Shown here: positions 1 to 64,000 of the stretch, in pieces | Layout of the letters: each line of letters starts with the position of its first letter | How positions within the stretch are numbered: position 1 is the stretch's first letter | Program-made: the position numbers and the translations under genes | The notes under the pieces: generated by a model | The model's database searches: none | What the model saw: only the letters and a program-made list of their open reading frames with translations | What the model was told of the DNA's origin: nothing | Virus record (IMG/VR): IMGVR_UViG_3300028103_000015 | Source: a virus | Taxonomy: Duplodnaviria > Heunggongvirae > Uroviricota > Caudoviricetes | Reading direction: 5' to 3' (one strand) | Length of the DNA: 64,000 nucleotides

Positions 1-1
1 C

Positions 2-349
2 GAAAACAAAGGATTCCAAAGCTGGTGTGCTGATATGTGGGCTGTGCTGTGGAACCTGTGGGTGAGAGAAAAAGAAGTGAAGGTGATTGAAGAAATGGGA
101 TTCAGCTGGGCCCCAGATCCTGTCACTAAGCTTGAAACACACCCCATCCTTCATAATGCAGGAATTGTAAGCACATCTATGGATGGTTACAATTGCTTCT
201 ATAAAGGTAAATACCACCAAGGAACAGATCCTTCAAAGGATGAACACTTGGATGCTGTACTAAATGATGAGAAATCAAAGACAAGGTGCACATGGTATTA
301 CACAAACGAATTAAAAAATCTTTTTAACAAATATAACCTAAACTATTAA
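2..349 (+). CDS. hypothetical protein; the reading frame is open to the window edge, so this is probably the C-terminal part of a longer gene
   Basis: ORF track 35..349. The frame stays open upstream to nt 2. It is co-directional with the downstream operon. Confidence 0.4.
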   Translation, partial: ENKGFQSWCADMWAVLWNLWVREKEVKVIEEMGFSWAPDPVTKLETHPILHNAGIVSTSMDGYNCFYKGKYHQGTDPSKDEHLDAVLNDEKSKTRCTWYYTNELKNLFNKYNLNY

Positions 350-366
350 CCATTAAATTTTTTACA

Positions 367-582
367 ATGGGAGGCATTAATTCTCGTCCTTTAAAAGCTT
401 ATGTCCGCTTCGATGGAAGTGGCAGAATAGTTGCAGGTAGTCTCATTCTCAGAAGAAAGAAGCCCAAGGTAGGTAAGTGGGTGGAAATTCCAGCTTATGA
501 GTGCTGCAATCCAACAACTACTTCAACAACAACTGTAGCACCAACTACAACAACAACTACAACAACTGAGGGTCCTCGTTAA
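367..582 (+). CDS. small protein: 45-aa conserved N-domain (CC motif) plus C-terminal poly-Thr tail; paralogue A
   Basis: 71 aa. LKAYVRFDGSGRIVAGSLIL...ECCN followed by a T-rich tail (TTTSTTTVAPTTTTTTTT). A tandem paralogue sits at 594..800. Confidence 0.6.
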   Translation: MGGINSRPLKAYVRFDGSGRIVAGSLILRRKKPKVGKWVEIPAYECCNPTTTSTTTVAPTTTTTTTTEGPR

Positions 583-593
583 AATTATAAAAA

Positions 594-800
594 ATGGCAA
601 ATCAAAGTAAACTGAAAGCGTATGTACGTTTTGATGGTACAGGACGCGTTATTGCTGGTAGTTTAATCTTACAGAGATTCAAACCAAAGGTGGGTAATTG
701 GGTGGAGATTGCAGCTAATGAATGCTGTAATTATACAACCACTACCACTACAACTGTTGCTCCAACTACTACAACTACAACCACAGCACCAATTGAATAA
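594..800 (+). CDS. small protein with poly-Thr tail; paralogue B
   Basis: 68 aa. About 70% identical to the 367..582 product over the N-domain, with the same ECCN-polyT architecture. Confidence 0.6.
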   Translation: MANQSKLKAYVRFDGTGRVIAGSLILQRFKPKVGNWVEIAANECCNYTTTTTTTVAPTTTTTTTAPIE

Positions 801-802
801 TT

Positions 803-1216
803 ATGGCAAAATCATTATTTCCTTCTGACATGCTGAAGAGTGGTGGAGGAGAAATGTCTCTAGAAACTATAGCTGGGAAGCTTACATACTTTCATGAGCA
901 GCTACATCTTTTACACTGGCAGACAAGTTCATATGCAGAACACCAAGCTCTTGGTGGATTGTACGATTATGTACACGATTTTAAGGATGGGGTGATTGAG
1001 AAACTTATGGGCTACATGGGCAAGCGTCCCAAAGCACCAAAGATGGAACCTCTGTCTGACTCAGCAAGTGCTAGTCTGGTGGTCAGCGAGCTTATGAGTT
1101 TCGCCTCAAGCCTTAAAAGCTATGCTGAGAGCAATGGGTATCATGACATTTCAAACCTAGCTGATTCCCTCAGTGGTGAGGCTGCAAAGACCAAATATCT
1201 CCTAACCCTATCCTAA
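803..1216 (+). CDS. Dps/ferritin-like four-helix-bundle protein (short, 137 aa)
   Basis: The motif string LHLLHWQ..YAEHQALGGLYDYVHDFKDGVIEKL aligns with the Dps ferroxidase-region signature (FHWNVKG...LHEKFEELYDE...VDEIAERI). Assigned by eye only. Confidence 0.4.
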   Translation: MAKSLFPSDMLKSGGGEMSLETIAGKLTYFHEQLHLLHWQTSSYAEHQALGGLYDYVHDFKDGVIEKLMGYMGKRPKAPKMEPLSDSASASLVVSELMSFASSLKSYAESNGYHDISNLADSLSGEAAKTKYLLTLS

Positions 1217-1503
1217 TGATCGTAAGCAAACGATTCTTCCCTCCTGTGATGAACGACAATGAGCAAGCTTATTTTGCTCATCTAGAGGGAGTGATAAGTT
1301 CCGTGGATGAATTAAGCACCCTTGAGATAACCAAGAACCCCCACTCTTATCACTTTAGGTTGGTACCCAGTGTACCGATGTATAACCAAATGCTGTTAGA
1401 AGAGATATTAAAACTACATAATGTGTTCCAAATCAAGCTCAAGCTATCCAAGAGCATCAAGAGTTCAGCAACCATAGCATTCGAGATAAGTTTGGAAAAT
1501 TAA
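1216..1503 (+). CDS. hypothetical protein
   Basis: 95-aa ORF. Tightly packed in the operon: its ATGA start overlaps the upstream stop. Confidence 0.5.
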   Translation: MIVSKRFFPPVMNDNEQAYFAHLEGVISSVDELSTLEITKNPHSYHFRLVPSVPMYNQMLLEEILKLHNVFQIKLKLSKSIKSSATIAFEISLEN

Positions 1504-1514
1504 TAACATGTACA

Positions 1515-1522
1515 TATATTTG
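1515..1522 (+). promoter_or_regulatory. TATATTTG, a Bacteroidetes-type -7 promoter element (TAnnTTTG)
   Basis: Exact match to TAnnTTTG, about 25 nt upstream of the ATG at 1547. Confidence 0.3.
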
Positions 1523-1546
1523 TACCAACCAAAAAAAATAAATAAT

Positions 1547-1783
1547 ATGGCAACTTACGATCCTAGTAAACGTTACACCTGGACTCCTAATGATAAGTTT
1601 GAATTCACAGGAGCAGAATTTGGTCTCATTCTGAACGCATTTCGTGCTGTTCTGAACACAGAAGAAGCTGCAAAGATTCTTCTAGCTAATGAAGCTAACC
1701 AAGTGGTAGAGCGTGCTCTTGCAGCAGCTGTTGAAGCTGATGTTGTTAAAGAAGCAGAAGAGATTAAGCAAAGCGGTTTGTGA
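1547..1783 (+). CDS. hypothetical protein (78 aa, acidic, Ala-rich)
   Basis: The ORF 1508..1783 is trimmed to the internal Met at 1547 (MATYDPSKRY), which lies downstream of the -7-like motif. Confidence 0.5.
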   Translation: MATYDPSKRYTWTPNDKFEFTGAEFGLILNAFRAVLNTEEAAKILLANEANQVVERALAAAVEADVVKEAEEIKQSGL

Positions 1784-1861
1784 GACTCTGTGGCATCCAT
1801 ATAATAGAACTAGATAGGGACGGTTTATGTCCTAAATGTTTAGAAGAAAAAAACACTTAAA

Positions 1862-2287
1862 ATGGCGAAGATTAAAAAGTATCAGATTGGTGGTAAAGCA
1901 AAAGCTAAACCAGATTCAGTGGAGAGCGAGATGTTTCCTGGGAAGAAAATCCCAAGATCTCAATCCAACTATGCCACTGGTAGAATAGCTAAGATGGCTG
2001 AGGCTGGTAAACCTAAGGTGGTGGCTATTAAGAAAGCAGCTGTTCCAAAGAAGAAACTTGGAGGTAAGCTTGCTAAACAAGCTGCTACAGCAATTGCTAT
2101 GAAGAAGAAAGGCATAAAGCCTAAAATGGATAAGGCTAAAGGTGGTAAAGAGATGATTAAGCGTGCTGACGGAAGCTATTCACAACGTGGTTTGTGGGAT
2201 AATATTCGTGCCAACAAAGGAAGTGGAAAGAAGCCAACTTCAGCAATGCTCAAACAAGAACGTAAAATAAAAGCTAAAGGTAAATAA
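1862..2287 (+). CDS. lysine-rich basic protein 1 (H1/protamine-like low-complexity); first of a tandem paralogue array
   Basis: 141 aa, about 25% Lys. It starts MAKIKKYQIGGK. AK-rich low-complexity sequence with no Cys. Confidence 0.7.
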   Translation: MAKIKKYQIGGKAKAKPDSVESEMFPGKKIPRSQSNYATGRIAKMAEAGKPKVVAIKKAAVPKKKLGGKLAKQAATAIAMKKKGIKPKMDKAKGGKEMIKRADGSYSQRGLWDNIRANKGSGKKPTSAMLKQERKIKAKGK

Positions 2288-2288
2288 C

Positions 2289-2645
2289 ATGGCAAAAATG
2301 AAGAAAGCCCAAGCTGGCTTAAAAGCTTCTACAAAGCGTGTAGGTCCTGTTGATCCTTCAGGAGCATGGACAAAGGTGCAGGAAATGAACCTTCCTCCAC
2401 GTAATGTAAAGACCAAGGTGAGTCTTACAAAGGACAAAGAACAAGGAGCTACATCTATGGCCAAGGGTGGTAAGTGGATTCAGAAGGCTATTAAGAAGCC
2501 TGGAGCTCTACGTAAGTCACTTGGTGCTAAACCTGGTAAACCCATCCCTGCTGGTAAGCTTGCAAAAGCTGCTAAGGCTAAGGGTAAACTTGGTCAGCGT
2601 GCTAGATTAGCAATGACTCTCAAGAAAATGAGCAAAAAGAAATAA
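2289..2645 (+). CDS. lysine-rich basic protein 2
   Basis: 118 aa. Starts MAKMKKAQAGLK. There is a 1-nt gap to the previous gene. Confidence 0.7.
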   Translation: MAKMKKAQAGLKASTKRVGPVDPSGAWTKVQEMNLPPRNVKTKVSLTKDKEQGATSMAKGGKWIQKAIKKPGALRKSLGAKPGKPIPAGKLAKAAKAKGKLGQRARLAMTLKKMSKKK

Positions 2646-3127
2646 TGCCAACTATCAAGAAACTCTTGAAGGTTGCTCCTAGAATGCGCAACACACTTCC
2701 TCAGAATGTAACAAAGGGGAATGGTGTAAAGAACCCACAGAAGGCATCTGCTTACGTGGGAAAGGGTGTGTTGAAGAATGGTGATACAATTGCAGCTGTC
2801 AAGGGGGCTATTACACCCGTACCCAACGGACCATTGATTAAGAAGAAGGGTCCATATGCTGGATCTACACTTAAGAAGGGTGGAAAGGTGACTGTGATGG
2901 CTGGTGGTGAGAAGCATGTTGTATATAAGAAGACCAGTCCAACAGGTGTTGGTAAGGGAAAGAAAGGAAACATCATGGTGAATCATCCTACAAAGGATAA
3001 GGGTAAATGGGACACCATAGATCTCACAAAAATAGGAAGAGCCAAGACTGTCAAACAGGGTGTAGCTGCTACCAAGAAATGGCACAGAGACAATCCTGAT
3101 TATAAATACAAAGGCAAAAAGAAATAA
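2645..3127 (+). CDS. lysine-rich basic protein 3
   Basis: 160 aa. Starts MPTIKKLLK. Its start overlaps the previous stop (TAATG). Gly/Lys-rich. Confidence 0.65.
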   Translation: MPTIKKLLKVAPRMRNTLPQNVTKGNGVKNPQKASAYVGKGVLKNGDTIAAVKGAITPVPNGPLIKKKGPYAGSTLKKGGKVTVMAGGEKHVVYKKTSPTGVGKGKKGNIMVNHPTKDKGKWDTIDLTKIGRAKTVKQGVAATKKWHRDNPDYKYKGKKK

Positions 3128-3129
3128 CC

Positions 3130-3588
3130 ATGGCTAGGATTAAAAAAGCACAGAAAGGAGATACTCTCAGAGCATCTGTTGCCACATTCAAAAGCAGAAT
3201 TGGAGACACCGCTGCTGTAAAGAAGAAAGCAGATTCTCTTGGACTCTCCACTGACAAGGTGAGGAGTGCTCTTAAGGCTAGAATAGCTGCTAAGAAGCAA
3301 CGTTCTGGTGGTAAGACACCAGCTTGGCAAAGAAAGGAAGGAAAGAATCCTTCAGGTGGTTTGAATGCAAAAGGTGTAGCGAGCTACAGAGCTGCTAATC
3401 CTGGATCTAAGCTTAAGACTGCTGTTACAACCAAACCATCTAAACTAAAACCTGGAAGCAAAGCTGCTAACAGACGTAAGAGTTTCTGTGCTAGAATGTC
3501 TGGTATGAAGAAAAGACTGACATCTGCCAAAACTGCTAATGATCCAAACAGCAGAATTAATAAGTCTCTTCGTAAATGGAATTGCTAA
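3130..3588 (+). CDS. lysine-rich basic protein 4
   Basis: 152 aa. Starts MARIKKAQKGD. Arg/Lys-rich, with a C-terminal ...RKSFCARMSGMKK..DPNSRINKSLRKWNC segment. Confidence 0.7.
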   Translation: MARIKKAQKGDTLRASVATFKSRIGDTAAVKKKADSLGLSTDKVRSALKARIAAKKQRSGGKTPAWQRKEGKNPSGGLNAKGVASYRAANPGSKLKTAVTTKPSKLKPGSKAANRRKSFCARMSGMKKRLTSAKTANDPNSRINKSLRKWNC

Positions 3589-3609
3589 CATTTAAAAACT
3601 TAAATAACA

Positions 3610-4107
3610 ATGGCAAAAATTAAGAAATATCAAGACGGTGGTAAGTCCTCCCTTGGTATGAAATCTGTTAAAGCTGGATATGATAAGAATCCTGGTGTAA
3701 CAAGGGCAGACATTATTGTAGCTGCTAAGAAGGAAGCTAAATCAGGAGCAAAGGTTAAGAAGGCTCAAGCTGGTAGCAAAGTGGCTCTTCGTACAGCTCA
3801 ATTGAGAAGACTAGGCAGACTTTCTGCTAAGAACCCAGCTAAGGCAGAACAAGTGGGATCTAAGATGGTAGAGAAAGCTACACGCGTATCACGTGGTAAA
3901 GACTACTTGAAGAAGAACATCAGCAGTCTTATGCCTGAATCACGCAAGGGTAGCAAGGTGAAGAAAGCACGTAACGGAGCTACACTATCTCCTTCTAAAA
4001 AGAGTGTTTCTTCTGAGCTCGGTAGCTATAAGCGTGTAGCTGGAAAGAACCTTTCTAAGATGAAGATGGGTGGTTCTATGAAAAAATGCAGAGGAGGTTG
4101 CTATTAA
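3610..4107 (+). CDS. lysine-rich basic protein 5
   Basis: 165 aa. Starts MAKIKKYQDGGK; the first 8 aa are identical to protein 1. An internal KKAQAGSK repeat echoes protein 2. Confidence 0.7.
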   Translation: MAKIKKYQDGGKSSLGMKSVKAGYDKNPGVTRADIIVAAKKEAKSGAKVKKAQAGSKVALRTAQLRRLGRLSAKNPAKAEQVGSKMVEKATRVSRGKDYLKKNISSLMPESRKGSKVKKARNGATLSPSKKSVSSELGSYKRVAGKNLSKMKMGGSMKKCRGGCY

Positions 4108-4108
4108 T

Positions 4109-4249
4109 ATGAAAGCAGGAAAACCAAAGAAGGCCCCAAAGGTGCCACCACCTAAGCCTATCAATGCCAATTATATGAAAGAGGCTGATACCAAACTTAG
4201 GAGGTCCAGTAAAATGTGGCCCATGAAATCAAAACGTCTATCTAAATAG
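4109..4249 (+). CDS. small basic protein 6 (46 aa; not in the ORF track because it is under 60 aa)
   Basis: ATG at 4109, 2 nt after the upstream stop, and TAG at 4247. Translation: MKAGKPKKAPKVPPPKPINANYMKEADTKLRRSSKMWPMKSKRLSK. Confidence 0.4.
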   Translation: MKAGKPKKAPKVPPPKPINANYMKEADTKLRRSSKMWPMKSKRLSK

Positions 4250-4280
4250 TTATTGTTTCATAGTGTTGTTTGTTTAATAA

Positions 4281-4312
4281 AAGCCTCTTTTATCAAGAGG
4301 CTTTTTTATTTT
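4281..4312 (+). terminator. rho-independent terminator closing the basic-protein operon
   Basis: Perfect 9-bp stem AAGCCTCTT/AAGAGGCTT with loop TTATC, followed by TTTTATTTT. Confidence 0.7.
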
Positions 4313-4318
4313 CATCAT

Positions 4319-4951
4319 ATGGTAAAACTAACATGTATATGTCCTGTGTGGAAAAGACCACAGAGAACTATCAGAGCCATAGAGTCTGTTGTAGCCCAGA
4401 AGTTTGATGGTTGGGAGGCGCTGTTTATTGGAGACAAATGCCCAGAGTTTCAAAAGAATATTGACGAGGGTGTATTTAAGAAATACGAAGAACAGGTGGC
4501 AGCTACAGGCAATCACATCCTCTTCCATAATATGGATGAACATTTTGGTGGATGGGGACATGGAGCACGCAAATATGGTATTGACATAGCTCAAGGAGAA
4601 TATGTATGCTTCCTAGACAACGATGATGTCCTATTACCAAATCATTTTGAGAACTATTACAGCTTTATGCAAGAGAATCCAGACATTCACGCAGGCTATT
4701 TTAATGCACGTACAGAGCCCTGGAAAAAGAACAGAACATCTTGTCTATCTAGAGGAGGCATTGGAAATGCAGAACTTATGATAAGAACAGATGTGCTCAG
4801 GAAAAACTATAGGCTAGATCCAGAATATGAACACGACTGGAGACTGGTGGATAGGATGTTAAACTACGGATATAAGTTTAAGAAGAGCAAAGCTGCTCCT
4901 ACATACATCATCATGAGTGTTCCTAACTACCGAGAAACCACTATTGACTAA
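4319..4951 (+). CDS. glycosyltransferase, GT-A fold / family 2-like
   Basis: DxD motif (FLDNDDV). The start is placed at the Met after the terminator, MVKLTCICPVWKRPQRT, a typical GT2 N-terminus. Confidence 0.65.
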   Translation: MVKLTCICPVWKRPQRTIRAIESVVAQKFDGWEALFIGDKCPEFQKNIDEGVFKKYEEQVAATGNHILFHNMDEHFGGWGHGARKYGIDIAQGEYVCFLDNDDVLLPNHFENYYSFMQENPDIHAGYFNARTEPWKKNRTSCLSRGGIGNAELMIRTDVLRKNYRLDPEYEHDWRLVDRMLNYGYKFKKSKAAPTYIIMSVPNYRETTID

Positions 4952-5631
4952 TGATTACAGTGATTATTCCTGCTTACAAGGCAACCAAATACATAGATGA
5001 ATGTCTTGCATCCCTGCAAGGGGCTGAGATATTAGTGGGAATAGATAATTGTAAAGAAACTTTTGACCATTTAGTGGGTAGAACAGACATAAAATCGTTC
5101 TATTTTGCACAAAATGTGGGACCGTTTGTTGTTAAAAACACATTAATAGACGAAGCTTCTAATGATAAAATCCTGTTCTTTGATTCTGATGATGTGCTTG
5201 CAGAGGGTGTGCTAGACAGAATAGAACAGGCGCTCAATATTGTAGACTATATAAAGCTCAATTACATCAACTTTACACACAATATAAATCCTAAAGGACA
5301 TGTAATGAATGATGCTGTAATAGCCATCAATCGTCCTGTGTTTAATGAGTTGAATGGATTCCAACCATGGAGATGTGGAGCTGATACAGAGCTAGCTAAG
5401 CGCCTTGAGTTCAATAAGAAGAAACATATAGTGCTAGATGATGTAACGTATTACAGAAGACTGCATGATAACAATCTCACTCTTAGGAAGGAAACAGGAC
5501 ATGGTTCTGTCATAAGACAGAAATATGTTCAATACATTGCTGCACACGAAAGATCTAAACAGTGGGAAAACCCAACACATAAACACACACAAGGATATGT
5601 TACTTATACAACAACCCATAGAGGAGCTTAA
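4951..5631 (+). CDS. glycosyltransferase family 2
   Basis: MITVIIPAYKATKYIDECLASL plus DSDD (DxD). Its ATGA start overlaps the upstream stop. Confidence 0.7.
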   Translation: MITVIIPAYKATKYIDECLASLQGAEILVGIDNCKETFDHLVGRTDIKSFYFAQNVGPFVVKNTLIDEASNDKILFFDSDDVLAEGVLDRIEQALNIVDYIKLNYINFTHNINPKGHVMNDAVIAINRPVFNELNGFQPWRCGADTELAKRLEFNKKKHIVLDDVTYYRRLHDNNLTLRKETGHGSVIRQKYVQYIAAHERSKQWENPTHKHTQGYVTYTTTHRGA

Positions 5632-6463
5632 AATAGCTCCTGAAGTGACAGTAGGAAATAGAAAGAGATATTCTACAGCCACAGCTGTAGCATGGATAAA
5701 TGATAACAAACTTGTATCAGCTGCCTTTAATAGCAGGAATATATATCTAATAGAGCTGAAAGACGATGGTACATCGCAGATATTGGATGTTATAAAAGCC
5801 CCATACAATCCAGACTTGATGGATTATAAAAATGGTATGATAGTCACATCAGACTATCCTTATTCAGATCAACATGGACATGCGTCCATATTTGATGTTG
5901 TAGATGATAAGATAGTGTACAGGAAGAGCATTACACTTCCTAACACCAAGTCTCATGGCTGTGAGATAGTGGATGATAACACTGTCATCATCACTAGTAA
6001 CAGTGACCACAATAAAGGCTGCCTGTTTGTAGACATCAATAAGGGGATAGTTAAAAGCACCCTAACAAACATGGACCACTATCCAAAAGATGCCTATATA
6101 AAGGATGACAGACTCTTAGTGATATGTGCAAAGAGTCTTCCCCAGATAGGACAAACCACCGTGATTGGTGAGTCTGTGCTCTACCTATTTGACCTATCTA
6201 CATTAAGTAGAATTAGTGAGGTGAGATTTCATGGACAGACTGACTCTCTCACCATGGATGGAAATGATGTGTTCATAACCATCCAAGGAGATGATACAGT
6301 GGCACATTGCACACTGATGGATGATGTATTGTCTTATTTTGGTAGAACTGGTGGATTCAACTTCCCACACGGTATAGATGCCCTAAATGGTAAAGTGGCT
6401 GTCACAAACTATGGAGACAACACTATTAGGATATATAACAAGGAAGAACTAAAGACCAATTAA
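5597..6463 (+). CDS. beta-propeller repeat protein (YVTN/lactonase-like) of unknown function
   Basis: Repeated ...DNTV...NGKVAVTNYGDNTIRIYN-type blades. The start is trimmed to the internal Met at 5597. Confidence 0.45.
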   Translation: MLLIQQPIEELKIAPEVTVGNRKRYSTATAVAWINDNKLVSAAFNSRNIYLIELKDDGTSQILDVIKAPYNPDLMDYKNGMIVTSDYPYSDQHGHASIFDVVDDKIVYRKSITLPNTKSHGCEIVDDNTVIITSNSDHNKGCLFVDINKGIVKSTLTNMDHYPKDAYIKDDRLLVICAKSLPQIGQTTVIGESVLYLFDLSTLSRISEVRFHGQTDSLTMDGNDVFITIQGDDTVAHCTLMDDVLSYFGRTGGFNFPHGIDALNGKVAVTNYGDNTIRIYNKEELKTN

Positions 6464-7102
6464 TGTCTTATAAGAGGATGCTGATGTAGCATTTTTCATG
6501 TAATACATAAACTCTTCACTAGCCTTAGCTTCCTCTATAGAGAATTCCCATGGGTAGTGTCTGGCCACATATGGAAATGTTGTAGACCCTCCACCTATAA
6601 AATACCCACCTAGCCTATATAGAGCAAACGTGGTATCTATTTGCACCTCAAGCGCCACATCTTCTTTAACAGGAGATTTCTGCCACCTGTCTCTTTCATA
6701 CAAATGCAGACGGTTATAATAGGGAGACTTGCTCTCCACCCTCTGCCAATCTAATCCTAACCCCACCTTATTCAATTCTAGGCTGTTCAATCTATCCTGC
6801 AGATAGAGAAGTGTGTCATTGGGTGTCTCTTCTAACCCCATGTCTGGGTCTGTAACAACATATGGACAGTCTTTAAACTGCCCCACTACACCCGCTAACC
6901 AGGGAGCAGCTACCCCTACATTATTATTTAACCTCATTATTGTACAGGGGTTGGTTGCATACCATTCTAGAAGAGGGGGATAGGTGGAGGCATTATCCAC
7001 AATAATCACATCCCCCACCCCGTCATATTCTTTTATTCTCTCCACCATAGCCTTAGGCCATGTGAGCAGATTTCTGTTATTTATTATAACTGGAATGTTC
7101 AT
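6449..7102 (-). CDS. putative glycosyltransferase (GT2-like)
   Basis: N-terminal MNIPVIINNRN...VIIVDNASTYP resembles the GT2 signature. Confidence 0.45.
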   Translation of the reverse strand: MNIPVIINNRNLLTWPKAMVERIKEYDGVGDVIIVDNASTYPPLLEWYATNPCTIMRLNNNVGVAAPWLAGVVGQFKDCPYVVTDPDMGLEETPNDTLLYLQDRLNSLELNKVGLGLDWQRVESKSPYYNRLHLYERDRWQKSPVKEDVALEVQIDTTFALYRLGGYFIGGGSTTFPYVARHYPWEFSIEEAKASEEFMYYMKNATSASSYKTLIGL

Positions 7103-7635
7103 CTCTTTTGTATGATAAGAAGTTTAGCATCGTTTACAAGGGTCATAAAGTGATCACGTCCATCTAACCACTCAGTGATCCTCTTGATAGTATCTTGTCT
7201 ATTGGCATGTCCAGCGTGTAAATCTTCAATAAAATAATATCCTCCTACTCTCAGATCTTCCCATAGTATTTTGAACGAAGCTACAATGTGATCACCCACA
7301 TGACTTCCATCATCAATAATAAAATGGGGTGCTCCACTTTTATCTATAACTCCTTTCATAAACTGTTTGTCTGACTGGTCTCCTATGTATATATTGAATC
7401 CAGACACATGGTTGTGCACATTAGGATCAATATCCACAGCATGTATGTCCAGTTCAGGATTGTATTCTCTCCACATTCTGAGAGAGTCCCCATGCCATAT
7501 TCCTATTTCTAGGAGTATATATCTTCCTGTCTCAGGAATGTACATATCATACACCTGTGTATATCCATGCTTCTCGTAGTGTTCTGTACCCTTGTCAGTT
7601 TTATTACGATTGGCAATTTCTGTAAGTCTTCTCAT
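7099..7635 (-). CDS. class I SAM-dependent O-methyltransferase (TylF/CmcI, Methyltransf_24-like)
   Basis: DKGTEH..Y and EIGIWHGDSLRMW (the SAM-binding GxWxGxS) match the macrocin/cephalosporin sugar O-MTase family. Confidence 0.6.
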   Translation of the reverse strand: MRRLTEIANRNKTDKGTEHYEKHGYTQVYDMYIPETGRYILLEIGIWHGDSLRMWREYNPELDIHAVDIDPNVHNHVSGFNIYIGDQSDKQFMKGVIDKSGAPHFIIDDGSHVGDHIVASFKILWEDLRVGGYYFIEDLHAGHANRQDTIKRITEWLDGRDHFMTLVNDAKLLIIQKR

Positions 7636-7639
7636 AAAA

Positions 7640-8206
7640 TTAGTTGTGTACGAATAACACTTTATTAATTTTCACAATGGGCTCGTCAGGGAACATCTCT
7701 CTGAACTTATTCACAAACCACCCATCAGCATCATATCTAACACCCAGCTCAATCTGCTGAGCTAAGTCTCTACGCGTGGCAAATGCTCCCATGTCAATTC
7801 TCCCATTGGCAGGCTCACATTGAAAATATGCATAGTCATAATGGGAATGCACCATATCCCAATAAATCATTCCTGGATTATTATTAGACGCAAGGGCTAT
7901 TTCTTTTATGAAGTTGGGAGTGTAATAGTTGTCATCTCCCGTCATTACAACATACTGGGCACTGCTCTGTTGCTTTCCATACTCCCTTGGTGTATGGCCA
8001 AAGTTGTTATAACGTATGTTCATCTTTGACCACATGATTCTCTTGTCCATTAAGCTTTGTACAAGCTGTACATTCTCTACATCCTCTGGATTGTCAATAA
8101 CAACGTGTGCCACCCAGTCTGGATGGGTTTGTGCTAATAGAGACAACAACATGCTTTTTAAGGGAACAATGCGATTATATGTTGGAATTATGAAGTCTAC
8201 TAACAT
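7640..8206 (-). CDS. glycosyltransferase family 2
   Basis: FIIPTYNR near the N-terminus and TGDDNYY (DxD). Confidence 0.7.
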   Translation of the reverse strand: MLVDFIIPTYNRIVPLKSMLLSLLAQTHPDWVAHVVIDNPEDVENVQLVQSLMDKRIMWSKMNIRYNNFGHTPREYGKQQSSAQYVVMTGDDNYYTPNFIKEIALASNNNPGMIYWDMVHSHYDYAYFQCEPANGRIDMGAFATRRDLAQQIELGVRYDADGWFVNKFREMFPDEPIVKINKVLFVHN

Positions 8207-8912
8207 AGTCTTTCAGCATTTGTGTGTAGTCGTGATTCCAATGAGGCTTAAGCTCTATTTCTCCTGTAGGTATTTTACCCTGCGCTCTTAAGTTTTCTAC
8301 GTGTAAACTATGTCTTTGTATGACATTGGGTTTGCCAGGAACATCGTGTCCTTGTCCAGACATGTGATATCCTCTGCCTCCCCACATATAAAACCAACTA
8401 GCTTCTTCTTTAGGAGGAGATGCAAAGAGTCTTCCACCATGAGCATGTAAACGTTCTATGAATGTCATATCATATCCAGCATTCTCAATAGGATGGCCAC
8501 CTATGGCTTCCCATGCAGACTTCCTAAATACAATACCAGAATTCCCTATCCATGTAATATCTGTTATTCTATCACCATTAAAGAACACTCCTGGGTTCCA
8601 ATGCATGATGTTCACATCATCTGTGAAATATTTAGCTACATTCTGTAAATGCCAAGGAACAGCAACATCATCATCATCCCACTGGCATATAATATCTCCT
8701 TTACAGATGTCTGTAGCGTAGTTTTCTTTGTCACCAATGGTGCTAAAGGTGTAATCCAGGTTGTATATTCTCACCTGTGGATGATTATATCTCAGCTTCT
8801 GCAGAGGATAGTCATTCACTATAACTAGCTCACACCTGTCTGCAGGGTAGTCCTGCTTGAGGAAAGAATGTAAACTCTCCTCAAGCGTATCCACCCTACC
8901 ATAAGTGATCAT
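8175..8912 (-). CDS. glycosyltransferase family 2-like
   Basis: MITYGRVDTLEESLHSFLKQ and QWDDDDV (DxD). Start trimmed to Met9 of the ORF 8175..8936. Confidence 0.6.
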   Translation of the reverse strand: MITYGRVDTLEESLHSFLKQDYPADRCELVIVNDYPLQKLRYNHPQVRIYNLDYTFSTIGDKENYATDICKGDIICQWDDDDVAVPWHLQNVAKYFTDDVNIMHWNPGVFFNGDRITDITWIGNSGIVFRKSAWEAIGGHPIENAGYDMTFIERLHAHGGRLFASPPKEEASWFYMWGGRGYHMSGQGHDVPGKPNVIQRHSLHVENLRAQGKIPTGEIELKPHWNHDYTQMLKDYVSRLHNSNI

Positions 8913-8913
8913 T

Positions 8914-9216
8914 TTACATGATATTAGTGGCAGCATAAAAACGTTCTACATCTTCTGATTCTAAATAGATTTCACTCTGAAAGGTGTTTCTCTGACGTTT
9001 AACACCCTTCACCTTATTGTTTCTAGGATCTACGTCAGGTACTTCCTGACTTCTTTCATGTAAATCATCTAACAAGACTAACAGTCTTCCATCCTCAATA
9101 CCCACAGTGCGAATCACCTTGTTCATGTTAAAGCTGTCTCTAAATACATTGTACACAGGATTGTCTGGTGTACCGCTCTTAAGCTCCTTACGAGTGTAAA
9201 AGAATTGATTTTTCAT
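8914..9216 (-). CDS. hypothetical protein
   Basis: 100-aa ORF tiling the leftward operon. Confidence 0.45.
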   Translation of the reverse strand: MKNQFFYTRKELKSGTPDNPVYNVFRDSFNMNKVIRTVGIEDGRLLVLLDDLHERSQEVPDVDPRNNKVKGVKRQRNTFQSEIYLESEDVERFYAATNIM

Positions 9217-9644
9217 TTGAGTTTGTTATAAAATTGATTTGTTAAATACTGCATTTGATAGGCGTAGGTTTCCTCTGTATGCTCATTTAATGGCACACCT
9301 GCCCAATCCATAATATTGAGCGTTGCATGAAACAACTCATGACTATTTATGCTTATGTCATCAGCTGTTGGAAGCCATATAATGGGAGCTTTTCCATCCA
9401 CAATACCGAATGTAATGCCCCTGCAATCAAGGTCACCACCCACCACTGTACTATCTAGGTTTTCTCTAATATACTTAGCAGCATACCCTGTATCTTTTGT
9501 AATGATAACTTTTACATCCATGTCAAATGTTCCTCCAGGGATGGTGAACTTGCATGATCTGTAGAAATCTTCATCATTAAGATATACAATAACAGCTATT
9601 GCAAACAGCAGTGATAAACCTGCTATAATTAAGTTAGTTTTCAT
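9213..9644 (-). CDS. signal-anchored HExxH zinc metallopeptidase-like protein
   Basis: Hydrophobic N-terminal segment (LIIAGLSLLFAIAVIVYL) and an HELFH motif. Confidence 0.45.
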   Translation of the reverse strand: MKTNLIIAGLSLLFAIAVIVYLNDEDFYRSCKFTIPGGTFDMDVKVIITKDTGYAAKYIRENLDSTVVGGDLDCRGITFGIVDGKAPIIWLPTADDISINSHELFHATLNIMDWAGVPLNEHTEETYAYQMQYLTNQFYNKLK

Positions 9645-10035
9645 ACTTTTTCAGTAGTTTTTGACGAGTATTGTTGATTATTTCATACTTATACATATCT
9701 TTTTCCACCTGATCATGCTCTTCTAATGTCAAAAGTACGATGTTTTCCTCATCTAACATAGCTTGAGGATATTTTTCTTTTGGGAGAATGTGATGAAAGA
9801 ATATTGTTAGAGGTTCTTTGCCTAACCACTTGCCACTGATTTCCGAATAGTGTGCTTTTTTTGACCAAATTTGTAAAAAAAACTCTTGTAACTCGGAGAT
9901 TTGTCGAATTACCCTCTCAGATTTGTCCAGTTTTTTGTACAATTTACTGGACGTTTTTGGTAATGGTTTTCTAGGCTTGTGTCTAAAACAATGAGACCCT
10001 TCACATTTTGCTCCACACGTGGGGCATATGTTCAT
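9634..10035 (-). CDS. putative HNH-fold / NinG-like nuclease
   Basis: N-terminal CxxC...C..H zinc knuckle and C-terminal FFHHILPKEKYP...ENIVLLTLEEHDQ, resembling the NinG/HNH arrangement. Confidence 0.3.
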   Translation of the reverse strand: MNICPTCGAKCEGSHCFRHKPRKPLPKTSSKLYKKLDKSERVIRQISELQEFFLQIWSKKAHYSEISGKWLGKEPLTIFFHHILPKEKYPQAMLDEENIVLLTLEEHDQVEKDMYKYEIINNTRQKLLKKYEN

Positions 10036-10259
10036 TTTACACGGTTGTAGGTTTTAAACTTGCTCTTAGCATTGTACATGTCAATCAAGAAGTTGAGATT
10101 GTCTTTCCAATCTTTGTATGCTTTCTTTTTGCGCTTGTCCATCTTCTTACCCTCTTCAAACTGTTTTTCTATTTCTTCATGCAGTTCAGGAAGACTGAGG
10201 TATTGTTTATTGAACAGCTTTAGTTCATCTTCTTCGATGTTGAGTATAAGCTTTGCCAT
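10032..10259 (-). CDS. hypothetical protein (Lys/Glu-rich, 75 aa)
   Basis: ORF tiling the operon. Confidence 0.4.
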   Translation of the reverse strand: MAKLILNIEEDELKLFNKQYLSLPELHEEIEKQFEEGKKMDKRKKKAYKDWKDNLNFLIDMYNAKSKFKTYNRVK

Positions 10260-10263
10260 AGCA

Positions 10264-10713
10264 TTATTTTAAACCTGTTGATCCGAACCCACCAGTACCA
10301 CGAGTTGTGTCAGAGAGTTCATCTGTTTCTATGAATTCAGCATCTTGAACCTCCTCAAAATAGATTTGAGCACATCTATCACCTATACCAAAAGGAAAGG
10401 GACCATCTGTCATCTCTCCTAAACACCTGAATACAGCTTTCCATTCTCCTCTATAATCAGCATCAATGATGCCTATAGAATTAGCCAGCACCCAGTTTGT
10501 TTTGGAAATTCCACTACGGGGAACAACTACTCCTCTGTATCCTCTAGGGATTTCTGTGGCAAATCCCAGTCCTACGGTCATTTTGTTAGGACGTTCCACT
10601 TCTATGCTTGCTGCGTATACATCAAAGCAAGCAGCATCCAAGCTACCCTTTGTAGGTAGCTTGGCGTGCCCATTAAGTTTCTTATACTTGATCTTCAACT
10701 TCTTGCTTGGCAT
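10264..10713 (-). CDS. dut: dUTP diphosphatase (trimeric dUTPase)
   Basis: All five dUTPase motifs are present: AACFDVY, VPRSGIS, GIIDADYRGE, GDRCAQ and TTRGTGGFGSTG. Confidence 0.9.
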   Translation of the reverse strand: MPSKKLKIKYKKLNGHAKLPTKGSLDAACFDVYAASIEVERPNKMTVGLGFATEIPRGYRGVVVPRSGISKTNWVLANSIGIIDADYRGEWKAVFRCLGEMTDGPFPFGIGDRCAQIYFEEVQDAEFIETDELSDTTRGTGGFGSTGLK

Positions 10714-11716
10714 TGTCTGTTTCCTTTATTTTGTTAAGAATTGCTGTTTTGATTTCCTCATAGAATTCAGCATTGTCTACAAGCATTGTCTTAAACTCAT
10801 CCAGGTCATACTTAGTGTCATTGAATGTCATGGTTTTGCCATACTTTCTGCCTATTTCATATTCATTCATAAGCTCAAGCACCTCTCCCACTCTGTCAAT
10901 TCCCTCACCATAAACAATCTCAAATGTCGCCATTCTATATGGAGGAGTCATCTTGTTCTTAGTGGCTTTCACTTTTGTAAGATTACCATAAGTGACATCT
11001 CCTTCTTTTGCTAGAGATCTGCTCACCTCTACACGAACATCAGAATAAAACTTCAGCGCATGTCCTCCTTGTGTAGTGGTGGGATTACCAAACATCACAC
11101 CAATCTTTTCTCTATACTGACTAATAACAATCACACAAACATTGTTGTTTGCTGCAGCAGTTTTGAGTTTTGGATAGGCATTGCTATTTAGTCTAGCCTT
11201 GTGACCAAGGGTGCTATCACCCACATCACCATCTAATTGCTTCTTTGGAATCAAACTGCTGTCTGAATCTATAATCACTAGATCCACCTCTTTTGTGTTG
11301 ATCATCTCCATAGCAATGTTAAAACCCTCCTCACCGCAGCTTGGTTGAGCAATCAACATCTTGGTAGTGTCTACACCCAGGGCCTGGAAATAATTCTTAT
11401 CAACAGCATGCTCGCCATCTATATAAAGAACAGTGCCTCCCTTTCTTTGACATTCTGCAGCAGCATGTCCACAAATGGTAGACTTACCTGTACCTTCCCA
11501 TCCCATCAGTTCATATAGTTTTCCCTTCACAAATCCTCCCACACCAAGTGTAATGTAATCAAAGCCAATGGATCCTGTACTAATTACATCATAATCACCA
11601 TTTGTTTTGCTGTCAAGTGCAAGCACAGTGCCCACACCATACGTCTTGTTTAATTTGTCTAATGCTTCTTGAAATCTGCTTTTTGCTTCAGAACTTTCTT
11701 GTTTCGATTTTGCCAT
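10682..11716 (-). CDS. recA: RecA-family recombinase
   Basis: LGVGGFVKGKLYELMGWEGTGKST (Walker A) and LYIDGEHAVD align closely with the RecA core. Confidence 0.8.
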   Translation of the reverse strand: MAKSKQESSEAKSRFQEALDKLNKTYGVGTVLALDSKTNGDYDVISTGSIGFDYITLGVGGFVKGKLYELMGWEGTGKSTICGHAAAECQRKGGTVLYIDGEHAVDKNYFQALGVDTTKMLIAQPSCGEEGFNIAMEMINTKEVDLVIIDSDSSLIPKKQLDGDVGDSTLGHKARLNSNAYPKLKTAAANNNVCVIVISQYREKIGVMFGNPTTTQGGHALKFYSDVRVEVSRSLAKEGDVTYGNLTKVKATKNKMTPPYRMATFEIVYGEGIDRVGEVLELMNEYEIGRKYGKTMTFNDTKYDLDEFKTMLVDNAEFYEEIKTAILNKIKETDNAKQEVEDQV

Positions 11717-11831
11717 AAATGTGTTGTTTATTGTCTACAAATATACTATTTTTTGCTGGTATTTCCAACAGTTTTTTACAAAAAAAAGCCCCAGTGTAGA
11801 CACACCAGGGCGCTTATTATTAACCGTAAAA

Positions 11832-12038
11832 CTAAGGTTTTTGATCCTTATCAATCTTTTTATTTCCTTTCTTATACTTGGGGTCAAAGGGGCAGTGTCT
11901 GCAAGATTTGCCACAGCAGAAACCTCGTTCAATATGAAATTTCTCTGTGAACACAACCTTGTCATTCTCAAGGTAGTAGTGTATACCAGCCCTAGGCGAT
12001 TTCACAAGCACCTCCTGCACATGCTGCAATTTGACCAA
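11832..12038 (-). CDS. small Cys-rich protein
   Basis: GFCCGKSCRHCPF motif. Overlaps the 3' end of the RNR gene by 47 nt in another frame. Confidence 0.35.
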   Translation of the reverse strand: MVKLQHVQEVLVKSPRAGIHYYLENDKVVFTEKFHIERGFCCGKSCRHCPFDPKYKKGNKKIDKDQKP

Positions 12039-13842
12039 ATTCTACAGTGTCATCTAGTTCTGTCACCTTAGTGAGATCTACATTTTTAAGTGAGGACAGT
12101 CTAGTGTCATACTCTGTCCTCTCTATGTCCTCAAAGGGGGCTTGTTTGTAACTTCCTCCCCAGAAGGGTAGTACAGAGAGTCCATTGTAATATTCTTTGT
12201 TAGTCCACATCCATTCACCTACAACAGGCCATTCTTCTGGCTTGATAGAAATTGTAGCGCTCACATTGTGTGTATTCTCTCCTGTGTTATGTCCTGCCTT
12301 GATCCATTGTGTAGCAAACTTCTTAACACGCTCTAGTGTGTCTAGAGGGCTTTCAGTTCTAAATATAGATCCTTCTGGGGCTTTAACAGGAATTCTTACA
12401 CACACTGTGTCATGAGGACGCAGTACATCATCTTCTACAAGTTCTGGATGATTTACCATCAAATAGGATGCAACATCCTCATTCTTGCCAAATCTCATTG
12501 TTCTCAAATAATATGGAGCATGCCATGCATGAATGCCACTAGCTGTACCTAACACAAGACTTGTTGTTCCTGAAGGCTTAATACATGTTACACGTGCTGC
12601 CTCATTGATTCCAATCTTCTCACTAATAACAGCGTTGGTTAGTTTGGCTACATGTGCTGCTGCTTCCAAGCTATATTTCAAGATTTCTCCTGATCCAATA
12701 CCTGTCATTCCTATACCTAACAATGCATCCTTCTGAGTAGTTTTAGACCAAATAGGTCTGAGATAGTGGAAGTCTGTAAATCCAGCCTGCAGTGTTCCCA
12801 AGAAGGCTGCTGCTGTAACACGGTCATTCAGGTCTTCCTGATTAACCACATCACTTACGTTCACCTCACATAGGTTACAGAACTGGTATGGTCTAAGAGC
12901 AATCTCACAACATGGATTGGTTCCCCAGTCTAAATTGTTGGTCCAATAGATTCCAGGCTCACCAGATCCAGAAGCTTCAATCCTCTTCCAGAGGGCATCA
13001 AATTCTTCTTTGCCTACAGAACCTCTCAACAGTACAGCTGAGTTATTAGCTCTACCACGCTGTTCATTGGTTTCCCACCAGTTACCATATTTACATGTAA
13101 TCATCTCCTCATCATCATGACTGAATAGAGATATCATGGCTGATCTACGAATACCACCAGCTAGAACACTGTTAGCAATGTGACAGAGGATATCATGACA
13201 TTCTAGAGGACTCAATTGTTCTCCTTCCTGTTTCCTGTCTAAGACTGCCTGCACATGCGCCAGACATATCTTAAGAGGCTCAGGACCAGGAGCTTTACCA
13301 CCAGCTGTCACTAGTCTAGCACCTTTCTTACGAATGGCTCTAAAGTCAAACTTAGGCATAAATCCTTCCTCTAGATAGGCTTTCATGAGCACCTTCACAG
13401 CGTCTGCCCAGCCCATAATGCTATCCTCGATGAGATAGTTACGGAGTTTTCCAGGCTTTGTAATAGCTGGAAGCTTTGCAACGTGTTGTTTCTGAACACT
13501 ATAGCCCACACCTGTACCACCTAGAAGCAAAAACATAGTTTCGCTGAAGCTATGGATGCTATCTATAGGTAGGTAGCAACAGTTGTAAATACGAGAGTTG
13601 TTCACTTCAGCTGCTGGTCCAGCAAACTGTAGAGCTCTCATAGAGGGAAGCACCTTCTTTTTCCTTATAAATGTGGCTGTTTCTACAATTTGACTTTCTA
13701 GTTTGGGATATTTCTTGATCATCATTTGCTCATATCTATCCACAATCTCATCCCAGGTTTCTCTTCTTTTGAGCTCTGGAATATACTTTGCATACTTACT
13801 AAATACCGTGAGCTTGCTCAACGCGTCCAATCCTAAATCCAT
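11992..13842 (-). CDS. nrdJ: ribonucleotide reductase, probably class II (B12-dependent, NrdJ-like)
   Basis: N-terminal YAKYIPELKRRETWDEIVDRY (NrdJ signature), active-site NPCCEI, and a C-terminal Cys pair (CAGGAC). No NrdB partner is present in the window. Confidence 0.7.
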   Translation of the reverse strand: MDLGLDALSKLTVFSKYAKYIPELKRRETWDEIVDRYEQMMIKKYPKLESQIVETATFIRKKKVLPSMRALQFAGPAAEVNNSRIYNCCYLPIDSIHSFSETMFLLLGGTGVGYSVQKQHVAKLPAITKPGKLRNYLIEDSIMGWADAVKVLMKAYLEEGFMPKFDFRAIRKKGARLVTAGGKAPGPEPLKICLAHVQAVLDRKQEGEQLSPLECHDILCHIANSVLAGGIRRSAMISLFSHDDEEMITCKYGNWWETNEQRGRANNSAVLLRGSVGKEEFDALWKRIEASGSGEPGIYWTNNLDWGTNPCCEIALRPYQFCNLCEVNVSDVVNQEDLNDRVTAAAFLGTLQAGFTDFHYLRPIWSKTTQKDALLGIGMTGIGSGEILKYSLEAAAHVAKLTNAVISEKIGINEAARVTCIKPSGTTSLVLGTASGIHAWHAPYYLRTMRFGKNEDVASYLMVNHPELVEDDVLRPHDTVCVRIPVKAPEGSIFRTESPLDTLERVKKFATQWIKAGHNTGENTHNVSATISIKPEEWPVVGEWMWTNKEYYNGLSVLPFWGGSYKQAPFEDIERTEYDTRLSSLKNVDLTKVTELDDTVEFGQIAACAGGACEIA

Positions 13843-13925
13843 AAAGTTTTGTAATTTTTAAGTGAAAAATAAGGGATGGCAAATTTAATTTACCATCCCC
13901 TAAATTCCAAGAGAATTTGAAAATT

Positions 13926-14177
13926 CTAACTAACTAATTTCCTTATTTTCATTCCCAAATCTTCATCATTAATGCTGGTGCTAACCAATTTGGTTATCTC
14001 CTGATGTTGAGACATGAGCTTCTCTAAATAGAGGGTGGCATCCATGAGCTCCTCTTGAAGGTGTTTAAGGTAGTTGTCTTTATTATTCTCTTGAAGAGTG
14101 GTACCATACTTGTTATAACCTACGTTAGAACGTTCTGTATACTTATTCACCACCTGTTGAACTATCTTGTCCTTCAT
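13926..14177 (-). CDS. hypothetical protein
   Basis: ORF tiling. Confidence 0.4.
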   Translation of the reverse strand: MKDKIVQQVVNKYTERSNVGYNKYGTTLQENNKDNYLKHLQEELMDATLYLEKLMSQHQEITKLVSTSINDEDLGMKIRKLVS

Positions 14178-14556
14178 GTAATGTTATGTTTAACTTTTCA
14201 TTCAATATTTGAAAGGAACGTTCAACAGCTTGTCTCTCAGCTTCCTTTCTAGAAGAATAGCTATCTACACTTTTCACATTGTTTACATCCCATGACCACC
14301 ACCCATTGGTATGTACAACATTGATTATCACACCGTTATCATCAAACACATCAAACAACACCCTAGCATTGACATCAATCAGATTTATCAAGTTATCATC
14401 AGGAAGCCCATGCTTGTACATAGTTTCTTTAAATTCAGCAGGCACCTCACTATTCTTGAAAGATTGAATCATCTTGTCTATGTACCATTCTCTTACAGCT
14501 TGTGCAGCATGTGGATGGTTTTTTAATAATTCACTGGTTATCATATTGTTGCGCAT
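14143..14556 (-). CDS. hypothetical protein
   Basis: ORF tiling. Confidence 0.45.
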   Translation of the reverse strand: MRNNMITSELLKNHPHAAQAVREWYIDKMIQSFKNSEVPAEFKETMYKHGLPDDNLINLIDVNARVLFDVFDDNGVIINVVHTNGWWSWDVNNVKSVDSYSSRKEAERQAVERSFQILNEKLNITLHEGQDSSTGGE

Positions 14557-14744
14557 TTAAGTTCATCAAATTTAAGTTGCCACCAGTCACGCTCAAAGCT
14601 GTGTTCAATAGGTTCATCCCTACCATTTTTCTTAGCCTCCTGATATAGAACATCGTGCATATAGCTCACCATCTCAGCAAAATCTGTGGCTTTCTCTATA
14701 CCAAACATATCAATCATCTTGTTTAGTAATTCATGATTGTACAT
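14541..14744 (-). CDS. hypothetical protein
   Basis: ORF tiling. Confidence 0.35.
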   Translation of the reverse strand: MYNHELLNKMIDMFGIEKATDFAEMVSYMHDVLYQEAKKNGRDEPIEHSFERDWWQLKFDELKCATI

Positions 14745-15288
14745 ACTCTTTAAGTTTTTGAATGTTTAAAATCTCGTTTTCTTCTTCAAACCCATGCCAA
14801 ACCTCCTGATCATCAGAAAATTCCACACCAAGCTTTTCCTCCCAGAATTTGATAAGATCTTCTGTTCTATTGAACACGCGATACTGCAGAGATATTTCAT
14901 CTCTATGCAAGCCGTTCTTCTTTATCTTAATCACCTTAGGAAAGAGAGCCTGGAATGCAGGAGAAGTTTTAGAATATTTTCCCCTTCTTACCAGATCAAA
15001 ATCTTTGGAAAACTTGGCATCCAATTGATACACCACTACAACATATCCCTCCTCATAATCATAGTCATCAATCAGATCTTTGGTTCGTTCATATTCACTG
15101 TCTAGAAACTCTCTGAACTTATCTAGGTCTTTAGGCTGGAAGAGCAGATAGATGCAGTTGTCATACTGCACCTCTCTGCTACCATCCTTGACATAACCAT
15201 TGATAAATCCATTTTCTCTCAAGGCATCCTTAGGAATCTTGAGAGTTGGCACCATAAAAATACTAGTTATTGTCCTTTTTATTTCCAT
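14731..15288 (-). CDS. hypothetical protein
   Basis: 185-aa ORF. Confidence 0.5.
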   Translation of the reverse strand: MEIKRTITSIFMVPTLKIPKDALRENGFINGYVKDGSREVQYDNCIYLLFQPKDLDKFREFLDSEYERTKDLIDDYDYEEGYVVVVYQLDAKFSKDFDLVRRGKYSKTSPAFQALFPKVIKIKKNGLHRDEISLQYRVFNRTEDLIKFWEEKLGVEFSDDQEVWHGFEEENEILNIQKLKEYVQS

Positions 15289-16331
15289 CCCATAATGTTT
15301 ACTAATCCATTGGCAATACTGTTCTCTCTAGATATGTTCCATGTGTTGTTCTCCATGGCCCATTTTAAGTCTGCAATAAGTGAGCCAACACCCTTATATT
15401 CTCTATTCTTATAGGTGAAGCCATTATATGCATTTAAAAGATCCTCCATAGAAAGCGTATAGATGAGTGGATTGTAATAGTTGGTGCTGTCACATACAAT
15501 GAACCTAATAGGATTGATTTCATAATCTCCCATATCATTCTCATTCTTGAAATGAACAGCTGCTTTCCAATACAAATAAGCCTGAATATATGCTCTGCGA
15601 TAGAGATAGTATTCCTCCAGGAAGTTCTCTACAGACCATGTACACTTCAGATCATACACTTGGATGGTTTTCTCATCATGATCTATAATCATCTTATCCA
15701 TCATGCTTTTGAACTGATGACCATCTATCTCATATCCCTCCACCTGCAGCTGATTGTGCACTGTATACCTACTACTACTTACCAGATTCACCACATCCTT
15801 GGTAACAGGATTGTTACGTAGCTCTTCTACAATCTTCTCAGCGTTGCTTACATCTTCTGCAGTGACCACTGTTAGGTTCATGCTTCTCACCTTACGGATT
15901 TCATTATAGAAGATTTCTGCATCACTGCCTACAAATTTGCTGATTACAGCATCATATTTAATCTTAAACCCAGATTCTGTATATGCATCCTTAGATATGT
16001 CCTCAAAGCTCCTTGTCACGTTCCCATTATCATCTGTAGCTTCCTTGGTGAATCTATACAGCGCCTCTACAAACGCTAGCATGAGCCCTGTAGGAGCAGA
16101 TGCACAAGATGACATATAAAACCTTCCATCAAACTCTTCTGGCTCTAATAAGAGCGTTTCTACAATCCTGCCAATAGTGGCAGCCTGGGTGTCCTTATCC
16201 TCAACCTCTTCACCCAGTATATACTTTCGGTAATACTTCTTTCTGTCCATGCTGAATTCCTTCAAGCTGGACGAGCTATCAAGCATGTTTGCACGATAGA
16301 CTGCTTCTGTTTTTGCTGTTCCTGTTATCAT
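15279..16331 (-). CDS. putative PD-(D/E)XK-type nuclease
   Basis: IIDHDEK...VYDLKCTW resembles a D...(D/E)xK motif of the YqaJ/Cas4 type. Weak call. Confidence 0.3.
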   Translation of the reverse strand: MITGTAKTEAVYRANMLDSSSSLKEFSMDRKKYYRKYILGEEVEDKDTQAATIGRIVETLLLEPEEFDGRFYMSSCASAPTGLMLAFVEALYRFTKEATDDNGNVTRSFEDISKDAYTESGFKIKYDAVISKFVGSDAEIFYNEIRKVRSMNLTVVTAEDVSNAEKIVEELRNNPVTKDVVNLVSSSRYTVHNQLQVEGYEIDGHQFKSMMDKMIIDHDEKTIQVYDLKCTWSVENFLEEYYLYRRAYIQAYLYWKAAVHFKNENDMGDYEINPIRFIVCDSTNYYNPLIYTLSMEDLLNAYNGFTYKNREYKGVGSLIADLKWAMENNTWNISRENSIANGLVNIMGWK

Positions 16332-16552
16332 ATTGCTGTTGGTTTTAACGGTTCACCTGCTGATGGATTTCCATATACACGCAGGTCATTTTGATCTACT
16401 GTTCTAAGTTCTCCTGTGTTGTAGAAGCGTACAATAAACTGGGGATTGGAATGGATGCTACCCACAATCATGAATAGCGCCACTCCATATCCTAAGTCTT
16501 TCACATCTACATCAAAGGGATTTAGAATTTCATGTACAGTTTGTACAATCAT
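16328..16552 (-). CDS. hypothetical protein
   Basis: ORF tiling. Confidence 0.4.
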   Translation of the reverse strand: MIVQTVHEILNPFDVDVKDLGYGVALFMIVGSIHSNPQFIVRFYNTGELRTVDQNDLRVYGNPSAGEPLKPTAI

Positions 16553-16791
16553 TTCTTTGTCTGTTTAAATGCTTCAATAATAGAATTGTACATAGCTCTC
16601 ACTTCACGAGGCACTCTTGCGAAGAACCATCTTACCTCTGGAGCATATTCATTGCCTCTAGGATCTACACCCTGAGGATCAATAAGCCAGAAATAATGAC
16701 GCTCTCCCTTGGATTCTATGTATCCCTCATGCCACACCTCCACAAAGGAGGCTTCTTTGTTAATCACTATCTGATTTACTTCTTCTGACAT
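16549..16791 (-). CDS. hypothetical protein
   Basis: ORF tiling. Confidence 0.4.
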   Translation of the reverse strand: MSEEVNQIVINKEASFVEVWHEGYIESKGERHYFWLIDPQGVDPRGNEYAPEVRWFFARVPREVRAMYNSIIEAFKQTKK

Positions 16792-17180
16792 TCTTTTTCC
16801 AATTTAGTTTTGTGATCATGACATTTCTCACATAACACCTGCAAATTGTCCTTCTCACAGAACAGACGCTCCACAAATCCTGGGAGGTCTTGTGCAGAAT
16901 TAAGACTTCCTGCTGGGCGAATATGATCCACGTTAATCTTCTTTTCCTGGAACCACTTACCACAGCTAGCACACTCATACTCATACTTCTGTCTCTTATT
17001 AGGGCCTTTGTATGGTCTACGAGCTTCTAGCTTAGCCTGTAATATGGGTTTCCAAAATCTGCTCTTCTGCCTCAAAGCACTGCGAATAAAGGACCAAAAG
17101 GCGCTTTCAGTCATAGTGCCAGCATTCCTAGGTTTAGCCACCTTGGGCTTCCTGGATGCTCGTTTCTTCTTGATTATCAT
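16776..17180 (-). CDS. HNH endonuclease
   Basis: CASCGK...VDHIRP...NLQVLCEKCHDHKT is an HNH motif with a zinc-finger pair. Confidence 0.75.
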   Translation of the reverse strand: MIIKKKRASRKPKVAKPRNAGTMTESAFWSFIRSALRQKSRFWKPILQAKLEARRPYKGPNKRQKYEYECASCGKWFQEKKINVDHIRPAGSLNSAQDLPGFVERLFCEKDNLQVLCEKCHDHKTKLEKECQKK

Positions 17181-17239
17181 ATAGTTATAAAATGGGGACG
17201 TAACAAATTTAAGAAAAAAATGTTACATCCCCAAATTTA

Positions 17240-18778
17240 TTAATCAACAATCATCTGCACCCTAGAGCTGATTTCATCTCTCATGTGGTCAAGAGACTGA
17301 ACAATATTCTCAATCTCCACAGTGGAAATGTGAGGAATGTTGAACTCATGCTTCTTAGACTCAGCTACAAAACCATCCTTGGCCTTCTCTGACAAGCTCT
17401 CAAGCTCACGAATAGCGTAGCTATCATCTAGTTGAAGAGTATCAAAATCTAGGTCATGTAGGATTTCTGTAGCTTCCTCTCTAGGAACAGTCATGATTGG
17501 GAGATATTCCCAGCACCTGCCCTTAGATTCACCAATACCAACCACCTTCATAGGATTGATTAATACAAGCACAGATTGATCACCACAGCCTACATAATGA
17601 ATCTCGTCAGATGTGAAATGCAAACCTTCTGCACCACAATCATCTGTGTTCCATCTACACTTACCTGGATCCATGTTTACAGGCTTACCAACACGAATAT
17701 CAAATGTGCGTGTATGAGCATCTGTAAATCTATTCTCTGCCCTATTAGGTAAATCTAGATAGAGATCTGTCAAACCTCCAATCTTCTCACCATACTCACT
17801 GTCATTATAATCATAACGATCACCATCACCATCACACGTACCACATGCTGTATACTCATTCTCCTCCTCATCCCACATTTCACCAGTACCATCACAGTCT
17901 TCACATGTTACAACTTTATTAAGGTCTTTGTTATCCACTATTCTATACTCACCATCCTTGAGAAACACTGTATATTCATTTGGACTCTTCTTCCATACAG
18001 CTTTCACCTTGTTGTAAGCATTACTCACGAATTGTACAAGCTCAGTACTACCGTGGAGCGTTACTACGTTCCTCAGTGCAACAAAGAATCCTTGCTTGGT
18101 GATCTTAAAGCTATTCTTCTTGAGGAAGTTGTATAACTTGTCAGCCACCTCAGCACGAGGATTCAGACAGCACCACATAAAGAAGCGCTTCAGAGACTGA
18201 TATTCCTCGTCAATAGACAAAGACCAACGATTTCCATTGTGTCTGTTCACTATACGAAGGAACTCCTCAACAAGAAGTTGTGGAAGTGTGCGGTTGATAC
18301 CATACAGATAAACACTATTCCCCTTCACCTCAAAATCATTCAGCTCAGCCAGTAGTTTAATACCAGCCTGTAGCGCTCTAACTCTCTCAGCTTCATGCTC
18401 TTGTTTCTTTCTCTCTGTAACCACCTCTTGAACAGCCATAATGTCTATAATCTCATATTCATCTATAGCACTACGAACATCCTCAAAATCCTGTGTTGTA
18501 GCATTTGGCTTAGATAGGATGGACCCATCGTTAAGCACCACAGTGAGCACATTATTCACAAGCTTTACATTCTTGTAGGACTTTGTAGCTACACCTCCTG
18601 TGTTGGTGTTCACAGTCCAATTGTATGTCTTTTCTGCAGCAGGTAATGTCGCAGATGTTGCAGATGTTGCTTGAAACAATTCTTTTCTTAGGAGCTCATT
18701 CTTTATTCTTTGCTCCTCCACCTGTAATTCATCAAGTTCTCTTTGTTTTTTTGATTTGAACCAGTTTAATGTAAACAT
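17240..18778 (-). CDS. hypothetical protein with DnaJ-type CxxCxGxG zinc-finger repeats
   Basis: CEDCDGTGE and CGTCDGDGD motifs, plus a C-terminal Cys/His-rich region. Lies immediately downstream of the HSP90 gene. Confidence 0.5.
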   Translation of the reverse strand: MFTLNWFKSKKQRELDELQVEEQRIKNELLRKELFQATSATSATLPAAEKTYNWTVNTNTGGVATKSYKNVKLVNNVLTVVLNDGSILSKPNATTQDFEDVRSAIDEYEIIDIMAVQEVVTERKKQEHEAERVRALQAGIKLLAELNDFEVKGNSVYLYGINRTLPQLLVEEFLRIVNRHNGNRWSLSIDEEYQSLKRFFMWCCLNPRAEVADKLYNFLKKNSFKITKQGFFVALRNVVTLHGSTELVQFVSNAYNKVKAVWKKSPNEYTVFLKDGEYRIVDNKDLNKVVTCEDCDGTGEMWDEEENEYTACGTCDGDGDRYDYNDSEYGEKIGGLTDLYLDLPNRAENRFTDAHTRTFDIRVGKPVNMDPGKCRWNTDDCGAEGLHFTSDEIHYVGCGDQSVLVLINPMKVVGIGESKGRCWEYLPIMTVPREEATEILHDLDFDTLQLDDSYAIRELESLSEKAKDGFVAESKKHEFNIPHISTVEIENIVQSLDHMRDEISSRVQMIVD

Positions 18779-18796
18779 GTTGTTTGTTTTTGAATT

Positions 18797-21097
18797 TTAT
18801 AATATTTCGTTTAATACTTCCTCACTAATAGGTGTTTCTATTTCCACCTCATCGTTGAGCTTGATTTGATAATATTTCAGATCCACCCTATGCTTGTGAT
18901 ATTTGAATAGATCTACGAGAGCCTGTGTTATTTTCTGAGTTTTATCATTAGTGTAAACACTCATGGCGTCTAGAATTGGATGGAGGAACAAAAGCTTTTC
19001 GCACACAGCCTTCACCTGCTTATACGTGTCATGTATCTCAGGATCAAACTGATTCACCTCTGTAGCATGCGCTGCAATAGCATCTCTAGCTTCATCACTC
19101 ATGATGTCTCTATAGTTTTTTCTAAAATAACTCTCCAGTATTTCCACCTTATTAAACAGATCTGTAGATACGTATTGCAGGTGTTGTCTATTACTGAACA
19201 CAGCTCTATATTCATCTCTGAGCTTGTCAATCATACAGCTAGAAGCTATACGTTGGAACATTTTATTCTTCCCTTCCATAAATTTACTAAAAGACATTAG
19301 GTTATGTAATTTCAAGCTAGTCACTATTTTGAGCTCACGGTCACTGAATATAGCCAGCTCAACATTGTGGTTTCTACTAGGTTTAAACCATTCATCCATT
19401 TTGTTAGCATCTTCCTGCTTACCATACAAAAGAACAAACTTGTTCTGGTGGAACTTAGCTAGGTCATATATCTTGCTCACCCACTTACAGTTTTTACCAT
19501 CAGACCAACGCTCTAGCGCTTCAGCCTGTTTACACACAATCTCACCCTTGAGCTTTATTCTACGAACACCAGGCGTACCACTTGCATTAACACTCACCTT
19601 CACCTTCTTTCTAGAATCAATGAAGGATTGAGGAATGTCTATTGTGTCAAGACTGATAAATGTACTTGTTAAGCTCTTAACAACCAATTGGAAGTCTTTA
19701 ATCAATTGTCTCCATTGTTCCTTTGGATAGTCACGAAGCTGTAGGATGTTATAATAGTTGTCATAAGCACCATCTTTACCACGCAGCTTGAAGTTTTTCA
19801 CCTTCTTAAATATGTAAGCCTCTTCATGTGTATGAGATTGTGAGCTCTTGACATAGTCTTTCTTTAACTGACTAAGTTTCTCTGATTCATATACATACAC
19901 TTTATCCTTCAGACGTCTTACAGATGTTATTTGGTAATAACTCTTGGCATCACGAACCATCTTTCTGTTTACAACAAACTTGCCCTCATATTCTCCAAGA
20001 ATATACTCCTGCAGCTTTGCAATGCGAGAAGGTTTTAGTAATGTAGTTCCCTTAAAGTTGGGCTCGTTCATTTTAATTGTAGCAAACTGAGACAAAGGAT
20101 TGATGTCCCACTTGTTAGTGTTAAACATCAAATACCTATTGTTGCTATCAAAATACTCTACAATCTTTCTAACATTATCTGTTTCTTTAACACTCTCGTT
20201 ATATTTCTCCACAAAATAATCAGCAGCTTGAGAAAGACGTTTGAGAATGATAGCCTTGGCCTCCTGTGTATATCTAATAGATTCTCTGTTTGGTGTTGGA
20301 AATATACCATCTGTCAAACTAAATCTAAGACCAACAGGAAGCATTATATAATCAATACCAAGCTTCTTAAAATCCATGGGATAGTAGACATTATCCAAAC
20401 AGATGTGTAGATTGTTGTCTTTAGCTAGTTCAGAGAATTGAAAATACTGATGACGGACAATTGTAAAATCATTACTAATCCCTTCTACATCAAAATATAC
20501 ATTCTCGAAATAAGCTAGCTGCTCGTTGATTTTATGATTGAAATCATACTTATCACGCCAGCTAATTGGAACAATCACCTTAACACCATTAGGCTGATCT
20601 GTAGGAGCTTCATATAAGAGGTCAATTGTATTGACATCTTCTCCTTCATACATCATGTATTTGCGTTCCATTCCATCCTTACGAGCGATAAAATAGAAGC
20701 TAGATGTATATGCTAGCGGGGCTTTAAATCCTAGCCCCATCATGCCTAGTTCTGTAGTGCTATTACGCTTTGTACTCTTACCATATTTACTGATGATATT
20801 CTTTACGTCCTCAGCATCTAGTCCTGTACCAAAATCCTCTACAGAGAATTCATATGAGTTGTCTTTTGTAGCACGCAGGCTGACAATAATAGGTTTGTCA
20901 GTTTGTGCTCTTCTGTGACTGTCCAGCGCATTAGAGGCACACTCACGAATAGTGGAACCAATTGCGTCTGAATACAAGTTCTTGCTCAGCATTTGCATAA
21001 GCACCTGTGCTGAGTCCAGGTCTAAGGACATGCCTATAGACTCTGTGGATTCACCGTCCTGATGAATCAATGCTTCTTTCTGTTTTTCTAATATCAT
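18797..21097 (-). CDS. HSP90-family GHKL ATPase (HtpG-like), 766 aa
   Basis: N-box LMQMLSKNLYSDAIGSTIRECASNALDS (compare HtpG [24 protein letters not shown]), G1 box VEDFGTGLD, G2 box ELGMMGLGFKAPLAYTSSFYFIAR. Confidence 0.75.
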   Translation of the reverse strand: MILEKQKEALIHQDGESTESIGMSLDLDSAQVLMQMLSKNLYSDAIGSTIRECASNALDSHRRAQTDKPIIVSLRATKDNSYEFSVEDFGTGLDAEDVKNIISKYGKSTKRNSTTELGMMGLGFKAPLAYTSSFYFIARKDGMERKYMMYEGEDVNTIDLLYEAPTDQPNGVKVIVPISWRDKYDFNHKINEQLAYFENVYFDVEGISNDFTIVRHQYFQFSELAKDNNLHICLDNVYYPMDFKKLGIDYIMLPVGLRFSLTDGIFPTPNRESIRYTQEAKAIILKRLSQAADYFVEKYNESVKETDNVRKIVEYFDSNNRYLMFNTNKWDINPLSQFATIKMNEPNFKGTTLLKPSRIAKLQEYILGEYEGKFVVNRKMVRDAKSYYQITSVRRLKDKVYVYESEKLSQLKKDYVKSSQSHTHEEAYIFKKVKNFKLRGKDGAYDNYYNILQLRDYPKEQWRQLIKDFQLVVKSLTSTFISLDTIDIPQSFIDSRKKVKVSVNASGTPGVRRIKLKGEIVCKQAEALERWSDGKNCKWVSKIYDLAKFHQNKFVLLYGKQEDANKMDEWFKPSRNHNVELAIFSDRELKIVTSLKLHNLMSFSKFMEGKNKMFQRIASSCMIDKLRDEYRAVFSNRQHLQYVSTDLFNKVEILESYFRKNYRDIMSDEARDAIAAHATEVNQFDPEIHDTYKQVKAVCEKLLFLHPILDAMSVYTNDKTQKITQALVDLFKYHKHRVDLKYYQIKLNDEVEIETPISEEVLNEIL

Positions 21098-21099
21098 AA

Positions 21100-21411
21100 T
21101 TATGCCTTTTTAACCAACCAAATGTTTCTGTAATTTAGATCTACGTATTTTTCCACTGTGTAATTATCTGATGCGTTGTATTCTTTTCTGGTCCATGTGC
21201 GTGCGTGACCACCCCAATTAGTGTTGTATGTTATTTCTTTCATAGCCACTACACATTTCACCGATTTGTAATAGGTTTTACCTTGTTGACCATGAACAGG
21301 CTGCACCTTCTTTGGTTCTACGGGTCTAATCACCTTAGCTCTGGCAATAGTTCCCTGTACAGAGTAGAGGAACTCATCCCCCATCTGTAATTGTGTTACA
21401 TCAATTTCCAT
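21100..21411 (-). CDS. hypothetical protein
   Basis: ORF tiling. Confidence 0.4.
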   Translation of the reverse strand: MEIDVTQLQMGDEFLYSVQGTIARAKVIRPVEPKKVQPVHGQQGKTYYKSVKCVVAMKEITYNTNWGGHARTWTRKEYNASDNYTVEKYVDLNYRNIWLVKKA

Positions 21412-21421
21412 AAATGTTTGT

Positions 21422-22141
21422 TTAGAAAGGAGGCTCTTCGTAGAGCCATTCGATTTGATAATTGTTGTTGTCTTTTACAATCTTGTTCACCTTGGTGAAT
21501 ACACCCTCTGTATCCCAATCTGTGTTCTTGTAAGAAGCACTGGCTGGATGACTAAGAGCAAAAGACCATGTGAAGGGTGATACATAGCGCTGATATTTGG
21601 AAGCATCTTTGCCCAGAAATATAATAGGCACACCAGCTGTATCTATTGCGTGTTCAAAGAACCAACGTGTAAATGGTTCCCAAAGAGCAATGTGTGAGCC
21701 TGCCTTGTTGATTTCTGTTGTGAGCGCTGCGTTAAACATCAGCACACCCTGGTGAGCTAGATAGCTAACGTCTGGTGTCTTGGTGAATTTAAGATTGAGC
21801 CCGTCATAGAGTTCTCTCTCAATACCACCATAAAACTGTTCCAGCGATGGCTGTAGGCTATTTGTAATAGAACAACCCATTAACAAACCATCTGCTACAT
21901 ATACACCATTCTTAGCTGTGTGATAGGGGCACATGCCCATCATCACCACCTTTAGATTGTCTAGCGAAGTTTCTTTGAATGCTCTGAATACATTAGAAGA
22001 AAGAGGGGCTATTTTCTTGCCCCTCTTTGATTCTCTTTTGAGAAACTCATAGATCTCATCACATTCACTACTTTCGATGAATGGCCTCATCTTAGCATGC
22101 CAGCTCTCATGAAACTGGTCTTTGAATTTCTCCCAAATCAT
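21422..22141 (-). CDS. uracil-DNA glycosylase family-1 homologue with the water-activating Asp replaced by Cys (GMCPYH instead of GQDPYH)
   Basis: Colinear with E. coli Ung: KVVMMGMCPYH against KVVILGQDPYH, PSLEQFY against PSLLNMY, GVLMFNAALT against GVLLLNTVLT, and HPASASY against HPSPLSA with His187 conserved. Confidence 0.75.
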   Translation of the reverse strand: MIWEKFKDQFHESWHAKMRPFIESSECDEIYEFLKRESKRGKKIAPLSSNVFRAFKETSLDNLKVVMMGMCPYHTAKNGVYVADGLLMGCSITNSLQPSLEQFYGGIERELYDGLNLKFTKTPDVSYLAHQGVLMFNAALTTEINKAGSHIALWEPFTRWFFEHAIDTAGVPIIFLGKDASKYQRYVSPFTWSFALSHPASASYKNTDWDTEGVFTKVNKIVKDNNNYQIEWLYEEPPF

Positions 22142-22142
22142 A

Positions 22143-22916
22143 TTAAAATGGCATTTCTAATTGTGTGAAAGGAATTTCTTCTACCACTGGCGTGAGAACA
22201 TTAATACCAGCAGCATTCACAAAGAAGGAATGCGCGTTGATATGATTTCTCATCCATAAGCTTGGGTGAACCTCCTTCATAGCGAATGTGGTGTGTTGAT
22301 AGAGCTCCCATAAGCTGCCTGGAGCACCATAATCAAAAGATGGGTTCTCTATTTGACCCCTGATGATGTTAAGCTGTGTGCTCTCAATGATGTTTTCCTC
22401 TATGATCATTCTACCAATAAGCTCAGCTGTTGTACGCTTTGTCACTTCCATATTCTTCATAGCATCACGTTCGCTTTGAATCTTTGTGAAAGCATCACCT
22501 GCTTGCTTAATATATTCTGTAATAGCGTTAGGTGTGAATGTTTGGATTTCTCCTCTGTGTGCTTTTCTAAATGCACCATAATCACCTGATACACAACCAT
22601 TTGAACAAATAAAGATGCGTGTACCAATAGCAAACTTCAAACTCATAGTTTTGTCATAGCTATTCTGCCAGCCAATCTGTAGCTGCATTTCGCTATCTGC
22701 TATATTCTTGATGGTATATCTACCATTTGCTACATTACCATCTCTTGCTGCTGAATATGTTTCTTCTTCTAATTCAAAACCTGCTCCATGTATGCTCTCT
22801 AATGTCAGGTCCATAAGCTGTTGATGTGTAACAGGCTTGTAAGTTTTTGTTTCTGCAGGAAGTGCTGCGTTTAGCAGAATGTCTTTTGCTGCTAAATAGG
22901 ATTTTTTTGTTTCCAT
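22143..22916 (-). CDS. DUF932-like phage/plasmid protein
   Basis: Size and the IGTRIFICSNGCVSG motif resemble the DUF932 core. From memory only. Confidence 0.35.
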   Translation of the reverse strand: METKKSYLAAKDILLNAALPAETKTYKPVTHQQLMDLTLESIHGAGFELEEETYSAARDGNVANGRYTIKNIADSEMQLQIGWQNSYDKTMSLKFAIGTRIFICSNGCVSGDYGAFRKAHRGEIQTFTPNAITEYIKQAGDAFTKIQSERDAMKNMEVTKRTTAELIGRMIIEENIIESTQLNIIRGQIENPSFDYGAPGSLWELYQHTTFAMKEVHPSLWMRNHINAHSFFVNAAGINVLTPVVEEIPFTQLEMPF

Positions 22917-22926
22917 GTGTTGTTGT

Positions 22927-23931
22927 TTATAAAAGTTTCTTTTCGTTTAAATACGATATAATGGCTCTTAGTCCGTGCTCTTTTGCTAGATCAGCCCAAT
23001 CCTTAATGCCTTCTGTCAGATATTTTCGTGGAACATTTGCATACTCAAAGTTAAACAATTTGGTTATCATTTGACTATTCCTAACACCCACATCATCTGC
23101 ATCAAAGGACAGGATTTGCCTGTCAGAGTTGGCCTTTAGATATTCTACATTCTCATCAGAAAAGCATGCTACACCCTCATTCTGGACAGCACAGCAGCAG
23201 GGAAACACCTTTTTCATCACCATGTAGTCCTTTTTAGACTTGTTGATGAATGCCACCCTACAATTCTTTATATCCTCCTTACCATCCATGGCTGTAATAG
23301 GCACATTATTGGGCACCCATTTGCTTTTCTTGTCTCCAAAAGGACGATAGATCTTCCAATGACCATCATATAGATAACCAAACCTGAGTTCTGTGTCCTT
23401 TAGAGGAAAACGCTTCCTGTTGAGAAATAGCTCTTTGATTGAATACACACTGTTGGCTCTGAGATCATCTAAGCTCTGATAGTATTGGTTCCAATATTCA
23501 AGTTCTTCTTTTGTGAACTTGCGTGTCACCACCTGAATCAAAGAATAGCGCTTTCCCAGGTCTTCTGGTTGCTTATATTCCTTCTGAATGGTCTTATACT
23601 TGTCTGTAGAGGTGCCTGGTAGAAAACCTAGCCCAAAGTCTTTATCAATCAATCTGAGCACCTCATCCATATTGGATAGATTGTACAGCATTTTGACAAA
23701 TGTGAAGCAATCTCCACGCTTGCTGGTATCTGCAAAATCTATAAAGGATATTGTCCCTCTTTTATTCCCTATAACAAATGAGGGATTATTTTCGCTCCTA
23801 AATGGGGAAAAGGTGGCTTGATTGAGCTTCCAGTTTTTATCTGGCATGTAGAACCTAAATATGTCATACTCTGATATCTTGTTGAGCACAGCCTGAGGAG
23901 TGAGCCTCAACTTGATGTCTCCTTGAATCAT
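22927..23931 (-). CDS. DnaG-like DNA primase (degenerate zinc-binding domain plus TOPRIM-like core)
   Basis: N-terminal ISEYDIFRFY..FSPFRSENNPSFVI is colinear with the DnaG zinc-binding domain but lacks the Cys/His ligands. C-terminal acidic motif ILSFDADDVGV is TOPRIM-like. Confidence 0.5.
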   Translation of the reverse strand: MIQGDIKLRLTPQAVLNKISEYDIFRFYMPDKNWKLNQATFSPFRSENNPSFVIGNKRGTISFIDFADTSKRGDCFTFVKMLYNLSNMDEVLRLIDKDFGLGFLPGTSTDKYKTIQKEYKQPEDLGKRYSLIQVVTRKFTKEELEYWNQYYQSLDDLRANSVYSIKELFLNRKRFPLKDTELRFGYLYDGHWKIYRPFGDKKSKWVPNNVPITAMDGKEDIKNCRVAFINKSKKDYMVMKKVFPCCCAVQNEGVACFSDENVEYLKANSDRQILSFDADDVGVRNSQMITKLFNFEYANVPRKYLTEGIKDWADLAKEHGLRAIISYLNEKKLL

Positions 23932-24311
23932 TTGTAATCAATATATTGTTTTACCTCTTGAATGTCTGAATTAAGCAAAATATTTATCTTGTTCTTTATA
24001 TTGAAGCGCTCATCATTTAGATGGTATACACTTCTAGCTAGAGATACAAACTCGCCTTCAAACTTGTTTTCTTTCTCAAGGATGCGCAGCTTATCTTCTA
24101 CATTCCATAGCTGTGAATTAATTCCTATTAAGTCCTCATAAAGGACAGATATAGAATCATTGGCTAAGAATGGACCTGCTACAGCCATTAGTTCCTTGAT
24201 CTCTGTTTGAACCTTTGCAAGCTTGGTTTCATCTTTTATCTTGCTCCTTTTTATTTGTAGGATGCTTATTTTATCAATCAGCTCTCCTACGCTCACTGGG
24301 ATTGTCAACAT
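23928..24311 (-). CDS. hypothetical protein
   Basis: 127-aa ORF with predicted coiled coil. Confidence 0.45.
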   Translation of the reverse strand: MLTIPVSVGELIDKISILQIKRSKIKDETKLAKVQTEIKELMAVAGPFLANDSISVLYEDLIGINSQLWNVEDKLRILEKENKFEGEFVSLARSVYHLNDERFNIKNKINILLNSDIQEVKQYIDYK

Positions 24312-24367
24312 AACAAAAATAAAGCCCCCACCAATCTTTGATGAGGGCTATTTGGAGGTTAAGGGAT

Positions 24368-25231
24368 TTAATAGTCATCACCATCATCAGAGAGCACAGC
24401 ATCAGATGCAACCAAGTTATCATCTGGGTTATACTCCTTGATATCATGGAGAACATAGAAGTCTCTGCATCCATATTCACCTGTAACATTCACTACAAAA
24501 CGCTCATGAGGTTTCAAGTCTTTCAACTTCTTAGCACGAAGGCTTGTTTGTAATGTTACATCGTTATAGTTGATAAGACGGAAGTTCTTTAATGCATAAG
24601 CTGGCAAGAATGCCTTGTTATACACACCCTGATATTCCTTGTTCTCACCATTCTTCTCTTTCATAACAACAGTGGCAAGAGCACCAATGTTTGTGCTATA
24701 TGCACCATCCACTTGGCTCTTCAGCTCACTAACGTTGCCTTTCATAAGCTTCTTCCAGTCAGCCTGTAGAACAGTGGTGTCCTTCATATAGTCAAGCTTA
24801 CCTAACCATGTGCGGAGGAACTCATAGAATTCTTCTTCTCCTACATATGCAACACGATAGTCACGCTTTACAAACCATTCATTCAAATCATTAGGATCTG
24901 CAGCCCAAGCTGTTCTACCAATGTTGTTGATATATTGTTTCTTGCTACCATCTCTGCTTTCGCGTTCTTTGTCTTCCAAGAAGAATGTAGCCTTGAACTT
25001 ATCACCGCTTTTAACATCTTTAAGCCAAACGTCAATACGCAAATACGCATTGCCATCTTTACTCTTGCCAAGGTATTCTGTCACCTTGTTATCTGCAGGA
25101 AGTTCAATGTCTAAGATTTCTTTAAATTCTTCTGGTGTAGGATTGATAGCTACCACTTCAGCTTCAAATAATCCCACCTTCTTTGGAAATTCTTTCGATT
25201 GTAATTGTTCTCTTTTGTCTCCTTGAATCAT
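24368..25231 (-). CDS. putative single-stranded DNA-binding protein
   Basis: Sits in the replication module and carries a strongly acidic C-terminal tail (SDDGDDY), typical of SSB partner-interaction tails. No conserved OB-fold motif was verified. Confidence 0.35.
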   Translation of the reverse strand: MIQGDKREQLQSKEFPKKVGLFEAEVVAINPTPEEFKEILDIELPADNKVTEYLGKSKDGNAYLRIDVWLKDVKSGDKFKATFFLEDKERESRDGSKKQYINNIGRTAWAADPNDLNEWFVKRDYRVAYVGEEEFYEFLRTWLGKLDYMKDTTVLQADWKKLMKGNVSELKSQVDGAYSTNIGALATVVMKEKNGENKEYQGVYNKAFLPAYALKNFRLINYNDVTLQTSLRAKKLKDLKPHERFVVNVTGEYGCRDFYVLHDIKEYNPDDNLVASDAVLSDDGDDY

Positions 25232-25265
25232 TGTTTTTCGTTTTAATTGTTAATGAATGTGTGCT

Positions 25266-25937
25266 TTAATTGTAATATTCGTCTATTGTATCTGCTACAA
25301 GCTGTAGGTTGTTTTCCACTTTGATGTCTTTAAACATACCGTCTGGACTCTTAGCAGGATATTTTCTGAATCTGTTGGTCACGAAATAATAGCTAGATGA
25401 ACCATCTTTGGTCTCCTCAATATGTGTATACAAACAAATAGTGAGCAGGCCCTCTAGTCCAATCTGACTATCAATCATCTTACCAGCAGTTTTGATCTTG
25501 TAACCAATTATCTCACCACCATCTTCCACTGTTTCTGGATGGGAGAAATAGAACACCTTTAGATCATCACGGAGATTACGAGCTGTTCTGAACAAATCAA
25601 CCATGTCTCTAGCCATAATAGTAAACTTGGTAAAACCAGTTTCTGTGGCTTTTTGCATCAGGTTGAAGCCCATAATGTAATTACTGTCCTCGATGATGAT
25701 GTTCTTAACATGCGGAGCATCTTTTGAAAGTGTGCGCAATCTCTGAGAAATCAGGTTTGCGTCATCAATTTCATCATAGTTTCTGTTCTCTCTGTTGTAC
25801 AATTTGTCTGCGCCTTTGAATGGAAGTTCCTTCTTTGCTACGTTGATAATGTACGTTTCTTTTGGATTTAGGTGCTTGATAGAGGTGGATTTACCTGTAC
25901 CAGTGGGACCCACAATTGCGATGAGTTTACTTGACAT
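25266..25937 (-). CDS. P-loop NTPase (AAA_24/Sak4-like or kinase-like)
   Basis: Walker A IVGPTGTGKST and Walker B-like IIIED. Confidence 0.55.
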   Translation of the reverse strand: MSSKLIAIVGPTGTGKSTSIKHLNPKETYIINVAKKELPFKGADKLYNRENRNYDEIDDANLISQRLRTLSKDAPHVKNIIIEDSNYIMGFNLMQKATETGFTKFTIMARDMVDLFRTARNLRDDLKVFYFSHPETVEDGGEIIGYKIKTAGKMIDSQIGLEGLLTICLYTHIEETKDGSSSYYFVTNRFRKYPAKSPDGMFKDIKVENNLQLVADTIDEYYN

Positions 25938-25967
25938 GTGCTTTAAGTTTATGTATGTAGTTTAGAG

Positions 25968-26159
25968 CTATAAAGGTAGGTCAATTTCTTCACTTCTCAA
26001 AATTTCTGAGTATTTATTTGGTACACCATTTTTCATACTTTCAAACTTCTCTTCTATCCATAACAAACTATAAGAACCTGTGACATAATCACCATCTTTG
26101 AGTAGTCTATACCAGGGTTCTTTACCAATTTCTGTTACTTTTTCAATTTCTAGTTTCAT
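25968..26159 (-). CDS. hypothetical protein
   Basis: ORF tiling. Confidence 0.35.
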   Translation of the reverse strand: MKLEIEKVTEIGKEPWYRLLKDGDYVTGSYSLLWIEEKFESMKNGVPNKYSEILRSEEIDLPL

Positions 26160-27232
26160 ACGTATTTAATTTTTGTTTTGTCAAAGAATTCTAATGCTTT
26201 CTTAAGCCATTTCCTTTCTACATCCTCTGTTGTGCAGATGATATATATCTTGGCTTTCTTGTCAGGATTGTCATATTCCATAGCCATGCACCTGTTTATC
26301 TTTTGAGCCAGGTTTTCTGCATTACTATCGAAATAGTTGATAATCACCTTGTTAAGAGGTTTATATGTTACCCCCGTGTTACCTATTTTCACTACAGCCA
26401 TATGATTACCATGGCCTGCAGCAAACTTCTCAAATGTGTCTTTCTCTCCTTTCTTGCTATGATAGGAAGGAATGCCTAGCTGGTCAGCTATTTTTGTGAC
26501 ACCACAGAACACCAGAATGCGTTCATCTTTGAAATTCTGTAATATTCTCTTTGTACATTCACGTTTGGCTAAGCTGTTTTGGATTATTCTCATCCTTGCT
26601 AGCCTGAGAAACATGGTGGTTTTACCCTCACGCTCAGCGTTGCCTATAGCCCATGTGTAAGCATCAAAGCGCCTCTTCTCTGTACATATCTTGCCTTTGA
26701 AGTTTTGCTTTATCTTATCATCCAGGGGAATCATTCTCACAACTATCTCATAATCAACAATAACACCTTCCTTGATAGCCTGTTCAATTGAATAGTCTGC
26801 AATGACACACAAATCTAGGTGTTCACAGAGTGTGTCCTCTGTCCATCTAGATAGTGTACCTGTCAGGCCTAATACAACATCATTGCGTTTCAATAGGTCC
26901 TTGGTTGCAAATAATTGATTATCAGACAGTAAGTGGATTTCATCTATCACCACCATGTCATAAGCATTGTCCTTATACTTATGCAGAGATATGTGTGTAG
27001 TGTATGTGACACCACTGTCATCATATCCACGTTTCTCAAAGTCTGTTTGCCAAGCTGCTTTGATCTTTGTGTCTGGGTAGGCAATAAGAATGCTCTTTGG
27101 TTTAGTTTTCTCAAGGATGTTGATGGTGGTAAATATCTTACCAAATCTGGGACACAGATTAAGTATCCCAAACTTGCCAGCATTTATCCATATATCAGCA
27201 AACTCCTTTTGTCGTTTGTCTCTTAGAGTCAT
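26156..27232 (-). CDS. superfamily-2 DNA helicase (DEAH-like)
   Basis: Motif I PRFGKIFT, motif II VVIDEIHLL, motif III GLTGTLSR. Confidence 0.65.
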   Translation of the reverse strand: MTLRDKRQKEFADIWINAGKFGILNLCPRFGKIFTTINILEKTKPKSILIAYPDTKIKAAWQTDFEKRGYDDSGVTYTTHISLHKYKDNAYDMVVIDEIHLLSDNQLFATKDLLKRNDVVLGLTGTLSRWTEDTLCEHLDLCVIADYSIEQAIKEGVIVDYEIVVRMIPLDDKIKQNFKGKICTEKRRFDAYTWAIGNAEREGKTTMFLRLARMRIIQNSLAKRECTKRILQNFKDERILVFCGVTKIADQLGIPSYHSKKGEKDTFEKFAAGHGNHMAVVKIGNTGVTYKPLNKVIINYFDSNAENLAQKINRCMAMEYDNPDKKAKIYIICTTEDVERKWLKKALEFFDKTKIKYV

Positions 27233-27474
27233 AATAGTTTTATAAGTTGTCCGTTTCTATCTAACAAATGCACAACATCAAATTTGGTGTCATATTCCTC
27301 AATGATGCCTTGTAGTATATCATGAGGATTACGCCACATTTGCACAAACGTAAGCAGCTCCTGTGCTCCTAACAAACGTCCATGCTTATTTGGGTCATGC
27401 TTCTCCCTATACTTCTCATATATTAGTATAGTAGGATTTGTCATCCTCACTGTTAGATAGTCTTTCTTTGTCAT
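27229..27474 (-). CDS. hypothetical protein
   Basis: ORF tiling. Confidence 0.4.
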   Translation of the reverse strand: MTKKDYLTVRMTNPTILIYEKYREKHDPNKHGRLLGAQELLTFVQMWRNPHDILQGIIEEYDTKFDVVHLLDRNGQLIKLL

Positions 27475-27634
27475 GTGTAAATATTGACACGCTCCAGAAA
27501 AGCCACTCCAGGTTGATCACTGTGTATCTATCTAAAGGATCAGGACTTCTCAGGATTGTTATTGTGGGTAATAATACAATTTGCCAGTAGGGTTCTTTCT
27601 CACTTGGAAAAGTGGAGAATAATTTCACGTTCAT
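27416..27634 (-). CDS. hypothetical protein (overlaps its neighbour; uncertain)
   Basis: ORF track only. Confidence 0.25.
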   Translation of the reverse strand: MNVKLFSTFPSEKEPYWQIVLLPTITILRSPDPLDRYTVINLEWLFWSVSIFTHDKERLSNSEDDKSYYTNI

Positions 27635-28698
27635 AGTTGGTTATTTAAAAAATAGGATTTGTTAATCACTGCCTCATAATCAGCGTCTGTCATTACATTG
27701 CGTTTAGGCAGTTCTTTGAACATACCGATCTGGCCCATAAAACCAAGACCAATGCGCACATCATCTTCACCATAGGAATTCTTTATCAACCTAAGGTTTC
27801 TAAAATACTTAGCACCATATTGGTCCTTCAGCTTATTCAGGTCATAACCACTTGGGTCAGCCACCTTATAGCGCATAGGATCAAACAGGGCTAATACAAC
27901 ATCAGCATCATTCTGTGTCTGTGAACTCTCAGCAAAATCTTCTAGCTGAGGCTCAACATCACCATTCTTAATCCTGATGGGATTGCTAATATCACGATTG
28001 AACTGACTCACCACCACTGGCGTATATCCATAGAAGTCACGAGCATATCTGAGCTCATCACTCATCTTATCAATAGCCTGCTTCTTAGTGGTTTGGTCCT
28101 TCGTAGTCTTTAGTAGACCAATGTGGTCAATAATCACAAGTGTTATCTCATTCTCATGATTGGGGAAATAGCGCTTGTTATATTCATCCACCTGTTCTAT
28201 CTTACCATGTTGTAGAGCGTGAGCTTTGAGCTCCTTGGCTATACCCACAGCATTCTCTGGACCATCAATGATTGTAATGATGTCATCCATTCTGCCAATA
28301 TAATCCTCATACATCATGAACAAATCATGCTCATCCTTGGTCATCTTCTCATTCCAGCCCAATAGCTTGCTTACAGGGATGATGATGCCCTGGTCGATGA
28401 ATATCTTCCTGCTCACCCATTTAGCCAGCTTATAGGTCCTAGAACGCTCCATAGAGCGATATATGATGCGTAGCTTCACTCCTGGATCAGTTTGGCTGAT
28501 ATACCAGTCAAATGGATTGAGAACAAAGGCATCATCAATAAAGCTAGTCTTACCAGAGCCTGTTAAACCACCCACCAGGAAGTATATGCTCTTACGAATG
28601 CCAATATATCTATTTAGCCTATTAAAACCCATGGGTATACCGTTATTCCTCCCTGCTAGGCCAAGCTCCACTTCTTGTTTAAGTAGTTCAAAACTCAT
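27631..28698 (-). CDS. dnaB: DnaB-like replicative helicase (C-terminal RecA-fold domain)
   Basis: Walker A GGLTGSGKTSF, Walker B LVIIDHIGLL, VVVSQFNRD. Confidence 0.75.
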   Translation of the reverse strand: MSFELLKQEVELGLAGRNNGIPMGFNRLNRYIGIRKSIYFLVGGLTGSGKTSFIDDAFVLNPFDWYISQTDPGVKLRIIYRSMERSRTYKLAKWVSRKIFIDQGIIIPVSKLLGWNEKMTKDEHDLFMMYEDYIGRMDDIITIIDGPENAVGIAKELKAHALQHGKIEQVDEYNKRYFPNHENEITLVIIDHIGLLKTTKDQTTKKQAIDKMSDELRYARDFYGYTPVVVSQFNRDISNPIRIKNGDVEPQLEDFAESSQTQNDADVVLALFDPMRYKVADPSGYDLNKLKDQYGAKYFRNLRLIKNSYGEDDVRIGLGFMGQIGMFKELPKRNVMTDADYEAVINKSYFLNNQL

Positions 28699-28870
28699 GA
28701 TTCTTTTATTAGTTCTTCTATACTGTTATGACATAACTCACGCTCATGTTCTGGGCTACCACCCTCTTCTATCTCATCCAAACAGAGCTGATAATAACTG
28801 AGAATATCTGGCTTCATTTTAGGATGGGTTGCAATCTGTTCTTTAATATATTGTAATAATTGTTCATGTG

Positions 28871-29500
28871 TCATACGTCTGTTCCTCCTACGGGTTTATC
28901 AGTTTCTTCAACTTTTCCACCCTCTTTAATTAGTTCAATAAATGGTTCAAAGCTTCGTTGGTTCAAATAAGTGAAGGAGTTCTGCATATAACTAAGTCTG
29001 TTAGTGCCTGTCTTTACAGAATTCTCTTTCTTTTGAGCCACCTCGAAGTTTAATGCTTCTATCAGCTGTCCAGCTGTATATTCTCCCTCTAGAAGGATTT
29101 TGTCAAATCTCAGTCTACATTCATCTCTATTCTGTTTTAAGCCTCTTGTGCCTGTAAACTTCTTTCCTTTGTGTGTAAATGTATCAGTGCCTGGATAGGC
29201 TTTCCACCACTCTTCAAATTCTGTTGTAGCAGGCTTACGCTTTATAATCTTTGTAGCCTCTTTGGTCTCCATAAACTGGAGCAGTTCTTCACCCAATGTT
29301 GTTATCTTCTCATCAGTGTTGGATATGAGTCCTTTTCTAATCAAAGTCTGATAGAGCGCAGCAATCTTCATACTCCCTTCACAGAGAGGTTGAACATCAA
29401 ACTTCTGCTCTATCAGCTTCAAAAGATATATAACATCTAGGGAATAACTTTTCTTGATTAACTCTTCAAAATGGTAAGGAGTTATCTTTAAGTTGGTCAT
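28871..29500 (-). CDS. hypothetical protein
   Basis: 209-aa ORF. Confidence 0.5.
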   Translation of the reverse strand: MTNLKITPYHFEELIKKSYSLDVIYLLKLIEQKFDVQPLCEGSMKIAALYQTLIRKGLISNTDEKITTLGEELLQFMETKEATKIIKRKPATTEFEEWWKAYPGTDTFTHKGKKFTGTRGLKQNRDECRLRFDKILLEGEYTAGQLIEALNFEVAQKKENSVKTGTNRLSYMQNSFTYLNQRSFEPFIELIKEGGKVEETDKPVGGTDV

Positions 29501-29690
29501 TTGGCTGGGGTTTATTCTCGTAAATCACTGTCACAGTTGCTGGAAGACGTGTATTCTCTTCTTCCATAATCTCTTGCATTATTCTCTGTTGCTCTTCTAA
29601 CAAATATACGGAATCTTTGAGACTTTCCCGCTCAAAATCTTCAGAAATTATTGGATTGTTCATAACAATTTTTGTTAGTCTTCGTGCCAA
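29466..29690 (-). CDS. hypothetical protein
   Basis: ORF track only. Confidence 0.3.
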   Translation of the reverse strand: MARRLTKIVMNNPIISEDFERESLKDSVYLLEEQQRIMQEIMEEENTRLPATVTVIYENKPQPNDQLKDNSLPF

Positions 29691-29823
29691 AATGTTGTTG
29701 TTGGATCATCATCTGCGTCATTATTCTCTTTCATTGTTGGAGCATGGATTATCTCATAGGCAATCCATATCCATACGATCACAAGGATCGCAATAAATAA
29801 ATAAGTCATGGGTTGGGGGAGTT

Positions 29824-30252
29824 TTAGTCTTTTATGCGAAGGCCAAATTGCAGGTCAAACCATTGAAAGGTTTGCTCAGCTTTAGTTTTGTTGAACTTGA
29901 ACACCTTCCTTAATAAAGGAATGGCATATGACTTGAATAATTCATATTGTTTGGTAGTCATGGTGTTAGTGGAATACCATTTTTCTTTCTTGGTTTCCTC
30001 CATGGTTTTACCAATCATATTGAGTTGATATTCAACCAAATGTGTAGATACATTGGCTCTATTAATCACCACCTTAGGCTGTGGGAAGAATCTATTTCCA
30101 TTCACCTCATCAATAAACTCCTGCTTGTCCCACACCTCTACATATGAATTATCATCAATGTATGTAAGTTTGATGATGTCTCCTCTCATGTAGCTGATGA
30201 AACACAGTTCACCAATGTAATTCTTGAATCTATCTCCTTTTGCTAGTTTCAT
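29824..30252 (-). CDS. hypothetical protein
   Basis: 142-aa ORF. Its stop abuts the polymerase gene start. Confidence 0.5.
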   Translation of the reverse strand: MKLAKGDRFKNYIGELCFISYMRGDIIKLTYIDDNSYVEVWDKQEFIDEVNGNRFFPQPKVVINRANVSTHLVEYQLNMIGKTMEETKKEKWYSTNTMTTKQYELFKSYAIPLLRKVFKFNKTKAEQTFQWFDLQFGLRIKD

Positions 30253-32228
30253 TAGAATAATGTTAGTTGGTTAGGATTTACTACCACCTTGCGCTTTCTT
30301 CCTTCATAAGCAATCTTATGAATGATTTTCTCAGCGCGCTCTATGTAATATTGATAATTGATATTATCTAGAGGATGGCTTTTGTCTAAATGATTGCACA
30401 CTGTACAAACCCACTCACCTGCTTCCACTTGCATAACATCTGCAGCTGTAGATTGACTGTCTGCATTCTTCACCTTGAGGAGCTTCTGTCCTGTGTTGGA
30501 TACATAATACCTAATGAGCTTGTCATAGACAGTTTTCTCACCTGTGGACCTATCTATTCCTTCATAATGGAAGTCTTTAGATGCTTTCTGTCTCAGGCAG
30601 AAATCAAATATCCTATCACAACTCCTAATAGTACGCTCAACAGGTATATTATTAGTATAATATTGTTCAAGAGCCAACGGGATAATACGCGCTGACTTGT
30701 TCTTATGAAGCTCGAAATCTGTGAGGAAGTCTCCCTTCTTTTTAATTTCTCCATCTGTTTTTATTGCAATATAGTCATTTACCGTGGAAAATACAATCTT
30801 CTGATAATCAGTGCGTTCTAGCTCATATTGAGTGAGACTAGACCACCATTTGTTTATCTCATGCATTCTGTCTAATGTCACAGTTTTTATAAGAATTGTG
30901 ACACCATCTGTGTTTGCAGAAATAACACGTATACCAGCTAATTCATATGCCTCAATAAGCATCATCAGGCTAAGCTCTCCTGTTATAGTGGTGAACATAG
31001 TGAGCTGTCTATCATATATCCAGGACTGCATGTCACTAGATTTGCCATACACAGAGTTTACAGCGAGCTTCAGTGCACCCACAATACCCTTAATCTTCTT
31101 ATCCTTCTTAGCTAAAGGTTTGAGCTCTAGACGCTTCTCAAACATGGCTTGATAGCCTCTGAGAAATGCTGGTCCCAAATGTTGTGGATAACGCTTGTTA
31201 TTGATGATGATAGCTGGATAGTAACTAGACACATCCCAGTCTATTATCTGATGATCTTCATCAGCTTCAAATATCTTAGGACTATTCTCTGTATGCAAAC
31301 CACCCTTCATAAAAGAATACACATTGTTATAGAAATGTAGCTCCTCTTTGAAATCATCTTGCAAGCCCAGGCTCAGCTTCTTTATTCTCTTAAGGAATTC
31401 CTGCAGCTCTTTTGTTTGAAACTCCACATATGGAGCAATACAATTCTTTACAAGTATGTTCTTTCTAAAGAATCCTTTCTTGGGCAGTTCTTTATAATCA
31501 ATGCCCTTCTCCTGACAGTAGTATTTTTTGATCATCTCATCACCAATCTTACTGTCAGAATAATTGAGACACGGGATACCGAACTCTTGCTCGATATCCT
31601 GTCTCAACTCAATTTGATTGTTTCCTCTATATAGAGGATGATCTGTCTGTCCAATTGTTACCAAGTAAAACTGATAGGTAGCCCATACATCGTTTATACA
31701 ATAACCTGTGGTGGTAACAATGTCCTCAGTGGTCATTCCTTCCTTGTTATGCACAATAGGCATCTCCTCAATGTTCTCTAAATCCATCTCAAACTCTAGC
31801 CTCTTTAAGCTAACACGTCTATTCTTGTTGTCAAAGTGGTGTATTCTAAATAAGTCCACTTGTTTTAATGTGAGGTCTGTCTCACGATATTCTGGGAATA
31901 CATCATGATTGGCATCATCTATCACATCTGCTGCCTTCTGGTGGATTTTAGCTGTAATTTCTAGAGCAGAAAGCTCATGCCAATATTCATTGTTGCGTAT
32001 CACCCATTCTACCACTTGAGAGTCAAAGCGCAAGTTGTTGTAGCCCACCCAATAATAGTCTTTGTACTTCTCTGTGAAGTTGATGAATGCATCTAGGCTG
32101 TTCTCATCCTTATTCACCCTGAATATTCTATAGGGCTCTTGAGGAATAAGACAAACAACCAGGAAATATTCTTTAAGCGTTTCTATGTCGTAGATAATTA
32201 CGTTGTCCATCATTAATCGTTTTCCCAA
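30252..32228 (-). CDS. family B DNA polymerase with 3'-5' exonuclease domain (phi29/piPolB-sized, 658 aa)
   Basis: ExoI IIYDIETL, ExoII YNNLRFDSQ, ExoIII YCINDVWATY, motif A DWDVSSYYP, motif B KLAVNSVYGKSS, motif C ISANTDGV. Confidence 0.85.
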   Translation of the reverse strand: MGKRLMMDNVIIYDIETLKEYFLVVCLIPQEPYRIFRVNKDENSLDAFINFTEKYKDYYWVGYNNLRFDSQVVEWVIRNNEYWHELSALEITAKIHQKAADVIDDANHDVFPEYRETDLTLKQVDLFRIHHFDNKNRRVSLKRLEFEMDLENIEEMPIVHNKEGMTTEDIVTTTGYCINDVWATYQFYLVTIGQTDHPLYRGNNQIELRQDIEQEFGIPCLNYSDSKIGDEMIKKYYCQEKGIDYKELPKKGFFRKNILVKNCIAPYVEFQTKELQEFLKRIKKLSLGLQDDFKEELHFYNNVYSFMKGGLHTENSPKIFEADEDHQIIDWDVSSYYPAIIINNKRYPQHLGPAFLRGYQAMFEKRLELKPLAKKDKKIKGIVGALKLAVNSVYGKSSDMQSWIYDRQLTMFTTITGELSLMMLIEAYELAGIRVISANTDGVTILIKTVTLDRMHEINKWWSSLTQYELERTDYQKIVFSTVNDYIAIKTDGEIKKKGDFLTDFELHKNKSARIIPLALEQYYTNNIPVERTIRSCDRIFDFCLRQKASKDFHYEGIDRSTGEKTVYDKLIRYYVSNTGQKLLKVKNADSQSTAADVMQVEAGEWVCTVCNHLDKSHPLDNINYQYYIERAEKIIHKIAYEGRKRKVVVNPNQLTLF

Positions 32229-32367
32229 TAATAATCACAGTCCTTCTTATCCTCATCATATGGAGGATTTGCAAAATATGACTGCCCATATTCATCTGCA
32301 GGAGCTGTATATCTATAACATGTCTCTTTTAAAGGACAATCTTCTCCTTTACATTTTGCTATGTCTG

Positions 32368-32655
32368 TCATATGTCATCATCTATATTCTCGTAATAAAT
32401 TTGCCTCACTTTAGTGCCTAGCTCTTGGTCATTAGGAGTGTCATACACAATATGTGTTGGAATCAAAATGTGTGTACGATCTGTACCTCTCCTATAACAT
32501 TTAATGCAGAGCTGTCCTGCTCCCTCGATATATCCCGTCCTCATATCAATGTGTGTTTCGTATTCATATGGTGTCTCTGCACCACAGAGGATACATGTAT
32601 CTTTTGCCATAATGAAAGATTTAAAATTGGTGCCCACATTGCTGTAGGCACTCAA
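32368..32655 (-). CDS. hypothetical Cys-rich protein
   Basis: CILCG...CIKC pairs. Confidence 0.45.
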   Translation of the reverse strand: MSAYSNVGTNFKSFIMAKDTCILCGAETPYEYETHIDMRTGYIEGAGQLCIKCYRRGTDRTHILIPTHIVYDTPNDQELGTKVRQIYYENIDDDI

Positions 32656-32657
32656 AT

Positions 32658-32867
32658 TTACTTAAATTTTCGTAAACGAACAACTTTCTTGTAATCATCT
32701 GAAGGAGAATAATACATCTTGTTGTTCTCTAATGTGAGCCTGTTGGTCTTCTTTCGTTTGAAGATGGCATCTATTAGTTTGTTGACATTTGGATTGTCTG
32801 AATCATCTGAATAAACTAATGGCCTAACAGAGCTCCATGAGGAGCGGTAAACGAGGGTTGCTGGCAT
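32658..32867 (-). CDS. hypothetical protein
   Basis: ORF tiling. Confidence 0.4.
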   Translation of the reverse strand: MPATLVYRSSWSSVRPLVYSDDSDNPNVNKLIDAIFKRKKTNRLTLENNKMYYSPSDDYKKVVRLRKFK

Positions 32868-32886
32868 AAGTGTGTGCTTTTATTGT

Positions 32887-33189
32887 TTAGAAATAAATTC
32901 TAATGTGGTCTTTGTGCTGCTCCACCATTGCACTCATCAATCTTGGCTGCATAATAGACACCATTTCTGTCCTTTTTGTAGCATTTGTATTCTTTGTTCT
33001 ACGTCTTTTAGGACCATTCCACTCAGCCACCTTGCGTGTACGCTTAGCTAGATTGTAAAGGGTGATGCGAAATGATGATGTTTTTCTACCATACTGAGGA
33101 GCAAGTCTGTCAGCAATAGCTGCAATTGGTTCTCCTGTACGAATAACTGTCTTTAATTCCTGTACCTGTTCTGTTGTTAACCTTGACAT
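32887..33189 (-). CDS. hypothetical basic protein, possible DNA-binding
   Basis: Arg/Lys-rich, with an N-terminal helix-turn-helix-like segment. Confidence 0.4.
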   Translation of the reverse strand: MSRLTTEQVQELKTVIRTGEPIAAIADRLAPQYGRKTSSFRITLYNLAKRTRKVAEWNGPKRRRTKNTNATKRTEMVSIMQPRLMSAMVEQHKDHIRIYF

Positions 33190-33409
33190 TTTTCTTTGAT
33201 TTTAATTGTTAGTAAATAATTAACGAGGTCTGTCTGATCCGAGTATGTCCACCACTAGCCCTGAGCCATCTATTGTTGGCGCATATTCTTTTAGCCAAAC
33301 AGGCATGGGAAGCTGTGATTTAATACCGTCTCTAATGTTGTTCCAATCATCAATGTCTTTTGCTTGTTGGAGCTTTTCCAACGCTTCTTGAAGGGTCATT
33401 TGCTTTGAT

Positions 33410-33586
33410 TTAATGTGAATAATCTGCCATCATGCGGTTGGCGTTTGTTATACCCTCTCTGCTTACATACAGTCTGGATATGTGCATTTCGTCAAACCAC
33501 TGCTGATAGGCTGGGTCCATTTGTGTTTCTAGTCTTTCTTGTTCGATTTCTTCTAGCCTTTCAATCGTAATGTTTTCTAAAATCAT
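33410..33586 (-). CDS. hypothetical protein
   Basis: ORF 33410..33766 trimmed to an internal Met to remove a 164-nt overlap. Confidence 0.3.
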   Translation of the reverse strand: MILENITIERLEEIEQERLETQMDPAYQQWFDEMHISRLYVSREGITNANRMMADYSH

Positions 33587-33602
33587 ATGCTTTTTGTTTT
33601 TG

Positions 33603-34181
33603 TTAGGAATTATCGTCCGTATCAGCCTCATCAAATTCGTCATATTCATAATATTGTCCCTCCCCACCACATACAACACACACTGTGTCTGGTGTAGATC
33701 CATATCCTGTACCATTGCAATGCTCACACATCCATGGTCCGTCATCATCTTCCTCTGTATACTCACCAGGAATGGACATGGTCACCTTGCCTGCATACAG
33801 AATTGGATTTATAGCATCCTCATGAGCATAGTCCCATTCATCAATCTCTACATCCACCTCACCATCCCATTCTTCTAGGATGAAATTAACATCTTTGAGC
33901 TCTATGTCTCTTAATTCGTCTGTATGCTCTCCTTCATCCCACCAGCCTATCTCATGTGGCTCAGCTATCACCTGTTCATCATAGATCAAATAAGGCTCTA
34001 CAGGCGCTCCATTTTTCACAATAAACTCTTCCATGCTTTCCTGAGGAATCTTATCCAATGCCCATATCTCTGTATATTCTTTTCGTGTGCCTGGATTAAT
34101 TTTAATGATGAACCACATGCCTATTTCCAATTGTTTAGGCATATAGCTCTTAAGGACGAGCTCCACTGTTTGGTGTGTCAT
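33603..34181 (-). CDS. acidic protein with two DnaJ-type CxxCxGxG zinc-finger motifs
   Basis: CEHCNGTGY and CVVCGGEGQ. Asp/Glu-rich. Confidence 0.5.
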   Translation of the reverse strand: MTHQTVELVLKSYMPKQLEIGMWFIIKINPGTRKEYTEIWALDKIPQESMEEFIVKNGAPVEPYLIYDEQVIAEPHEIGWWDEGEHTDELRDIELKDVNFILEEWDGEVDVEIDEWDYAHEDAINPILYAGKVTMSIPGEYTEEDDDGPWMCEHCNGTGYGSTPDTVCVVCGGEGQYYEYDEFDEADTDDNS

Positions 34182-34398
34182 CTGGCTTGTTTTTCAAGTA
34201 ATTAAGAATGTCTTTTTCTTTAAATGTACGCTTTTGTGGATTGGCTGCACCCATAGGATCTTGTGTATTATCTACACGTACACACTCATACAAACCATCA
34301 CCTATTTGTTTTATCACCTTCCATGCTTGATACATAGAATTGCCATGTGTGCCCAGCTCATGTCTTTCAATGTGCTTTCTAAAGATTGTTCCCACCAT
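34150..34398 (-). CDS. hypothetical protein
   Basis: ORF tiling. Confidence 0.4.
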   Translation of the reverse strand: MVGTIFRKHIERHELGTHGNSMYQAWKVIKQIGDGLYECVRVDNTQDPMGAANPQKRTFKEKDILNYLKNKPDDTPNSGARP

Positions 34399-34409
34399 AT
34401 TATTCTTTT

Positions 34410-34760
34410 TTATAATTTGAATATGCTGCCATTAGAATCTATTTCTACCTCCACCTCAGCTCCCTGATGCCTGTCTGATACAAAGTCTATAAGGTCTCCG
34501 ATAATCTGCTTATCCTTGATATGATTGTCAATTAGCAACAAATTGTATTCTTCTACCAGCTCACCAGCATCTAATGAATAGGTTTTAGCTTGGTATTTGG
34601 CAATAGGCTTATCCTTGTAATAGACAGTGATGTCATTCACAGAGAAATGGCTCAGTGATTCTCTCTGTCTTTTGTCAAATAGTGCCTTACCAATAATGAT
34701 TTGTTTGGCTGCTGTACAACCAATGGCTGTAATAGCTAATACTAATAGTAGTTTTTTCAT
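34410..34760 (-). CDS. lipoprotein (signal peptide plus lipobox AIGC)
   Basis: MKKLLLVLAITAIGC. Confidence 0.55.
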   Translation of the reverse strand: MKKLLLVLAITAIGCTAAKQIIIGKALFDKRQRESLSHFSVNDITVYYKDKPIAKYQAKTYSLDAGELVEEYNLLLIDNHIKDKQIIGDLIDFVSDRHQGAEVEVEIDSNGSIFKL

Positions 34761-35011
34761 GGCTTTTCTGTTTTAGTGTATAATAATGTTTCGAATGCAT
34801 CTGCAGCCTTTGGATCTTCATCCTTGAGCATGTCTAGAGCTAGTTGATAACGTGTAAGCTCTTGTATTAGGCTGTCTTTAGCTATATCACCACCCTCAAT
34901 CATACAATCAGCTTCCATCTTTCTCAATGTGATGTTCTGATTAATAACGATGTACACTATGCCTATAAATGCTATAGCTGTCAATGTACGTTCTAAAGTT
35001 TCTGATTTCAT
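34757..35011 (-). CDS. small membrane protein (single N-terminal TM)
   Basis: LTAIAFIGIVYIVI TM segment. 4-nt overlap with the lipoprotein gene. First gene of the leftward operon. Confidence 0.5.
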   Translation of the reverse strand: MKSETLERTLTAIAFIGIVYIVINQNITLRKMEADCMIEGGDIAKDSLIQELTRYQLALDMLKDEDPKAADAFETLLYTKTEKP

Positions 35012-35046
35012 ATATAATTGATTTACAATTGATTATGTGATGAATT

Positions 35047-35075
35047 TGCATGAATTTTACCGAAAATGTCATGCA
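35047..35075. promoter_or_regulatory. 7-bp inverted repeat TGCATGA-N15-TCATGCA
   Basis: Seen directly. Lies 36-64 nt upstream of the first leftward gene. Confidence 0.35.
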
Positions 35076-35086
35076 TTTACTTCCTG

Positions 35087-35122
35087 ATTTGGCTGATTAT
35101 GAGCTACAAAACTCAGCCAAAT
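35087..35122. promoter_or_regulatory. operator-like perfect 10-bp inverted repeat ATTTGGCTGA-N16-TCAGCCAAAT
   Basis: Seen directly. ATGAGCTA direct repeats lie at 35098 and 35121. Confidence 0.45.
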
Positions 35123-35161
35123 GAGCTATAATGTGACTTATATGGGACAAATACACCGCAA

Positions 35162-35183
35162 AATGTGCGTTTTATGACACATT
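35162..35183. promoter_or_regulatory. palindrome AATGTG-N10-CACATT
   Basis: Half-site related to the AAAGTG..CACTTT repeats. Confidence 0.3.
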
Positions 35184-35233
35184 ATTCAACACAAACCGTG
35201 CTTGATGGTGCTTTTTGCATATAATTTCATCAT

Positions 35234-35322
35234 AAAGTGCATTATTATACACTTTTACGTATAATTTGTTCCTCATGAATGATATTACTGCTTAAAAGTG
35301 CATTCTGTTACACTTTTACGTA
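35234..35322. promoter_or_regulatory. two 28-bp direct repeats, each internally palindromic (AAAGTG-N12-CACTTTTACGTA), spaced 61 bp apart
   Basis: 35234..35261 and 35295..35322 are identical except for 4 central positions. Confidence 0.45.
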
Positions 35323-35602
35323 CTTAAAAATGTAACAAAAAGAAGCAGCCCATATTGCAGAGCTGCTTCAGAGTTACAGCACTTAGTAACCCAACCCTTC
35401 TAGAAATGCTGCATCAGCTATCACCAATATGTCTCCTTTTGAATAAGTACATTCAAAGAAGATGCGAAGCTGATTAGCTAATTTCTGGAAGTTCCTAAAA
35501 TCTTTTACGTCTGTAAATTTTACGGTTTTCATTTTGCTTTGTATTTGAAGGGTGAATAAATACTTTGTCGCATAAATATAGCAATAAATAGCCAAACCAC
35601 CA

Positions 35603-35637
35603 AATAAAAAAAAGCTCCCGTATAGACATACAGGAGC
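35603..35637 (-). terminator. rho-independent terminator (leftward transcripts)
   Basis: Stem GCTCCCGTAT/ATACAGGAGC, followed on the minus strand by T8. Confidence 0.55.
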
Positions 35638-35748
35638 GTTCATTAAAAATGAAATAGTCAACCAAAACAACTGTTGGGATCTGTCCCCTAGTTATTAGCT
35701 AAGACTCAATGTATCCTAGCATGAGATGTACGACCATCAACCAATATC

Positions 35749-35967
35749 CTATGAATTATTTTTAATGTATTCTGCTACCATCAGCTCCCTCATCCTACCT
35801 CTTGTCCTCCTAGGCAAATCATTATCCCTAGCAAACCTGTGTAATGTTCTTTCTGTAAGCCCTGTAGCATTACATATGTCCTTCATTGTTGGAAACCTAT
35901 TTATGTCATACCAACATTTCTTGACAATACGCACCTTCATGTCATATATATTAAGATTCTCTTCCAT
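35749..35967 (-). CDS. AlpA/Xis-like helix-turn-helix DNA-binding protein
   Basis: TMKDICNATGLTERTLHRFARDNDLP matches the AlpA-family HTH pattern. Confidence 0.5.
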   Translation of the reverse strand: MEENLNIYDMKVRIVKKCWYDINRFPTMKDICNATGLTERTLHRFARDNDLPRRTRGRMRELMVAEYIKNNS

Positions 35968-36109
35968 ATGTTCCCTGTTTTAATAGCCTATATCCTTCCT
36001 CTATATCAGCAGCTAATTTAGCCACTTGTTCGTCTGTATACGTCTCAAGTTCTTCAAGCTTCCATGTTGTGTTGTCAAGGATGTAATCAATAAGTTGTTG
36101 TCTGGTCAT
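35951..36109 (-). CDS. hypothetical small protein
   Basis: ORF 35951..36166 trimmed to Met20 so that it does not run into the tRNA-like element. Confidence 0.3.
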   Translation of the reverse strand: MTRQQLIDYILDNTTWKLEELETYTDEQVAKLAADIEEGYRLLKQGTYGRES

Positions 36110-36140
36110 AATACATGGTTTAAATGAATAAATAGTGTGT

Positions 36141-36241
36141 GCAGCTGGAGGGACTCGAACCCTCATTTCCTGGTATTAACCACGTAAACATGGCATCTCT
36201 CCCTTATCTTTTACATTTCCATACATTAGAGAGCCAGCTGC
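36141..36241 (-). other. tRNA-derived element: perfect T-arm (GAGGG-TTCGAGT-CCCTC) plus a 7-nt acceptor 3' strand, with a complementary 5' strand 100 nt away; not foldable as a canonical tRNA
   Basis: The plus strand carries GGACTCGAACCCTC at 36150..36163 and CAGCTGC at both 36142..36148 and 36234..36240. There is no workable D-arm or anticodon arm. Confidence 0.5.
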
Positions 36242-36414
36242 ATAAAATGGTTGATTAATGCTATATTTATGTCCTATTTGGCCGATGTGTCCTATTATCA
36301 ATTTACCCCTTATAAGTGTCTATGGGTCACACTGCATCTCTCTAACACACTGAGAATCAATTGATTACACCCACCCTACGCAACAAAACACCATTGCCCA
36401 CCCATATATACAAT

Positions 36415-36451
36415 GGGAAAAAAGAAAGACTCCCGTGGGTGAGAGCCTTTC
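36415..36451 (-). terminator. terminator-like hairpin after gene 36461..36865
   Basis: Imperfect 11-bp stem GAAAGACTCCC/GAGAGCCTTTC with a T-rich tail on the minus strand. Confidence 0.4.
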
Positions 36452-36460
36452 TTGGTTAGT

Positions 36461-36865
36461 TTAGAACGGTGAGCTTGCAAGAGCCTTGAGAGATTCTTCT
36501 GTAAGACCAGCAGAGCTAGCCTGTGTGCGAATCTCTTGAGCAATCTCAATGTCTAACAAGCTTGCGTCAGCATGAGCCTGCTTGATTTCATCGCGTGTCT
36601 TGAACGCACTAAGAGCTGTAAGCCTGTCTGATGTCACAGGAAGACCTTTCTCATCAACAACAGGATTGCCTTTCAAATCAAGCTGTCCAATCTGCTTAAT
36701 CGTAGCAATGCAATAGAATGGGAACTTAACGTCTGTTTGACTTTCCCAACCAAGAGCCTGCATTTGACGCTTGAACAAATGGATTCTGTCTCCGAGTGCT
36801 GTGTAGCCTGAGAAATTACCGCTTGCTGTGAATGCTCCATTGTTGATGACATAATTCTTGTTCAT
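36461..36865 (-). CDS. hypothetical protein
   Basis: 134-aa ORF with its own upstream motif and downstream terminator. Confidence 0.55.
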   Translation of the reverse strand: MNKNYVINNGAFTASGNFSGYTALGDRIHLFKRQMQALGWESQTDVKFPFYCIATIKQIGQLDLKGNPVVDEKGLPVTSDRLTALSAFKTRDEIKQAHADASLLDIEIAQEIRTQASSAGLTEESLKALASSPF

Positions 36866-36917
36866 CTGTTTTTGTTTTTAAAGTTAATAATAAATAATAA
36901 ACCTATATCCGATAAAA

Positions 36918-36938
36918 GGTTTTGGGATGGATGATGGG
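36918..36938 (-). promoter_or_regulatory. conserved upstream motif copy C (plus-strand GGTTTTGGGATGGATGATGGG)
   Basis: One of three related motifs found just upstream of consecutive leftward genes. Confidence 0.4.
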
Positions 36939-36941
36939 AAA

Positions 36942-36962
36942 AAAGGGGAGCAATTCCCCTTT
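36942..36962 (-). terminator. rho-independent terminator after gene 36967..37281
   Basis: Stem AAAGGGGA/TCCCCTTT with a T-run on the minus strand. Confidence 0.5.
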
Positions 36963-36966
36963 ATTG

Positions 36967-37281
36967 CTAACTTACTAACTCAAGCCATTCTGCGTCTGGT
37001 TCATATTGCTCACAACTCTTCATTGCTGGTATTGTCAACCAATCCAGCATGTCTCTTTTCCTTTGGAAGGCAGCACCAATCACCTTGAATGACCCACTAA
37101 TATCTTCTCCCCACAGTGGGCTGAAGTCTTTTATATCTTTCATTTGGTCAGAGATTACAGCATAGAATGGTGTTTTCAATGAACCACTAATTAATTCAGG
37201 CAGGAAGAACATTTCTCCAAACATGTTCTGGCAAATGTTCATTGTCTTGTCAATGTGAAGAATAACTGTAACTTTAAACAT
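36967..37281 (-). CDS. hypothetical protein
   Basis: 104-aa ORF flanked by a motif and a terminator. Confidence 0.5.
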   Translation of the reverse strand: MFKVTVILHIDKTMNICQNMFGEMFFLPELISGSLKTPFYAVISDQMKDIKDFSPLWGEDISGSFKVIGAAFQRKRDMLDWLTIPAMKSCEQYEPDAEWLELVS

Positions 37282-37307
37282 AATGTATTGATTTATAGTT
37301 GTTTAAT

Positions 37308-37322
37308 GGTTTTGGAATGAAT
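37308..37322 (-). promoter_or_regulatory. conserved upstream motif copy B (GGTTTTGGAATGAAT)
   Basis: 26 nt upstream of the start at 37281. Confidence 0.4.
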
Positions 37323-37325
37323 AAA

Positions 37326-37348
37326 AAAAGCACGCATTGAGCGTGCTT
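37326..37348 (-). terminator. rho-independent terminator after gene 37347..37547
   Basis: Stem AAGCACGC/GCGTGCTT with T7 on the minus strand. Confidence 0.6.
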
Positions 37349-37547
37349 ATTCTCCGAATGCAACTAATTCATCCCACTCTTCAGGTGTCATTCCTGTTAG
37401 AATGAACTCCCTTTCATGTGGCTTGAGGTGAGGAAATGCATCCTGCACCTTAGCACCACTTAAGTAGGAATCAATCTGTTCTTCTGTAATGTCTAGCTCC
37501 ATTGTGTGTTGTTTGCCTGTCAATTGGCTTGTTGTTGTTACTAGCAT
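37347..37547 (-). CDS. hypothetical protein (66 aa, acidic)
   Basis: ORF flanked by a motif and a terminator. Confidence 0.5.
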   Translation of the reverse strand: MLVTTTSQLTGKQHTMELDITEEQIDSYLSGAKVQDAFPHLKPHEREFILTGMTPEEWDELVAFGE

Positions 37548-37573
37548 AACGTTTAATTTTAAGGCTGTTAAAT

Positions 37574-37593
37574 GGTTTTGGGATGGAATGAGG
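37574..37593 (-). promoter_or_regulatory. conserved upstream motif copy A (GGTTTTGGGATGGAATGAGG)
   Basis: 26 nt upstream of the start at 37547. Confidence 0.4.
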
Positions 37594-37812
37594 ACAAGGG
37601 AAGAACTGGTCTTCCCATGATGTGTCTGCCGTTCTTAGTGGCTTAATTCTCCATAATTAATCTATTCCTTTAGAATGCAGCAATGAACTTGTGGCAGACC
37701 GTTGAACTGTTGCTGTCCTTTAGAAAAGATTTCCAGAACGTTTTACCTGGCAAAATCGCCCATTCTGTAGCAATTGATGGGGGGTAGCCCCAACATTGCA
37801 AGACAGGCTGGG

Positions 37813-37827
37813 GGTTTTGAAATGGAG
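37813..37827. repeat. related motif copy GGTTTTGAAATGGAG
   Basis: Same core as copies A-C. Confidence 0.3.
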
Positions 37828-37865
37828 TACCCTCCCCTCCTATACACATAATACCTAGGGGCACT

Positions 37866-38010
37866 TACAAGTGTAGGGGGGCTTGTCAGGATATGAGTTG
37901 ACATAGGGGGGTGTTTTGTCAGGCCATAGGTTTACAAAAATAAATTTGGCTTATATGGAGGAAGGTTTGTAACTTTGGGGTGGAGGGTGGGGTGAGAGAA
38001 TAAGTCTGGT
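37866..38010. repeat. G-rich repeat region: TAGGGGGG-N3-6-GTCAGG twice, plus a GGGGTGGAGGGTGGGG tract
   Basis: G-runs stand out in an otherwise AT-rich, apparently non-coding region. Confidence 0.35.
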
Positions 38011-38133
38011 CCTATAGATAGAATGTGGTTAAATGGGTGTAAGTGGTGGATGGAATGGTCTGGGAGATGGAAAAAAGAGCATAATATAGCAATAAGCTAA
38101 AAGATTGTATTTGAACATGTTAGAATAACATTG

Positions 38134-38141
38134 TATCTTTG
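38134..38141 (+). promoter_or_regulatory. TATCTTTG, a Bacteroidetes-type -7 element for the rightward operon
   Basis: Matches TAnnTTTG, 15 nt upstream of the ATG at 38156. Confidence 0.35.
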
Positions 38142-38155
38142 TACCATTCTACATA

Positions 38156-38503
38156 ATGAGAGTGATATTACAAAAACTAAAGAAGGAAGAGAAGGACGAT
38201 TATCTGTTAGCAGAGAGGTATTACACCATCCTTTCTTCTATTAATGATTTGAAGCTTACACAGAGGGAAATACAGCTTATAGCCTATGCAGCTATAAGAG
38301 GTAACATCTCTTATGCTAATATAAGGAAGGATTTTTGTGAGAAGTATGGCACCACCAATCCGTCTATAAATAACATTATTTCTAGGCTGAAGAAGATGGG
38401 CGTATTAGTGAAGGATGGGACGAAGGTGAAGGTGAATCCTAGGATAGTATTAAACTTTGAAAATGATGTCACCCTTGAAATCAGACTTGTTCACGGACAA
38501 TAA
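38156..38503 (+). CDS. winged-helix DNA-binding regulator (MarR/ArsR-like)
   Basis: LTQREIQLIAYAAIRGNISYANIRKDFCEKYGTTNPSINNIISRLKKMGVLVKDGTKV: HTH plus wing. Confidence 0.45.
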   Translation: MRVILQKLKKEEKDDYLLAERYYTILSSINDLKLTQREIQLIAYAAIRGNISYANIRKDFCEKYGTTNPSINNIISRLKKMGVLVKDGTKVKVNPRIVLNFENDVTLEIRLVHGQ

Positions 38504-38507
38504 GCCA

Positions 38508-38930
38508 ATGAGTCTGTCCGTCAAGGATTGGATAATAAGAAAGCTGGCTCCTAAGATGTTGCTCAGTGAGAAGACGATTGAGGCTGTTGTCAACCACCAG
38601 TTTCAGGGAGCTAATGAGGCGCTGAAGAATGTAAAGAGCTTGGAGATAAGTGGGTTTGGGAAATTCTTCTTCAATGAGGGGAAGGCTGTCAGGCAGATGG
38701 AGAAACATCACAGTCAGGTGGCGCTGTTCTCTAAGATGTTGGAAGACGATGCACTGACGGAACAGAAAAGGAAGTCGCTGGAGCTCAAATTACAGATTGC
38801 TAAAGATTGCATAAGAGATTTAAAACCAAGAATGTATGCTATCACAGATTTACGAGGGATGGAAGAACAACCTGTTTCCCTCAGAGGAGCTGAAGACGAT
38901 TATAAAGGAGACGAGCCTTTCGAGGCTTAG
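38508..38930 (+). CDS. hypothetical protein
   Basis: ORF 38457..38930 trimmed to an internal Met to avoid overlap. Confidence 0.4.
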   Translation: MSLSVKDWIIRKLAPKMLLSEKTIEAVVNHQFQGANEALKNVKSLEISGFGKFFFNEGKAVRQMEKHHSQVALFSKMLEDDALTEQKRKSLELKLQIAKDCIRDLKPRMYAITDLRGMEEQPVSLRGAEDDYKGDEPFEA

Positions 38931-39180
38931 CATTTGTAAGCAATGTGACTATCATTCATCTAACAGGTGGGGATATAAAACCCTACGTCTCGATGAGCAT
39001 TGCACAAAATGTGGATGCACCCTGTCTGCTAAAACCAAGTGTCTCTCATGTGAATGTCCTCTAAAGAAATGGACAGCTGTGGTGACACAAGAACAAGAAG
39101 AGCAAATGAAAAACGATGGAAAACAACGAAGTAATATTGAAGAAAATTCCGTTGAAGGTGTTGATAGACATTCTTCATGA
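38836..39180 (+). CDS. hypothetical zinc-ribbon protein (overlaps its neighbour; uncertain)
   Basis: CKQCDY..CTKCGC..CLSCEC. Confidence 0.3.
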   Translation: MLSQIYEGWKNNLFPSEELKTIIKETSLSRLSICKQCDYHSSNRWGYKTLRLDEHCTKCGCTLSAKTKCLSCECPLKKWTAVVTQEQEEQMKNDGKQRSNIEENSVEGVDRHSS

Positions 39181-39370
39181 CGCTTGGAACAAGGGGGCTG
39201 ACTATGTTGACATCATGGGAACAGCCAACGAGGTGCAAGACAACATTGCTATAGCCATAAAGGAAGAATATATGAATGTCAATCCTGAGGATGAGTTTGA
39301 AATAGATGTGGAGCTGGATGAAAGGAAAGACGAAGATATGACAGACGAAGATTTAAACCAATTAATATGA
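39116..39370 (+). CDS. hypothetical acidic protein (start uncertain)
   Basis: ORF track; there is an internal Met at 39212. Confidence 0.3.
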   Translation: MENNEVILKKIPLKVLIDILHDAWNKGADYVDIMGTANEVQDNIAIAIKEEYMNVNPEDEFEIDVELDERKDEDMTDEDLNQLI

Positions 39371-39546
39371 ACCCTGTAGTGGAAGCATGGATAGTAATTG
39401 AAAAGCTGGGGGCACTTGTTGCCACACCAGGCATTTCAGAAGATGTAAAAACACTGGCCAACGAACAGATTGCTAAGCTTATAAAGGATGTAATTACGCC
39501 TGGACTAAACAAGCTGTCTGCAAGTTCAGCTGGGATTATTGCCTAA
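39367..39546 (+). CDS. hypothetical small protein (59 aa; not in the ORF track)
   Basis: ATGA start overlapping the upstream stop. Translation: MNPVVEAWIVIEKLGALVATPGISEDVKTLANEQIAKLIKDVITPGLNKLSASSAGIIA. Confidence 0.3.
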   Translation: MNPVVEAWIVIEKLGALVATPGISEDVKTLANEQIAKLIKDVITPGLNKLSASSAGIIA

Positions 39547-39555
39547 ATTGTAGAC

Positions 39556-39837
39556 ATGGGAAGACCCAATGATTATTACAGAGTGCTCGCACTCTTACAA
39601 CAATTACATGTAAGCTACCCTAATTACAATATGGGTAGACACCTAGCCACTGCGCTAGATGAATATGGAGATGTGTGGGGACTCACTGACAGAGAGCTGT
39701 TGTTTGCTCTTGATAAATACAAGGCTGAGCTAGACATGGACGTGCCCCATACAGACGAGAGTGAAATTGATCAGATTATAAAGGAGGGGATGAATCTGGA
39801 GAACATATTAAAAGAAGAAGATGGCGAAGACTATTAA
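39556..39837 (+). CDS. hypothetical protein
   Basis: 93-aa ORF. Confidence 0.45.
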   Translation: MGRPNDYYRVLALLQQLHVSYPNYNMGRHLATALDEYGDVWGLTDRELLFALDKYKAELDMDVPHTDESEIDQIIKEGMNLENILKEEDGEDY

Positions 39838-40156
39838 AAAAACTACATACGTAAATGCTGAGCTTGATTGGGCAGAACAACAGCTTTCCTCCTGGAAGGC
39901 GTATGTTGATGCCAATCCCCTGCATGAACTTAAAGATAGGATTGAGTGGAAACCTACAGCCAAAGGAGGCATGCTTCCCATGGTGATTGCATCAATCGAA
40001 GCACAAGGTAAGTTTATACAGGAAACAATGAAGAACTACTTGGCTCTTCTAGAGGTGGTGGAGAAACTAAGAGAGAAGGAAGAAGCTAAAGTGGAAATCA
40101 GAGGCAATGGAGAACTAAGCTCCATGGCTGAGGACTTCCTTAAGAGCAGACGATAA
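39821..40156 (+). CDS. putative terminase small subunit
   Basis: 111-aa gene immediately upstream of the large terminase, overlapping it with ATGA. Assigned by position only. Confidence 0.3.
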   Translation: MAKTIKKTTYVNAELDWAEQQLSSWKAYVDANPLHELKDRIEWKPTAKGGMLPMVIASIEAQGKFIQETMKNYLALLEVVEKLREKEEAKVEIRGNGELSSMAEDFLKSRR

Positions 40157-42183
40157 TGGGCGAGCTTAAAAGCATAGACTACAAAGACTGGTTTATTAAC
40201 CAGGGGCGTCTGCCTGACCGTGAGTCAGAGGAGTATAAACAGTTCTATGACTTTCACAAAGAGCTTTGTCTCAATGGTTGCATGATGGGCGGTGTATACA
40301 TCAACCCATTTTTATACTGGCATCTGAACATGTGGCATACAGAGGTGGATGTTGTTGATGAGCGTGGAAGAATATATCAGAAATATGCCAATCCCCTGTT
40401 GCGTGATAACGAATGGATAGTGACAAATGAAATCGACAGGGCACAACAAGAAAAAAAGGGCTTGGTCATCCTAGGAATTAGACGTTTTGCCAAGTCTGTT
40501 TTAGAGGCTTCTTACATAGGGTGGGGCGCAACGTTTGACGAAAATTCCCAGAATGTGATCGCTGGGTTAAATGCCCCCGATATAAAGCTGATCACAGATA
40601 AGCTGGACAAGGGCCTCAACTTTTTGCCTGAAGCATGGAGATGGCAGAGAGTGGAGGATAATTGGAAAAACCAAGTCACCCTAGGTATCAAGACTCGTGG
40701 AGGGGAACGTATACCGTTCTCCCAAATCCTCATCCGTAACTTGGATGAAGGTAATAACGAGGAAGCTATTGCAGGTACAAAACCACGTAAACTAATTATT
40801 GATGAGATTGGTAAGGGAAATTTCCTTAGAGGTTTTCAGGCAGCTGTGCCTGGTTTCACCACACCTTATGGTTGGGGATGTTCTCCTTTGCTTACAGGTA
40901 CAGGTGGTGATATGAAGAAATTCATGGATGCTAAATCCTTGATGTTTGATGCAGACAATTTTAACTTCCTAAGTTATAACAATGAGAAAGATGACACGCG
41001 CGTTCATGGGTTATTTATCTCATATAAGTATCGCATGGAGGCAAAAGAAGAAAGCACGCTCGGTGAGTTTTTGGAACAGCCTGTTGACAGTGACTTGTAT
41101 AATGTTAAGATGTTGGTGAGCAATGAAGACAAAGCTCTTGAAATCACCACAAACAATTTAGAAAGACTAAAGAAGGCTGGAGACAGAGTGGCTTATTTGA
41201 AAGAGAAGATGTACTATCCAATTGAAGTGGATGACATCTTCCTCAATGAGGACACAAACATATTTGATATAGAAGCAGCCAAACGTCAAAAGAGTAGGTT
41301 GCTTATGCAGGGGCGTACGGGCACTCCTGTTATTCTGTTTAATGACGGTGAAAAGATTTGTCACGAGTTTACGGACAAACAACCAATAACCAACTTCCCT
41401 CTAAAGAACAGTGACTTAAAAGATGCTCCTGTTGTTATATACGAATTCCCTATCGAGAATCCTCCATACGGACTCTATGTAGCAGGGGTTGACCCATACA
41501 GACAAGGACAAGCTGCGTATTCTACATCTCTTGGTAGTGTGTACATTTATAAAAGAATGCATGATATTACAGGAGAGAAATATCAGGATATGTTCGTAGC
41601 TTCGTATTGTGCAAGACCTGATAAGAAAGACACCTGGGAAGAACAGGCACGACTTCTCATCAAGTATTTCAATGCACGTACACTTTGTGAGAACGATGAC
41701 ATATCTTTCATAGAATATATGAAAGCAAAAGGAGATGCACACTACCTAGAGAAGCAACCTGATTGGTTGAAGGAAGTGGTGCCTGGAACAACAGTGAAAC
41801 GTGACTATGGTGTACACCGTTCTTCTGAGAAAATCAGAGACTATCTACACAACTGTCTGAAGAAGTATATGGAGGAAGTGGTGTATTCTGAGAAGGATGA
41901 TGACGGAAAGATAGTGAAAGAAGTGACAGGTGTATCAAAGATATTTGATCCTGTGCTGTTGGAAGAAATCATCCAATACAACGATCAAGGTAACTTTGAC
42001 CGTATTGTGGCTGCAGAACTTGCTATTGCTCAGGCTCTTAAGATGGATCCTGTGCTTGGTAAGGTGGGAGGATCCAGTGATCCTAGAGTGAGCGCGATAT
42101 TCAAACCCAATAAGAAGAATGTGTTGTTCACAGAATCTCGTGGGTTATTTAATAAAAGGAAAAAAAGTAAACTTTTTACATAA
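40156..42183 (+). CDS. terminase large subunit
   Basis: Terminase-type Walker A (ILGIRRFAKSV) and Walker B (LIIDEIG). 675 aa, followed by the portal-sized gene. Confidence 0.7.
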   Translation: MGELKSIDYKDWFINQGRLPDRESEEYKQFYDFHKELCLNGCMMGGVYINPFLYWHLNMWHTEVDVVDERGRIYQKYANPLLRDNEWIVTNEIDRAQQEKKGLVILGIRRFAKSVLEASYIGWGATFDENSQNVIAGLNAPDIKLITDKLDKGLNFLPEAWRWQRVEDNWKNQVTLGIKTRGGERIPFSQILIRNLDEGNNEEAIAGTKPRKLIIDEIGKGNFLRGFQAAVPGFTTPYGWGCSPLLTGTGGDMKKFMDAKSLMFDADNFNFLSYNNEKDDTRVHGLFISYKYRMEAKEESTLGEFLEQPVDSDLYNVKMLVSNEDKALEITTNNLERLKKAGDRVAYLKEKMYYPIEVDDIFLNEDTNIFDIEAAKRQKSRLLMQGRTGTPVILFNDGEKICHEFTDKQPITNFPLKNSDLKDAPVVIYEFPIENPPYGLYVAGVDPYRQGQAAYSTSLGSVYIYKRMHDITGEKYQDMFVASYCARPDKKDTWEEQARLLIKYFNARTLCENDDISFIEYMKAKGDAHYLEKQPDWLKEVVPGTTVKRDYGVHRSSEKIRDYLHNCLKKYMEEVVYSEKDDDGKIVKEVTGVSKIFDPVLLEEIIQYNDQGNFDRIVAAELAIAQALKMDPVLGKVGGSSDPRVSAIFKPNKKNVLFTESRGLFNKRKKSKLFT

Positions 42184-44765
42184 TGGCTATCATTAGATAT
42201 ACCAAGGATGCTACGATTAGATATGCCTATCTAAACATATTCCCTGATCAGTTTAAAACTGACAAAGAGAAGCAGGATGAGAGTTGGATAAAGAACACGA
42301 TGGACTACTTTGCAAACAAGTCTTATGCTGAGTATGTAAAGAACCGTGATACATTTGTCAAAAACTACGACTTGATAAAAGGTATTCTTCGTATGGAAGA
42401 CTTCTATCAAGAACCACAGGTGAAATCATTTACAGACATCATGACAGCTGACTTACAGCTTCCTGCATATGTGAAGATGTATTCCATCATGACTACACCA
42501 GTGAATGAGCTGGTTGGTGAAATCACAAAGCGTCCTGATACATTCAGGGTGAAAGCGTTTGATGATGACAGCAAAGCTGAAGAGCTGCAATTTAAAACAG
42601 ACATTCTACAACAATACGTAATTAGTCAAGCCAAGCAAAAGATTGTTCAGCAAGCCGCAATGACTGGTCAAGAGATTGATCCAGAGGAACTAGAACAAAT
42701 GACAATGGAGCAAGTGAAAGATGTGCTTGACAGTTATACATCTGTAGCTGAGAAATGGGCCAACCATGTATTGACATGTCAAAAGGCAGAGTTCAATCTA
42801 AAGGAGAAATCAGAAGATGCATTTCGTGACATGCTTATATCAGGAAGAGAATTCTATCACATATATGAAGATAATTCAAAGCTTGGATTTAACATTGAGG
42901 TGGCTAACCCAAAGAATACATGGTTTCTCACAACGCCTGATAGAAAGTGGATTAGCGACCCTACAGGGAGAGCTCAAGGTGCTTATGCTGCTGGTACTGT
43001 TCAAGTTATGGAGCTTTCAGAGATCATTGAGAGCATTCCTGATCTCACTAAAGAGGAGATAGATCACCTGCGTTCATCTCTTCAAGACTACGGACTTATT
43101 AATGTACGTGAATCCAATCTAGGTAATCCTGATGCGATTCCTGGTATTGATTCTGTAATGTACGACACATATGATCCTCTTGTTCTTCAGACACGTATGA
43201 TTATTGAATCAGAAATGAAGGAGAACAACGATGGGCTGAAAGACTTCTTAGGACTCACATCAAATGTTTCCTCTTTTGGATACAAGTATGTTGTTGTCCG
43301 TTCTTATTGGATTAGTAAGAAGAAGATCGGTAAGGTCATTTACCTGGATGAATTGGGAAATGAGCAGTCTGTCCTGGTAGATGAGAATTACAAATCTAAC
43401 ACCATTCCTACACAGCAGTCTCTAGAATGGGGATGGATAAATCAGTGGTATCAAGGAACAAAGATTGGTCCAGACATCTACCACATCAAACCGTTTAATC
43501 TTCTCAACTATTGTCCCATCATTGGTACAACATTTGAGGTGAAGAACACAGAGGCTAAGAGTCTTGTAGACTTAATGAAGCCTTTCCAGGTGCTCTACAA
43601 TGTTTGTATGAACCAGCTTTACAAGCTCCTTGAGAAGGAAGTGGGTAAGGTGTACTTGACATCCATCAGGCACATTCCCGTTCCCAAGGATGGTGATGCA
43701 CAAGATGCACTAGACATCTGGGAAATGGAAGCTCGTAATCGTGGTGTTGTATTTATTGACGACAGCCCTGAGAATCTAAAGAGTCCAAGCTCATTCAATC
43801 AGTTTAGAGACATTGATCTTACACGTACACAGGAAATACAATCTCGTTACACACTGGCTCAACAGCTCAAGAACGAATGTTGGGAACTTGTGGGAATGAG
43901 CAGACAACGTATGGGATCTATTACATCCAGTGAATCTGCTACAGGTGTAAACACAGCTGTACAACAATCTTATTCTCAAACAGAACCATTATTTGTAGCT
44001 CACGAATATATTATGGGTCAGCTCTATCAAGCAATCATTGATGCTGCCCTATATGTAGAATCCAAGAAGCCTCAGTCTACACTAAGTTATATCACCAGTG
44101 AAGGTGAATCAGCATTTGTTTCTGTAAATGGATCTGATCTCAAGTTTAGAGATTTGAAAGTATTCTTGACAAATCGTCCTGAAGATAAGCAAATGTTTGA
44201 CGAGCTTAGAGGTCTTTCTCAGGCTATCATCCAGAATGGTGGTACATTGTATGATGTAATTGAACTTTACAGTACCAAGTCTATGAGAGCAATGAAGAAA
44301 GTGTTTAAAGACTTGAGAAACAGACAAATGGATCTACAAAATAGTGAGCTCCAGTTGAAACAGCAACAACTTGATCAACAAGCTCAGATTGCTCAGTCTC
44401 AATTGCAACAGGCTCAGTTCCAGAAGGAACAAGATATGGCTAATGAGAACTATCAGAATGAACTTGATAGAATCAATAAAAAAGAAATAGCTCTGATAAA
44501 TGCTGAAGCTAAGGTGGGTCCTCTTACAGATATAGACAAGAGTGGAGCTCCTGATGTTCTGGAAATTCAGAAGATTGCAGCTGAACAGTCACGTACAGGC
44601 AGAGAATATGAAATGAAGATGGCAGACATTCAGTCTAAGAACTCTCAAAGTTTACAGAAGCTGGAAATCGAAAGAGAAAAGCTGAAGGTGGCTAGAGAGA
44701 ACCAAAAGAACGATCTCGAAATAGCAAAGGTGAACGCTAGAAATCGAGCTAAAAAACCTAAATAA
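42183..44765 (+). CDS. putative portal protein (860 aa, C-terminal Q-rich coiled coil)
   Basis: Position directly after the large terminase with an ATGA overlap. Assigned by size and position only. Confidence 0.45.
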   Translation: MAIIRYTKDATIRYAYLNIFPDQFKTDKEKQDESWIKNTMDYFANKSYAEYVKNRDTFVKNYDLIKGILRMEDFYQEPQVKSFTDIMTADLQLPAYVKMYSIMTTPVNELVGEITKRPDTFRVKAFDDDSKAEELQFKTDILQQYVISQAKQKIVQQAAMTGQEIDPEELEQMTMEQVKDVLDSYTSVAEKWANHVLTCQKAEFNLKEKSEDAFRDMLISGREFYHIYEDNSKLGFNIEVANPKNTWFLTTPDRKWISDPTGRAQGAYAAGTVQVMELSEIIESIPDLTKEEIDHLRSSLQDYGLINVRESNLGNPDAIPGIDSVMYDTYDPLVLQTRMIIESEMKENNDGLKDFLGLTSNVSSFGYKYVVVRSYWISKKKIGKVIYLDELGNEQSVLVDENYKSNTIPTQQSLEWGWINQWYQGTKIGPDIYHIKPFNLLNYCPIIGTTFEVKNTEAKSLVDLMKPFQVLYNVCMNQLYKLLEKEVGKVYLTSIRHIPVPKDGDAQDALDIWEMEARNRGVVFIDDSPENLKSPSSFNQFRDIDLTRTQEIQSRYTLAQQLKNECWELVGMSRQRMGSITSSESATGVNTAVQQSYSQTEPLFVAHEYIMGQLYQAIIDAALYVESKKPQSTLSYITSEGESAFVSVNGSDLKFRDLKVFLTNRPEDKQMFDELRGLSQAIIQNGGTLYDVIELYSTKSMRAMKKVFKDLRNRQMDLQNSELQLKQQQLDQQAQIAQSQLQQAQFQKEQDMANENYQNELDRINKKEIALINAEAKVGPLTDIDKSGAPDVLEIQKIAAEQSRTGREYEMKMADIQSKNSQSLQKLEIEREKLKVARENQKNDLEIAKVNARNRAKKPK

Positions 44766-45295
44766 TGTTTGATAAACTCATAGACCTAATAACTCATTGG
44801 TGGAATTTTTTGATGCCAGCAGTGATCATACCAGACTATGAGGAAGCTGTTTTGCTAAGGGCTGGTAAGTTCAAGAAGGTATTGAAACCAGGGTTCCACG
44901 TGAAACTCCCTGTTATAGATGAAGTGATACAGCAGCATGCTGTTGTAACAACGTTGAGCCTTTCTGCCCAGTCGCTATATACAAAGGATAAACAAAACAT
45001 AGTTGTTAAAGGTGTTGTCAAATATAAGATATCTGATGTCAAAGTGTTCCTCCTGGAAGTATTTGATGCTCAGGATGCCTTGGCTGATATGACCCAGTCT
45101 ATCATCAAGAACATCGTCATATCCCTACCTCTAGAACAGTGTATAGATCCAGAAATAGACAATACACTTACTAAGAAGGTGAGGGTTGAAGCTAAGAAAT
45201 GGGGAGTTGACATTCAACAGGTTACGCTTACAGATATAGCCCCTATCAGAAGCTTTAGACTCATAAATGACACGATTACAAACAAACTTGATTAG
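44765..45295 (+). CDS. SPFH/Band-7 (stomatin/prohibitin-like) domain protein
   Basis: N-terminal hydrophobic anchor. DYEEAVLLRAGKF (compare EYERAVIFRLGRI) and WGVDIQQVTLTDI (compare WGIKVERVEIKDV). Confidence 0.75.
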   Translation: MFDKLIDLITHWWNFLMPAVIIPDYEEAVLLRAGKFKKVLKPGFHVKLPVIDEVIQQHAVVTTLSLSAQSLYTKDKQNIVVKGVVKYKISDVKVFLLEVFDAQDALADMTQSIIKNIVISLPLEQCIDPEIDNTLTKKVRVEAKKWGVDIQQVTLTDIAPIRSFRLINDTITNKLD

Positions 45296-45418
45296 AGTGA
45301 ATTATATTAATGCTATATTATACGGGAAAAACATTCACACAAATGCATAACTCTTTGCTATTCAATATACTCTGATTACTTTTACAAACGTATAAACCAA
45401 ACTTAAAATAAACTACAT

Positions 45419-46708
45419 ATGGCTGAGAACCTTGATACCCCGTCATTTGGCAACTTTAGTATTGAAAATACTATGGAAATGGGACCTGGAGGTGCAGAGC
45501 TTCTTAATGACTTGCTCTCTCCTGAAACTTCTACAAGCAATCCTGATCAGATTCAAGAGATTGTAAAGAACGTAGAAGATCCTGCTCCTGCTCCAAAACC
45601 TGAGGTGCCTAAAGGAAAAGAAATCGTTCCTCAACAAGATGGTAAAGAACCTTCTGCTCAGGACTTGATTTCAAACTTCCTTGGTGACAACACTGATGAA
45701 GAAGAGGAAGAAACACAACCTGTTGATCCTCAACCAGTTAAGAAGAAAGCTGGCGAAGCAAAACCTGCTGAAGCTGCTCCTGCTGCTGAAGAGGAATCAC
45801 AAGATGAGGAGACAGAACAAGTGAGTCAATTCACCGCACTTTCTCGTGACCTATTCAAACTTGGTGTCTTTTCAAAGGATGAAGATGAAGAAGATGCTGA
45901 CATCTCTACACCTGAAGCTTTCCTTGAGCGCTTCCAAAATGAGAAGAAGAAAGGAGCTGTTGAAATGGTGCAGAGCTTCATTGGTCAGTTTGGGGAAGAT
46001 TATCAACAAGCGTTTGATGCTATATTCGTAAAAGGCGTTAATCCAAAGGACTACTTTGGTACATATAATAACGTGACCAGCTTTGCTGAAATGGATTTGT
46101 CACAAGAGAATAATCAAGTGGCAGTGATAAAACAAGCACTAGCTGATCAGGGTTTTGAAACTGAAGACATTAACACAGAGGTTGAAAGACTCAAAAACTA
46201 CGGTGATTTGGAAAGCGTTGCTACAAAGCACCATAAAGTGTTGGTTAAAAAGGAAGCTGCAAAACTCCAACAAATGGAGCAAAGAGCTGAACAAGAACTC
46301 CAACAAAAGCAAGCAATCAAAAACCAATACATCCAGAATGTTCAGCAAGTTCTTAACGACAAGCTGAAATCTAAGGAGTTTGATGGTATACCCATCAATC
46401 CCAAGTTGGCAAACGAACTACAAGACTTCCTGCTGGTAGATAAGTATAAGACAGCAAACGGTGAGACCCTCACTGATTTCGACAAGACCATCTTGGAATT
46501 GAAGAGACCTGAGAACCATGCAACAAAGGTGAAAGTTGCTCTCCTGCTTAAAATCTTAGAAAAAGACCCTACATTATCTACCATCCAAAGAACAGGCGTT
46601 TCAAAGAAATCAAACGAGCTGTTTGGGGAAGTGGCTAGACAGGTTACAAAAACTAAGTCAGCAGTGGGTGGTGCACAGCCTTCTAAACAAAATTCATGGT
46701 TCTTATAA
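45419..46708 (+). CDS. putative scaffolding protein (acidic N-terminus, coiled-coil middle)
   Basis: EEEEE/PA-rich low-complexity stretch, then coiled coil. Lies between the portal region and the capsid candidate. Confidence 0.4.
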   Translation: MAENLDTPSFGNFSIENTMEMGPGGAELLNDLLSPETSTSNPDQIQEIVKNVEDPAPAPKPEVPKGKEIVPQQDGKEPSAQDLISNFLGDNTDEEEEETQPVDPQPVKKKAGEAKPAEAAPAAEEESQDEETEQVSQFTALSRDLFKLGVFSKDEDEEDADISTPEAFLERFQNEKKKGAVEMVQSFIGQFGEDYQQAFDAIFVKGVNPKDYFGTYNNVTSFAEMDLSQENNQVAVIKQALADQGFETEDINTEVERLKNYGDLESVATKHHKVLVKKEAAKLQQMEQRAEQELQQKQAIKNQYIQNVQQVLNDKLKSKEFDGIPINPKLANELQDFLLVDKYKTANGETLTDFDKTILELKRPENHATKVKVALLLKILEKDPTLSTIQRTGVSKKSNELFGEVARQVTKTKSAVGGAQPSKQNSWFL

Positions 46709-46734
46709 ATTTTCATAAATAAAAGGATAACAAA

Positions 46735-48288
46735 ATGGCAATTCAAACAATCCCAGGTCTAACTGGCTTCACGTATGCTCGTGTCGCATCTATGGACAAG
46801 CGTGCTGTTGGTAAGCTAACTGACGCTAACCACCTGGAGAGCTTCCACTCAACTGAGCCTGCTGATTACGACAAGAAAATCATCAGCCTCTATACACAGA
46901 GCTCTCTTTACAGCAACGACTTCCTAGACATGATCAACAAAAGCACGCCTTATTACATTGATAATAATAGCGATGCTTGGAAATGGCAAGTAGCTGTTCC
47001 GTACAAATTCCCTAAAATCATCGACATCCCTGCTTCCACTCTTGAGTTGAGCAAGCCTGGTATTGATGGTCAAGAGTTCCAATTGGTAATTGACACAAAC
47101 GAGTTCTCTAAGAACGCTATCGTTTCTGTTGGTTCTCGCCAATATGGTCCTCGCTTTTACGTTATTAAGGATCCAGTTCCTTGGAACATGGGCTTCCTTT
47201 ATAGCTTCACTTTGGTTACAGACAATCCAACTGTAGACTTCGTTAGTCCTGTGTTCTTGCAAGTGGGCATTGAACTTGAACTAGTTGACGCTGCGATTGG
47301 TGAATTTGACCAAGACTTGTTAGGTCTTCCTCGTTTGGGTGAGCAAATCACAATGTTTGAATCTTTGGGTTCTGCATATGGTTTTGAGCACAAAATCACT
47401 GAGTGGGCTGATGACAAAATGATGAGAGATAGCAAAGGTAATCCTTTGGATATCTTGGTTTACGCTCCTCAAAGACGTAACCAACTTCCTTTAACTCGTA
47501 ACGATGTTAAATGGGAGCCATTCATCGAGTTCTGGATGAGAAAGTCTATGCTTGAGTTGAAAGTTAAGCGTATGATTTGGTCTCGCCCAGGCACTGTTAA
47601 AACAAATGGTAGCAAGCAAGAATTGAAGCGTACATCTGCTGGTGTTTACCACAGAATGCGTAACAACGGTAACTTGGTACAATACAACCGTGGTGAATTC
47701 ACTGCGAACTTGATCCGTTCTGTTTTTGGAGACTTGTTCTACAGAAGGGTGGATGTTAAAGATCGTAGAGTGAAAATGTACACCAACGAAGCTGGATTTG
47801 ACGTGTTCCAACAAGCTTTGAAGAATGACGCTTTGAACAGCGGTTTGACATTCATGGCTGATAGCGGTAACCGTTATTTGCAAGGCGAAGGCCAGCACAT
47901 CACTTACAACTTTGCATTCGATGCAATGGTTACACGTGAAACTGGTCGTGTTGAGCTCATCCATTTGAAAGAATTGGATTTGCCTCAAACTAACTTAGAA
48001 TTTGGTCAGAACAAGAAGAGCACTCCTGTATTCATGGTATTTGACGTGTCTCCAATGTCTGATGGTTCTATGGTTAACAACATCCGTGAAGTTCGTATGA
48101 AGGGTGCACCTTCTATGACTTGGGGATATATTGATGGAACTCGTCACCATTTGGGATTTGCCAAATCTCAGGGTATGAGCTCTGCAAACAAATTCCCAGG
48201 ATATGAAATCTGGATGAAAGACCGTTGTGATGTCTTTATCGAAGACTTGTCTCGTACAGTTTTGATCGAAGAGATTCCACAATTCTAA
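46735..48288 (+). CDS. putative major capsid protein (517 aa)
   Basis: Gene order terminase-portal-scaffold-X. Followed by a very strong GC-rich hairpin. Confidence 0.4.
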   Translation: MAIQTIPGLTGFTYARVASMDKRAVGKLTDANHLESFHSTEPADYDKKIISLYTQSSLYSNDFLDMINKSTPYYIDNNSDAWKWQVAVPYKFPKIIDIPASTLELSKPGIDGQEFQLVIDTNEFSKNAIVSVGSRQYGPRFYVIKDPVPWNMGFLYSFTLVTDNPTVDFVSPVFLQVGIELELVDAAIGEFDQDLLGLPRLGEQITMFESLGSAYGFEHKITEWADDKMMRDSKGNPLDILVYAPQRRNQLPLTRNDVKWEPFIEFWMRKSMLELKVKRMIWSRPGTVKTNGSKQELKRTSAGVYHRMRNNGNLVQYNRGEFTANLIRSVFGDLFYRRVDVKDRRVKMYTNEAGFDVFQQALKNDALNSGLTFMADSGNRYLQGEGQHITYNFAFDAMVTRETGRVELIHLKELDLPQTNLEFGQNKKSTPVFMVFDVSPMSDGSMVNNIREVRMKGAPSMTWGYIDGTRHHLGFAKSQGMSSANKFPGYEIWMKDRCDVFIEDLSRTVLIEEIPQF

Positions 48289-48342
48289 TGACCGTACTAG
48301 TGATGCTACCCGTAAGATCAGCATCCTAGTCTTCATAAAATC

Positions 48343-48386
48343 GAGAAGAGAATGCCCCCCACACTCCCTGTGGGGGAGCTCTTCTC
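48343..48386 (+). other. strong GC-rich hairpin (outer stem GAGAAGAG/CTCTTCTC, inner stem CCCCCACA/TGTGGGGG) with no U-tract
   Basis: Seen directly. Possible transcript-stabilising or attenuating structure after the capsid-candidate gene. Confidence 0.5.
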
Positions 48387-48478
48387 AAACTACAGAGTGG
48401 TTGGACTGGGGTGTCTCCCAATCGCTATCCCTTCGATGGGAATCACTCTGCGAATAAAACCAAATAAATAAACTACAT

Positions 48479-49447
48479 ATGGGTAAGTTAGGTAAAATCT
48501 CAACAATTAAGAAGGAGTATAATAACTCACAACTTCAGACAATGCAAGGTGGACTTGCTTTAAAAGGTTTAACGCGTATTCCTGGAACAGGGGTGTTTAA
48601 ATATCCCTATAAGGAATTGGATGGTAAATACAGAACAGGACTTGATACTGAAGCTGCTTACATCCGCAGAATTTCTGATCCTCTAGAAAGAGACTTGGAG
48701 ATTGAGCGTGTTACAAAACTGAAAGCTAAATTGCAAGCTGCTCTTGGTGATGTTGACTTAGGTCCTCGTTCTAGTTTTTGGAACTATGGATTGTCTACAT
48801 CTACACAAGATGGAATGCATGTTCAGCCTGTTAAACTTCTGGATGGTGACAACTTCTTCGATCTTGCAATTCCTCTACAGGAACTAGCTTTTTCTTGGTT
48901 ACGTGTTCATCCAACCATCGCAAGCTCATATCAAGCTTGGGAGCGTGGTGAATATCCAGCTGACACACAGTTTTACGTAGCTGATGATGAAATTGAAAAT
49001 GCTGTTCTGTTCAAGAAGAAGCAACTCATCAACAAAGCTATTGTCAAGTTTGATGGAATGACTCCTGAGAGAAAAAGAAAAGTGGCACGTTTGTTGGGCC
49101 TACCTGTAACTGATGATACTAAAGAGGAAGCAGTTTACAACCTTGTAGACAATGTCCTCAAACAAACCGAGTTTAAAAACGGTAAGTATCAGGGGTTGAA
49201 TCCTGTTGAAGTGTTCACACGCTTTGCAGATATGAAAGACAACTTACTCCATATCAAAGACTTAGTGAAACAAGCCATCACACATTCAATATACAGATCT
49301 AAGCCAAATGGTAAAATCTATGAAGGTGAATTTGAAATAGCTAAGGACGAAGATGATTTGATTAAACAACTCTCTGATGATGACAATCAAGACTTGCTCT
49401 TGACTCTCGAAGGAAAGTTGAAAACTAAGAAATTAGCTGCAGTATGA
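48479..49447 (+). CDS. hypothetical structural protein
   Basis: 322-aa ORF. Its leader AAATAAACTACATATGG is shared with gene 45419. Confidence 0.5.
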   Translation: MGKLGKISTIKKEYNNSQLQTMQGGLALKGLTRIPGTGVFKYPYKELDGKYRTGLDTEAAYIRRISDPLERDLEIERVTKLKAKLQAALGDVDLGPRSSFWNYGLSTSTQDGMHVQPVKLLDGDNFFDLAIPLQELAFSWLRVHPTIASSYQAWERGEYPADTQFYVADDEIENAVLFKKKQLINKAIVKFDGMTPERKRKVARLLGLPVTDDTKEEAVYNLVDNVLKQTEFKNGKYQGLNPVEVFTRFADMKDNLLHIKDLVKQAITHSIYRSKPNGKIYEGEFEIAKDEDDLIKQLSDDDNQDLLLTLEGKLKTKKLAAV

Positions 49448-50175
49448 TACCAGTAGATAGTTTATTATACAAGATAGATCAGAAACTAAATAAACTATCA
49501 ACTAATGTACACCAGCAGATAAACTTAGAAGACAAGATACTAGCCCTCAATGAGGCTCAGATAAAGCTGATAAAACAAAAGGTTGATGGTTTTAGTGTGA
49601 TAAGTGGAATGGGACTTGACGCTTTTAAGAAGCGTTACGAGGACCTCCAAAGTTTGGTGATCACTTACAACCACCAACCTCTTGAGCTCAAACTCAAGAA
49701 CAAGGAACTAAATCAATGGTTTGCTAATCTGCATCTCCTAGTTCCCAAGTACATGTTCTATATTGATAGTTATGTACTGGCTGACAAAGGAGTGTGTAAG
49801 GACAGAAAGATCTGGATAAACAGAGATTTGGCTAAACATGGTGACCTTCAGTTCATTCTGAACAACGACCATTACAGACCAAGCTTTGAATACCAAGAGA
49901 CTTTCAACTTCCTTTCGACAGATGAAATAAGCATCTTCACCGATGGGACATTCACCCCAAGCAAAATCTACATGTCTTACATGAGATATCCAGTTTATAT
50001 CAATAAAGAAGGATATATAATGCTTGACGGAGAACCATCTTACAACCAAGACTGCGAACTTGAACTCTATCTAGAGGATGAATTGGTAGACTTAACAGTA
50101 CAAAACCTAGCTATGTATACAGAGAACGCACCCGCTGTTCAAAGTGCACAGTTCAGGATACAGACAAACGAATAA
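49444..50175 (+). CDS. hypothetical structural protein
   Basis: 243 aa. ATGA start overlap. Confidence 0.5.
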   Translation: MIPVDSLLYKIDQKLNKLSTNVHQQINLEDKILALNEAQIKLIKQKVDGFSVISGMGLDAFKKRYEDLQSLVITYNHQPLELKLKNKELNQWFANLHLLVPKYMFYIDSYVLADKGVCKDRKIWINRDLAKHGDLQFILNNDHYRPSFEYQETFNFLSTDEISIFTDGTFTPSKIYMSYMRYPVYINKEGYIMLDGEPSYNQDCELELYLEDELVDLTVQNLAMYTENAPAVQSAQFRIQTNE

Positions 50176-50203
50176 GTTTTTTAATCACTAAAAATAAAGC
50201 AAA

Positions 50204-51376
50204 ATGGCTGATTTTTCATTAACTACGCTCTTCGTAGTACCAGTAGGGCAAACTGCGCTCCCTAGCTCTGGATCTACGCAAGACCTAACAGCAGGTCAGG
50301 TGGGTATCTACCGTGCTGACTACTCTGTTGCCACAGCTGGTAACATTGCTGCTTCTCCTTATTTCTATATTGCGCAGGGCCGTACCAACACTTATCTGCA
50401 AGGCTCTAAGCGTTCTGATAAGATTAAAGGTTGTCCTTCAGGATCTGGTTGCAAAAGCAACGTAACTGAATGGTATAAAGTGAACGGTTGTCCTACACCA
50501 TTGACTCAAATCACTGATGTAGTAAACTGGAATGTACAATGTGGTGAGGTGGTAACCCTTACACTTCGTGCTCACTCTAGCTATTTAGACACTTTGTATT
50601 TTAACGGTTTCACTCGTTCAGTCACTGTAAATGCTCCTTGTTGTGAGTGTGACGGTAACCCTTGTGCTGCTGTTGATGTTCCTGCATTCATTGATGATGT
50701 AATCTATCATTTGAATTTGCAAGCTCCAGGTAACAACCCTGACAACATCACTTTGTCTGATTTCTATCAGTTCCAAAGAATTGGTAATGATGCAAACGCA
50801 TTCTTGCGTATCACTGGTAAACCATTGACTAAATATGGTCAGCCTTGTGACGTTGCAGCATTTCCTTTCGAGTATGACAGAATGTGGTTCCGTACATTCG
50901 TGTACAGTGGTCCAGCAACAACTGCTGACTTCATTGTGTACGATCCTTGTAACGTTGTTGCTGATCCTGTAGTTGTACAGCGTTCTTCTTACGCCACTGG
51001 TACTTCTGCTGAGATTGCACAATTAGAAAAGAACTTCTACAGCTATCAAGCTGGTTACTTGAAGCATCTTTACAGAATGAATGGCTACAACGAGAACTTT
51101 GAATCTTGGGTGAGCGATGGTACAACCTACACCACCTATTACATCAAGTTCAATGAGTATGACAAGTCTGTTTACAGCTGGGGCGATTATATCAAAGAAG
51201 ATAGCACTGTAATCATTGCTGTTGAAAAAGATAGCGCTGCTGAAGCTGCAATTGAGGCTGTTCTTGTAGCTGGTCTTGGTGCTGTGGCTGATGAGAATGG
51301 AGTTTGTGTAACTACCACTTCTACAACAACCACTGTATGGCCTTCTACTTCTACTACTACAACTTTGATTCCGTAA
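50204..51376 (+). CDS. hypothetical structural protein with C-terminal Thr/Ser-rich tail
   Basis: 390 aa, ending ...VTTTSTTTTVWPSTSTTTTLIP. Confidence 0.5.
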   Translation: MADFSLTTLFVVPVGQTALPSSGSTQDLTAGQVGIYRADYSVATAGNIAASPYFYIAQGRTNTYLQGSKRSDKIKGCPSGSGCKSNVTEWYKVNGCPTPLTQITDVVNWNVQCGEVVTLTLRAHSSYLDTLYFNGFTRSVTVNAPCCECDGNPCAAVDVPAFIDDVIYHLNLQAPGNNPDNITLSDFYQFQRIGNDANAFLRITGKPLTKYGQPCDVAAFPFEYDRMWFRTFVYSGPATTADFIVYDPCNVVADPVVVQRSSYATGTSAEIAQLEKNFYSYQAGYLKHLYRMNGYNENFESWVSDGTTYTTYYIKFNEYDKSVYSWGDYIKEDSTVIIAVEKDSAAEAAIEAVLVAGLGAVADENGVCVTTTSTTTTVWPSTSTTTTLIP

Positions 51377-51408
51377 TAGTAGGAGAATAACCTAGATTAT
51401 ATTAACCT

Positions 51409-51457
51409 AAGCCAGAGGTGAGAGGATTTAAAACTCAATCCTCTGGCTTAATTATTT
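51409..51457 (+). terminator. terminator-like hairpin (10-bp stem AAGCCAGAGG/CCTCTGGCTT, 21-nt loop) followed by AATTATTT
   Basis: Seen directly. Confidence 0.4.
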
Positions 51458-51465
51458 AAGACAAC

Positions 51466-52029
51466 ATGGCAGATTTAAAACTAGACATACTGGTAATCCC
51501 TACATATAATGTAACCACACTTGGGGTTGCTGATGCCTCTACCTATCCAACTAATCCACCTGTTGTTTCTGGTGCTACAATTGAAATCACAGTTCCTGGA
51601 TTTGGCACATTCTTCAAACCTTTTAGTGTTAATGACTTCAACATATTTACAACATCAAACTTAGGAATCACTCCTCCAGGTGTGGATCAGCCACTTCCTG
51701 ATGGTGTGTATCGTTTAAAATATTCTGTGGCTCCTGCATACTTAAACTATGTAGAGAAGTCAATCATGCGTATTGAACAGCTACAAGAGAAGTTTGATGG
51801 AGCATTTATGAAGCTTGATATGATGGAATGTGATAGAGCTATAAAAACACAAGCGTTTGTAGATTTGAACACTATAAATTTCTTTATACAGGGAGCTTTA
51901 GCTGCTGCCAACAACTGTGCTGATGTTGAAGCAACAAAAATGTACAATCAGGCAGATATGATGCTGAACAACTTCTTGAAGAACAATTGTGGATGTTCTG
52001 GAAACAACTACATTATAAACTTTTATTAA
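51466..52029 (+). CDS. hypothetical structural protein with Cys-rich C-terminus
   Basis: 187 aa, ending ...NNCADVEA...NNCGCSGNNY. Confidence 0.5.
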   Translation: MADLKLDILVIPTYNVTTLGVADASTYPTNPPVVSGATIEITVPGFGTFFKPFSVNDFNIFTTSNLGITPPGVDQPLPDGVYRLKYSVAPAYLNYVEKSIMRIEQLQEKFDGAFMKLDMMECDRAIKTQAFVDLNTINFFIQGALAAANNCADVEATKMYNQADMMLNNFLKNNCGCSGNNYIINFY

Positions 52030-52030
52030 T

Positions 52031-52183
52031 ATGGCTGCTTGTAAAAAATGTGGAGCTAAGGTTGGATGTGGATGTCAATTGATTAACGGTCTTTGTGCTG
52101 CATGCAATTCTGCTGTAAAACAAGGAAGAAAAATTATAGGAAATGTTATCACCCAGGCTTACAAATTGTCCAGAGTGCGCTAG
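52031..52183 (+). CDS. small Cys-rich protein (50 aa; not in the ORF track)
   Basis: Translation: MAACKKCGAKVGCGCQLINGLCAACNSAVKQGRKIIGNVITQAYKLSRVR. Confidence 0.3.
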   Translation: MAACKKCGAKVGCGCQLINGLCAACNSAVKQGRKIIGNVITQAYKLSRVR

Positions 52184-52409
52184 TATTCCCAATCTTATCG
52201 CTGAGATAGATTGTAAACTGGCAGCCCTTGGAAACAATTTGTACAATAATGTTGTGTTTATGTTGAACCAGCCTGTACCTGGAGGGGTAATGCTGGCACT
52301 CATAAACTACAGAAGAATACTTGTCTACAAGTATTGTAATCCCGATTATGCTGCTTGTTATACAGTGAATATGATTGCGAGCAGAGTTAAACTTTTAAAA
52401 TATAAATAA
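52143..52409 (+). CDS. hypothetical Cys-containing protein
   Basis: 88-aa ORF. Confidence 0.35.
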   Translation: MLSPRLTNCPECASIPNLIAEIDCKLAALGNNLYNNVVFMLNQPVPGGVMLALINYRRILVYKYCNPDYAACYTVNMIASRVKLLKYK

Positions 52410-53507
52410 ATGTCCAACATTTGTTCAAATTGCTATAACGGTTGTGCAGAAACAATTTCTGATCAATGTGTGAGATATACAGGAGTGGATGTTCCCGTTT
52501 TGGGAATTCAAACAGGAGATTCTCTTTCGTATGTTGAACAAGCATTGATTACTTTTCTTGTATCTACACTTGATGGAAGTGGTATAGTTTTACCAATTGA
52601 CCCTCAAATTATCTGTGAGATTGTAAACAAGAATCTTGTAGAATGTGAAGACCTCACACTCATAAATGTTATCAATGCATTAATAAAGGCCATATGTGAG
52701 CTTGACACAAGACTCACTGCTCTTGAGGCTGACTTTGCTGCTCTAGAGGGAGCATATACAGTGGGTTGTCTTGATGGTGTAACTGGTTCTTCTGGAACAC
52801 ATGCCATCCTTCAGGCAGCCATCAATAAGATTTGTGATATAGAAGTGGACCTTGCAGCGCTAGCTCTTGATGTAGATACAAACTATGTCAAGCTTGCTGA
52901 TCTCAACGCATTAATTCAGGCTTACCTAAACAGTATTGGTACAAGCACCAAGTATTATAACAAAATGATACCTTATGTAGCTGTAGAATACTATGGCTCT
53001 CTTACAGGTAAGTTTGATGGTACAGGTGCTGGTATTGGTGACTGGGAGAAAATCTACCTCTGTAATGGTCAAAATGGAACGCCTGATAAAAGAGGACGTG
53101 TTCCAGTGGGAGTGACAACAGGTATGGGAGGTGGAGCTATGAGCCCTGCAGTGGATCCTGCTGTGCCAAGCAACCCTAACTACACTCTTCTGGGAACAGC
53201 TGGTTCTAATACAGTGACTCTTGCTACCAACCAAATACCTGCACACTCACACTCAGCTACATCATCTGTAACTGATCCTGGACACACACATACACTTGCT
53301 TACGCTCCTGGTAAATCTGATCCAGATGAAGCGGGTGCTGTTGCTGATTATATGGATCAAGCTGGTACAAAGAGTTCTTCTGCAACTACTAACTCAGCAA
53401 GTACAGGAATCTCCGTAAGTGTTACTATTGGCTCTACAGGAGGAGGACTAGGTCATAACAACTATCAACCTGGTCTTGGATGTTACTACATCATGTATAT
53501 TCCTTAA
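52410..53507 (+). CDS. tail fibre protein with C-terminal phage tail-collar (Collar/MdpB-like) domain
   Basis: YLCNGQNGTPDKRGRVPVG and NQIPAHSHS are hallmark Collar-domain motifs. The ...YYIMYIP ending also fits. Confidence 0.7.
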   Translation: MSNICSNCYNGCAETISDQCVRYTGVDVPVLGIQTGDSLSYVEQALITFLVSTLDGSGIVLPIDPQIICEIVNKNLVECEDLTLINVINALIKAICELDTRLTALEADFAALEGAYTVGCLDGVTGSSGTHAILQAAINKICDIEVDLAALALDVDTNYVKLADLNALIQAYLNSIGTSTKYYNKMIPYVAVEYYGSLTGKFDGTGAGIGDWEKIYLCNGQNGTPDKRGRVPVGVTTGMGGGAMSPAVDPAVPSNPNYTLLGTAGSNTVTLATNQIPAHSHSATSSVTDPGHTHTLAYAPGKSDPDEAGAVADYMDQAGTKSSSATTNSASTGISVSVTIGSTGGGLGHNNYQPGLGCYYIMYIP

Positions 53508-53528
53508 TAGCTAAACTCTTTACATAAA

Positions 53529-53783
53529 ATGATATTTCTTCCACAAAACCCATGCTGCACACCTGTAGTCACTCCTGTTTATGCTGCGTGTGAACCTTGT
53601 ACAGCACAGCCTATTCCAACGAATAGTGTGTCATACAGTGGTCCAAACCTTCCATGTACACAGATTCATACATGTGATACAGTGACTGTGTCTCTTCAAA
53701 AAATAGACGAACAAATTTGTATACTGAAACAACAAATCGTAAACCTTCAGAGTCAAATAGACGATTGTTGCACACCTTCATAA
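53529..53783 (+). CDS. small Cys-rich coiled-coil protein (possible fibre assembly or attachment factor)
   Basis: 84 aa. CC and C..C motifs, with an LQKIDEQICILKQQIVNLQSQIDD coiled coil. Confidence 0.4.
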   Translation: MIFLPQNPCCTPVVTPVYAACEPCTAQPIPTNSVSYSGPNLPCTQIHTCDTVTVSLQKIDEQICILKQQIVNLQSQIDDCCTPS

Positions 53784-53818
53784 AGTTAAAAATCCCTGTT
53801 TGTTGGTTTTCAGGGATC

Positions 53819-53854
53819 CTCCCTGGGGCTATGGCCCTGGGGAGTTTTTGTTTT
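53819..53854 (+). terminator. rho-independent terminator
   Basis: Stem CTCCCTGGGGC/GCCCTGGGGAG with a TATG loop, followed by TTTTTGTTTT. Confidence 0.55.
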
Positions 53855-53959
53855 CTAACTAACTTAGTTAGTAACAATAATGAAGTTGGTTAAAATAATT
53901 TGGAAAATATGAAAAAACTTTCGTACCTTTAGGCCAATTTTAATCAAACTAAAACGTAA

Positions 53960-55210
53960 ATGCCTGAAAATCAATCTCTTCTGCAACAGATGGAGCATAT
54001 GCTTCACTGGAAAAAGAGCAAAAAGTTCTATGCAGACAAACTCAACATTACAGAAAGCGAAGTGGATGATTTGATAAAGGAGCTGCGAAGTTCGCAGATG
54101 GCACAGGATGACGCAGAGATAGGGAACTACATTGGGGAGCTAGAAGATCAGATAGTAAGATTTTATGAAGACGTTCAAAGGGGAACTGGAGAAGTGGTCT
54201 TCAACTCTAAAGAGGAAATCAAAAGTTTAGATGAGCTCATTGAGAAGTGCAAGATTGATACAGAGAAATGGGAAATAACTAAATACGTACAAAACTACTG
54301 GGGAAATGCTGAGCAGCCTCACTACCAAGTGAAAGCATGGCTGGGCAAGAAGAAAGGAGAACAAGTTTTTCAAGATAATTTCATCACATTTCTTGAGACA
54401 TATACACCTGTTTCGCCTGAGATAGTGGCTCCTAAGTATGATGCAGGCAGACAAGATGCTTGCCTTATTATCAACAAACAGGATGCCCATTTAAACAAAC
54501 TAGATATAGCAGGGGATAACGATATAGACGAGCGTTTTGGTGATTTCATACAGAGGGTGGAGATCATCCTAGACCAAGCCTCTCTAGCCAACAATCTCAC
54601 AGATATCAAATACATCATTGGTTCTGATGAGTTCAATAGTGAGTTTACCAACACCACTACAAAGGGTACACCCCAACAAAACATCTTGTCCTATCACGAT
54701 GCTTTCCAAGCTATCTGTGATCATGAAGTGAGTGTGATAAACCTTCTCCTTCAGAAGGGTGAAGAAGTGGAGGTGATATTTGTAGCTGGCAATCATGATG
54801 AGTATGTAGGATGGCATTTAGCCAGTTGGTTGAAAACCTATTACAGAAAAGAATATCGTGTGCATTTTGACATATCTCCAAGGTATAGGAAGTACGTAAG
54901 TTATGGAAGTTCTGCAATGATGTTCAACCACGGAGATGCTCTTAAGCCTGCAAAACTTGCGCATCTGTTCCCAATGGAGTTCAAATTTGCATGGTCAGAC
55001 CACGATAATTTCTACATATTTACAGGTGATAAACACCATGAAATGAGTTTAGATTTCAATGGTATTAAGTTCTATCAGCTTCCAGCCTTCTCCACAGCTA
55101 AGAGTGGATGGGATGATAAAAATGGGTACACAATAACCAAAGGTGAAGTGACAGGATTCTTGATAGACTATGATAATGGAATAACAAATATATTCAAACA
55201 GTATTTATAA
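53960..55210 (+). CDS. calcineurin-like metallophosphoesterase domain protein
   Basis: GNHDEY (motif III), FNHGD, and GDKHHEM (GHxH-like). Confidence 0.45.
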   Translation: MPENQSLLQQMEHMLHWKKSKKFYADKLNITESEVDDLIKELRSSQMAQDDAEIGNYIGELEDQIVRFYEDVQRGTGEVVFNSKEEIKSLDELIEKCKIDTEKWEITKYVQNYWGNAEQPHYQVKAWLGKKKGEQVFQDNFITFLETYTPVSPEIVAPKYDAGRQDACLIINKQDAHLNKLDIAGDNDIDERFGDFIQRVEIILDQASLANNLTDIKYIIGSDEFNSEFTNTTTKGTPQQNILSYHDAFQAICDHEVSVINLLLQKGEEVEVIFVAGNHDEYVGWHLASWLKTYYRKEYRVHFDISPRYRKYVSYGSSAMMFNHGDALKPAKLAHLFPMEFKFAWSDHDNFYIFTGDKHHEMSLDFNGIKFYQLPAFSTAKSGWDDKNGYTITKGEVTGFLIDYDNGITNIFKQYL

Positions 55211-55938
55211 TGTCAACTTTTAGGAAGTTAGTTTCAGATGCGCGCTCTATGCACAAGTTGCTCTCCACAGACAACTTGATCACAGATAGAGCTATTATGT
55301 CTGAGATTAAGAACAATGCCTTCCTCTTGATAAAGCGTGAGACTAATCTGAGGAAGTTATGGGCAACCGATACAGTTTTTACCACCATTCCTTGTCTAGA
55401 GATGGTGGAAGTTCCTATTTCTGAATGCTGTGATTATGCTGATCCTTGCACGGTCTCTAGAACGAAGTTTAAGCTTCCTAGGATTACAGAGGGTAACTAT
55501 CAGTATGTAATTCAGGGTGTTTATTCAATTAACGCCATGAGTGGACAGGGAAAGAAACTTAAGGAAATAACCATCAACCGATACGTGAATTTGCTCAAGC
55601 TTCCAATTATTAAGAAGGAAGAATACTATTGGATTTCAAATGGGTATCTGTATGTAAACAACCCATTGCTAAAAGCAATCAGACTAGTTGCTCTTTTCGA
55701 GGAAGATGTTCCAAATGAGATAATGTATCCAGAATGTGGATGTGGAACTCCTAGCTATACACCAGAGCAACTGTGTGTAAATCCTTTAGATAAAGAATCT
55801 CCAGTGCCTGGCTACCTAGAAAAGCAGGTGTTAGAGCTCACTTCTCAGAAGCTTCTCACTACGTATTTCAAACTTAAGACAGACATCACAAGTGATGGCG
55901 TTGATGGTCAAGCACCTAACGCTCCAAACTTGAGATGA
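55210..55938 (+). CDS. hypothetical structural protein
   Basis: 242 aa. ATGA overlap. Confidence 0.5.
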   Translation: MSTFRKLVSDARSMHKLLSTDNLITDRAIMSEIKNNAFLLIKRETNLRKLWATDTVFTTIPCLEMVEVPISECCDYADPCTVSRTKFKLPRITEGNYQYVIQGVYSINAMSGQGKKLKEITINRYVNLLKLPIIKKEEYYWISNGYLYVNNPLLKAIRLVALFEEDVPNEIMYPECGCGTPSYTPEQLCVNPLDKESPVPGYLEKQVLELTSQKLLTTYFKLKTDITSDGVDGQAPNAPNLR

Positions 55939-55939
55939 T

Positions 55940-56422
55940 ATGAGAGTAAAGATAGACTGGCGAAGCGCTAGCAAAGATAACTACAACAGTTTCTGTAAGA
56001 AACATCCGTCCATCAAGCTTACATTTGATCAGTGGAGAAACATCATCTATTCTTTTAATGATGCCTTTAGAGAATATATTCTTGAGACAGGAGAACGAGC
56101 AAAGCTGCCCTTTGGGTTTGGTGAGTTCTCAATAAGCAAGAAGAAGCGCAGGAAGATAAAAGGAATAGATGGTAAAGAGTTTGTCAATCTTCCTATTGAT
56201 TGGAAGAAGACAAAAGAAAAAGGTAAGCGTATATACAATTTCAACTTTCACACAGAGGGTTATTTCTTTGGATGGATGTGGTTTAAATTAACAGCTAGGT
56301 TTAAACACTCACCGCTGTGGTATTTCAAACCTTCCAGGAACACGTCTAGGCTTCTCTCCCACTATCTGAGAGCTGATGACAAATACCAACATTTATATCA
56401 AGAATGGAAAAAAGCATTATAG
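55940..56422 (+). CDS. hypothetical protein
   Basis: 160 aa. Confidence 0.5.
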   Translation: MRVKIDWRSASKDNYNSFCKKHPSIKLTFDQWRNIIYSFNDAFREYILETGERAKLPFGFGEFSISKKKRRKIKGIDGKEFVNLPIDWKKTKEKGKRIYNFNFHTEGYFFGWMWFKLTARFKHSPLWYFKPSRNTSRLLSHYLRADDKYQHLYQEWKKAL

Positions 56423-57394
56423 ATGGCATACTATTACAAATATAATTTCGTCACTCCTGAGCCTATCTACTCTATCGTCAAGGAAGAGTTTAAAAGCTAT
56501 TTTGATACAGGAGCTGTAGATGATTTGATGTTTCCCACCTATCTAGACAAATGTCTCAGAAAGCTGGGAAGAACCACTTATGTGATTTCTCAAGAGATTC
56601 TTCACATCTGTGACTATGAAGCAAGACTCCCAGATAATTTCTACGCTGTTCGTGAAGCTTGGCTTTGTACAGCTGTAAATGGTTTTCCATATCAGCAGGC
56701 CAACTCGTTCTATTCACAAGCAGCTAGCTCTACAACTATTCAAGTGAGCCCTGTGATTGTGTATGGTAATCCTTGTGAAGAGGGTAATTGTGGTCAACAG
56801 TTTTGTCCTAAGTGTATGCCTGATTTGGTGCAAGCTGTATATAAGACAAATAATCAAGCACCTGTACTCTATAGAAAGGAATATCTTCTCAAGCCTGGTA
56901 ATATATCTGCACAGGGTAACTGTGGTGTAGATTATACCAACAACTGGGAATTCTATCAAGAGGCACCTCCTATCAACGAGTTTACACCTGGTTCCTCCTG
57001 GTATGATTCATTTGATATTAGAGACAATAAGTTTGTTACTAACTTCCGCAATGGTGTAGTGCATCTGCTTTTCTATGCAACAGAATATGACCAAGTGGGT
57101 AACCAATTGATTCCTGACAACTATCGTATCAGGGAGTTTGTGGAAGCCTTCATTAAGTATAAAGTGATTGAAACGCTCACCAATCAGACCAATGATGAGA
57201 CATTTAATCAGCTTCAACAAAAGCTAGCTTTCTACAAACAGCAGGCTGATGAGGCGTTCATTATGGCTGATATTGAGATTAAGAAACAAGATCCTTGGAC
57301 CAAGCAACGCAGAATAATCAACGATCTTAATAGGTTTAACATGTATGAACTACCTAACCGTACCAATAGATATGGTTGGAGACGCAATAACTAA
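56423..57394 (+). CDS. hypothetical structural protein
   Basis: 323 aa. Confidence 0.5.
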   Translation: MAYYYKYNFVTPEPIYSIVKEEFKSYFDTGAVDDLMFPTYLDKCLRKLGRTTYVISQEILHICDYEARLPDNFYAVREAWLCTAVNGFPYQQANSFYSQAASSTTIQVSPVIVYGNPCEEGNCGQQFCPKCMPDLVQAVYKTNNQAPVLYRKEYLLKPGNISAQGNCGVDYTNNWEFYQEAPPINEFTPGSSWYDSFDIRDNKFVTNFRNGVVHLLFYATEYDQVGNQLIPDNYRIREFVEAFIKYKVIETLTNQTNDETFNQLQQKLAFYKQQADEAFIMADIEIKKQDPWTKQRRIINDLNRFNMYELPNRTNRYGWRRNN

Positions 57395-57399
57395 CACTA

Positions 57400-60300
57400 A
57401 TGGCTGAACAGGAACAAGGTAATATTAGGCAGGAATATAATAATGCTACCACTGGTCTTAACATGGACCAAACCCCTAATCAAATACAGAAGGGGAAACT
57501 TACGTATGCATTAAACGCTGCTGTTGAAAACTTTGACTCTAATTCTGTAAACTATCAGAATGAGCCAGGGAATGAACTGTGTGTTACATTCCCTTCTGGC
57601 TTTGTACTTATAGGTAATCATTTCATCCAAGAAAGAAACAAACATGTATTCTTCATCACCAATCCAGACACTGGAGCTAGTCAGATTGGATATATGGAAA
57701 ACAATGATTGCGTCTATCGTGTACTTGTAAATGCTCCATGTCTCAACTTTAACACTAGCTATCCCATACAAAAGGTGGCGCACAAGATTACCAACTGCAC
57801 CACTGAGATATATTGGACAGATGGTTACAATCCCAGAAGATACCTAGACATTGACAACATTCCTAAGGTGTTGAAGTCTGGCACTCCTTTCTGCCATCCT
57901 GAGTATACAGACGATCTAGACTGTAATCAACTCAAACTCCAGCCTAATTTCAAGATTCCTCAACTGGATGTAACAGATGTCACTAGCACAGGAAATCTCA
58001 CTGCTGGCACATACCAGTTTGCTATACAATACTCTGATCCTCAGGGCAATCCTTACACATCCTATTATTCTGTTACCAACCCAACACCTATTGCTGATGA
58101 GTTTATTACATCAGTGAACTTCAACTATCCTGTTGGTAAATCCATCATCCTTAATATCAGCAATCTTGAGGACAGTGGGCTCTACCAATATTTCAACTTG
58201 GCGGTGATCAGAACAGTGAATGATATCACTTCTGTGGAGCTAGTGGGTACATATTACATTGATAATGTACAAAAGCAAATCACATACACTGGTCAGAACG
58301 TTACACAAATCCGTCTTACCATCAATGATATATTTGAGAAATTCCCTTATTATGATATTGCACAAGACCTGACAACAGCTCAAGATATTCTTATATGGGA
58401 CAATCTTACATCCATTGATCGTATCAACTATCAAAGCATTGCAAATCAAATCAATCTTCAGTGGGAAAGCTGGAGAATTCCTGCTAATGAGAATTACGCA
58501 GATGAATTGAATGCCACCAACCTTAGAGGTTATCTGAGGGACGAAGTGTATGCATTTGAAATAGTATTCTTGCTTAAGAATGGCAAGCAAACAGATGGAT
58601 TCCATATTCCTGGTAGGATAGCAACAAGCTTTGACTTAACACCAGTTTCTCCAGCAAATGATGACTTCATTGGAGAACCTGATCCTTTTACAGGAACCAG
58701 TCCATATTGGAAGATATACAACACAGCATCTGTTACAGGATTTGCTCCTGAATATTCCCCTGCTGATGACTACAAAGGACCATACCAATATGGTCAGTTT
58801 GCATATTGGGAATCTACAGACACCTATCCTTGTAATGCAGATGTTTGGGGTGATTTGGCTGGTCAACCAATTAGACATCACAAGTTCCCAGATATAAACA
58901 TCAGTGCTGCATATGAGTCTAAGATTTTCTTAGGACCTACAGCAATGGTGCAGGGAAATGATGCTGTATTCCCTATTGGTGTACATCTGGATATACAGCA
59001 AGTGGAGGCTCTCATTCAGTCATCTAGTTTGACAGATGACCAGAAAAGTGATATTGTTGGATTCAAGATTATACGTGCAGACCGTGGCACAAACAAATCT
59101 ATTGTAGCAAAGGGCATCCTTAGGAATGTGAATACGTATGAAAGAGAGAAGCAAACCTACTTCTATCCCAACTATCCATACAACGATCTTAATGTAGATC
59201 CATTCCTTAATGAGAACAACAATGCCTGGACACAGATTTGTGATGATTACACAATAGAGATATCGTCTCTTGGTCCATGCTCTGATGGTGGTGCCAACTG
59301 TGCAGAGGTGTTATACACAGATTGCAACAGTAATAAACAGGGTACACAGAAATATTATTCTACAGGAACATACCATTTATGTTCTACAAGCAAGCCTTTG
59401 GTGTTATCCCCTGCAACAGGAAGAACAGGACTTTCTACATATGATGTTTGGGTGGCAACAATATGTCCTCCTACATTTTTAAAGACAGGTAATAGGATAG
59501 AATGGGTTGATATATACAACGGACCTTCTACAGAATGGATAACAGGATGGCCAAATGTAGAAACATTTACATTCAATGCAGTTCCTGGAACAATCCCAAA
59601 GGTGATAGAAGGAACACCTGATAATATATGTTTCACTGGTCCTACACGTGTCACTGGTCCTAATTGTAAAATAGAAACTCCACAGCACGCTGTAACAGAG
59701 AAGTACAGACAGATATTCAACTCTCCTGAAACTTCCTTTGGACAGCCATTCTTAGGTGGTATTCTGAAGCTTGAGAGTGTAATGTTTGGTGGTGGCAAGG
59801 CCCATTTTGTTGAGGTGAAGAGCAATGCTAAATACAAGCTCTTGACAGAACAAGCTCAGGTGGATGCTCTTAACAGTTCTAATAAACTAGGTGCTCTCAC
59901 CACACCGTTTAGTGCCACTGCTATGTTCACCACATATCAGGCATATTTGACAATCTATGTAAACGGTATCACCAGAAAAAACTATGCTTATTCTTTCAAC
60001 TCTGTAGCTGATTACAACTATGGTGTTGGAGTTCCTGACAACCTTGGTATAAAGCAGAGAAACTTAGACATTGCTAGATATTTGATTCCTGGTGTGCAGA
60101 ATGTTGGTGATGTATACAACATCAACAACTTCCAGAGGGAATCATCTGTATATTTGAGAACTGATCTAGACAGACCAGCGCTTCCTTTCCCAGACCAAAG
60201 TCCTAACATGGTGTCTTCAGGAAGTCCTTTGGTTACAGACAAGTCTAGATTCACCATATCAGAGATTGGTAACTGTGATGTTCCTGGTAAGGAAGAAGAC

Positions 60301-63162
60301 ATATCTGTTGTGTCTTATTATGCTTCTATGAAGAACATCTTCCCAAATCAATATGGACAGATCTATTCATATGACACTGTAGACACTGGTTATCAGGCAA
60401 TTATAAATAGTGTTGACCAACCACGTACAGTGTTTGGTGGTGATACATTCATCAGTAGATTTGCATTCAAGAGCAAGCTTCCTTTCTTTATAGATAATAG
60501 GGTGAACGCTCCTGATGACAGTGATATATTCTATGATGAGATTGGTAATATAGCCTATCCAAAATACTGGCACTCAGCCAGATCTATTCTGAAGGATTAT
60601 GTAAGTAGTGGAGGAACATTAACCAACATCATATCTTATAAGGCTCACAACTTTGATTGCCCTAACGATCAGGGTGTTATTGTTACGCCTTCAATCACCA
60701 CTACCACAACCACCACTATTTTACAAGGCACCATTATTTCAACCAATCCAAACAGGACATACTATGATGGATATTTCTATCTGTTTGCATATGGTATTCC
60801 CAACTTCTATTGTGAAAGCTCTTACAATATTGACCTGCGTCAGGCGTTCAATAATAGAGAGGGTGATTTCTGGCCTCACGTGAGCACAGGTATTCCTGAT
60901 GACTGGGTGCAGCAAAGCTTTGTACCTATTGCTCAGGATAACACCTACTATTACAATGTGAGCTATTCTAAGCAAAACAGGGAGAATACATTCACCCATT
61001 TGCCTATCGACTGGGACAAACCTTGTTACACCTACTATCCATTCAGAGCCATCTATTCTGATAGCCAGAACATAGATGCTGACAACAGAGTGAATAGCTG
61101 GTTGATTTACAGAGCCATCTCCTATTATGATTTCCCTCAGAACTTTGGAGATCTTGTGTCTCTAGATGGAATTCAGAACAGAGCTGTTCTTGCTCGTTTT
61201 GAGAACAAGACACTCATGTATAACAACCTCCTTACAATAGATACAAGTAACCCTCAGGCTGCCTATGTAGGCAATCCAAGGTTGTTTAGAGGAGCACCCC
61301 CAATTGACTTCGCAGAAACTGATTTGGGATATGTAGGAACTCAAAACAAGATGTTATTGAAGATTCCACAAGGACAAGTGAGTGTGGATGCTAAGAGGGG
61401 TCAGGTGTTCCTAATAGCTGGAACAGAGGCTGTAGATTTGTCTGGTTTTGGATCTGGTCTTAACAGGTTCTTTACAGACCATCTGGCATTTGAAATCTTG
61501 CGTTACTTCCCTAAGGTGAACACAGACAACAACTTCACAGGGATTGGATTACATGGTGTGTATGACAGCAAGTATGACCGTGTGCTTATTACAAAGCTTG
61601 ATTATGTTCCTAAGGTGAATTCCATCATGTATGATGAAAATACAAGGACATTTTATGATGTTAAAGAAGTGAATGGTCTTATAATCAGAATACCTATATC
61701 TGTATCTGATGAAAAATACTTCTGTAACAAGAGCTGGACAGTGTCTTTCAACTTCAATACAAAGAGCTGGATAAGCTTCCATAGCTATCTGCCTAATTGG
61801 TATATTGGAGAAAACAACTTCTTCTATTCTGGTATCAACGGATGCTGTGATGACTTTGATGTGCTTGTTGGTACAATTGGACCTATTCCAACCACCACCA
61901 CAACTACAACACTTGATTGTGCTCTTGCAGGTATTGTGTATCTTTACAACTGTGATTTGGAAGGAACAGCAACTCCTGTAACTACTACCACTACATCTAG
62001 TACAAGCACTACAACCACCACATCTAGTACTAGCACAACCACCACATCTAGCACAACCACCACATCTAGCACAACCACTACAACGACTACCGCTCCACCT
62101 GAACCAATTTATAGTGTTAGACGTTGCTCAGATGACTTTGGTCCATACAAGATAACTTACGGTACTGGTGATGTACCAACCCTGGTGGGACAAGCATTTT
62201 TACTAAATAACGGTGGATCACCATTCGATGGAGCTACTTGCTGGTATATTGAAAGTTTATCAGTTGAAGGACCTGCTGATTATGCTGCTGTTGCATTCGG
62301 TACAGCTTATGCAGATTGTGATTCGTGTCCTTCTTTAACAACTACCACCACCACTGCACCACCTCCAGAACAATATACACTAAACTATAGCGATGTTGGT
62401 TGTGCAGAAGCTTGTGCAGGATATGGACCTCCATGTTCGAATTGCTCTACATATTACGCAGCAACTGGTGATCCATTGGCTAATGGTACGACAATTTATA
62501 CAGACTATAATCTAACAACAATAGCTCCAAATGGATATTATTCCAACGGAGTTTCATGTTGGACAATAGCAGGTAGTCCTGGTGGTGTATTAAATGCAGA
62601 AAGTGCCTGTGTAACTACAACAACCACAACAACAGAAGCCCCTGTCACCACAACCACTACAACAACACCAACACCTACCACCACTACAACAACAACTGAG
62701 CCACCAACTACTACCACTACCACTACAGCTGCATTAGTTTTGTCTAGTATATTAGTAGTTGATGATAATGCATATAGCACAACAAGCTTGGCATGTACAA
62801 GTAATATAAACCCAGGTAGTAGCGGAACATACGATTATATACAGGGTAAGGTGACTTGCACGTTGAAGGATCAATATGGAAATACCTTTACAAACAATTT
62901 AGGATATGCAGTGGATGTAGACATAGATGCTAATGTAACAGGATGTAGTCCTGGTACTGTACCATTCACTATATCAATACCAAACGGAAGTTCAAGTGGA
63001 TACATCATATATGACGTACAAATAACAGACAACTGTGGTGATCCAGATGCATTCTCATGTACACAGAACACAACAACTATGGATTGCATCACAGCAATTA
63101 CAAATAGCTACCCAGTTTATACAGGAAGTAATTTGGATTATTGTTCATCACCACCTTTATAA
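57400..63162 (+). CDS. giant (1920 aa) modular virion protein; C-terminal part is a chain of small Cys-rich modules joined by poly-Thr/Ser linkers; likely tail fibre or adhesin
   Basis: Single uninterrupted ORF. Poly-T runs at roughly aa 1096, 1497, 1527-1565, 1646, 1741-1770. Confidence 0.6.
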   Translation: MAEQEQGNIRQEYNNATTGLNMDQTPNQIQKGKLTYALNAAVENFDSNSVNYQNEPGNELCVTFPSGFVLIGNHFIQERNKHVFFITNPDTGASQIGYMENNDCVYRVLVNAPCLNFNTSYPIQKVAHKITNCTTEIYWTDGYNPRRYLDIDNIPKVLKSGTPFCHPEYTDDLDCNQLKLQPNFKIPQLDVTDVTSTGNLTAGTYQFAIQYSDPQGNPYTSYYSVTNPTPIADEFITSVNFNYPVGKSIILNISNLEDSGLYQYFNLAVIRTVNDITSVELVGTYYIDNVQKQITYTGQNVTQIRLTINDIFEKFPYYDIAQDLTTAQDILIWDNLTSIDRINYQSIANQINLQWESWRIPANENYADELNATNLRGYLRDEVYAFEIVFLLKNGKQTDGFHIPGRIATSFDLTPVSPANDDFIGEPDPFTGTSPYWKIYNTASVTGFAPEYSPADDYKGPYQYGQFAYWESTDTYPCNADVWGDLAGQPIRHHKFPDINISAAYESKIFLGPTAMVQGNDAVFPIGVHLDIQQVEALIQSSSLTDDQKSDIVGFKIIRADRGTNKSIVAKGILRNVNTYEREKQTYFYPNYPYNDLNVDPFLNENNNAWTQICDDYTIEISSLGPCSDGGANCAEVLYTDCNSNKQGTQKYYSTGTYHLCSTSKPLVLSPATGRTGLSTYDVWVATICPPTFLKTGNRIEWVDIYNGPSTEWITGWPNVETFTFNAVPGTIPKVIEGTPDNICFTGPTRVTGPNCKIETPQHAVTEKYRQIFNSPETSFGQPFLGGILKLESVMFGGGKAHFVEVKSNAKYKLLTEQAQVDALNSSNKLGALTTPFSATAMFTTYQAYLTIYVNGITRKNYAYSFNSVADYNYGVGVPDNLGIKQRNLDIARYLIPGVQNVGDVYNINNFQRESSVYLRTDLDRPALPFPDQSPNMVSSGSPLVTDKSRFTISEIGNCDVPGKEEDISVVSYYASMKNIFPNQYGQIYSYDTVDTGYQAIINSVDQPRTVFGGDTFISRFAFKSKLPFFIDNRVNAPDDSDIFYDEIGNIAYPKYWHSARSILKDYVSSGGTLTNIISYKAHNFDCPNDQGVIVTPSITTTTTTTILQGTIISTNPNRTYYDGYFYLFAYGIPNFYCESSYNIDLRQAFNNREGDFWPHVSTGIPDDWVQQSFVPIAQDNTYYYNVSYSKQNRENTFTHLPIDWDKPCYTYYPFRAIYSDSQNIDADNRVNSWLIYRAISYYDFPQNFGDLVSLDGIQNRAVLARFENKTLMYNNLLTIDTSNPQAAYVGNPRLFRGAPPIDFAETDLGYVGTQNKMLLKIPQGQVSVDAKRGQVFLIAGTEAVDLSGFGSGLNRFFTDHLAFEILRYFPKVNTDNNFTGIGLHGVYDSKYDRVLITKLDYVPKVNSIMYDENTRTFYDVKEVNGLIIRIPISVSDEKYFCNKSWTVSFNFNTKSWISFHSYLPNWYIGENNFFYSGINGCCDDFDVLVGTIGPIPTTTTTTTLDCALAGIVYLYNCDLEGTATPVTTTTTSSTSTTTTTSSTSTTTTSSTTTTSSTTTTTTTAPPEPIYSVRRCSDDFGPYKITYGTGDVPTLVGQAFLLNNGGSPFDGATCWYIESLSVEGPADYAAVAFGTAYADCDSCPSLTTTTTTAPPPEQYTLNYSDVGCAEACAGYGPPCSNCSTYYAATGDPLANGTTIYTDYNLTTIAPNGYYSNGVSCWTIAGSPGGVLNAESACVTTTTTTTEAPVTTTTTTTPTPTTTTTTTEPPTTTTTTTAALVLSSILVVDDNAYSTTSLACTSNINPGSSGTYDYIQGKVTCTLKDQYGNTFTNNLGYAVDVDIDANVTGCSPGTVPFTISIPNGSSSGYIIYDVQITDNCGDPDAFSCTQNTTTMDCITAITNSYPVYTGSNLDYCSSPPL
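61981..62095 (+). repeat. tandem 21-bp coding repeat (about 4 copies of AGCACAACCACCACATCTAGC-like units, encoding TTTTSST)
   Basis: Seen directly inside the giant gene. Confidence 0.6.
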
Positions 63163-63174
63163 AAGGATAAACTT

Positions 63175-63699
63175 ATGGCACAGACAGTATTAATAGTATT
63201 AACCACAGCAGGAACTAACACAGGCCCCTTTAGCCTGTATTCAAATGTGGACGGATTTGTAACACCGTTTGAACTTGGTGTATCTAAGGCAGCTCTTGAA
63301 GCTGGGTACACTTCGTTTCTTGTCCCTGATGGTGCAACCATAATCAGAGTGAAGTCTAATGGTGTATGTACAAACTACATAGATATTCCTTTTGGTATAA
63401 CCACAACCACCACAACATCTAGTAGTACAACCACCACTACGAGCACCACTATTTCAACCACATCCACCACCACTACAACTTATTGTCAGTCTATTGGTGC
63501 AGGAGCTGGTTGCTTCAACTGGAACTTTACAGCAGGTGGAACAGGAGCAATTGTACAATGGACAGATTGTAATGGTAACAACCAAACATCAGTGTTGAAT
63601 GAAGGTGAGTCAGGAAGCGGATGTTTGTGTGATGGTCAAACACCAAATGTTCTAGAAGGTAGTTTATCTATTATAAGTCAAGTGGGTACATGTCCATAA
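63175..63699 (+). CDS. virion-associated protein: N-domain, then poly-Thr/Ser linker, then Cys-rich C-module
   Basis: 174 aa. Its N-terminal domain is paralogous to the start of the next ORF. Confidence 0.5.
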   Translation: MAQTVLIVLTTAGTNTGPFSLYSNVDGFVTPFELGVSKAALEAGYTSFLVPDGATIIRVKSNGVCTNYIDIPFGITTTTTTSSSTTTTTSTTISTTSTTTTTYCQSIGAGAGCFNWNFTAGGTGAIVQWTDCNGNNQTSVLNEGESGSGCLCDGQTPNVLEGSLSIISQVGTCP

Positions 63700-63711
63700 T
63701 GCGTTTAATAA

Positions 63712-63999
63712 ATGAGTAAAACAATTATCATAAAGCTGACTATCTCAGGACCAAGTGCAGGTCCCTTTAACATCACTGATGAATTTGGAAACATCATAGC
63801 AACTGGTGTTTCCAAAGAAAGTCTGATTGATGGTGTTAGCTACAGTGTTGCAGACGATGTGACAATGGTGACCATTGAGTCCACTGGTAAATGTAAAAGC
63901 AAGAAAACATTCCCAATCGGTGTGACAAATCCTGTAGAAATAGCAGCTTCCAGTTATAAACAAATCACAACAGCTTGTATCTGGAGGCATCTGAAGAAT
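63712..63999 (+). CDS. hypothetical protein (truncated by the window end), N-domain paralogue of the 63175 protein
   Basis: MSKTIIIKLTISGPSAGPFNITDEFGNI compared with TVLIVLTTAGTNTGPFSLYSNVDGF. Confidence 0.4.
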   Translation, partial: MSKTIIIKLTISGPSAGPFNITDEFGNIIATGVSKESLIDGVSYSVADDVTMVTIESTGKCKSKKTFPIGVTNPVEIAASSYKQITTACIWRHLKN

Positions 64000-64000
64000 C

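Follow-up and report, generated by a model that had tools for sequence, protein, structure and literature searches.

The 64,000-nucleotide stretch analysed here (the window) derives from an abundant, uncultured crAss-like phage of freshwater. Its best reading, to which we give an even chance, is that the phage encodes a cytoplasmic system glycosylating its own virion appendages on mucin-like Thr blocks. Positions 1-17102 were 100% identical to L086, a JGI freshwater contig, and the comparative set comprised about 130 related contigs. The genome is crAss-like and of the lytic type, and the host is probably a member of the Bacteroidota. O-glycosylation of the phage's own virion proteins on Thr tracts had been put forward in a sequence-only reading; the proposal gained comparative support and survived every test run, whereas its link between enzymes and acceptors is one of guilt by association. 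The features concerned are:

35..349, + strand, C-terminal 104 aa of the predicted glycosyltransferase p35 (phrog_4417; full protein 338 aa, core in the lineage)
367..582, + strand, mini-protein 1: 45-aa N-terminal module, TTTSTTT-VAP-T8 and a short end
594..800, + strand, mini-protein 2, paralogue of mini-protein 1: the module, then T7-VAP-T7
4279..4305, + strand, terminator-like hairpin, 11-bp stem and T run (consensus scan only)
4319..4951, + strand, GT_A, GT2 glycosyltransferase (Pfam PF00535, 3.6e-12), accessory cassette prop-GT_B-GT_A
4951..5631, + strand, GT_B, GT2 glycosyltransferase (PF00535, 6.8e-9), same cassette
5597..6463, + strand, probable beta-propeller, 288 aa (L086 gene call), same cassette
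6449..7102, - strand, GT_C, GT-A-like protein (AF2 model), accessory cassette GT_D-MT-GT_C
7099..7635, - strand, SAM-dependent sugar O-methyltransferase, MycE/TylE-like (Pfam, PHROG and PDB matches)
7640..8206, - strand, GT_D, GT2 glycosyltransferase (PF00535, 9.3e-9), cassette GT_D-MT-GT_C
8175..8936, - strand, GT_E, GT2 glycosyltransferase, inverting-type, lineage core (Pfam, 5.4e-10)
50204..51376, + strand, structural-module protein, 390 aa, with C-terminal TTTSTTTT..STSTTTT tail (phrog_15060)
57400..63162, + strand, crAss muzzle-protein homologue, 1920 aa (crAss_MUZ on a 1914-aa homologue)
63175..63699, + strand, 174-aa protein: N-terminal domain, 30-aa T/S tract, Cys-rich C-terminal domain

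At least eight proteins with long tracts had been claimed for the window; only five genes qualified (those starting at 367, 594, 50204, 57400 and 63175). The description of the tandem mini-proteins as a 45-aa domain with a poly-Thr tail was upheld from sequence. Their module was found in 794 protein-cluster representatives, N-terminal in all, and is followed in relatives by T/S linkers and variable C-terminal domains. The C-terminal third of the 1920-aa protein consists of small Cys-rich modules chained by T7 linkers, with eight S/T tracts in all. In L190, the homologue of 1914 aa is annotated with Pfam crAss_MUZ, and genes upstream of it with CrAss_Ring_1 and Ring_2; as judged from these matches, the tract-bearing protein is the crAss muzzle and would be external on the virion. 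The 50204 protein had no PDB match, and 84 collection blocks contain the 63175 protein with identical sequence.

The window contains 12 Thr runs of at least six residues, where chance would give 0.0016, and their codons are mixed (ACA/ACC/ACT), so the tracts are not a DNA repeat. Run lengths in 4894 locus ORFs had a sharp mode at 7 (94 runs, against 19 of length 6 and 23 of length 8), none reaching 10. The same mode was seen in 150 cluster representatives (72 runs of 7 against 20 of 6 and 23 of 8), with one run of 10. In bacterial proteins sharing the T7-VAP-T7 motif, runs are as long as 34. Mixed codons and the mode at 7 indicate that the tracts are under selection at the protein level, and the tight quantisation of length suggests recognition as a unit. 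Mini-domain genes were present in 46 of the 47 loci reaching the mini region, and tracts of T5 or longer in 42. The remaining five relatives retain GT_E, yet the poly-Thr tails of their mini-proteins are short or missing; in one of the five, L001, the position is devoid of a mini gene, yet the sugar island is rich. Such GT_E-bearing relatives without long poly-Thr count against self-glycosylation on the tracts.

Five transferases had been counted in the window; the end of a sixth, p35 (ORF 35-349), was overlooked. The window edge removes the N-terminal 234 aa of p35, and the complete gene was read from L086. Although its sequence matched nothing in Pfam, NCBIfam or PDB, the AF2 model (pLDDT 93) matched the UGGT catalytic domain (3e-7) and glycogenin (1e-6) when compared with PDB by Foldseek, both of which use a glycoprotein or protein as substrate, and GT8 proteins from giant viruses in BFVD. 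A YCDSD motif is invariant. From this model, p35 is predicted to be a retaining-type glycosyltransferase of GT-A fold, GT8/GT24-like. On the same strand, 18 nt separate p35 from mini-protein 1, 12 nt follow before mini-protein 2 and 3 nt before Dps, and p35 appears to be co-transcribed with both poly-Thr mini-proteins. The terminator-like hairpin lies between the p35..K5 gene string and the GT cassette. The position of p35 directly 5' of the mini genes in a tightly packed string supports self-glycosylation. Of the loci retrieved with an independent bait, 23 had p35 together with the mini genes, eight had neither, and none had one without the other; the pairing may be that of a syntenic block and not a functional one, since the same eight loci also lack Dps and two neighbouring core genes, g1216 and the gene of Lys-rich K4.

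The island at 4319-8936 had been read as encoding five DxD-motif GT2-type transferases. Four exceeded the Pfam PF00535 gathering score used as cut-off and carry DxD-type motifs (LDNDD, FDSDD, GDD and WDDDD in 4319-4951, 4951-5631, 7640-8206 and 8175-8936), whereas the fifth, GT_C, is GT-A-like in a moderate-confidence model only. Searches of Pfam, PHROG, NCBIfam and PDB with the GT_C sequence gave no match, and its profile resembled none of the other transferases. Its AF2 model (pLDDT 73) resembled the GT-A / nucleotide-diphospho-sugar-transferase fold, with glycosyltransferases (ArnC, GalNAc-T2, TarP) and CMP-Kdo synthetases matched equally (E about 1e-4 to 1e-5, TM 0.4-0.5); VDNAS and TDPD motifs are visible. 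Public gene calls place the start of GT_E at 8912, giving 245 aa. The methyltransferase, earlier typed as TylF/CmcI-like, was confirmed as a sugar O-methyltransferase: it scored 26.0 bits against Methyltransf_24, just under the 26.3 cut-off, 1e-21 against phrog_21658, and matched MycE (3ssm, 2e-15) and a TylE-type enzyme (8ia9, 5e-11) in PDB. The beta-propeller is probable, on sub-threshold Pfam matches (NHL 0.006, Beta_prop family 0.005), and had no PDB sequence match. In agreement with the earlier view that the island proteins are all soluble and lack a GtrB-like membrane domain, no hydrophobic 19-mer reached 1.6 on the Kyte-Doolittle scale in any of them, and all are thus predicted to be soluble.

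GT_E belongs to the core of a large lineage and has 952 homologues, with 70-87% identity among the 120 matches listed, and synteny was fixed in loci carrying its relatives (65-87% identity). Its median identity (72%) is similar to that of RecA (75%). Its neighbours constitute a hypervariable island of sugar-tailoring genes: the cassette prop-GT_B-GT_A was found in four of 85 related loci and GT_D-MT-GT_C in about 20, and relatives carry aminotransferase/acetyltransferase, sulfotransferase and other methyltransferase genes, as well as a second cluster (GT9/GT4/sulfation). GT_E lies at the border of the replication/nucleotide module (RNR, RecA, dUTPase) and outside the structural module, a position that counts against self-glycosylation. 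Two distant cultured outgroups (Lbo-JY46 and Cellulophaga phi17:2; TerL 32-39% identity) had neither Thr runs of at least four residues nor homologues of the window's transferase and Thr-tract genes, and this joint absence supports self-glycosylation of the virion, within the limits of a comparison with two phages so distant.

The transferases might instead be auxiliary genes whose products make or modify a glycoconjugate of the host during infection, with cell-envelope polysaccharide, EPS and the LPS core as conceivable targets. Superinfection exclusion or an altered cell surface could be the purpose, and the Thr tracts would be ordinary unglycosylated linkers; we regard this as unlikely, albeit deserving of weight. 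The nearest named relatives of the GT2 enzymes are polysaccharide or lipid-linked-oligosaccharide enzymes (PglI, WcaA, EpsD, HpsN, TuaG), all far under curated cut-offs, and these matches are generic, which speaks against self-glycosylation. Relatives carry GT9 (the heptosyltransferase family) and GT4 genes typical for envelope glycans, PHROG labels the transferases 'moron / host takeover', and T7-VAP-T7 linkers occur widely in ordinary secreted proteins of bacteria. Against a host target, the 273 island ORFs of 73 related loci yielded no phosphoglycosyl transferase for initiation, no flippase, polymerase or ABC exporter and no membrane protein, including multi-TM proteins in the Wzx/Wzy/ABC size range; genes for lipid carriers or export were likewise not found, and the absence of membrane, export and lipid-carrier machinery supports self-glycosylation. 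Moreover, GT_E is a strongly conserved core gene in a lytic-type crAss-like genome, and the second core transferase, p35, is embedded amid Thr-tract and collagen-like fibre genes. That fibre gene, a (GTS)n type with a weak BclA_C match directly 5' of p35, gives some credit to a rather improbable variant in which the enzymes modify phage proteins elsewhere (the BclA-like fibre or the capsid) and the tracts are stiff spacers; some relatives combine transferases with mini-proteins devoid of poly-Thr. The Thr tracts are, however, the most conspicuous and widespread hydroxyl-rich feature, in 42 of 47 loci they flank p35 on the side away from the fibre gene, and their quantised length speaks for unit recognition.

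Very improbable, in our view, is the transfer of sugars to 5-hydroxymethyl-pyrimidines of the phage DNA as protection from host nucleases. GT-A enzymes had been taken as not used on DNA, which is wrong: GT-A-fold and GT8-like phage enzymes glycosylate 5hmC, sometimes serially and often near replication genes (Pyle et al., bioRxiv 10.1101/2023.12.21.572611), so a DNA target is compatible with the fold class. The present phage resembles those systems in its serial GT-A/GT8-like enzymes by replication genes; GT_E abuts dUTPase, RecA and RNR, and the fold matches of GT_C include TarP. It differs in that the defining partners (C5-methylase plus 5mYOX, or a thymidylate-synthase-like hydroxymethylase) were searched for and not found: no gene for a thymidylate-synthase-like hydroxymethylase, for TET/5mYOX or for a C5-methylase was seen in the 64-kb window, with its replication module covered, in the other parts of a related genome of 117.6 kb (a 4.5-kb gap excepted) or in precomputed Pfam lists of L001-L004, L086-L088 and L189-L190. 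The lack of a hydroxymethyl-pyrimidine pathway supports self-glycosylation. The methyltransferase at 7099-7635 is a sugar O-methyltransferase, not a DNA methyltransferase, and the sulfotransferase/APS kinase, DegT and hexapeptide acyltransferase genes of relatives point to a classical glycoconjugate.

For glycosylation of the phage's own virion, we infer that the enzymes act on proteins with the Thr blocks as sites. Two lineage-core transferases would be at work, the retaining-type p35 and the inverting-type GT_E; one of them would add the first sugar to Thr in the T7 blocks, and the other, with strain-variable accessory genes (in the window the cassettes GT_D-MT-GT_C and GT_A-GT_B-propeller), would extend and tailor the glycan. 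Likely acceptors would be the mini-proteins, read as an anchor domain with a glycosylated tail and presumed to sit on the virion, the T7 linkers of the muzzle and the tails of the proteins encoded from 50204 and 63175; the collagen-like fibre may be another.

In mycobacteriophages, the C-termini of capsid and tail-tube proteins bear glycans from phage transferases, according to Freeman 2023 as related in PMC12619734. Che8-type phages are alike in soluble phage transferases acting, as proposed or shown, on terminal tails of own structural proteins. Their glycans are demonstrated, whereas those of the crAss-like phage are predicted from gene content; they are siphoviruses of Actinobacteria, not of crAss-like podovirus type with a probable Bacteroidota host, and there is no homology, GT_E and the mini module having no tblastn match in 50,697 GenBank phage records. 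The crAss-like phage also differs in its putative acceptors, which are T7 blocks of quantised length on dedicated mini-proteins and the muzzle, and it has many more tailoring genes, with greater variation among them. Among giant viruses, chlorovirus PBCV-1 A064R has glycosyltransferase and methyltransferase domains, and mimivirus has fibril gene clusters. They share cytoplasmic GT-A enzymes, sugar methyltransferases, sugar-nucleotide tailoring, clade-variable clusters and GT8 proteins matching p35 in fold but not in sequence; unlike the present phage, they have eukaryotic hosts and no poly-Thr acceptor, and the PBCV-1 glycans are N-linked on capsid protein. O-antigen conversion by temperate phages (GtrA/GtrB/GtrV) likewise uses a GT2 enzyme, and the weak best PHROG match of GT_A is the 'GtrB-like' phrog_22739. 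GtrB, however, has C-terminal membrane helices, and its partners are GtrA, a flippase, and a membrane-bound GT-C enzyme, whereas no island protein has a membrane segment.

The serine-rich-repeat adhesins of Gram-positive bacteria are O-glycosylated in the cytoplasm by GtfA/B and accessory GT2/GT8 enzymes: a soluble initiating transferase acts, before export, on a surface fibre's long Ser/Thr repeats, and strain-variable GT2/GT8 enzymes then extend the glycan. The same logic of soluble initiator and strain-variable extension is proposed here, with the differences that the window lacks a GtfA/B-type GT4 initiator and that the acceptors would be phage proteins, nearly pure Thr in blocks of seven. 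The autotransporter heptosyltransferases TibC/AAH are GT9-like, and protein glycosylation by GT9-type enzymes would account for the presence of GT9 genes in relatives. Hypervariable tailoring beside a conserved transferase, together with a second cluster, is what one expects of a surface glycan subject to diversifying selection. Altogether, with six transferases and a sugar methylase beside poly-Thr proteins, gene content suggests that the particle of this phage is probably sugar-coated.

Sequence evidence places the 64-kb window within the genome of a crAss-like phage, an assignment based jointly on ring and muzzle Pfam domains, PHROG matches for TerL, portal and MCP, the relatives of TerL and giant downstream ORFs. 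The large terminase, portal and major head protein genes were recognized at 40156-48288 by PHROG profiles. Pfam CrAss_Ring_1 and CrAss_Ring_2 were found on gene calls of two related loci (L189 and L190), and crAss_MUZ on the L190 homologue of the 1920-aa muzzle protein encoded at 57400-63162; related contigs carry giant ORFs of 4013-4041 aa downstream. The terminase was closest to that of Leptolyngbya phage Lbo-JY46 (39%), followed by Cellulophaga phages phi17:2 and phi4:1 (32%) and crAss-like gut phages (~26%). Homologues of T4 rIIB (512 aa) and rIIA (766 aa, HATPase_c) are encoded at 17240-21097 of this crAss-like genome.

One related locus (L086, JGI 3300026478) was 100% identical to window positions 1-17102 and L189 was 99.8% identical to the final 10.8 kb, and lineage contigs of 110-118 kb are on record. 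Megablast of positions 1-12000 against 50,697 GenBank phage records gave no near match, and exact look-up of the protein encoded at 8175-8936 returned no record. The phage is uncultured. Its lineage is very abundant and freshwater, with hundreds to thousands of metagenome protein clusters containing its genes. The G+C content of the window is ~40%, and the host is probably, on weak indications, a member of the Bacteroidota. A scan of genome contigs for two seven-threonine blocks joined by VAP (T7-VAP-T7) returned mostly unrelated proteins of Actinomycetota and Streptococcus. Four low-G+C matches (32-37%; L090, L107, L136 and L142) resemble this phage lineage and were binned in Bacteroidia, Sediminibacterium (a 112-kb contig) and Chthoniobacter MAGs; this binning, a weak host hint, is probably an artefact.

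The sugar-related genes form an island at 4319-8936:

4319-4951, plus strand: GT_A, GT2-type glycosyltransferase (PF00535, 47 bits)
4951-5631, plus strand: GT_B, GT2-type glycosyltransferase (36.3 bits)
5597-6463, plus strand: possible beta-propeller protein
6449-7102, minus strand: GT_C, probable glycosyltransferase
7099-7635, minus strand: MT, putative sugar O-methyltransferase
7640-8206, minus strand: GT_D, GT2-type glycosyltransferase (35.9 bits)
8175-8936, minus strand: GT_E, GT2-type glycosyltransferase (39.9 bits)

Five glycosyltransferases (GTs) had been proposed here in the sequence-only reading. Four of them scored above the gathering cut-off of the Pfam GT2 family (23.3 bits) and carry acidic DxD-type motifs (LDNDD, FDSDD, GDD and WDDDD), which confirms their GT2-type character, whereas for GT_C, without sequence match in Pfam, PHROG, NCBIfam or PDB, the proposal is carried by a GT-A-like model. 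Local hhalign revealed no profile similarity of GT_C, or of the core protein p35 described below, to the GT2 genes, so structure prediction was needed. The AlphaFold2 model of GT_C (26 homologues; pLDDT 73) adopts a GT-A/nucleotide-diphospho-sugar-transferase fold, for which the top Foldseek matches were CMP-Kdo synthetases (4e-5) and ArnC (5e-5) alike, with TM values of 0.4-0.5; a B. fragilis GT, GalNAc-T2, GnT-I and TarP also matched. The motifs VDNAS and TDPD, with D85 and D87 invariant, favour a transferase, and GT_C is probably, though not proven to be, the fifth GT. NCBIfam gave only generic GT2 matches far below threshold, and PDB sequence searches were unproductive for GT_C, the p35 profile, the propeller, the muzzle protein and the protein encoded at 50204.

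MT matched the macrolide-sugar O-methyltransferases MycE (3ssm, 2.1e-15) and demethylmacrocin O-methyltransferase of the TylE type (8ia9, 4.9e-11). It reached 26.0 bits with Pfam Methyltransf_24 (cut-off 26.3), and a paralogous island methyltransferase in L050 had a weak RMNT_CmcI match. By these similarities MT appears to belong to the TylF/MycE/CmcI-type sugar O-methyltransferases, and the earlier TylF/CmcI-type label stands. A protein is encoded where a beta-propeller had been reported, with that fold indicated by sub-threshold Pfam matches alone. The island proteins are, as previously proposed, predicted to be soluble and free of a GtrB-like domain: none has a hydrophobic segment, and the maximal 19-residue hydropathy is ≤1.16 in every one. 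The two accessory gene cassettes of the island, described below, meet tail to tail at 6449-6463, where the ends of the propeller and GT_C genes overlap by 15 nt.

GT_E had 952 homologues in a metagenome protein collection, with 70-87% identity among the 120 listed. In the 85 related loci fetched, GT_E copies were 65-87% identical, and the genes stood in a common order: RNR, RecA and dUTPase come first, some small genes lie between them and GT_E, and a variable island follows. Beyond the island are several genes for Lys-rich proteins, one for a 95-aa protein, one for a Dps-like protein, the mini-protein genes (one to three) and finally p35. Median identity was 72% for GT_E versus 75% for RecA; on this measure GT_E is as conserved as RecA. 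Gene content between GT_E and the Lys-rich genes varies among the phages. A GT_D-MT-GT_C cassette occurs in ~20 loci and a propeller-GT_B-GT_A cassette in four, and among the sampled loci only the window's phage has both. Elsewhere the island holds Methyltransf_23/11 or Methyltransf_24/CmcI-like methyltransferases, a sulfotransferase or GT4, in some cases a DegT aminotransferase together with a hexapeptide acyltransferase and a BKACE enzyme, and in some loci almost nothing. Such variation around a conserved transferase is the mark of a putative glycan-tailoring locus shaped by diversifying selection. In most of 48 loci GT_E is accompanied by a methyltransferase, and no simple rule relating island type to tract composition was seen across them. 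One relative (L004:8835-9086, L005:202-453) encodes, two genes before the core GT2 and ~0.9 kb upstream of it, a protein of 83 aa carrying the Acb2/Tad1 hairpin (Pfam) of the anti-CBASS/Thoeris sponge family.

At the other end of this conserved order, the window begins within a string of genes on one strand, separated by gaps of 18, 12 and 3 nt:

35-349: truncated ORF, the last 104 residues (C-terminal) of the 338-aa protein p35
367-582: mini1, 45-aa module with poly-Thr tail
594-800: mini2, 45-aa module with poly-Thr tail
803-1216: Dps/ferritin-like protein (phrog_858; homologues Pfam DUF5856/Ferritin), conserved directly after the mini genes

A strong terminator-like hairpin lies at 4279-4305, only after the Lys-rich genes. 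The latter encode five tandem small proteins (1862-4107; 118-165 aa) that are rich in Lys+Arg (24-29%) and very poor in acidic residues; several of the proteins begin with MAKIKKYQ or MAKMKKAQ. None has a PHROG match and one is Pfam DUF6321; the genes are core to the lineage at variable copy number, and the products could be DNA-condensing or ejected cargo.

The p35 family comprises 2570 members, none of them annotated, and searches of Pfam, NCBIfam and PDB sequences gave no match for it. Its AlphaFold2 model (pLDDT 93) retrieved from PDB by Foldseek the UGGT catalytic domain (GT24, 3.4e-7), glycogenin (GT8, 1e-6) and WbbM (2e-6), and among viral models GT8 proteins of giant viruses. A Y-C-D-S-D motif was invariant in sets of 35 and 30 sequences. 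By modelled fold and conserved DxD, and not by sequence-family membership, p35 can be classed as a predicted GT8/GT24-type retaining GT-A transferase. Adjoining p35, ~0.9-1.5 kb upstream of window position 1, is a gene for a collagen-like 215-aa protein (L086:17987-18634) that has (GTS)n repeats and, at its head, a weak match to BclA_C, recalling BclA, the glycosylated fibre of Bacillus spores. With this (GTS)n protein upstream and the poly-Thr mini-proteins downstream, the core GT-A enzyme, predicted to be of the retaining type, stands between two kinds of hydroxyl-rich fibre protein.

The 45-aa N-terminal domain of the mini-proteins was found in 88 ORFs of related loci and, within a library of 1.84 billion proteins, in 794 cluster representatives. 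Its position is invariably N-terminal, in proteins of 68-604 aa, and it is followed by a T/S-rich stretch of variable length and often by a variable C-terminal domain. One such domain, joined through T/S linkers, has the motif GGYxDWYLPSxxEL (L015:18027-18668, L040:11171-11977, L054:15402-16812, L084:17504-18193), and in L084 (16121-17485) the module is fused to a repeat-rich domain. These fusions indicate that the module is a general N-terminal adaptor, and the architecture reads as a putative anchor module, linker and display domain, of which only anchor and tail seem to remain in the window's mini-proteins.

Dense poly-Thr tracts occur in five genes of the window (367-582, 594-800, 50204-51376, 57400-63162 and 63175-63699), fewer than the at least eight proteins counted earlier. 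Twelve Thr runs of at least six residues were observed versus 0.0016 expected from composition. An origin as a by-product of DNA repeats was rejected: the runs are encoded by a mix of ACA, ACC and ACT, and the DNA is not repeated. The mixed codons thus mark the tracts as a protein-level feature. In the C-terminal third of the muzzle protein, blocks of seven Thr link small Cys-rich modules. The tract protein 63175-63699 (174 aa) has a fibre-like module that appears to be tandemly duplicated: its N-terminal domain recurs in the ORF 63712-64000 (MSKTIIIKLTISGPSAGPFNITDEFGN...), which runs off the window.

The length of the runs is narrowly distributed. Among 4894 unique ORFs of the loci, runs of 4, 5, 6, 7, 8 and 9 Thr occurred 17, 21, 19, 94, 23 and 7 times, and none of 10 or more was present. 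A second, more diverse sample of 150 cluster representatives (P0361-P0510) yielded 72 runs of seven, 20 of six, 23 of eight and a single run of ten. The blocks are spaced by three residues, e.g. VAP, ATP or AAP. Bacterial proteins sharing the T7-VAP-T7 motif have Thr runs up to 34, and the tight limit is therefore particular to these phages; the quantization at seven is a regularity shared by both samples.

Soluble phage GTs are genetically linked to candidate acceptor structural proteins, through the p35-mini1-mini2 string, the conserved synteny, the lack of TM segments and the tract-bearing muzzle protein. Mini-domain genes were present in 46 of the 47 loci that reach the Dps region, and Thr runs of at least five residues there in 42. 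With a lysis-region protein as unrelated bait, 31 loci were collected, of which 23 have p35 as well as mini genes and 8 have neither; those 8 also lack the neighbouring core genes, and the co-occurrence may therefore be block synteny. Complete genomes exist for the two cultured relatives, Lbo-JY46 (125 kb) and Cellulophaga phage phi17:2 (145 kb); they contain neither a Thr run of at least four in ORFs of at least 60 aa nor anything homologous to p35, MT, the mini module or the island GTs. As counter-examples, L001, L019, L021, L056 and L071 keep GT_E and sugar genes with mini Thr tails short or absent, and L001 has no mini gene at the expected position.

A second glycan cluster was found in roughly one third of related loci (~11-13 of 31), exemplified by L198:2-8932 (IMGVR_UViG_3300044950_000141, contig 91.7-100.7 kb). 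Besides three GT9 and two GT4 enzymes, one of the latter 884 aa long, it encodes a sulfotransferase and an APS kinase as well as a cytidylyltransferase-like protein and an FkbM methyltransferase, and it suggests sulfated glycans in the relatives.

That the transferases remodel host glycans is an unlikely reading, in spite of the generic similarity of the GT2 enzymes to polysaccharide and lipid-linked-oligosaccharide enzymes and of GT9 and GT4 being classic envelope families: the 273 island ORFs of 73 loci include no initiating transferase, flippase, polymerase or exporter and no multi-TM protein of suitable size, and some GT9-like enzymes, the autotransporter heptosyltransferases, are known to act on proteins. 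Serotype conversion of the Gtr type was rejected, since the island proteins have no membrane segments and the 273 ORFs no suitable multi-TM candidate; the membrane-anchored GtrB, the flippase GtrA and the GT-C serotype-specific transferase of such systems have no counterpart in the island. Protein glycosylation at sites other than the Thr blocks, a reading to which the five loci with short or absent tails are relevant, is given a small chance, and a further small share of probability is assigned to none of the readings considered.

Glycosylation of the phage DNA is considered very improbable. The earlier argument that the GT-A fold rules out a DNA target is invalid, as phage enzymes of the GT-A fold and GT8-like enzymes glycosylate 5hmC (Pyle et al., bioRxiv 10.1101/2023.12.21.572611). 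Since GT-A enzymes can modify DNA, genes of the precursor pathway were searched for. Pfam and PHROG searches of the replication-module ORFs of the window (exonuclease, rIIA/rIIB, primase, DNA polymerase, helicases, UDG-like protein, HNH) revealed no thymidylate-synthase-like hydroxymethylase, TET/5mYOX or C5-methylase, and the neighbouring-gene Pfam lists of L001-L004, L086-L088 and L189-L190 contained no pyrimidine-modification gene. Because IMG/VR gave only distant matches for the rest of the window's genome, a 117.6-kb relative was walked instead, leaving a 4.5-kb gap and many small ORFs without match. The walked part held three giant ORFs (4041, 1653 and >1409 aa), lysis genes and the second glycan cluster, and no pyrimidine-modification gene. 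The 5hmC/5hmU pathway genes required for sugar hypermodification of DNA were thus absent from the genes searched, and with the gap and the many unannotated small ORFs taken into account a DNA target is judged unlikely.

The most economical reading, to which we assign an even chance, is a cytoplasmic, phage-encoded O-glycosylation of proteins on mucin-like Thr blocks of virion appendages, with a two-transferase core and strain-variable tailoring. A bolder and more tentative version is that this freshwater crAss-like lineage makes its own 'mucins' and would give its virion a variable glycan coat, sulfated or methylated in part. The anchor-and-tail proteins and the distal muzzle modules would carry blocks of exactly seven Thr, and such a block would be the unit recognized by the pair of GT8-like and GT2 core enzymes. 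Strain-specific cassettes for extra GTs and for O-methyl, amino/acetyl and sulfate transfer would diversify the glycan, and the coat would be built in the cytoplasm with no lipid carrier. If true, it would be a phage counterpart to the diversity of O-antigens or flagellin glycans. The system, seen here in genes alone, would work like the self-glycosylation of mycobacteriophages and giant viruses and the glycosylation of bacterial serine-rich-repeat proteins, to which it is not homologous beyond the fold.

To our knowledge, mycobacteriophages are the only phages, and giant viruses of eukaryotes the only other viruses, shown to glycosylate their virions with enzymes of their own; our search found no literature pairing poly-threonine with phage glycosylation, or on Lbo-JY46. 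The compact candidate pair of a 338-aa GT and a 70-aa acceptor may be of use in cytoplasmic O-glycoengineering. If the reading holds for this lineage, self-glycosylation would be common among environmental phages and, in this lineage, would rely on mucin-like acceptors and on diversification of the glycan by cassettes, neither of which has been described before, and it would bear on resistance to proteases and grazers, adhesion to mucus or exopolymers, and evasion of host or immune recognition.

Follow-up and report, generated by a model that had tools for sequence, protein, structure and literature searches.

Threonine-rich mini-proteins encoded beside a glycogenin-like glycosyltransferase in a crAss-like phage: candidate O-glycosylated components of the virion

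The window analyzed here, a 64,000-nucleotide stretch of the IMG/VR virus record IMGVR_UViG_3300028103_000015, derives from a crAss-like phage with crAss-type tail ring proteins. Close to its left end lie two adjacent genes for mini-proteins, ORF1 and ORF2, each of which combines an N-terminal domain of roughly 40 residues ending in Cys-Cys (henceforth N-domain) with a threonine-rich tail (Table 1). They are preceded by the 3' end of a gene for a predicted glycosyltransferase, GT338, and followed by a DUF5856 gene, which is likewise found there in L006, a distant relative; no promoter- or terminator-like sites were found between these four genes. The N-terminal halves of ORF1 and ORF2 share 33 identities over 44 positions by BLASTP (75%, E = 9e-26), in agreement with the initial annotation, which had described both reading frames and placed their identity at about 70%.

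Table 1. Coordinates of the genes and protein segments of the window considered in this study
Feature	Position	Strand	Support or remark
GT338 gene, 3' end (last about 116 codons; runs off left end of window)	1..349	+	full-length copy (338 aa) from L001
ORF1, type-A member, N-domain and poly-Thr tail	367..582	+	71 aa; identical protein P0002 on 56 contigs
ORF1 N-domain core, aa 9-48, LKAYVRFDGSGRIVAGSLILRRKKPKVGKWVEIPAYECCN	391..510	+	HMM 106.6 bits; AlphaFold strands; dN/dS
ORF1 tail, aa 49-71, T3ST3-VAP-T8-EGPR, putative O-glycosylation acceptor	511..579	+	sequence; pLDDT; mixed Thr codons
ORF2, type-B member, N-domain and poly-Thr tail	594..800	+	68 aa; identical protein P0017 on 59 contigs
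ORF2 N-domain core, aa 7-46, LKAYVRFDGTGRVIAGSLILQRFKPKVGNWVEIAANECCN	612..731	+	HMM 101.4 bits; comparison with ORF1
ORF2 tail, aa 47-68, Y-T7-VAP-T7-APIE	732..797	+	sequence
DUF5856 (ferritin/Dps-like) gene	803..1216	+	Pfam PF19174, E 8.7e-14; 2 nt after ORF2
GT2 glycosyltransferase, candidate glycan-extending enzyme	4319..4951	+	Pfam Glycos_transf_2, E 3.6e-12; NCBIfam matches
GT2 glycosyltransferase	4951..5631	+	Pfam Glycos_transf_2, E 6.8e-9
Methyltransferase (Methyltransf_24), possible sugar modifier	7099..7635	-	Pfam E 1.7e-5; borderline, 26.1 bits against cut-off of 26.3
GT2 glycosyltransferase	7640..8206	-	Pfam Glycos_transf_2, E 9.2e-9
GT2 glycosyltransferase	8175..8936	-	Pfam Glycos_transf_2, E 5.3e-10
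390-aa protein in head/tail gene block, poly-Thr end ...CVTTTSTTTTVWPSTSTTTTLIP	50204..51376	+	PHROG 15060, function unknown
CrAss_Ring_2 gene	55210-55938		Pfam E 2.3e-18
CrAss_Ring_1 gene	56423-57394		Pfam E 6.4e-12
1,920-aa protein, immediately following the genes for the crAss-type ring proteins	57400..63162	+	
174-aa protein, internal S/T linker between two small domains	63175..63699	+	

Within the 40-residue core (LKAY...ECCN) 32 of 40 residues are common to the two proteins, with only 70% identity at the nucleotide level, and their codon differences comprise 18 synonymous against 8 non-synonymous changes. The low nucleotide identity and the conservation of distinct A and B types rule out a recent origin of the pair, which had originally been presented as a tandem duplication. 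Instead, they are two ancient paralogue types with a conserved A-then-B gene order; the duplication is old, and purifying selection acts on both copies. In a comparison of 65 distinct DNA versions the N-domain displays a dN/dS of about 0.12, and an HMM search recovered just these two copies of it within the window. Pseudogenisation was not seen in relatives, in which intact short forms are common; ORF1 and ORF2 are real genes of a crAss-like aquatic phage, maintained by purifying selection.

The tails comprise 23 residues in ORF1 (PTTTSTTTVAPTTTTTTTTEGPR) and 22 in ORF2 (YTTTTTTTVAPTTTTTTTAPIE), with 14 threonines in each (about 61-64%); their earlier description as almost pure Thr slightly overstates the bias. 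Both contain two T7-8 runs split by Val-Ala-Pro (VAP), along with short non-Thr ends. Tandem Repeats Finder (TRF) detected only imperfect 12- and 27-nt periodicity in the DNA of the tails, and their threonines are specified by a mixture of ACA, ACT and ACC codons, which rules out an origin as a pure trinucleotide repeat; the poly-Thr tract is maintained at the amino-acid level. In AlphaFold models the N-domain forms a confident three-strand beta unit (residues about 10-41, pLDDT about 89), with the strands of ORF1 at residues 10-15, 27-29 and 38-41, and the tail is disordered, with pLDDT below 50 for ORF1 residues 59-66.

Scans of ORF1 and ORF2 against Pfam, PHROG and NCBIfam returned only sub-threshold low-complexity noise, and megablast and tblastn searches of 50,697 phage records recovered no relative of the locus or of the N-domain. 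A search for the architecture in other phages nevertheless delineated an N-domain family of 1,585 phage proteins at E <= 0.01 (90% clusters), corresponding to 908 clusters at 50% identity. The family is phage-restricted rather than cellular, because a scan of 185,579 species genomes yielded only four loci, all on MAG contigs; one of these, on a 112-kb contig binned as Sediminibacterium, displays the GT338-array-DUF5856 order of the window, and this contig is probably the phage itself. The two cysteines are nearly invariant in the family, and the domain is strictly N-terminal: in 147 of 150 representatives it begins at one of residues 3-8, and in 8 of the 150 two N-domains are fused via linkers of 6-12 residues. 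P0121 is an example of such a tandem fusion. About half of the members, ranging in size from 100 to 1,292 aa, continue through T7-xAP linkers into folded domains of adhesin type. The cargo of these long forms includes LRR/BspA, Fib_succ_major, Lcl_C, DUF285, ice-binding-like (Ice_binding) and PKD domains and the Peptidase_S74 fibre chaperone, all of which are extracellular adhesin or fibre types. ORF1 and ORF2 are the cargo-less form of this large modular family, and not a self-contained pair of genes.

Among the threonine runs of the family, a length of seven is by far the commonest (374 of 850 runs), and the number of tail units ranges from 1 to 4. Mucins and the PT linkers of bacterial cellulases are O-glycosylated, and the phage tails resemble them as low-complexity Thr/Pro/Ala tracts that are predicted to be disordered, here lying beside a glycosyltransferase. 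In contrast to those linkers, they are phage-encoded, show a quantised run length and can fill the C-terminal half of a 70-aa protein. The alternative that the tracts are mere flexible spacers, and the short genes tolerated leftovers without a function of their own that lost a C-terminal domain by recombination between T7-coding linkers, strikes us as unlikely. It can draw on the long forms found at both gene positions in sister genomes (245 and 228 aa in L006; 71 and 132 aa in L010), on the T7 linkers flanking small domains in many genes, which could serve as recombination joints, and on the variable number of tail units. However, 199-200 of the 407 distinct proteins are short forms, and the type-A gene usually encodes one. 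Moreover, the two short proteins are found unchanged on 56-59 contigs, strong purifying selection acts on the N-domain, and ORF2 stops 2 nt before the next gene without any remnant of a lost domain. Unrelated cultured phages, described below, likewise keep analogous mini-proteins beside the enzyme.

GT338 matches PHROG 4417, a family of unknown function. It matched no family of Pfam or NCBIfam at E <= 0.01, including the Pfam families Glyco_transf_8 and Glyco_transf_24 (GT8/GT24), and no PDB sequence at E <= 1. The AlphaFold model of a protein 89% identical to it (P0271) has a pLDDT of 93.7, and Foldseek searches of the PDB with the model retrieved the UGGT catalytic domain and glycogenin as the best matches (E 6e-7 to 1e-5, probability 1.0), with TM-scores of 0.45-0.60 for the target and moderate values of 0.40-0.48 for the query. 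Glycogenin (GT8) and UGGT (GT24) are retaining GT-A enzymes acting on protein-borne acceptors; GT338 shares with them the GT-A fold and a DxD motif after a beta strand (D108-x-D110), which is invariant in 41 homologues. It differs from them in its sequence, with 9-14% identity, about 80 extra residues and no match to the Pfam GT8/GT24 models. Hence, the model points to a GT-A fold glycosyltransferase with a DxD motif that is glycogenin/UGGT-like without being a GT8/GT24 member, and this fold specifies neither the donor nor the acceptor. Wherever a related locus extends far enough upstream, the gene precedes the array (79 of 79), and in 72 of these loci the gap is at most 40 nt; the 80 metagenomic loci collected are the closest relatives and may represent a single lineage.

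Homologues of GT338 are also present in 77 cultured-phage records, of which we examined 14 phages, from Enterococcus, Lactococcus, Lactobacillus, Clostridium, Staphylococcus, Arcanobacterium and Chryseobacterium. In 11 of the 14 an ORF with a poly-Thr tract ends at most 76 nt before the start of the glycosyltransferase gene, and 13 have one within 3.5 kb; the loci of bIL285 and LP65 are without an adjacent poly-Thr ORF. The partner in the 11 phages is a capsid, tail-tube or mini-protein gene with a poly-Thr tract. For example, the major tail protein of Enterococcus phiFL2A ends in ...TTTTTSTTTTTTSSTTTTTTTQASSK and that of Lactococcus 1706 in ...T10HHD, the tail tube of Clostridium phiCTP1 in ...T5NAPIT6V, and the capsid of Enterococcus 4995_1 in ...T6KPT7QA. 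Mini-proteins with a small N-terminal domain followed by (T7-x-x-P)n are encoded directly before the enzyme in the Lactobacillus phages Semele and PLE3, in a phage of Staphylococcus/Mammaliicoccus and in one of Arcanobacterium. With hmmsearch --max, the N-terminal domains of these mini-proteins gave no match below an E of 0.9 against the N-domain of the window, so that at the level of sequence they are analogous, and not detectably homologous, to ORF1 and ORF2. Searches of the literature on poly-threonine, threonine-rich or glycosylated phage capsid and tail proteins yielded nothing on a pairing of enzyme and poly-Thr.

This pairing occurs in at least six unrelated genomic contexts, namely after major tail protein, major capsid protein and mini-protein genes, and spans phages of Firmicutes, Actinobacteria and Bacteroidota. 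It bears on the proposal that GT338 and the glycosyltransferases encoded near it have some other target, such as phage DNA or the host envelope, with the adjacency to poly-Thr being coincidental and the tails being unmodified hydrophilic spacers or binding tracts. Phage glycosyltransferases that modify DNA and host O-antigen are indeed among those covered in PMC12619734. Against this stand the at least six contexts in three phyla, the 79 of 79 metagenomic loci and the rarity of such tracts, which are present in only 25 of the 937 six-frame ORFs of the cultured-phage loci examined, and we regard this proposal as quite improbable.

Elsewhere in the window, T7 linkers or tails like those of ORF1 and ORF2 recur in the 1,920-aa and 390-aa proteins. 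In the C-terminal third of the former, T7 linkers connect small domains bracketed by Cys, one stretch reading T7-EAPV-T7-PTP-T7-EPP-T7. The N-domain is absent from the other poly-Thr proteins of the window and from those of the cultured phages, and the enzyme therefore does not require it to recognise an acceptor. The attachment end of the fibres of tailed phages is usually N-terminal, and the N-domain family would follow the logic of T5 pb10, T4 Hoc and fibritin and the crAss001 head fibres, in which a spacer links a small conserved module for attachment to a variable domain exposed at the far end; one member carries the S74 chaperone at its C-end. Unlike in these proteins, poly-Thr takes the place of an Ig-like or coiled-coil spacer, and ORF1 and ORF2 have no displayed domain at all. 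We found no similarity, in sequence or fold, of the N-domain to known decoration or head-fibre proteins, including Hoc, Soc, gpD, pb10 and the crAss head fibre.

The latter observation, together with the position of the locus in a glycosyltransferase-rich region, separated by over 39 kb from the window's head/tail genes, would also suit glycosylated proteins that are not part of the virion. These could be soluble carriers or primers for a polysaccharide made in the infected cell and released at lysis, or competitive decoy substrates regulating the glycosylation of structural proteins; the closest folds of GT338 are protein-directed glucosyltransferases, and glycogenin primes a glycan on itself. 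Yet the long members bear fibre or adhesin domains, including the S74 chaperone, pointing to displayed proteins rather than primers, and the partners of the enzyme in cultured phages include capsid and tail-tube subunits, which leaves a non-virion role with a low probability. Secretion, one of the roles initially entertained, is unlikely because the proteins have neither a signal peptide nor a conserved C-terminal motif; capsid decoration, another of them, is plausible.

The conserved N-terminal part and variable C-terminal part, the nearly invariant cysteines and the adjacent glycosyltransferase also recall the leader-core organization of RiPPs, and especially glycocins such as sublancin and glycocin F, in which a small ribosomal Cys peptide is encoded beside a glycosyltransferase. 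The N-domain would then be a leader that the enzyme recognises, and the Thr/Cys-rich part a core glycosylated on Thr or on the Cys-Cys. This we consider highly improbable: scans of the neighbouring genes with Pfam, PHROG and NCBIfam found no C39 ABC protease/exporter, cyclase, thioredoxin, LanM, YcaO or radical-SAM gene, and no thiol-disulfide genes of the kind that accompany glycocins were found nearby. Furthermore, the supposed leader heads large multidomain proteins of up to 1,292 aa, so that the precursor is not small across the family, the poly-Thr partners of the enzyme elsewhere are leaderless capsid and tail proteins, and GT338 differs in fold class from the GT2 enzymes of the SunS type.

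A precedent comes from mycobacteriophages, whose capsid and tail-tube subunits are glycosylated at their C-termini by phage-encoded glycosyltransferases (Freeman et al. 2023, as summarised in PMC12619734 and PMC13313380). As far as these summaries describe that system, its acceptors are C-terminal extensions of capsid and tail-tube proteins with a proposed surface glycan coat, to which the Thr-rich tails of annotated capsid and tail proteins beside GT338 homologues in cultured phages, and possibly those of ORF1 and ORF2, may correspond, and both systems possess phage-encoded glycosyltransferases, here the GT-A fold GT338 and four GT2 genes. Within the same limits, the present system differs in its enzyme family, which has a GT8/GT24-like fold without a Pfam match, in its putative acceptor, a strict poly-Thr T7-xAP design, and in the linkage of the enzyme gene to the gene of the putative acceptor. 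In the lineage of the window, mini-proteins that stand alone and arrayed anchor-linker-adhesin cassettes are further candidate acceptors, set against the subunit extensions summarised for mycobacteriophages.

The initial annotation had viewed the mini-proteins as small folded handles with an O-glycosylatable tail. The handle accords with the predicted structure, and glycosylation of the disordered tail is indirectly suggested by the GT-A gene directly upstream and the cultured-phage homologues beside poly-Thr capsid and tail proteins. The explanation we favour, and to which we would give an even chance, is that poly-Thr tracts are the O-glycosylation acceptors of the GT338 family and that the mini-proteins serve as anchor and glycan carrier on the crAss-like virion. 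We infer glycosylation of threonine, its catalysis by GT338, a virion location and a role for the N-domain as an anchor or dimerisation unit. Being encoded always directly after the glycogenin-like transferase gene, ORF1 and ORF2 are most likely sugar-coated virion filaments. The 338-aa enzyme would start O-glycosylation on the Thr runs, and the glycan may then be lengthened and altered by the four GT2 enzymes and the methyltransferase, whose genes lie within a few kb. The N-domain would be the attachment and oligomerisation end, probably with A paired with B, as the fused N-domains and the conserved gene order suggest, and would fix the sugar-bearing tail to the surface of the virion. Sister phages place a lectin- or adhesin-type domain on the same anchor and linker; ORF1 and ORF2 have nothing beyond the linker and would therefore serve purely to carry glycans, as a brush of "phage mucin". 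More tentatively, and at somewhat less than even odds, we propose that PHROG 4417 enzymes attach O-glycans to the T7 tracts encoded in capsid and tail-tube genes as well as in those for fibres, constituting an undescribed phylum-spanning module that in crAss-like aquatic phages has expanded into a hypervariable array of anchor, T7 linker and adhesin, with ORF1 and ORF2, its minimal members, forming a mucin-like particle coat.

If this is true, glycosylation of phage-particle proteins would be widespread rather than a speciality of actinobacteriophages, and would be a trait readable from sequence as a poly-Thr tract beside a PHROG-4417 enzyme, testable at once in phages of dairy, enterococcal and staphylococcal hosts, which are easy to grow. 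In these phages, glycan coats could have consequences for adsorption and stability as well as for immune recognition and phage therapy. A role would also be assigned to about 900 clusters of small proteins and about 2,500 enzymes that lack annotation in aquatic viromes, and environmental crAss-like phages would be seen to possess a hypervariable locus for surface display.

Two adjacent plus-strand genes, ORF1 and ORF2, encode mini-proteins with similar N-terminal parts (33 of 44 residues identical; BLASTP E = 9e-26) and Thr-rich tails, as the initial annotation had described. In the core LKAYVRFDG[ST]GR..AGSLIL.R.KPKVG.WVEI.A.ECCN, hereafter the N-domain, 32 of 40 residues are identical as against 70% of the nucleotides, and 18 codon differences are synonymous and eight non-synonymous, which argues that the duplication is old and that selection preserved both copies. 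The tails, PTTTSTTTVAPTTTTTTTTEGPR in ORF1 and YTTTTTTTVAPTTTTTTTAPIE in ORF2, each contain two runs of seven to eight Thr separated by Val-Ala-Pro; with 14 Thr per 22-23 residues they are indeed Thr-rich, though "almost pure Thr" was a mild overstatement. Thr codons are mixed in both tails, with ACA, ACT and ACC interleaved, and TRF detected only an imperfect periodicity in their DNA. No further N-domain copies were recovered in a six-frame profile search of the 64-kb window. The spacers from the gene for GT338, a 338-aa enzyme encoded directly upstream, through ORF1 and ORF2 to a DUF5856 gene are 17, 11 and 2 nt, and no promoter- or terminator-like sites were found between these four genes. 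The GT338-ORF1-ORF2 transcription unit may end at a strong terminator-like hairpin that lies between the small-gene block and two plus-strand GT2 genes. This part of the window also encodes four small, very Lys-rich proteins in succession; the last matches DUF6321, and relatives keep the set at the same place.

Coordinates of features in the window and in related or analogous loci
Feature	Sequence	Coordinates	Strand	Remarks
ORF1	window	367..582	+	71 aa
ORF2	window	594..800	+	68 aa; adjoins ORF1, same strand
Lys-rich proteins	window	1862-3588		141, 118, 160, 152 aa
Terminator-like hairpin	window	4279-4305		11-bp stem and T-run
rIIA-/rIIB-like genes	window	17240-21097	-	PHROG 612, E 1.2e-55; PHROG 609, E 1.5e-14; crAss-like genome
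SPFH/Band 7 domain protein	window	44765-45295		Pfam E 7.7e-25
390-aa protein	window	50204-51376		head/tail gene block; C-terminal poly-Thr tail TTTSTTTTVWPSTSTTTTLIP
CrAss_Ring_2 tail ring protein	window	55210-55938		Pfam
CrAss_Ring_1 tail ring protein	window	56423-57394		Pfam
1,920-aa protein	window	57400-63162		directly after ring proteins; T7 linkers in C-terminal third
Two signal-peptide proteins	Sediminibacterium-binned contig (L006)	4737-6667		one porin-like
51-aa ORF	Sediminibacterium-binned contig (L006)	6778-6933		T7VAP end
Three consecutive paralogues	Chryseobacterium phage MA9V-3 (L089)	4615-7004		247, 117, 428 aa

Neither protein matched Pfam, PHROGs or NCBIfam, and no relatives of the locus were found among 50,697 deposited phage genomes. 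Searching metagenome-derived proteins with a domain profile built from the two sequences recovered 1,585 proteins at E <= 0.01 and 908 clusters at 50% identity, with the identical ORF1 protein present on 56 contigs and the identical ORF2 protein on 59 (contigs up to 111 kb). Contigs related to the window are around 110 kb, and the names of related MAG contigs read as aquatic-looking. When bacterial and archaeal genomes, one per species, were scanned, four loci were all that turned up, each on a MAG contig, so the family is phage-restricted; one of these contigs, 112 kb long and binned as Sediminibacterium, shares the phage's gene order.

The N-domain is strictly N-terminal, starting at residue 3-8 in 147 of 150 cluster representatives, and its two cysteines are nearly invariant. 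Eight of these representatives carry two tandem N-domains, joined by only 6-12 residues. In most members S/T runs begin within a few residues of the domain; Thr-run length peaks sharply at seven (374 of 850 runs with at least three Thr), and the spacers are usually VAP, AAP and VEP. Across the family, this quantisation at seven together with three-residue x-A-P spacers gives a 10-residue period, and the copy number of runs varies from 1 to 4 among otherwise near-identical proteins. Of the 407 distinct proteins collected, about half have fewer than 100 residues and consist of the N-domain and 1-4 T-runs, most commonly two, with no conserved C-terminal motif. The remaining members (100-1,292 aa) bear extra C-terminal domains beyond the linker, among which Pfam identified BspA-type LRRs, Fib_succ_major, Lcl_C (DUF1566), DUF285, ice-binding-like, PKD and PQQ_2 domains and a Peptidase_S74 fibre chaperone, which are types found in extracellular adhesins and phage fibres. 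It is improbable that ORF1 and ORF2 are functionless cassette stubs, given the prevalence of short forms, the selection on the N-domain (dN/dS ~0.12 over 65 distinct DNA versions) and the existence of analogous mini-proteins in unrelated phages, described below. An origin as a RiPP- or glycocin-type peptide is very hard to credit, since Pfam and NCBIfam detected no maturation genes in the neighbourhood and the relatives include large, multidomain proteins.

We scanned 80 related viral contigs and the four MAG contigs with profiles for the N-domain and GT338. All 79 loci with enough upstream sequence have the GT338 gene ahead of an N-domain array (one to four genes), with a gap of <=40 nt in 72 of them; in the five loci without it the upstream sequence is missing from the contig. 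The first array gene is almost always of type A (...LR[RK].KPKVGKW.EIPAYECC), like ORF1, and the second usually of type B (...LQRFKPKVGNW.EI.ANECC), like ORF2. Short or long forms can occupy either position, genome by genome: one related locus has 71 and 132 aa, and the Sediminibacterium-binned contig 245 and 228 aa, with a DUF1566-like domain on the second. Rather than an isolated odd pair, ORF1 and ORF2 are part of a modular, hypervariable locus. On the same Sediminibacterium-binned contig the GT338 gene has a 51-aa ORF just ahead of it, preceded by two signal-peptide proteins.

As the window starts inside the GT338 gene, the full product was read from a contig with an identical ORF1. It matches PHROG 4417 ("unknown function") and has 2,570 homologues; sequence searches against Pfam, NCBIfam and PDB returned no match. 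The very confident AlphaFold model of a homologue with 89% identity to the window phage's protein (pLDDT 93.7, pTM 0.91) retrieved among its best 50 PDB matches only the catalytic domain of UDP-glucose:glycoprotein glucosyltransferase and glycogenin (Foldseek E 6e-7 to 5e-5, probability 1.0, target-normalised TM-scores 0.45-0.60). Together with an Asp-x-Asp motif (D108, D110) past a buried strand, invariant in 41 homologues, these matches identify GT338 as a GT-A glycosyltransferase with the GT8/GT24 type of structure, even though sequence models assign it to neither family. Also encoded within 9 kb in the window are four glycosyltransferases of the GT2 family and a methyltransferase with a borderline match.

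Using tblastn, GT338 homologues (24-33% identity over >=86% of the enzyme length) were detected in 77 deposited phages of Enterococcus, Lactococcus, Lactobacillus, Lacticaseibacillus, Clostridium, Staphylococcus/Mammaliicoccus, Arcanobacterium and Chryseobacterium. We examined 14 of these loci: a poly-Thr ORF ends <=76 nt before the enzyme gene in 11 and lies within 3.5 kb in 13, with poly-Thr tracts occurring in only 25 of their 937 six-frame ORFs overall. That the enzymes have another target, their adjacency to poly-Thr genes being coincidental, is in our estimate decidedly unlikely. The partners include annotated major tail proteins of phiFL2A (...GTTTTTSTTTTTTSSTTTTTTTQASSK) and Lactococcus phage 1706 (...VTTTTTTTTTTHHD), the annotated tail tube protein of phiCTP1 (...ETTTTTNAPITTTTTTV) and proteins with capsid annotation in Enterococcus phage 4995_1 (...T6KPT7QA) and Lactococcus phage CHPC836 (...T6QAT5SHA). 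Other partners, encoded by Lactobacillus phages Semele and PLE3 and by one phage each of Mammaliicoccus and Arcanobacterium, resemble ORF1 and ORF2 in build: they are small, with a beta-rich N-part of 50-70 residues followed by (T7-x-x-P) repeats. Likewise, in the 103-kb phage MA9V-3 three paralogues directly upstream of the GT338 homologue share the N-terminal motif GK.Y..L.E.D..TG.PTG..KPN.P.DP.YI.P....CP, backed in two by long S/T linkers; this cultured Bacteroidota phage carries an analogous array. The N-parts of the cultured-phage mini-proteins and of the MA9V-3 paralogues have no detectable homology to the N-domain, and the element recurring across phages is the pair of a poly-Thr tract and a GT338-type enzyme. 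We found no paper on this pairing. In several of the cultured Firmicutes and Actinobacteria phages, two structural proteins per phage end in the same short motif past the Thr run (T9-10HHD on the protease and major tail protein of Lactococcus phage 1706, T7SK on capsid and tail proteins of PLE3 and ...SHA on two proteins of R3.3), hinting that they share a signal for recognition or processing.

The window phage is crAss-like with a crAss-type tail, and also encodes terminase, portal and major head protein, while its replication genes and rIIA/rIIB lie on the opposite strand. Between the portal and head genes is the gene for an SPFH/Band 7 domain protein, an unusual position for this family. 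A Bacteroidota host is weakly indicated by the Sediminibacterium-binned and Bacteroidia MAG contigs and by Shine-Dalgarno-like motifs, which stand ahead of only five of 35 genes. In its C-terminal third the 1,920-aa protein strings small Cys-bracketed domains together on T7 linkers (including T7-EAPV-T7-PTP-T7-EPP-T7); these domains look similar to those carried as cargo by long N-domain proteins, suggesting that modules are shared and shuffled between the two. An adjoining 174-aa protein also has T7 linkers, and the tail of the 390-aa protein is designed like those on capsid and tail-tube proteins of cultured phages carrying a GT338 homologue. All three are likely virion proteins, and a six-frame profile search found no N-domain in them.

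Taking these observations together, we give roughly even odds to the joint reading that the poly-Thr tracts are acceptor sites glycosylated by GT338-family enzymes and that ORF1 and ORF2 are minimal members of an anchor-linker-display family, comprising an N-terminal docking or pairing module and a glycosylated tail with nothing further. The genomic context supports the earlier proposal of a handle with an O-glycosylatable tail. The strict N-terminal position of the N-domain, its fibre- and adhesin-like cargo and the recurrence of the family's linkers among tail-block proteins suggest that it docks, while conserved gene order and natural tandem fusions suggest that A pairs with B; more speculatively, the cysteine pair might form inter-chain links after release. 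That ORF1 and ORF2 instead act as glycan primers or decoys outside the virion is unlikely, and neither the decoy nor the secreted role proposed earlier found support. As summarised in PMC12619734 and PMC13313380, mycobacteriophage glycosyltransferases O-glycosylate the C-termini of capsid and tail-tube proteins, a known precedent for such modification. Phage virion glycosylation is a known phenomenon; the form proposed here would combine an uncharacterised enzyme family, a distinctive putative acceptor made of quantised poly-Thr runs and a putative anchor domain that is likewise uncharacterised, and it is open to direct, cheap tests in cultured phages.

Follow-up and report, generated by a model that had tools for sequence, protein, structure and literature searches.

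The locus between positions 1862 and 4312 of the window, a stretch of 64,000 nucleotides, is best explained as an accessory cassette conserved in a lineage of freshwater crAss-like podophages. Each of its six genes (K1 to K6) represents a conserved, unannotated family of its own; those of the four that were searched range in size from about 1200 relatives to more than 8000. Short, nearly invariant modules (one to four per protein) are linked by fast-evolving Lys/Ala/Gly/Pro linkers, and this combinatorial grammar of short modules and K-x-G-G junctions is common to aquatic phages of unrelated hosts. Judged from sequence and by analogy, the products may be late-made, DNA-associated accessory proteins, some of which would enter the capsid and be delivered together with the genome; this is the reading we prefer, though tentatively. 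What we infer in it is that the proteins bind DNA, are made late and are packaged and ejected, as well as any role of the N-terminal tag.

The six consecutive genes are encoded on the + strand and span 1862-4249: K1 (1862-2287, 141 aa), K2 (2289-2645, 118 aa), K3 (2645-3127, 160 aa), K4 (3130-3588, 152 aa), K5 (3610-4107, 165 aa) and K6 (4109-4249, 46 aa), the last being the cassette's final gene in every case. Their preliminary description as co-oriented genes for Lys-rich basic proteins of 46-165 aa was confirmed. Lys accounts for 17.8-26.1% of the residues, Arg for 2.5-9.2% and Ala for up to 14.5%; the pI is 10.5-11.7, and the net charge +13 to +35 each. The tight packing of the genes was also found, with the spacing corrected from 1-22 nt and 2 nt to -1, 1, 2, 21 and 1 nt. 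No other genuine ORF of the 64-kb window combines a Lys content of 17% or more with a pI above 10, and the probability that six given genes out of 88 would lie side by side by chance is about 1.5e-7. Purifying selection acts on each of the six (dN/dS 0.04-0.46; K6 0.04 versus relative L001). The intrinsic terminator that had been proposed to close the array was recovered at 4279-4312 (+ strand), with an 11-bp stem and a 5-nt loop (4279-4305) followed by a T-run (z = -3.35); the same hairpin was found 3' of K6' in L001 at 12996-13024. Among K1 to K6, an SD-like GAGGAGG was present upstream of K6 only. The 78-nt gap 5' of K1 contains a sigma-70-like promoter match (TTGTGA-16-TATAAT, 1778-1805, + strand, 10/12 to a consensus that may not suit a Bacteroidota host), and the promoter-like region is kept in relative L083 and missing in L001, L067 and L039. 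A search for a promoter motif common to K1 and late genes found none; all it returned was a repeated motif near 37 kb, which is unrelated, and a 5' leader common to two head genes.

The phage was recognised as crAss-like by matches to CrAss_Ring_2 (2.3e-18) and CrAss_Ring_1 (6.4e-12), and PHROGs for TerL, portal and MCP were found. The cassette had been placed at the distal end of a structural operon, but in this phage it sits in a glycosylation/lysis operon. The + strand run begins only about 8.5 kb upstream of the cassette, at a divergent junction, and contains genes for a cytidylyltransferase, a PfkB kinase, a GH19 lysozyme-type protein and DUF5856; glycosyltransferases (GT2) continue downstream of the terminator. 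Tail-fibre-like genes do adjoin the cassette on its upstream side in a more distant relative (L099/L100). Codon usage of the cassette is closest to that of head and tail genes, and GCT, GGT and CGT are shifted toward MCP values, a shift too mild to be a decisive indicator of expression. Late expression is thus suggested by the co-orientation with lysis and tail-fibre genes and by the mild codon shift toward late genes.

The same surroundings would suit envelope-active polycations that act on the cell envelope at lysis or entry, for instance by outer-membrane disruption or by interaction with anionic polysaccharides. Glyco_hydro_19 lies upstream and GT2 genes downstream in the same + strand run, pelagiphage DUF6321 genes adjoin endolysin-type genes, Peptidase_M15 and amidase, and the K proteins carry a high cationic charge. 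We regard such a function as very improbable: the GH19 gene is about 5 kb upstream with many genes between, the cassette ends in a terminator of its own and is preceded in some relatives by a promoter-like site, inspection of the sequences by eye revealed no signal peptide, transmembrane or amphipathic-helix architecture, and the similarity of K2 to the virion protein VP2 described below points elsewhere.

Homologous arrays were looked for in related phages and found. The syntenic block kept in relatives runs in the order DUF5856, p95, acidic p78, K1 to K6 and terminator, and the order of K1 to K6 is itself fairly conserved. The DUF5856 protein (PF19174; 803-1216, + strand, 137 aa; PHROG 858, 9e-14) was upstream of the cassette in all relatives examined. 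It was considered as a clear homologue of the DNA-compacting protein Dps and rejected, as the similarity to ferritin/Dps-like PDB entries was weak (E 0.15-0.5). The conserved 95-aa protein p95 (1216-1503, + strand), for which a family search gave no match, is always located between DUF5856 and the acidic protein. The latter, p78 (1547-1783, + strand, 78 aa, pI 4.6), is conserved immediately before the basic array and may serve as chaperone or partner of the basic proteins.

An N-terminus common to several of the proteins was verified for K1 (MAKIKKYQIGGK), K2 (MAKMKKAQAGLK), K4 (MARIKKAQKGDT) and K5 (MAKIKKYQDGGK), in which the consensus of this tag is M-A-K/R-[IM]-K-K-[AY]-Q-x-G. The tag is degenerate in K3 (MPTIKKLL), missing in K6, and the sole part that K1, K2, K4 and K5 have in common. 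The genes had been described as six paralogues, or a five- to six-fold paralogue array; they proved to be six distinct orthologue families with a common tag. Composition-controlled shuffles were exceeded by the pair K1-K5 (z = 4.5, owed to the first 13 residues) and weakly by K2-K4 and K2-K5, and were not exceeded by the remaining 12 pairs. 'MAK' was discarded as part of the tag: 17 of the 87 genes begin with MA and four other genes with MAK, which indicates in part a general start preference, so that IKK-x-Q-x-G is taken as the specific portion. The tag was not found elsewhere in the 64-kb window; in related contigs it is borne by many unrelated bodies, and its back-translated pattern matched only 56 IMG/VR stretches, mostly on contigs of 60-117 kb. 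It resembles the K-x-G-G-(K/S) junction that directly precedes most module types. Because internal copies exist in K5 (nt 3751, AKVKKAQAGSK; nt 3958, SKVKKARNGAT; + strand) and in fusions, the tag is not strictly an N-terminal signal.

Junction and tag might be protease sites of a pro-protein or polyprotein system, in which precursors are cut into basic peptides of 20-60 residues, along the lines of the maturation of adenovirus core proteins or the processing of polyvalent proteins. K-x-G-G-(K/S) stands directly before most module types, K5 resembles three or four concatenated units that each open with a copy of the tag, and the modules recur in separate genes, in fusions or, in other phages, as stand-alone proteins of 60-80 aa. 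However, no protease was recognised in or near the cassette, the GG may be a mere flexible hinge, and we know of no protease consensus that the K-x-G-G junction fits, which makes processing of this kind quite improbable. For phage polyvalent proteins, processing into functional units is thought to occur (PMC5512222).

The proteins had been called low in complexity, a term that applies to the linkers only, as the bodies hold nearly invariant motifs. In K1, the tag (aa 1-12) is followed by motif A (DSVESEMFPGKKIP, aa 18-31), a variable K/P/A linker that includes KQAATAIAMKK, and the nearly invariant module B (aa 94-141, nt 2141-2284, + strand; GGKEMIKRADGSYSQRGLWDNIRANKGSGKKPT..MLKQERKIK). Its AF2 model (pTM 0.20) is without a compact fold, and none of its 2165 relatives is annotated. 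K2 carries module C (KRVGPVDPSGAWTKVQE, aa 16-32, + strand) after the tag and a VP2-like C-module (aa 62-118, nt 2472-2642, + strand; KWIQKAIKKPGALR...GQRARLAMTLKKM) with 1222 cluster representatives. K3 has a disordered N-half with conserved motifs and a small domain of a four-strand sheet and a helix (aa 80-155, nt 2882-3109, + strand), in which E89, H91, H114, D118, D123 and H147 are invariant; about 1400 relatives were found, and comparison of the domain with solved folds gave no match. In K4, tag and variable linker precede a DUF6321 domain (PF19846; aa 71-150, nt 3340-3579, + strand), matched above threshold at 72.2 bits (gathering cutoff 28.5, E 5.4e-20). DUF6321 has at least 8000 relatives and occurs in 528 cultured phages, and no mention of it was found in the literature searched. 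K5 contains module I (GMKSVKAGYDKNPGVTRADII) after the tag, module J (LGSYKRVAGKN) and the C-terminal MKKCRGGCY; K6 is a Pro/Lys-rich mini-protein (KKAPKVPPPKP...NYMKEADTKLR). Paired Cys were observed in K5 and DUF6321, and an EF-hand/dockerin-like Ca loop occupies orthologous positions in relatives; both are probably more usual outside the cytoplasm.

Among relatives, 219 distinct proteins fell into more than 50 architectures with shuffled modules, and the same modules are also present in acidic mosaic proteins. Cultured phages yielded no homologues of K1, K3 and K5 and one weak match of K2, to a pelagiphage; K4 matches pelagiphages and cyanophages at the nucleotide level. No K protein has a homologue in cultured crassviruses, and cellular homologues were confined to 10 MAG contigs, with none in isolate genomes. 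Fusions of the VP2-like module and DUF6321 were inspected for functional clues, and the partners were other unknown modules (DUF5661 and a 'VYPSAYA' module). DUF6321 and the K2 module hardly vary between phages whose hosts are SAR11, cyanobacteria, Methylophilales and putative Bacteroidota and whose morphotypes are very different.

Such near-invariance across very different hosts and morphotypes would favour a universal target over the capsid of one lineage. The K proteins could be intracellular, non-virion proteins for nucleic-acid binding or host takeover that coat phage DNA, nucleoid, RNA or ribosomes, like phi29 p6 or basic proteins of ribosomal type, with modules that dock onto universal cellular targets. 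Disordered polycations that carry invariant short motifs are reminiscent of proteins whose folding takes place on nucleic acid, the operon is non-structural in this phage, and the stand-alone DUF6321 gene of pelagiphages lies among small non-structural genes. Furthermore, the DUF6321 protein of cyanophage S-SZBM1 (ORF 192) is not among the 30 proteins of the virion proteome, which counts as evidence against packaging of the K proteins, although tryptic MS is biased against Lys-rich proteins. Against an intracellular function, no match to ribosomal, HU, H-NS or other cellular nucleic-acid-binding families was obtained, the sole informative remote similarity is to the virion protein VP2, the Ca-loop module and the paired Cys in family members suit the cytoplasm poorly, and the common tag would have no obvious role. 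We consider this alternative rather unlikely, but more probable than any other that we weighed.

The similarity to VP2 was observed with several methods. BLASTP of the K2 C-module against SSV1 VP2 gave 8e-07 with 43% identity over 42 aa, and hhalign a probability of 85.5-87.1% (E about 5e-06) over 17-35 columns. VP2 scored above 1000 of its own shuffles against the K2-module HMM. The PF25632 model (Fusello_VP2_Capsid, 74 residues) matched K2 at 18.1-18.2 bits (E 0.0035-0.0037) over 15-17 residues, short of the gathering cutoff of 27 bits, and 13 of the 25 stand-alone K2-module relatives likewise matched below threshold. By sequence comparison, the K2 C-module appears to be distantly related to fusellovirus VP2, a DNA-binding protein that has been purified from virions; VP2 is dispensable, and its role in packaging is only presumed (PMC3367457). 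Together with the tag, which parallels that of T4 internal proteins, and the storage of cargo in crassviruses, the resemblance of the K2 C-module to a virion protein indirectly suggests a possible virion-borne, DNA-associated role.

Homology to H1, Hc1, HU or protamine, as proposed earlier, was contradicted. HMM comparison returned no model match at E up to 1, or up to 10 for isolated modules; K1 to K6 had no match to Hc1 or HU/IHF in Pfam and NCBIfam, nor K1, K3 and K4 to PDB sequences. Structure prediction, which covered K1 and K3, gave a K1 model that contains no winged-helix fold (H1 domain PF00538) and a K3 domain without a known fold. K1 to K6 do resemble the Lys/Ala/Pro-rich disordered tails of H1, a likeness of composition only that is not diagnostic. 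Protamines are very small and typically more than half Arg, whereas the K proteins have 46-165 aa and 2.5-9.2% Arg. Neutralisation or condensation of the genome was not supported either. One K1 to K6 set carries +175 charges in 84 kDa; if a cargo zone of crAss001 size (5.1 MDa) is assumed, at most 61 sets would fit and less than 5% of the phosphates of a 111-kb genome would be neutralised, which rules out bulk genome neutralisation. That true H1, chlamydial Hc1 or protamine homologues are the main condensing agent of the packaged genome is therefore scarcely credible: composition alone (Lys/Ala/Gly/Pro-rich, pI 10.5-11.7) speaks for it, and the modules are nearly invariant, unlike the fast-evolving H1 tails and protamines.

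According to the preferred reading, the K proteins would be made late in infection and associate with DNA, the linkers lending non-specific electrostatic affinity and the conserved modules specific contacts to DNA, to the virion or to partners in the host. Some K proteins, at least, would be co-loaded into the head with the genome, in analogy to T4 internal proteins, which have only a capsid-targeting tag in common, and to fusellovirus VP2, and then delivered along with it. Several observations stand against this reading. The cargo listed in the crAss001 virion proteome consists of large alpha-helical proteins only (PMC10172136). The head-module ORFs, several of them unannotated, include no recognised prohead protease, and a search for a tag-like motif in the head proteins found none. 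The presence of modules in acidic mosaic proteins, the internal copies of the tag, the conserved gene order and the low neutralisation in the cargo zone count in the same direction, as does the limited likeness to VP2, which stays under the Pfam gathering score and is confident over 17-35 residues only. A more far-reaching proposal, unlikely in our view, is a 'tagged peptide-module' system in which the K-K-x-Q-x-G-G tag/junction acts as a capsid-targeting or processing signal that loads small DNA-bound proteins, one of them VP2-like. The genome would then enter as nucleoprotein, the modules would be effectors or shields against host nucleases, and their toolkit would be exchanged among cyanophages, pelagiphages and crAss-like phages. 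Such a system of tailed phages would be previously undescribed.

If the proteins travel with the DNA, abundant uncultured freshwater crAss-like phages deliver their genome as nucleoprotein by a tag loading analogous to T4, and a protein of bacterial viruses is linked to the long-orphan VP2 of archaeal fuselloviruses. The analysis also exposes several large families without database annotation (K1 about 2200, K3 about 1400, the K2 module about 1200 cluster representatives, DUF6321 more than 8000), whose modules are concrete, small and readily synthesised targets for biochemistry.

Several known systems can be compared. H1, Hc1, protamines and the adenovirus core proteins VII, V and mu are polycationic and have a proposed tie to packaged DNA, like the K proteins, but are unrelated to them in sequence and fold; the K proteins are Lys-rich rather than Arg-rich and have conserved modules instead of simple repeats. 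In a phage head that is packaged by a motor, no more than a few percent of the charge could be neutralised. SSV1 VP2 (74 aa, very basic) opens with KW[IV]QKAIK[KR]PG as does the K2 C-module, continues with 'I.a..L.KA.K' and has a similar ending (LAk.Lk.M.rK); stand-alone K2-module relatives are often VP2-like in layout, with 65-100 aa and a module start at residue 3-5. K2 differs by its N-terminal tag and second module, K1, K3, K4, K5 and K6 have no similarity to VP2, and the virus of VP2 is an archaeal spindle virus without a packaging motor. Polyvalent proteins (Iyer et al. 2017) show combinatorial fusion and fission of small conserved domains, as do the K relatives, and are predicted to be co-delivered with DNA; they are large, with mostly enzymatic domains and a zincin-like peptidase, none of which occurs in the K proteins. 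Unlike K4, the DUF6321 protein of pelagiphages is a stand-alone protein of 83 aa without tag, and in T4-like cyanophages the domain forms the C-terminal end of a 591-aa mosaic protein.

The internal proteins of T4 are a diverse set with only a capsid-targeting sequence in common, their lysines contact DNA phosphates, and they leave the capsid with the DNA by ejection (PMC3012670). The genes for IPI, IPII and IPIII are clustered like those of the K cassette, and in both cases the products are small, mostly basic and otherwise unrelated proteins with an N-terminal tag of about 10 residues, found here on K1, K2, K4, K5 and other bodies. The T4 system involves a prohead protease and a scaffold-core partner, neither of which was recognised in this phage; the tag of the K cassette is also internal, and its gene order is largely conserved, in contrast to the hyperplastic T4 IP loci. 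As the tag has no sequence similarity to the T4 CTS, the parallel is one of analogy only. In crassviruses, protein cargo of about 5.5 MDa is stored in capsid and tail of the virion (PMC10172136). The cargo of crAss001 comprises alpha-helical proteins of 60-277 kDa encoded by structural-module genes, whereas the K proteins are Lys-rich, disordered, of 5-18 kDa and encoded elsewhere. The crAss001 cargo proteins, gp45 and gp46 together with the RNAP-associated gp47, gp49 and gp50, belong to the same type of virus, for which storage of protein with DNA is documented.

Six consecutive genes for lysine-rich basic proteins were located on the plus strand: K1 (1862-2287, 141 aa), K2 (2289-2645, 118 aa), K3 (2645-3127, 160 aa), K4 (3130-3588, 152 aa), K5 (3610-4107, 165 aa) and K6 (4109-4249, 46 aa), with intergenic gaps in this order of 1, -1, 2, 21 and 1 nt. 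The proteins contain 17.8-26.1% lysine and 2.5-9.2% arginine, with pI values of 10.5-11.7 and net charges of +13 to +35. Among the genuine ORFs of the 64-kb window, they alone combine at least 17% lysine with a pI above 10, and the contiguity of six given genes among 88 has a chance probability of about 1.5e-7. The dN/dS values against three relatives are low (0.04-0.46) and similar to those of the flanking enzyme genes; K1-K6 are therefore real and constrained. The array described preliminarily is real and non-random, and the intrinsic terminator reported to close it was confirmed (11-bp hairpin followed by a T-run, 4279-4312, plus strand, z = -3.35); the same hairpin recurs 3' of the last array gene in a relative. 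A sigma-70-like site (TTGTGA-16-TATAAT, 1778-1805, plus strand) directly 5' of K1 is kept in one relative and missing from others. An antisense ORF of 163 aa rich in Leu, Phe and Ser (2594-3085, minus strand), which overlaps K2 and K3, is accounted for most simply by the lysine codons of the coding strand.

Pairwise similarity of K1-K6 was assessed by composition-corrected BLASTP and by Smith-Waterman scores compared to 500 shuffles. K1-K5 was the sole pair clearly above shuffles (z = 4.5), with residues 1-13 as the source of the signal; for K2-K4 and K2-K5 the scores lay weakly above shuffles, and the remaining 12 pairs were not distinguishable from them. The proteins fall into separate families, and the proposed sixfold paralogy was not upheld. 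The K1 family is large (2165 relatives); it lacks annotation, as do the K2 family (1222 cluster representatives at 50% identity) and the K3 family (1373 relatives, the best 120 of which are 73-92% identical). All of the at least 8000 relatives of K4 carry DUF6321 (PF19846). Homologous arrays, the existence of which in related phages had been left as a check, were found as a conserved syntenic block of DUF5856, a 95-aa protein, an acidic protein of about 79 aa (pI 4.5-4.9) and the six K genes in unchanged order, K6 invariably last. In farther relatives, cassette members were gained, lost, fused or reordered. In one related phage (L001, 11843-12289) an HNH endonuclease gene separates the orthologue of K4 from that of K5 and marks the cassette as a mobile-element insertion site.

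The phage encodes TerL (675 aa), portal (860 aa) and major capsid (MCP, 517 aa) proteins, a virion protein of 1920 aa, the tail ring proteins CrAss_Ring_1 and CrAss_Ring_2, and a Band_7/SPFH-domain protein directly 3' of the portal gene (44765-45295). The head genes, the ring proteins and the SPFH gene beside the portal identify it as a crAss-like podophage. No close cultured relative was found, the best MCP match being 26% identical. Assemblies from lakes have yielded the phage repeatedly. The exact K1 protein occurs on 42 contigs, the longest of 111 kb, and K1-family matches lie on metagenome-assembled contigs binned as Sediminibacterium and Bacteroidia (L158, L160 and L159, JBBAJS010000010.1, 111,986 bp), one of them as large as this phage genome. 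These bins, together with Shine-Dalgarno sequences being mostly missing, tentatively hint at a freshwater Bacteroidota host; the contigs may be mis-binned phage DNA.

Placement at the end of a structural operon, as previously stated, was not confirmed: the plus-strand run that includes the cassette opens at a divergent junction no more than about 8.5 kb upstream. Besides small ORFs, it carries a GH19 lysozyme-type gene and genes for a cytidylyltransferase and a PfkB kinase; glycosyltransferases lie 3' of the terminator. In a farther relative, large tail-fibre-like genes are directly upstream of the cassette on the same strand. In codon usage the cassette comes nearest to the genes of head and tail, its GCT, GGT and CGT values being displaced in the direction of those of the MCP; the effect is modest. 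In two paralogous small proteins (367-582 and 594-800), long poly-Thr tails follow a common conserved N-domain (LKAYVRFDG.GR..AGSLIL.R.KPKVG.WVEI.A.ECCN); the N-domain bears different C-terminal domains in L001. As the pair lies in an island of at least seven glycosyltransferases, a cytidylyltransferase and a PfkB kinase, its products are candidate O-glycosylated (mucin-like) phage proteins. Elsewhere, the motif CATCCCAAAACC(A/T)TT is repeated 5' of three successive minus-strand genes near the divergent junction (about 36866-37800); these repeats might serve as early promoters, possibly recognised by a virion RNA polymerase of the sort known from other crAss-like phages. The leader AAATAAACTACAT occurs identically at 45400-45418 and 48460-48478, each copy abutting an ATG, 5' of genes at 45419 (scaffold-like, 5' of MCP) and 48479 (3' of MCP).

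An N-terminal tag (M-A-K/R-[IM]-K-K-[AY]-Q-x-G) is carried by K1 (MAKIKKYQIGGK), K2 (MAKMKKAQAGLK), K4 (MARIKKAQKGDT) and K5 (MAKIKKYQDGGK); it is degenerate in K3 (MPTIKKLL) and missing from K6. Strict matches were confined to the array, four N-terminal and one internal to K5, with no occurrence elsewhere in the 64-kb window; K5 has two further, looser internal copies. Across related viral DNA totalling about 1.5 Mb, many differing bodies carry the tag, and its back-translated pattern matched only 56 stretches in the whole IMG/VR, mostly on contigs of 60-117 kb. Since 'MA(K)' is a common start (MA in 17 of 87 genes of this phage), what is specific to the tag is IKK-x-Q-x-G. The 111-aa gene directly 5' of TerL (39821-40156), possibly the small terminase, begins with MAKTIKK and loosely resembles the tag.

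The K1 family alignment consists of four parts. The tag is followed by a conserved motif (DSVESEMFPGKKIP.S.SNY), by a K/P/A linker of hypervariable sequence and with large indels, and by a nearly invariant C-module of 45 residues (GGKxMxKRADGSYSQRGLWDNIRA..GSGKKPT..MLKQE.KIK), which by itself recurs, 85-93% identical, on IMG/VR contigs numbering in the hundreds. AlphaFold modelled no compact fold for K1 (pTM 0.20). A census with a dozen module regexes over the fetched loci yielded 219 distinct proteins in more than 50 architectures. A K-x-G-G-(K/S) junction directly precedes most module types (e.g. KAKGGKEMIKRADG, RSGGKTPAWQRKEG, MAKGGKWIQK and KSGGSFPDLNKDG). The N-terminal tag is itself such a junction; the basic unit is therefore a basic junction plus a short conserved module, which may form a gene of its own or be fused to others. 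That the GG junctions serve precursor processing is considered unlikely. The module SFPDLNKDGKITKADILKGRGV, found in cassette members of relatives (L039, 11303-11785; L007, 8668-8997; other loci) and absent from K1-K6, bore a weak similarity to the Ca-binding loops of EF-hand and dockerin domains (E 0.016-0.019). No earlier description seems to exist of this architecture, which combines a common tag and GG junctions with invariant modules in shuffled arrangements. The cassette is a set of six distinct tagged modular polycationic proteins conserved in an uncultured crAss-like lineage.

The suggested H1/protamine-like character did not hold in the HMM comparison proposed with it: neither K1-K6 nor their isolated modules matched H1, Hc1, HU/IHF or protamine models, and literal homology to H1 or protamine is highly improbable. 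No match to NCBIfam or PDB sequences was obtained for the proteins or isolated modules (PDB: K1, K3 and K4). K4 contains a clear DUF6321 domain (72 bits), which occurs in 528 cultured aquatic phages, cyanophages and pelagiphages among them. Its annotation is hypothetical throughout, and no mention of it was found in the literature searched. In pelagiphages it is a stand-alone 83-aa protein lacking the tag; in S-RIM8 it forms the C-terminal end of a 591-aa mosaic protein encoded next to the small terminase gene. The coding DNA (3313-3588) is 67-82% identical to pelagiphage and T4-like cyanophage genes and was the only part of the first 8 kb with a nucleotide match to cultured phages, which suggests recent horizontal exchange or extreme constraint on the module.

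Of the comparisons with known families, that of the K2 C-module (KWIQKAIKKPGALR...GQRARLAMTLKKM) alone gave an informative lead. The module matched the Pfam model of the SSV1 fusellovirus protein VP2 (Fusello_VP2_Capsid, PF25632) below threshold (18 versus 27 bits, E 0.0035). BLASTP against SSV1 VP2 gave 8e-07 with 43% identity over 42 aa starting at VP2 residue 2, and hhalign of two module profiles gave probabilities of 85.5% and 87.1% (E about 5e-06) over 17 and 35 columns. The module HMM ranked VP2 above 1000 shuffles of VP2, and 13 of 25 stand-alone relatives matched PF25632 individually. Many stand-alone relatives have 65-100 aa with the module starting at residue 3-5, the layout of VP2. 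A remote relationship short of family membership is credible from these alignments. VP2 was purified from virions, binds DNA and is a putative DNA-packaging protein, dispensable for the virus (PMC3367457). The cassette includes one member that carries DUF6321 and one credible remote relative of a DNA-binding virion protein.

One K1-K6 set amounts to +175 charges and 84 kDa. For a cargo zone of 5.1 MDa and a 111-kb genome (222,000 phosphates), at most 61 sets could be held, covering less than 5% of the phosphates. Bulk protamine-like neutralisation is therefore not feasible, and the genome condensation suggested earlier is not supported. Crassvirus virions do hold about 5.5 MDa of protein cargo, the known cargo proteins being large and alpha-helical (PMC10172136), whereas K proteins have only 46-165 aa. 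This storage and the T4 internal proteins (IPs) as an analogy tentatively favour the reading of K1-K6 as accessory proteins that would be made late, associate with DNA and, for at least part of the set, enter the capsid along with it. Against this reading count the internal tag copies of K5, the presence of cassette modules in acidic mosaic proteins as well, and the failure to find a protease or scaffold partner. So does the absence of the DUF6321 protein of S-SZBM1 (ORF 192) from the virion proteome of that phage, tryptic MS being biased against Lys-rich proteins. Binding to intracellular nucleic acid or a host target, to which near-invariant modules across phages of unrelated hosts point, is rather unlikely; action of these polycations on the envelope is rated as very unlikely.

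For co-packaged DNA-associated proteins, the nearest functional analogue of the whole cassette is the T4 IP system, likewise diverse small proteins with a tag alone in common. Gene order is conserved in the cassette, in contrast to the hyperplastic T4 IP loci, which also counts against the favoured reading. What the T4 IPs share is a capsid-targeting sequence; they enter the prohead core, contact DNA phosphates through their lysines and leave the capsid together with the DNA on ejection (PMC3012670).
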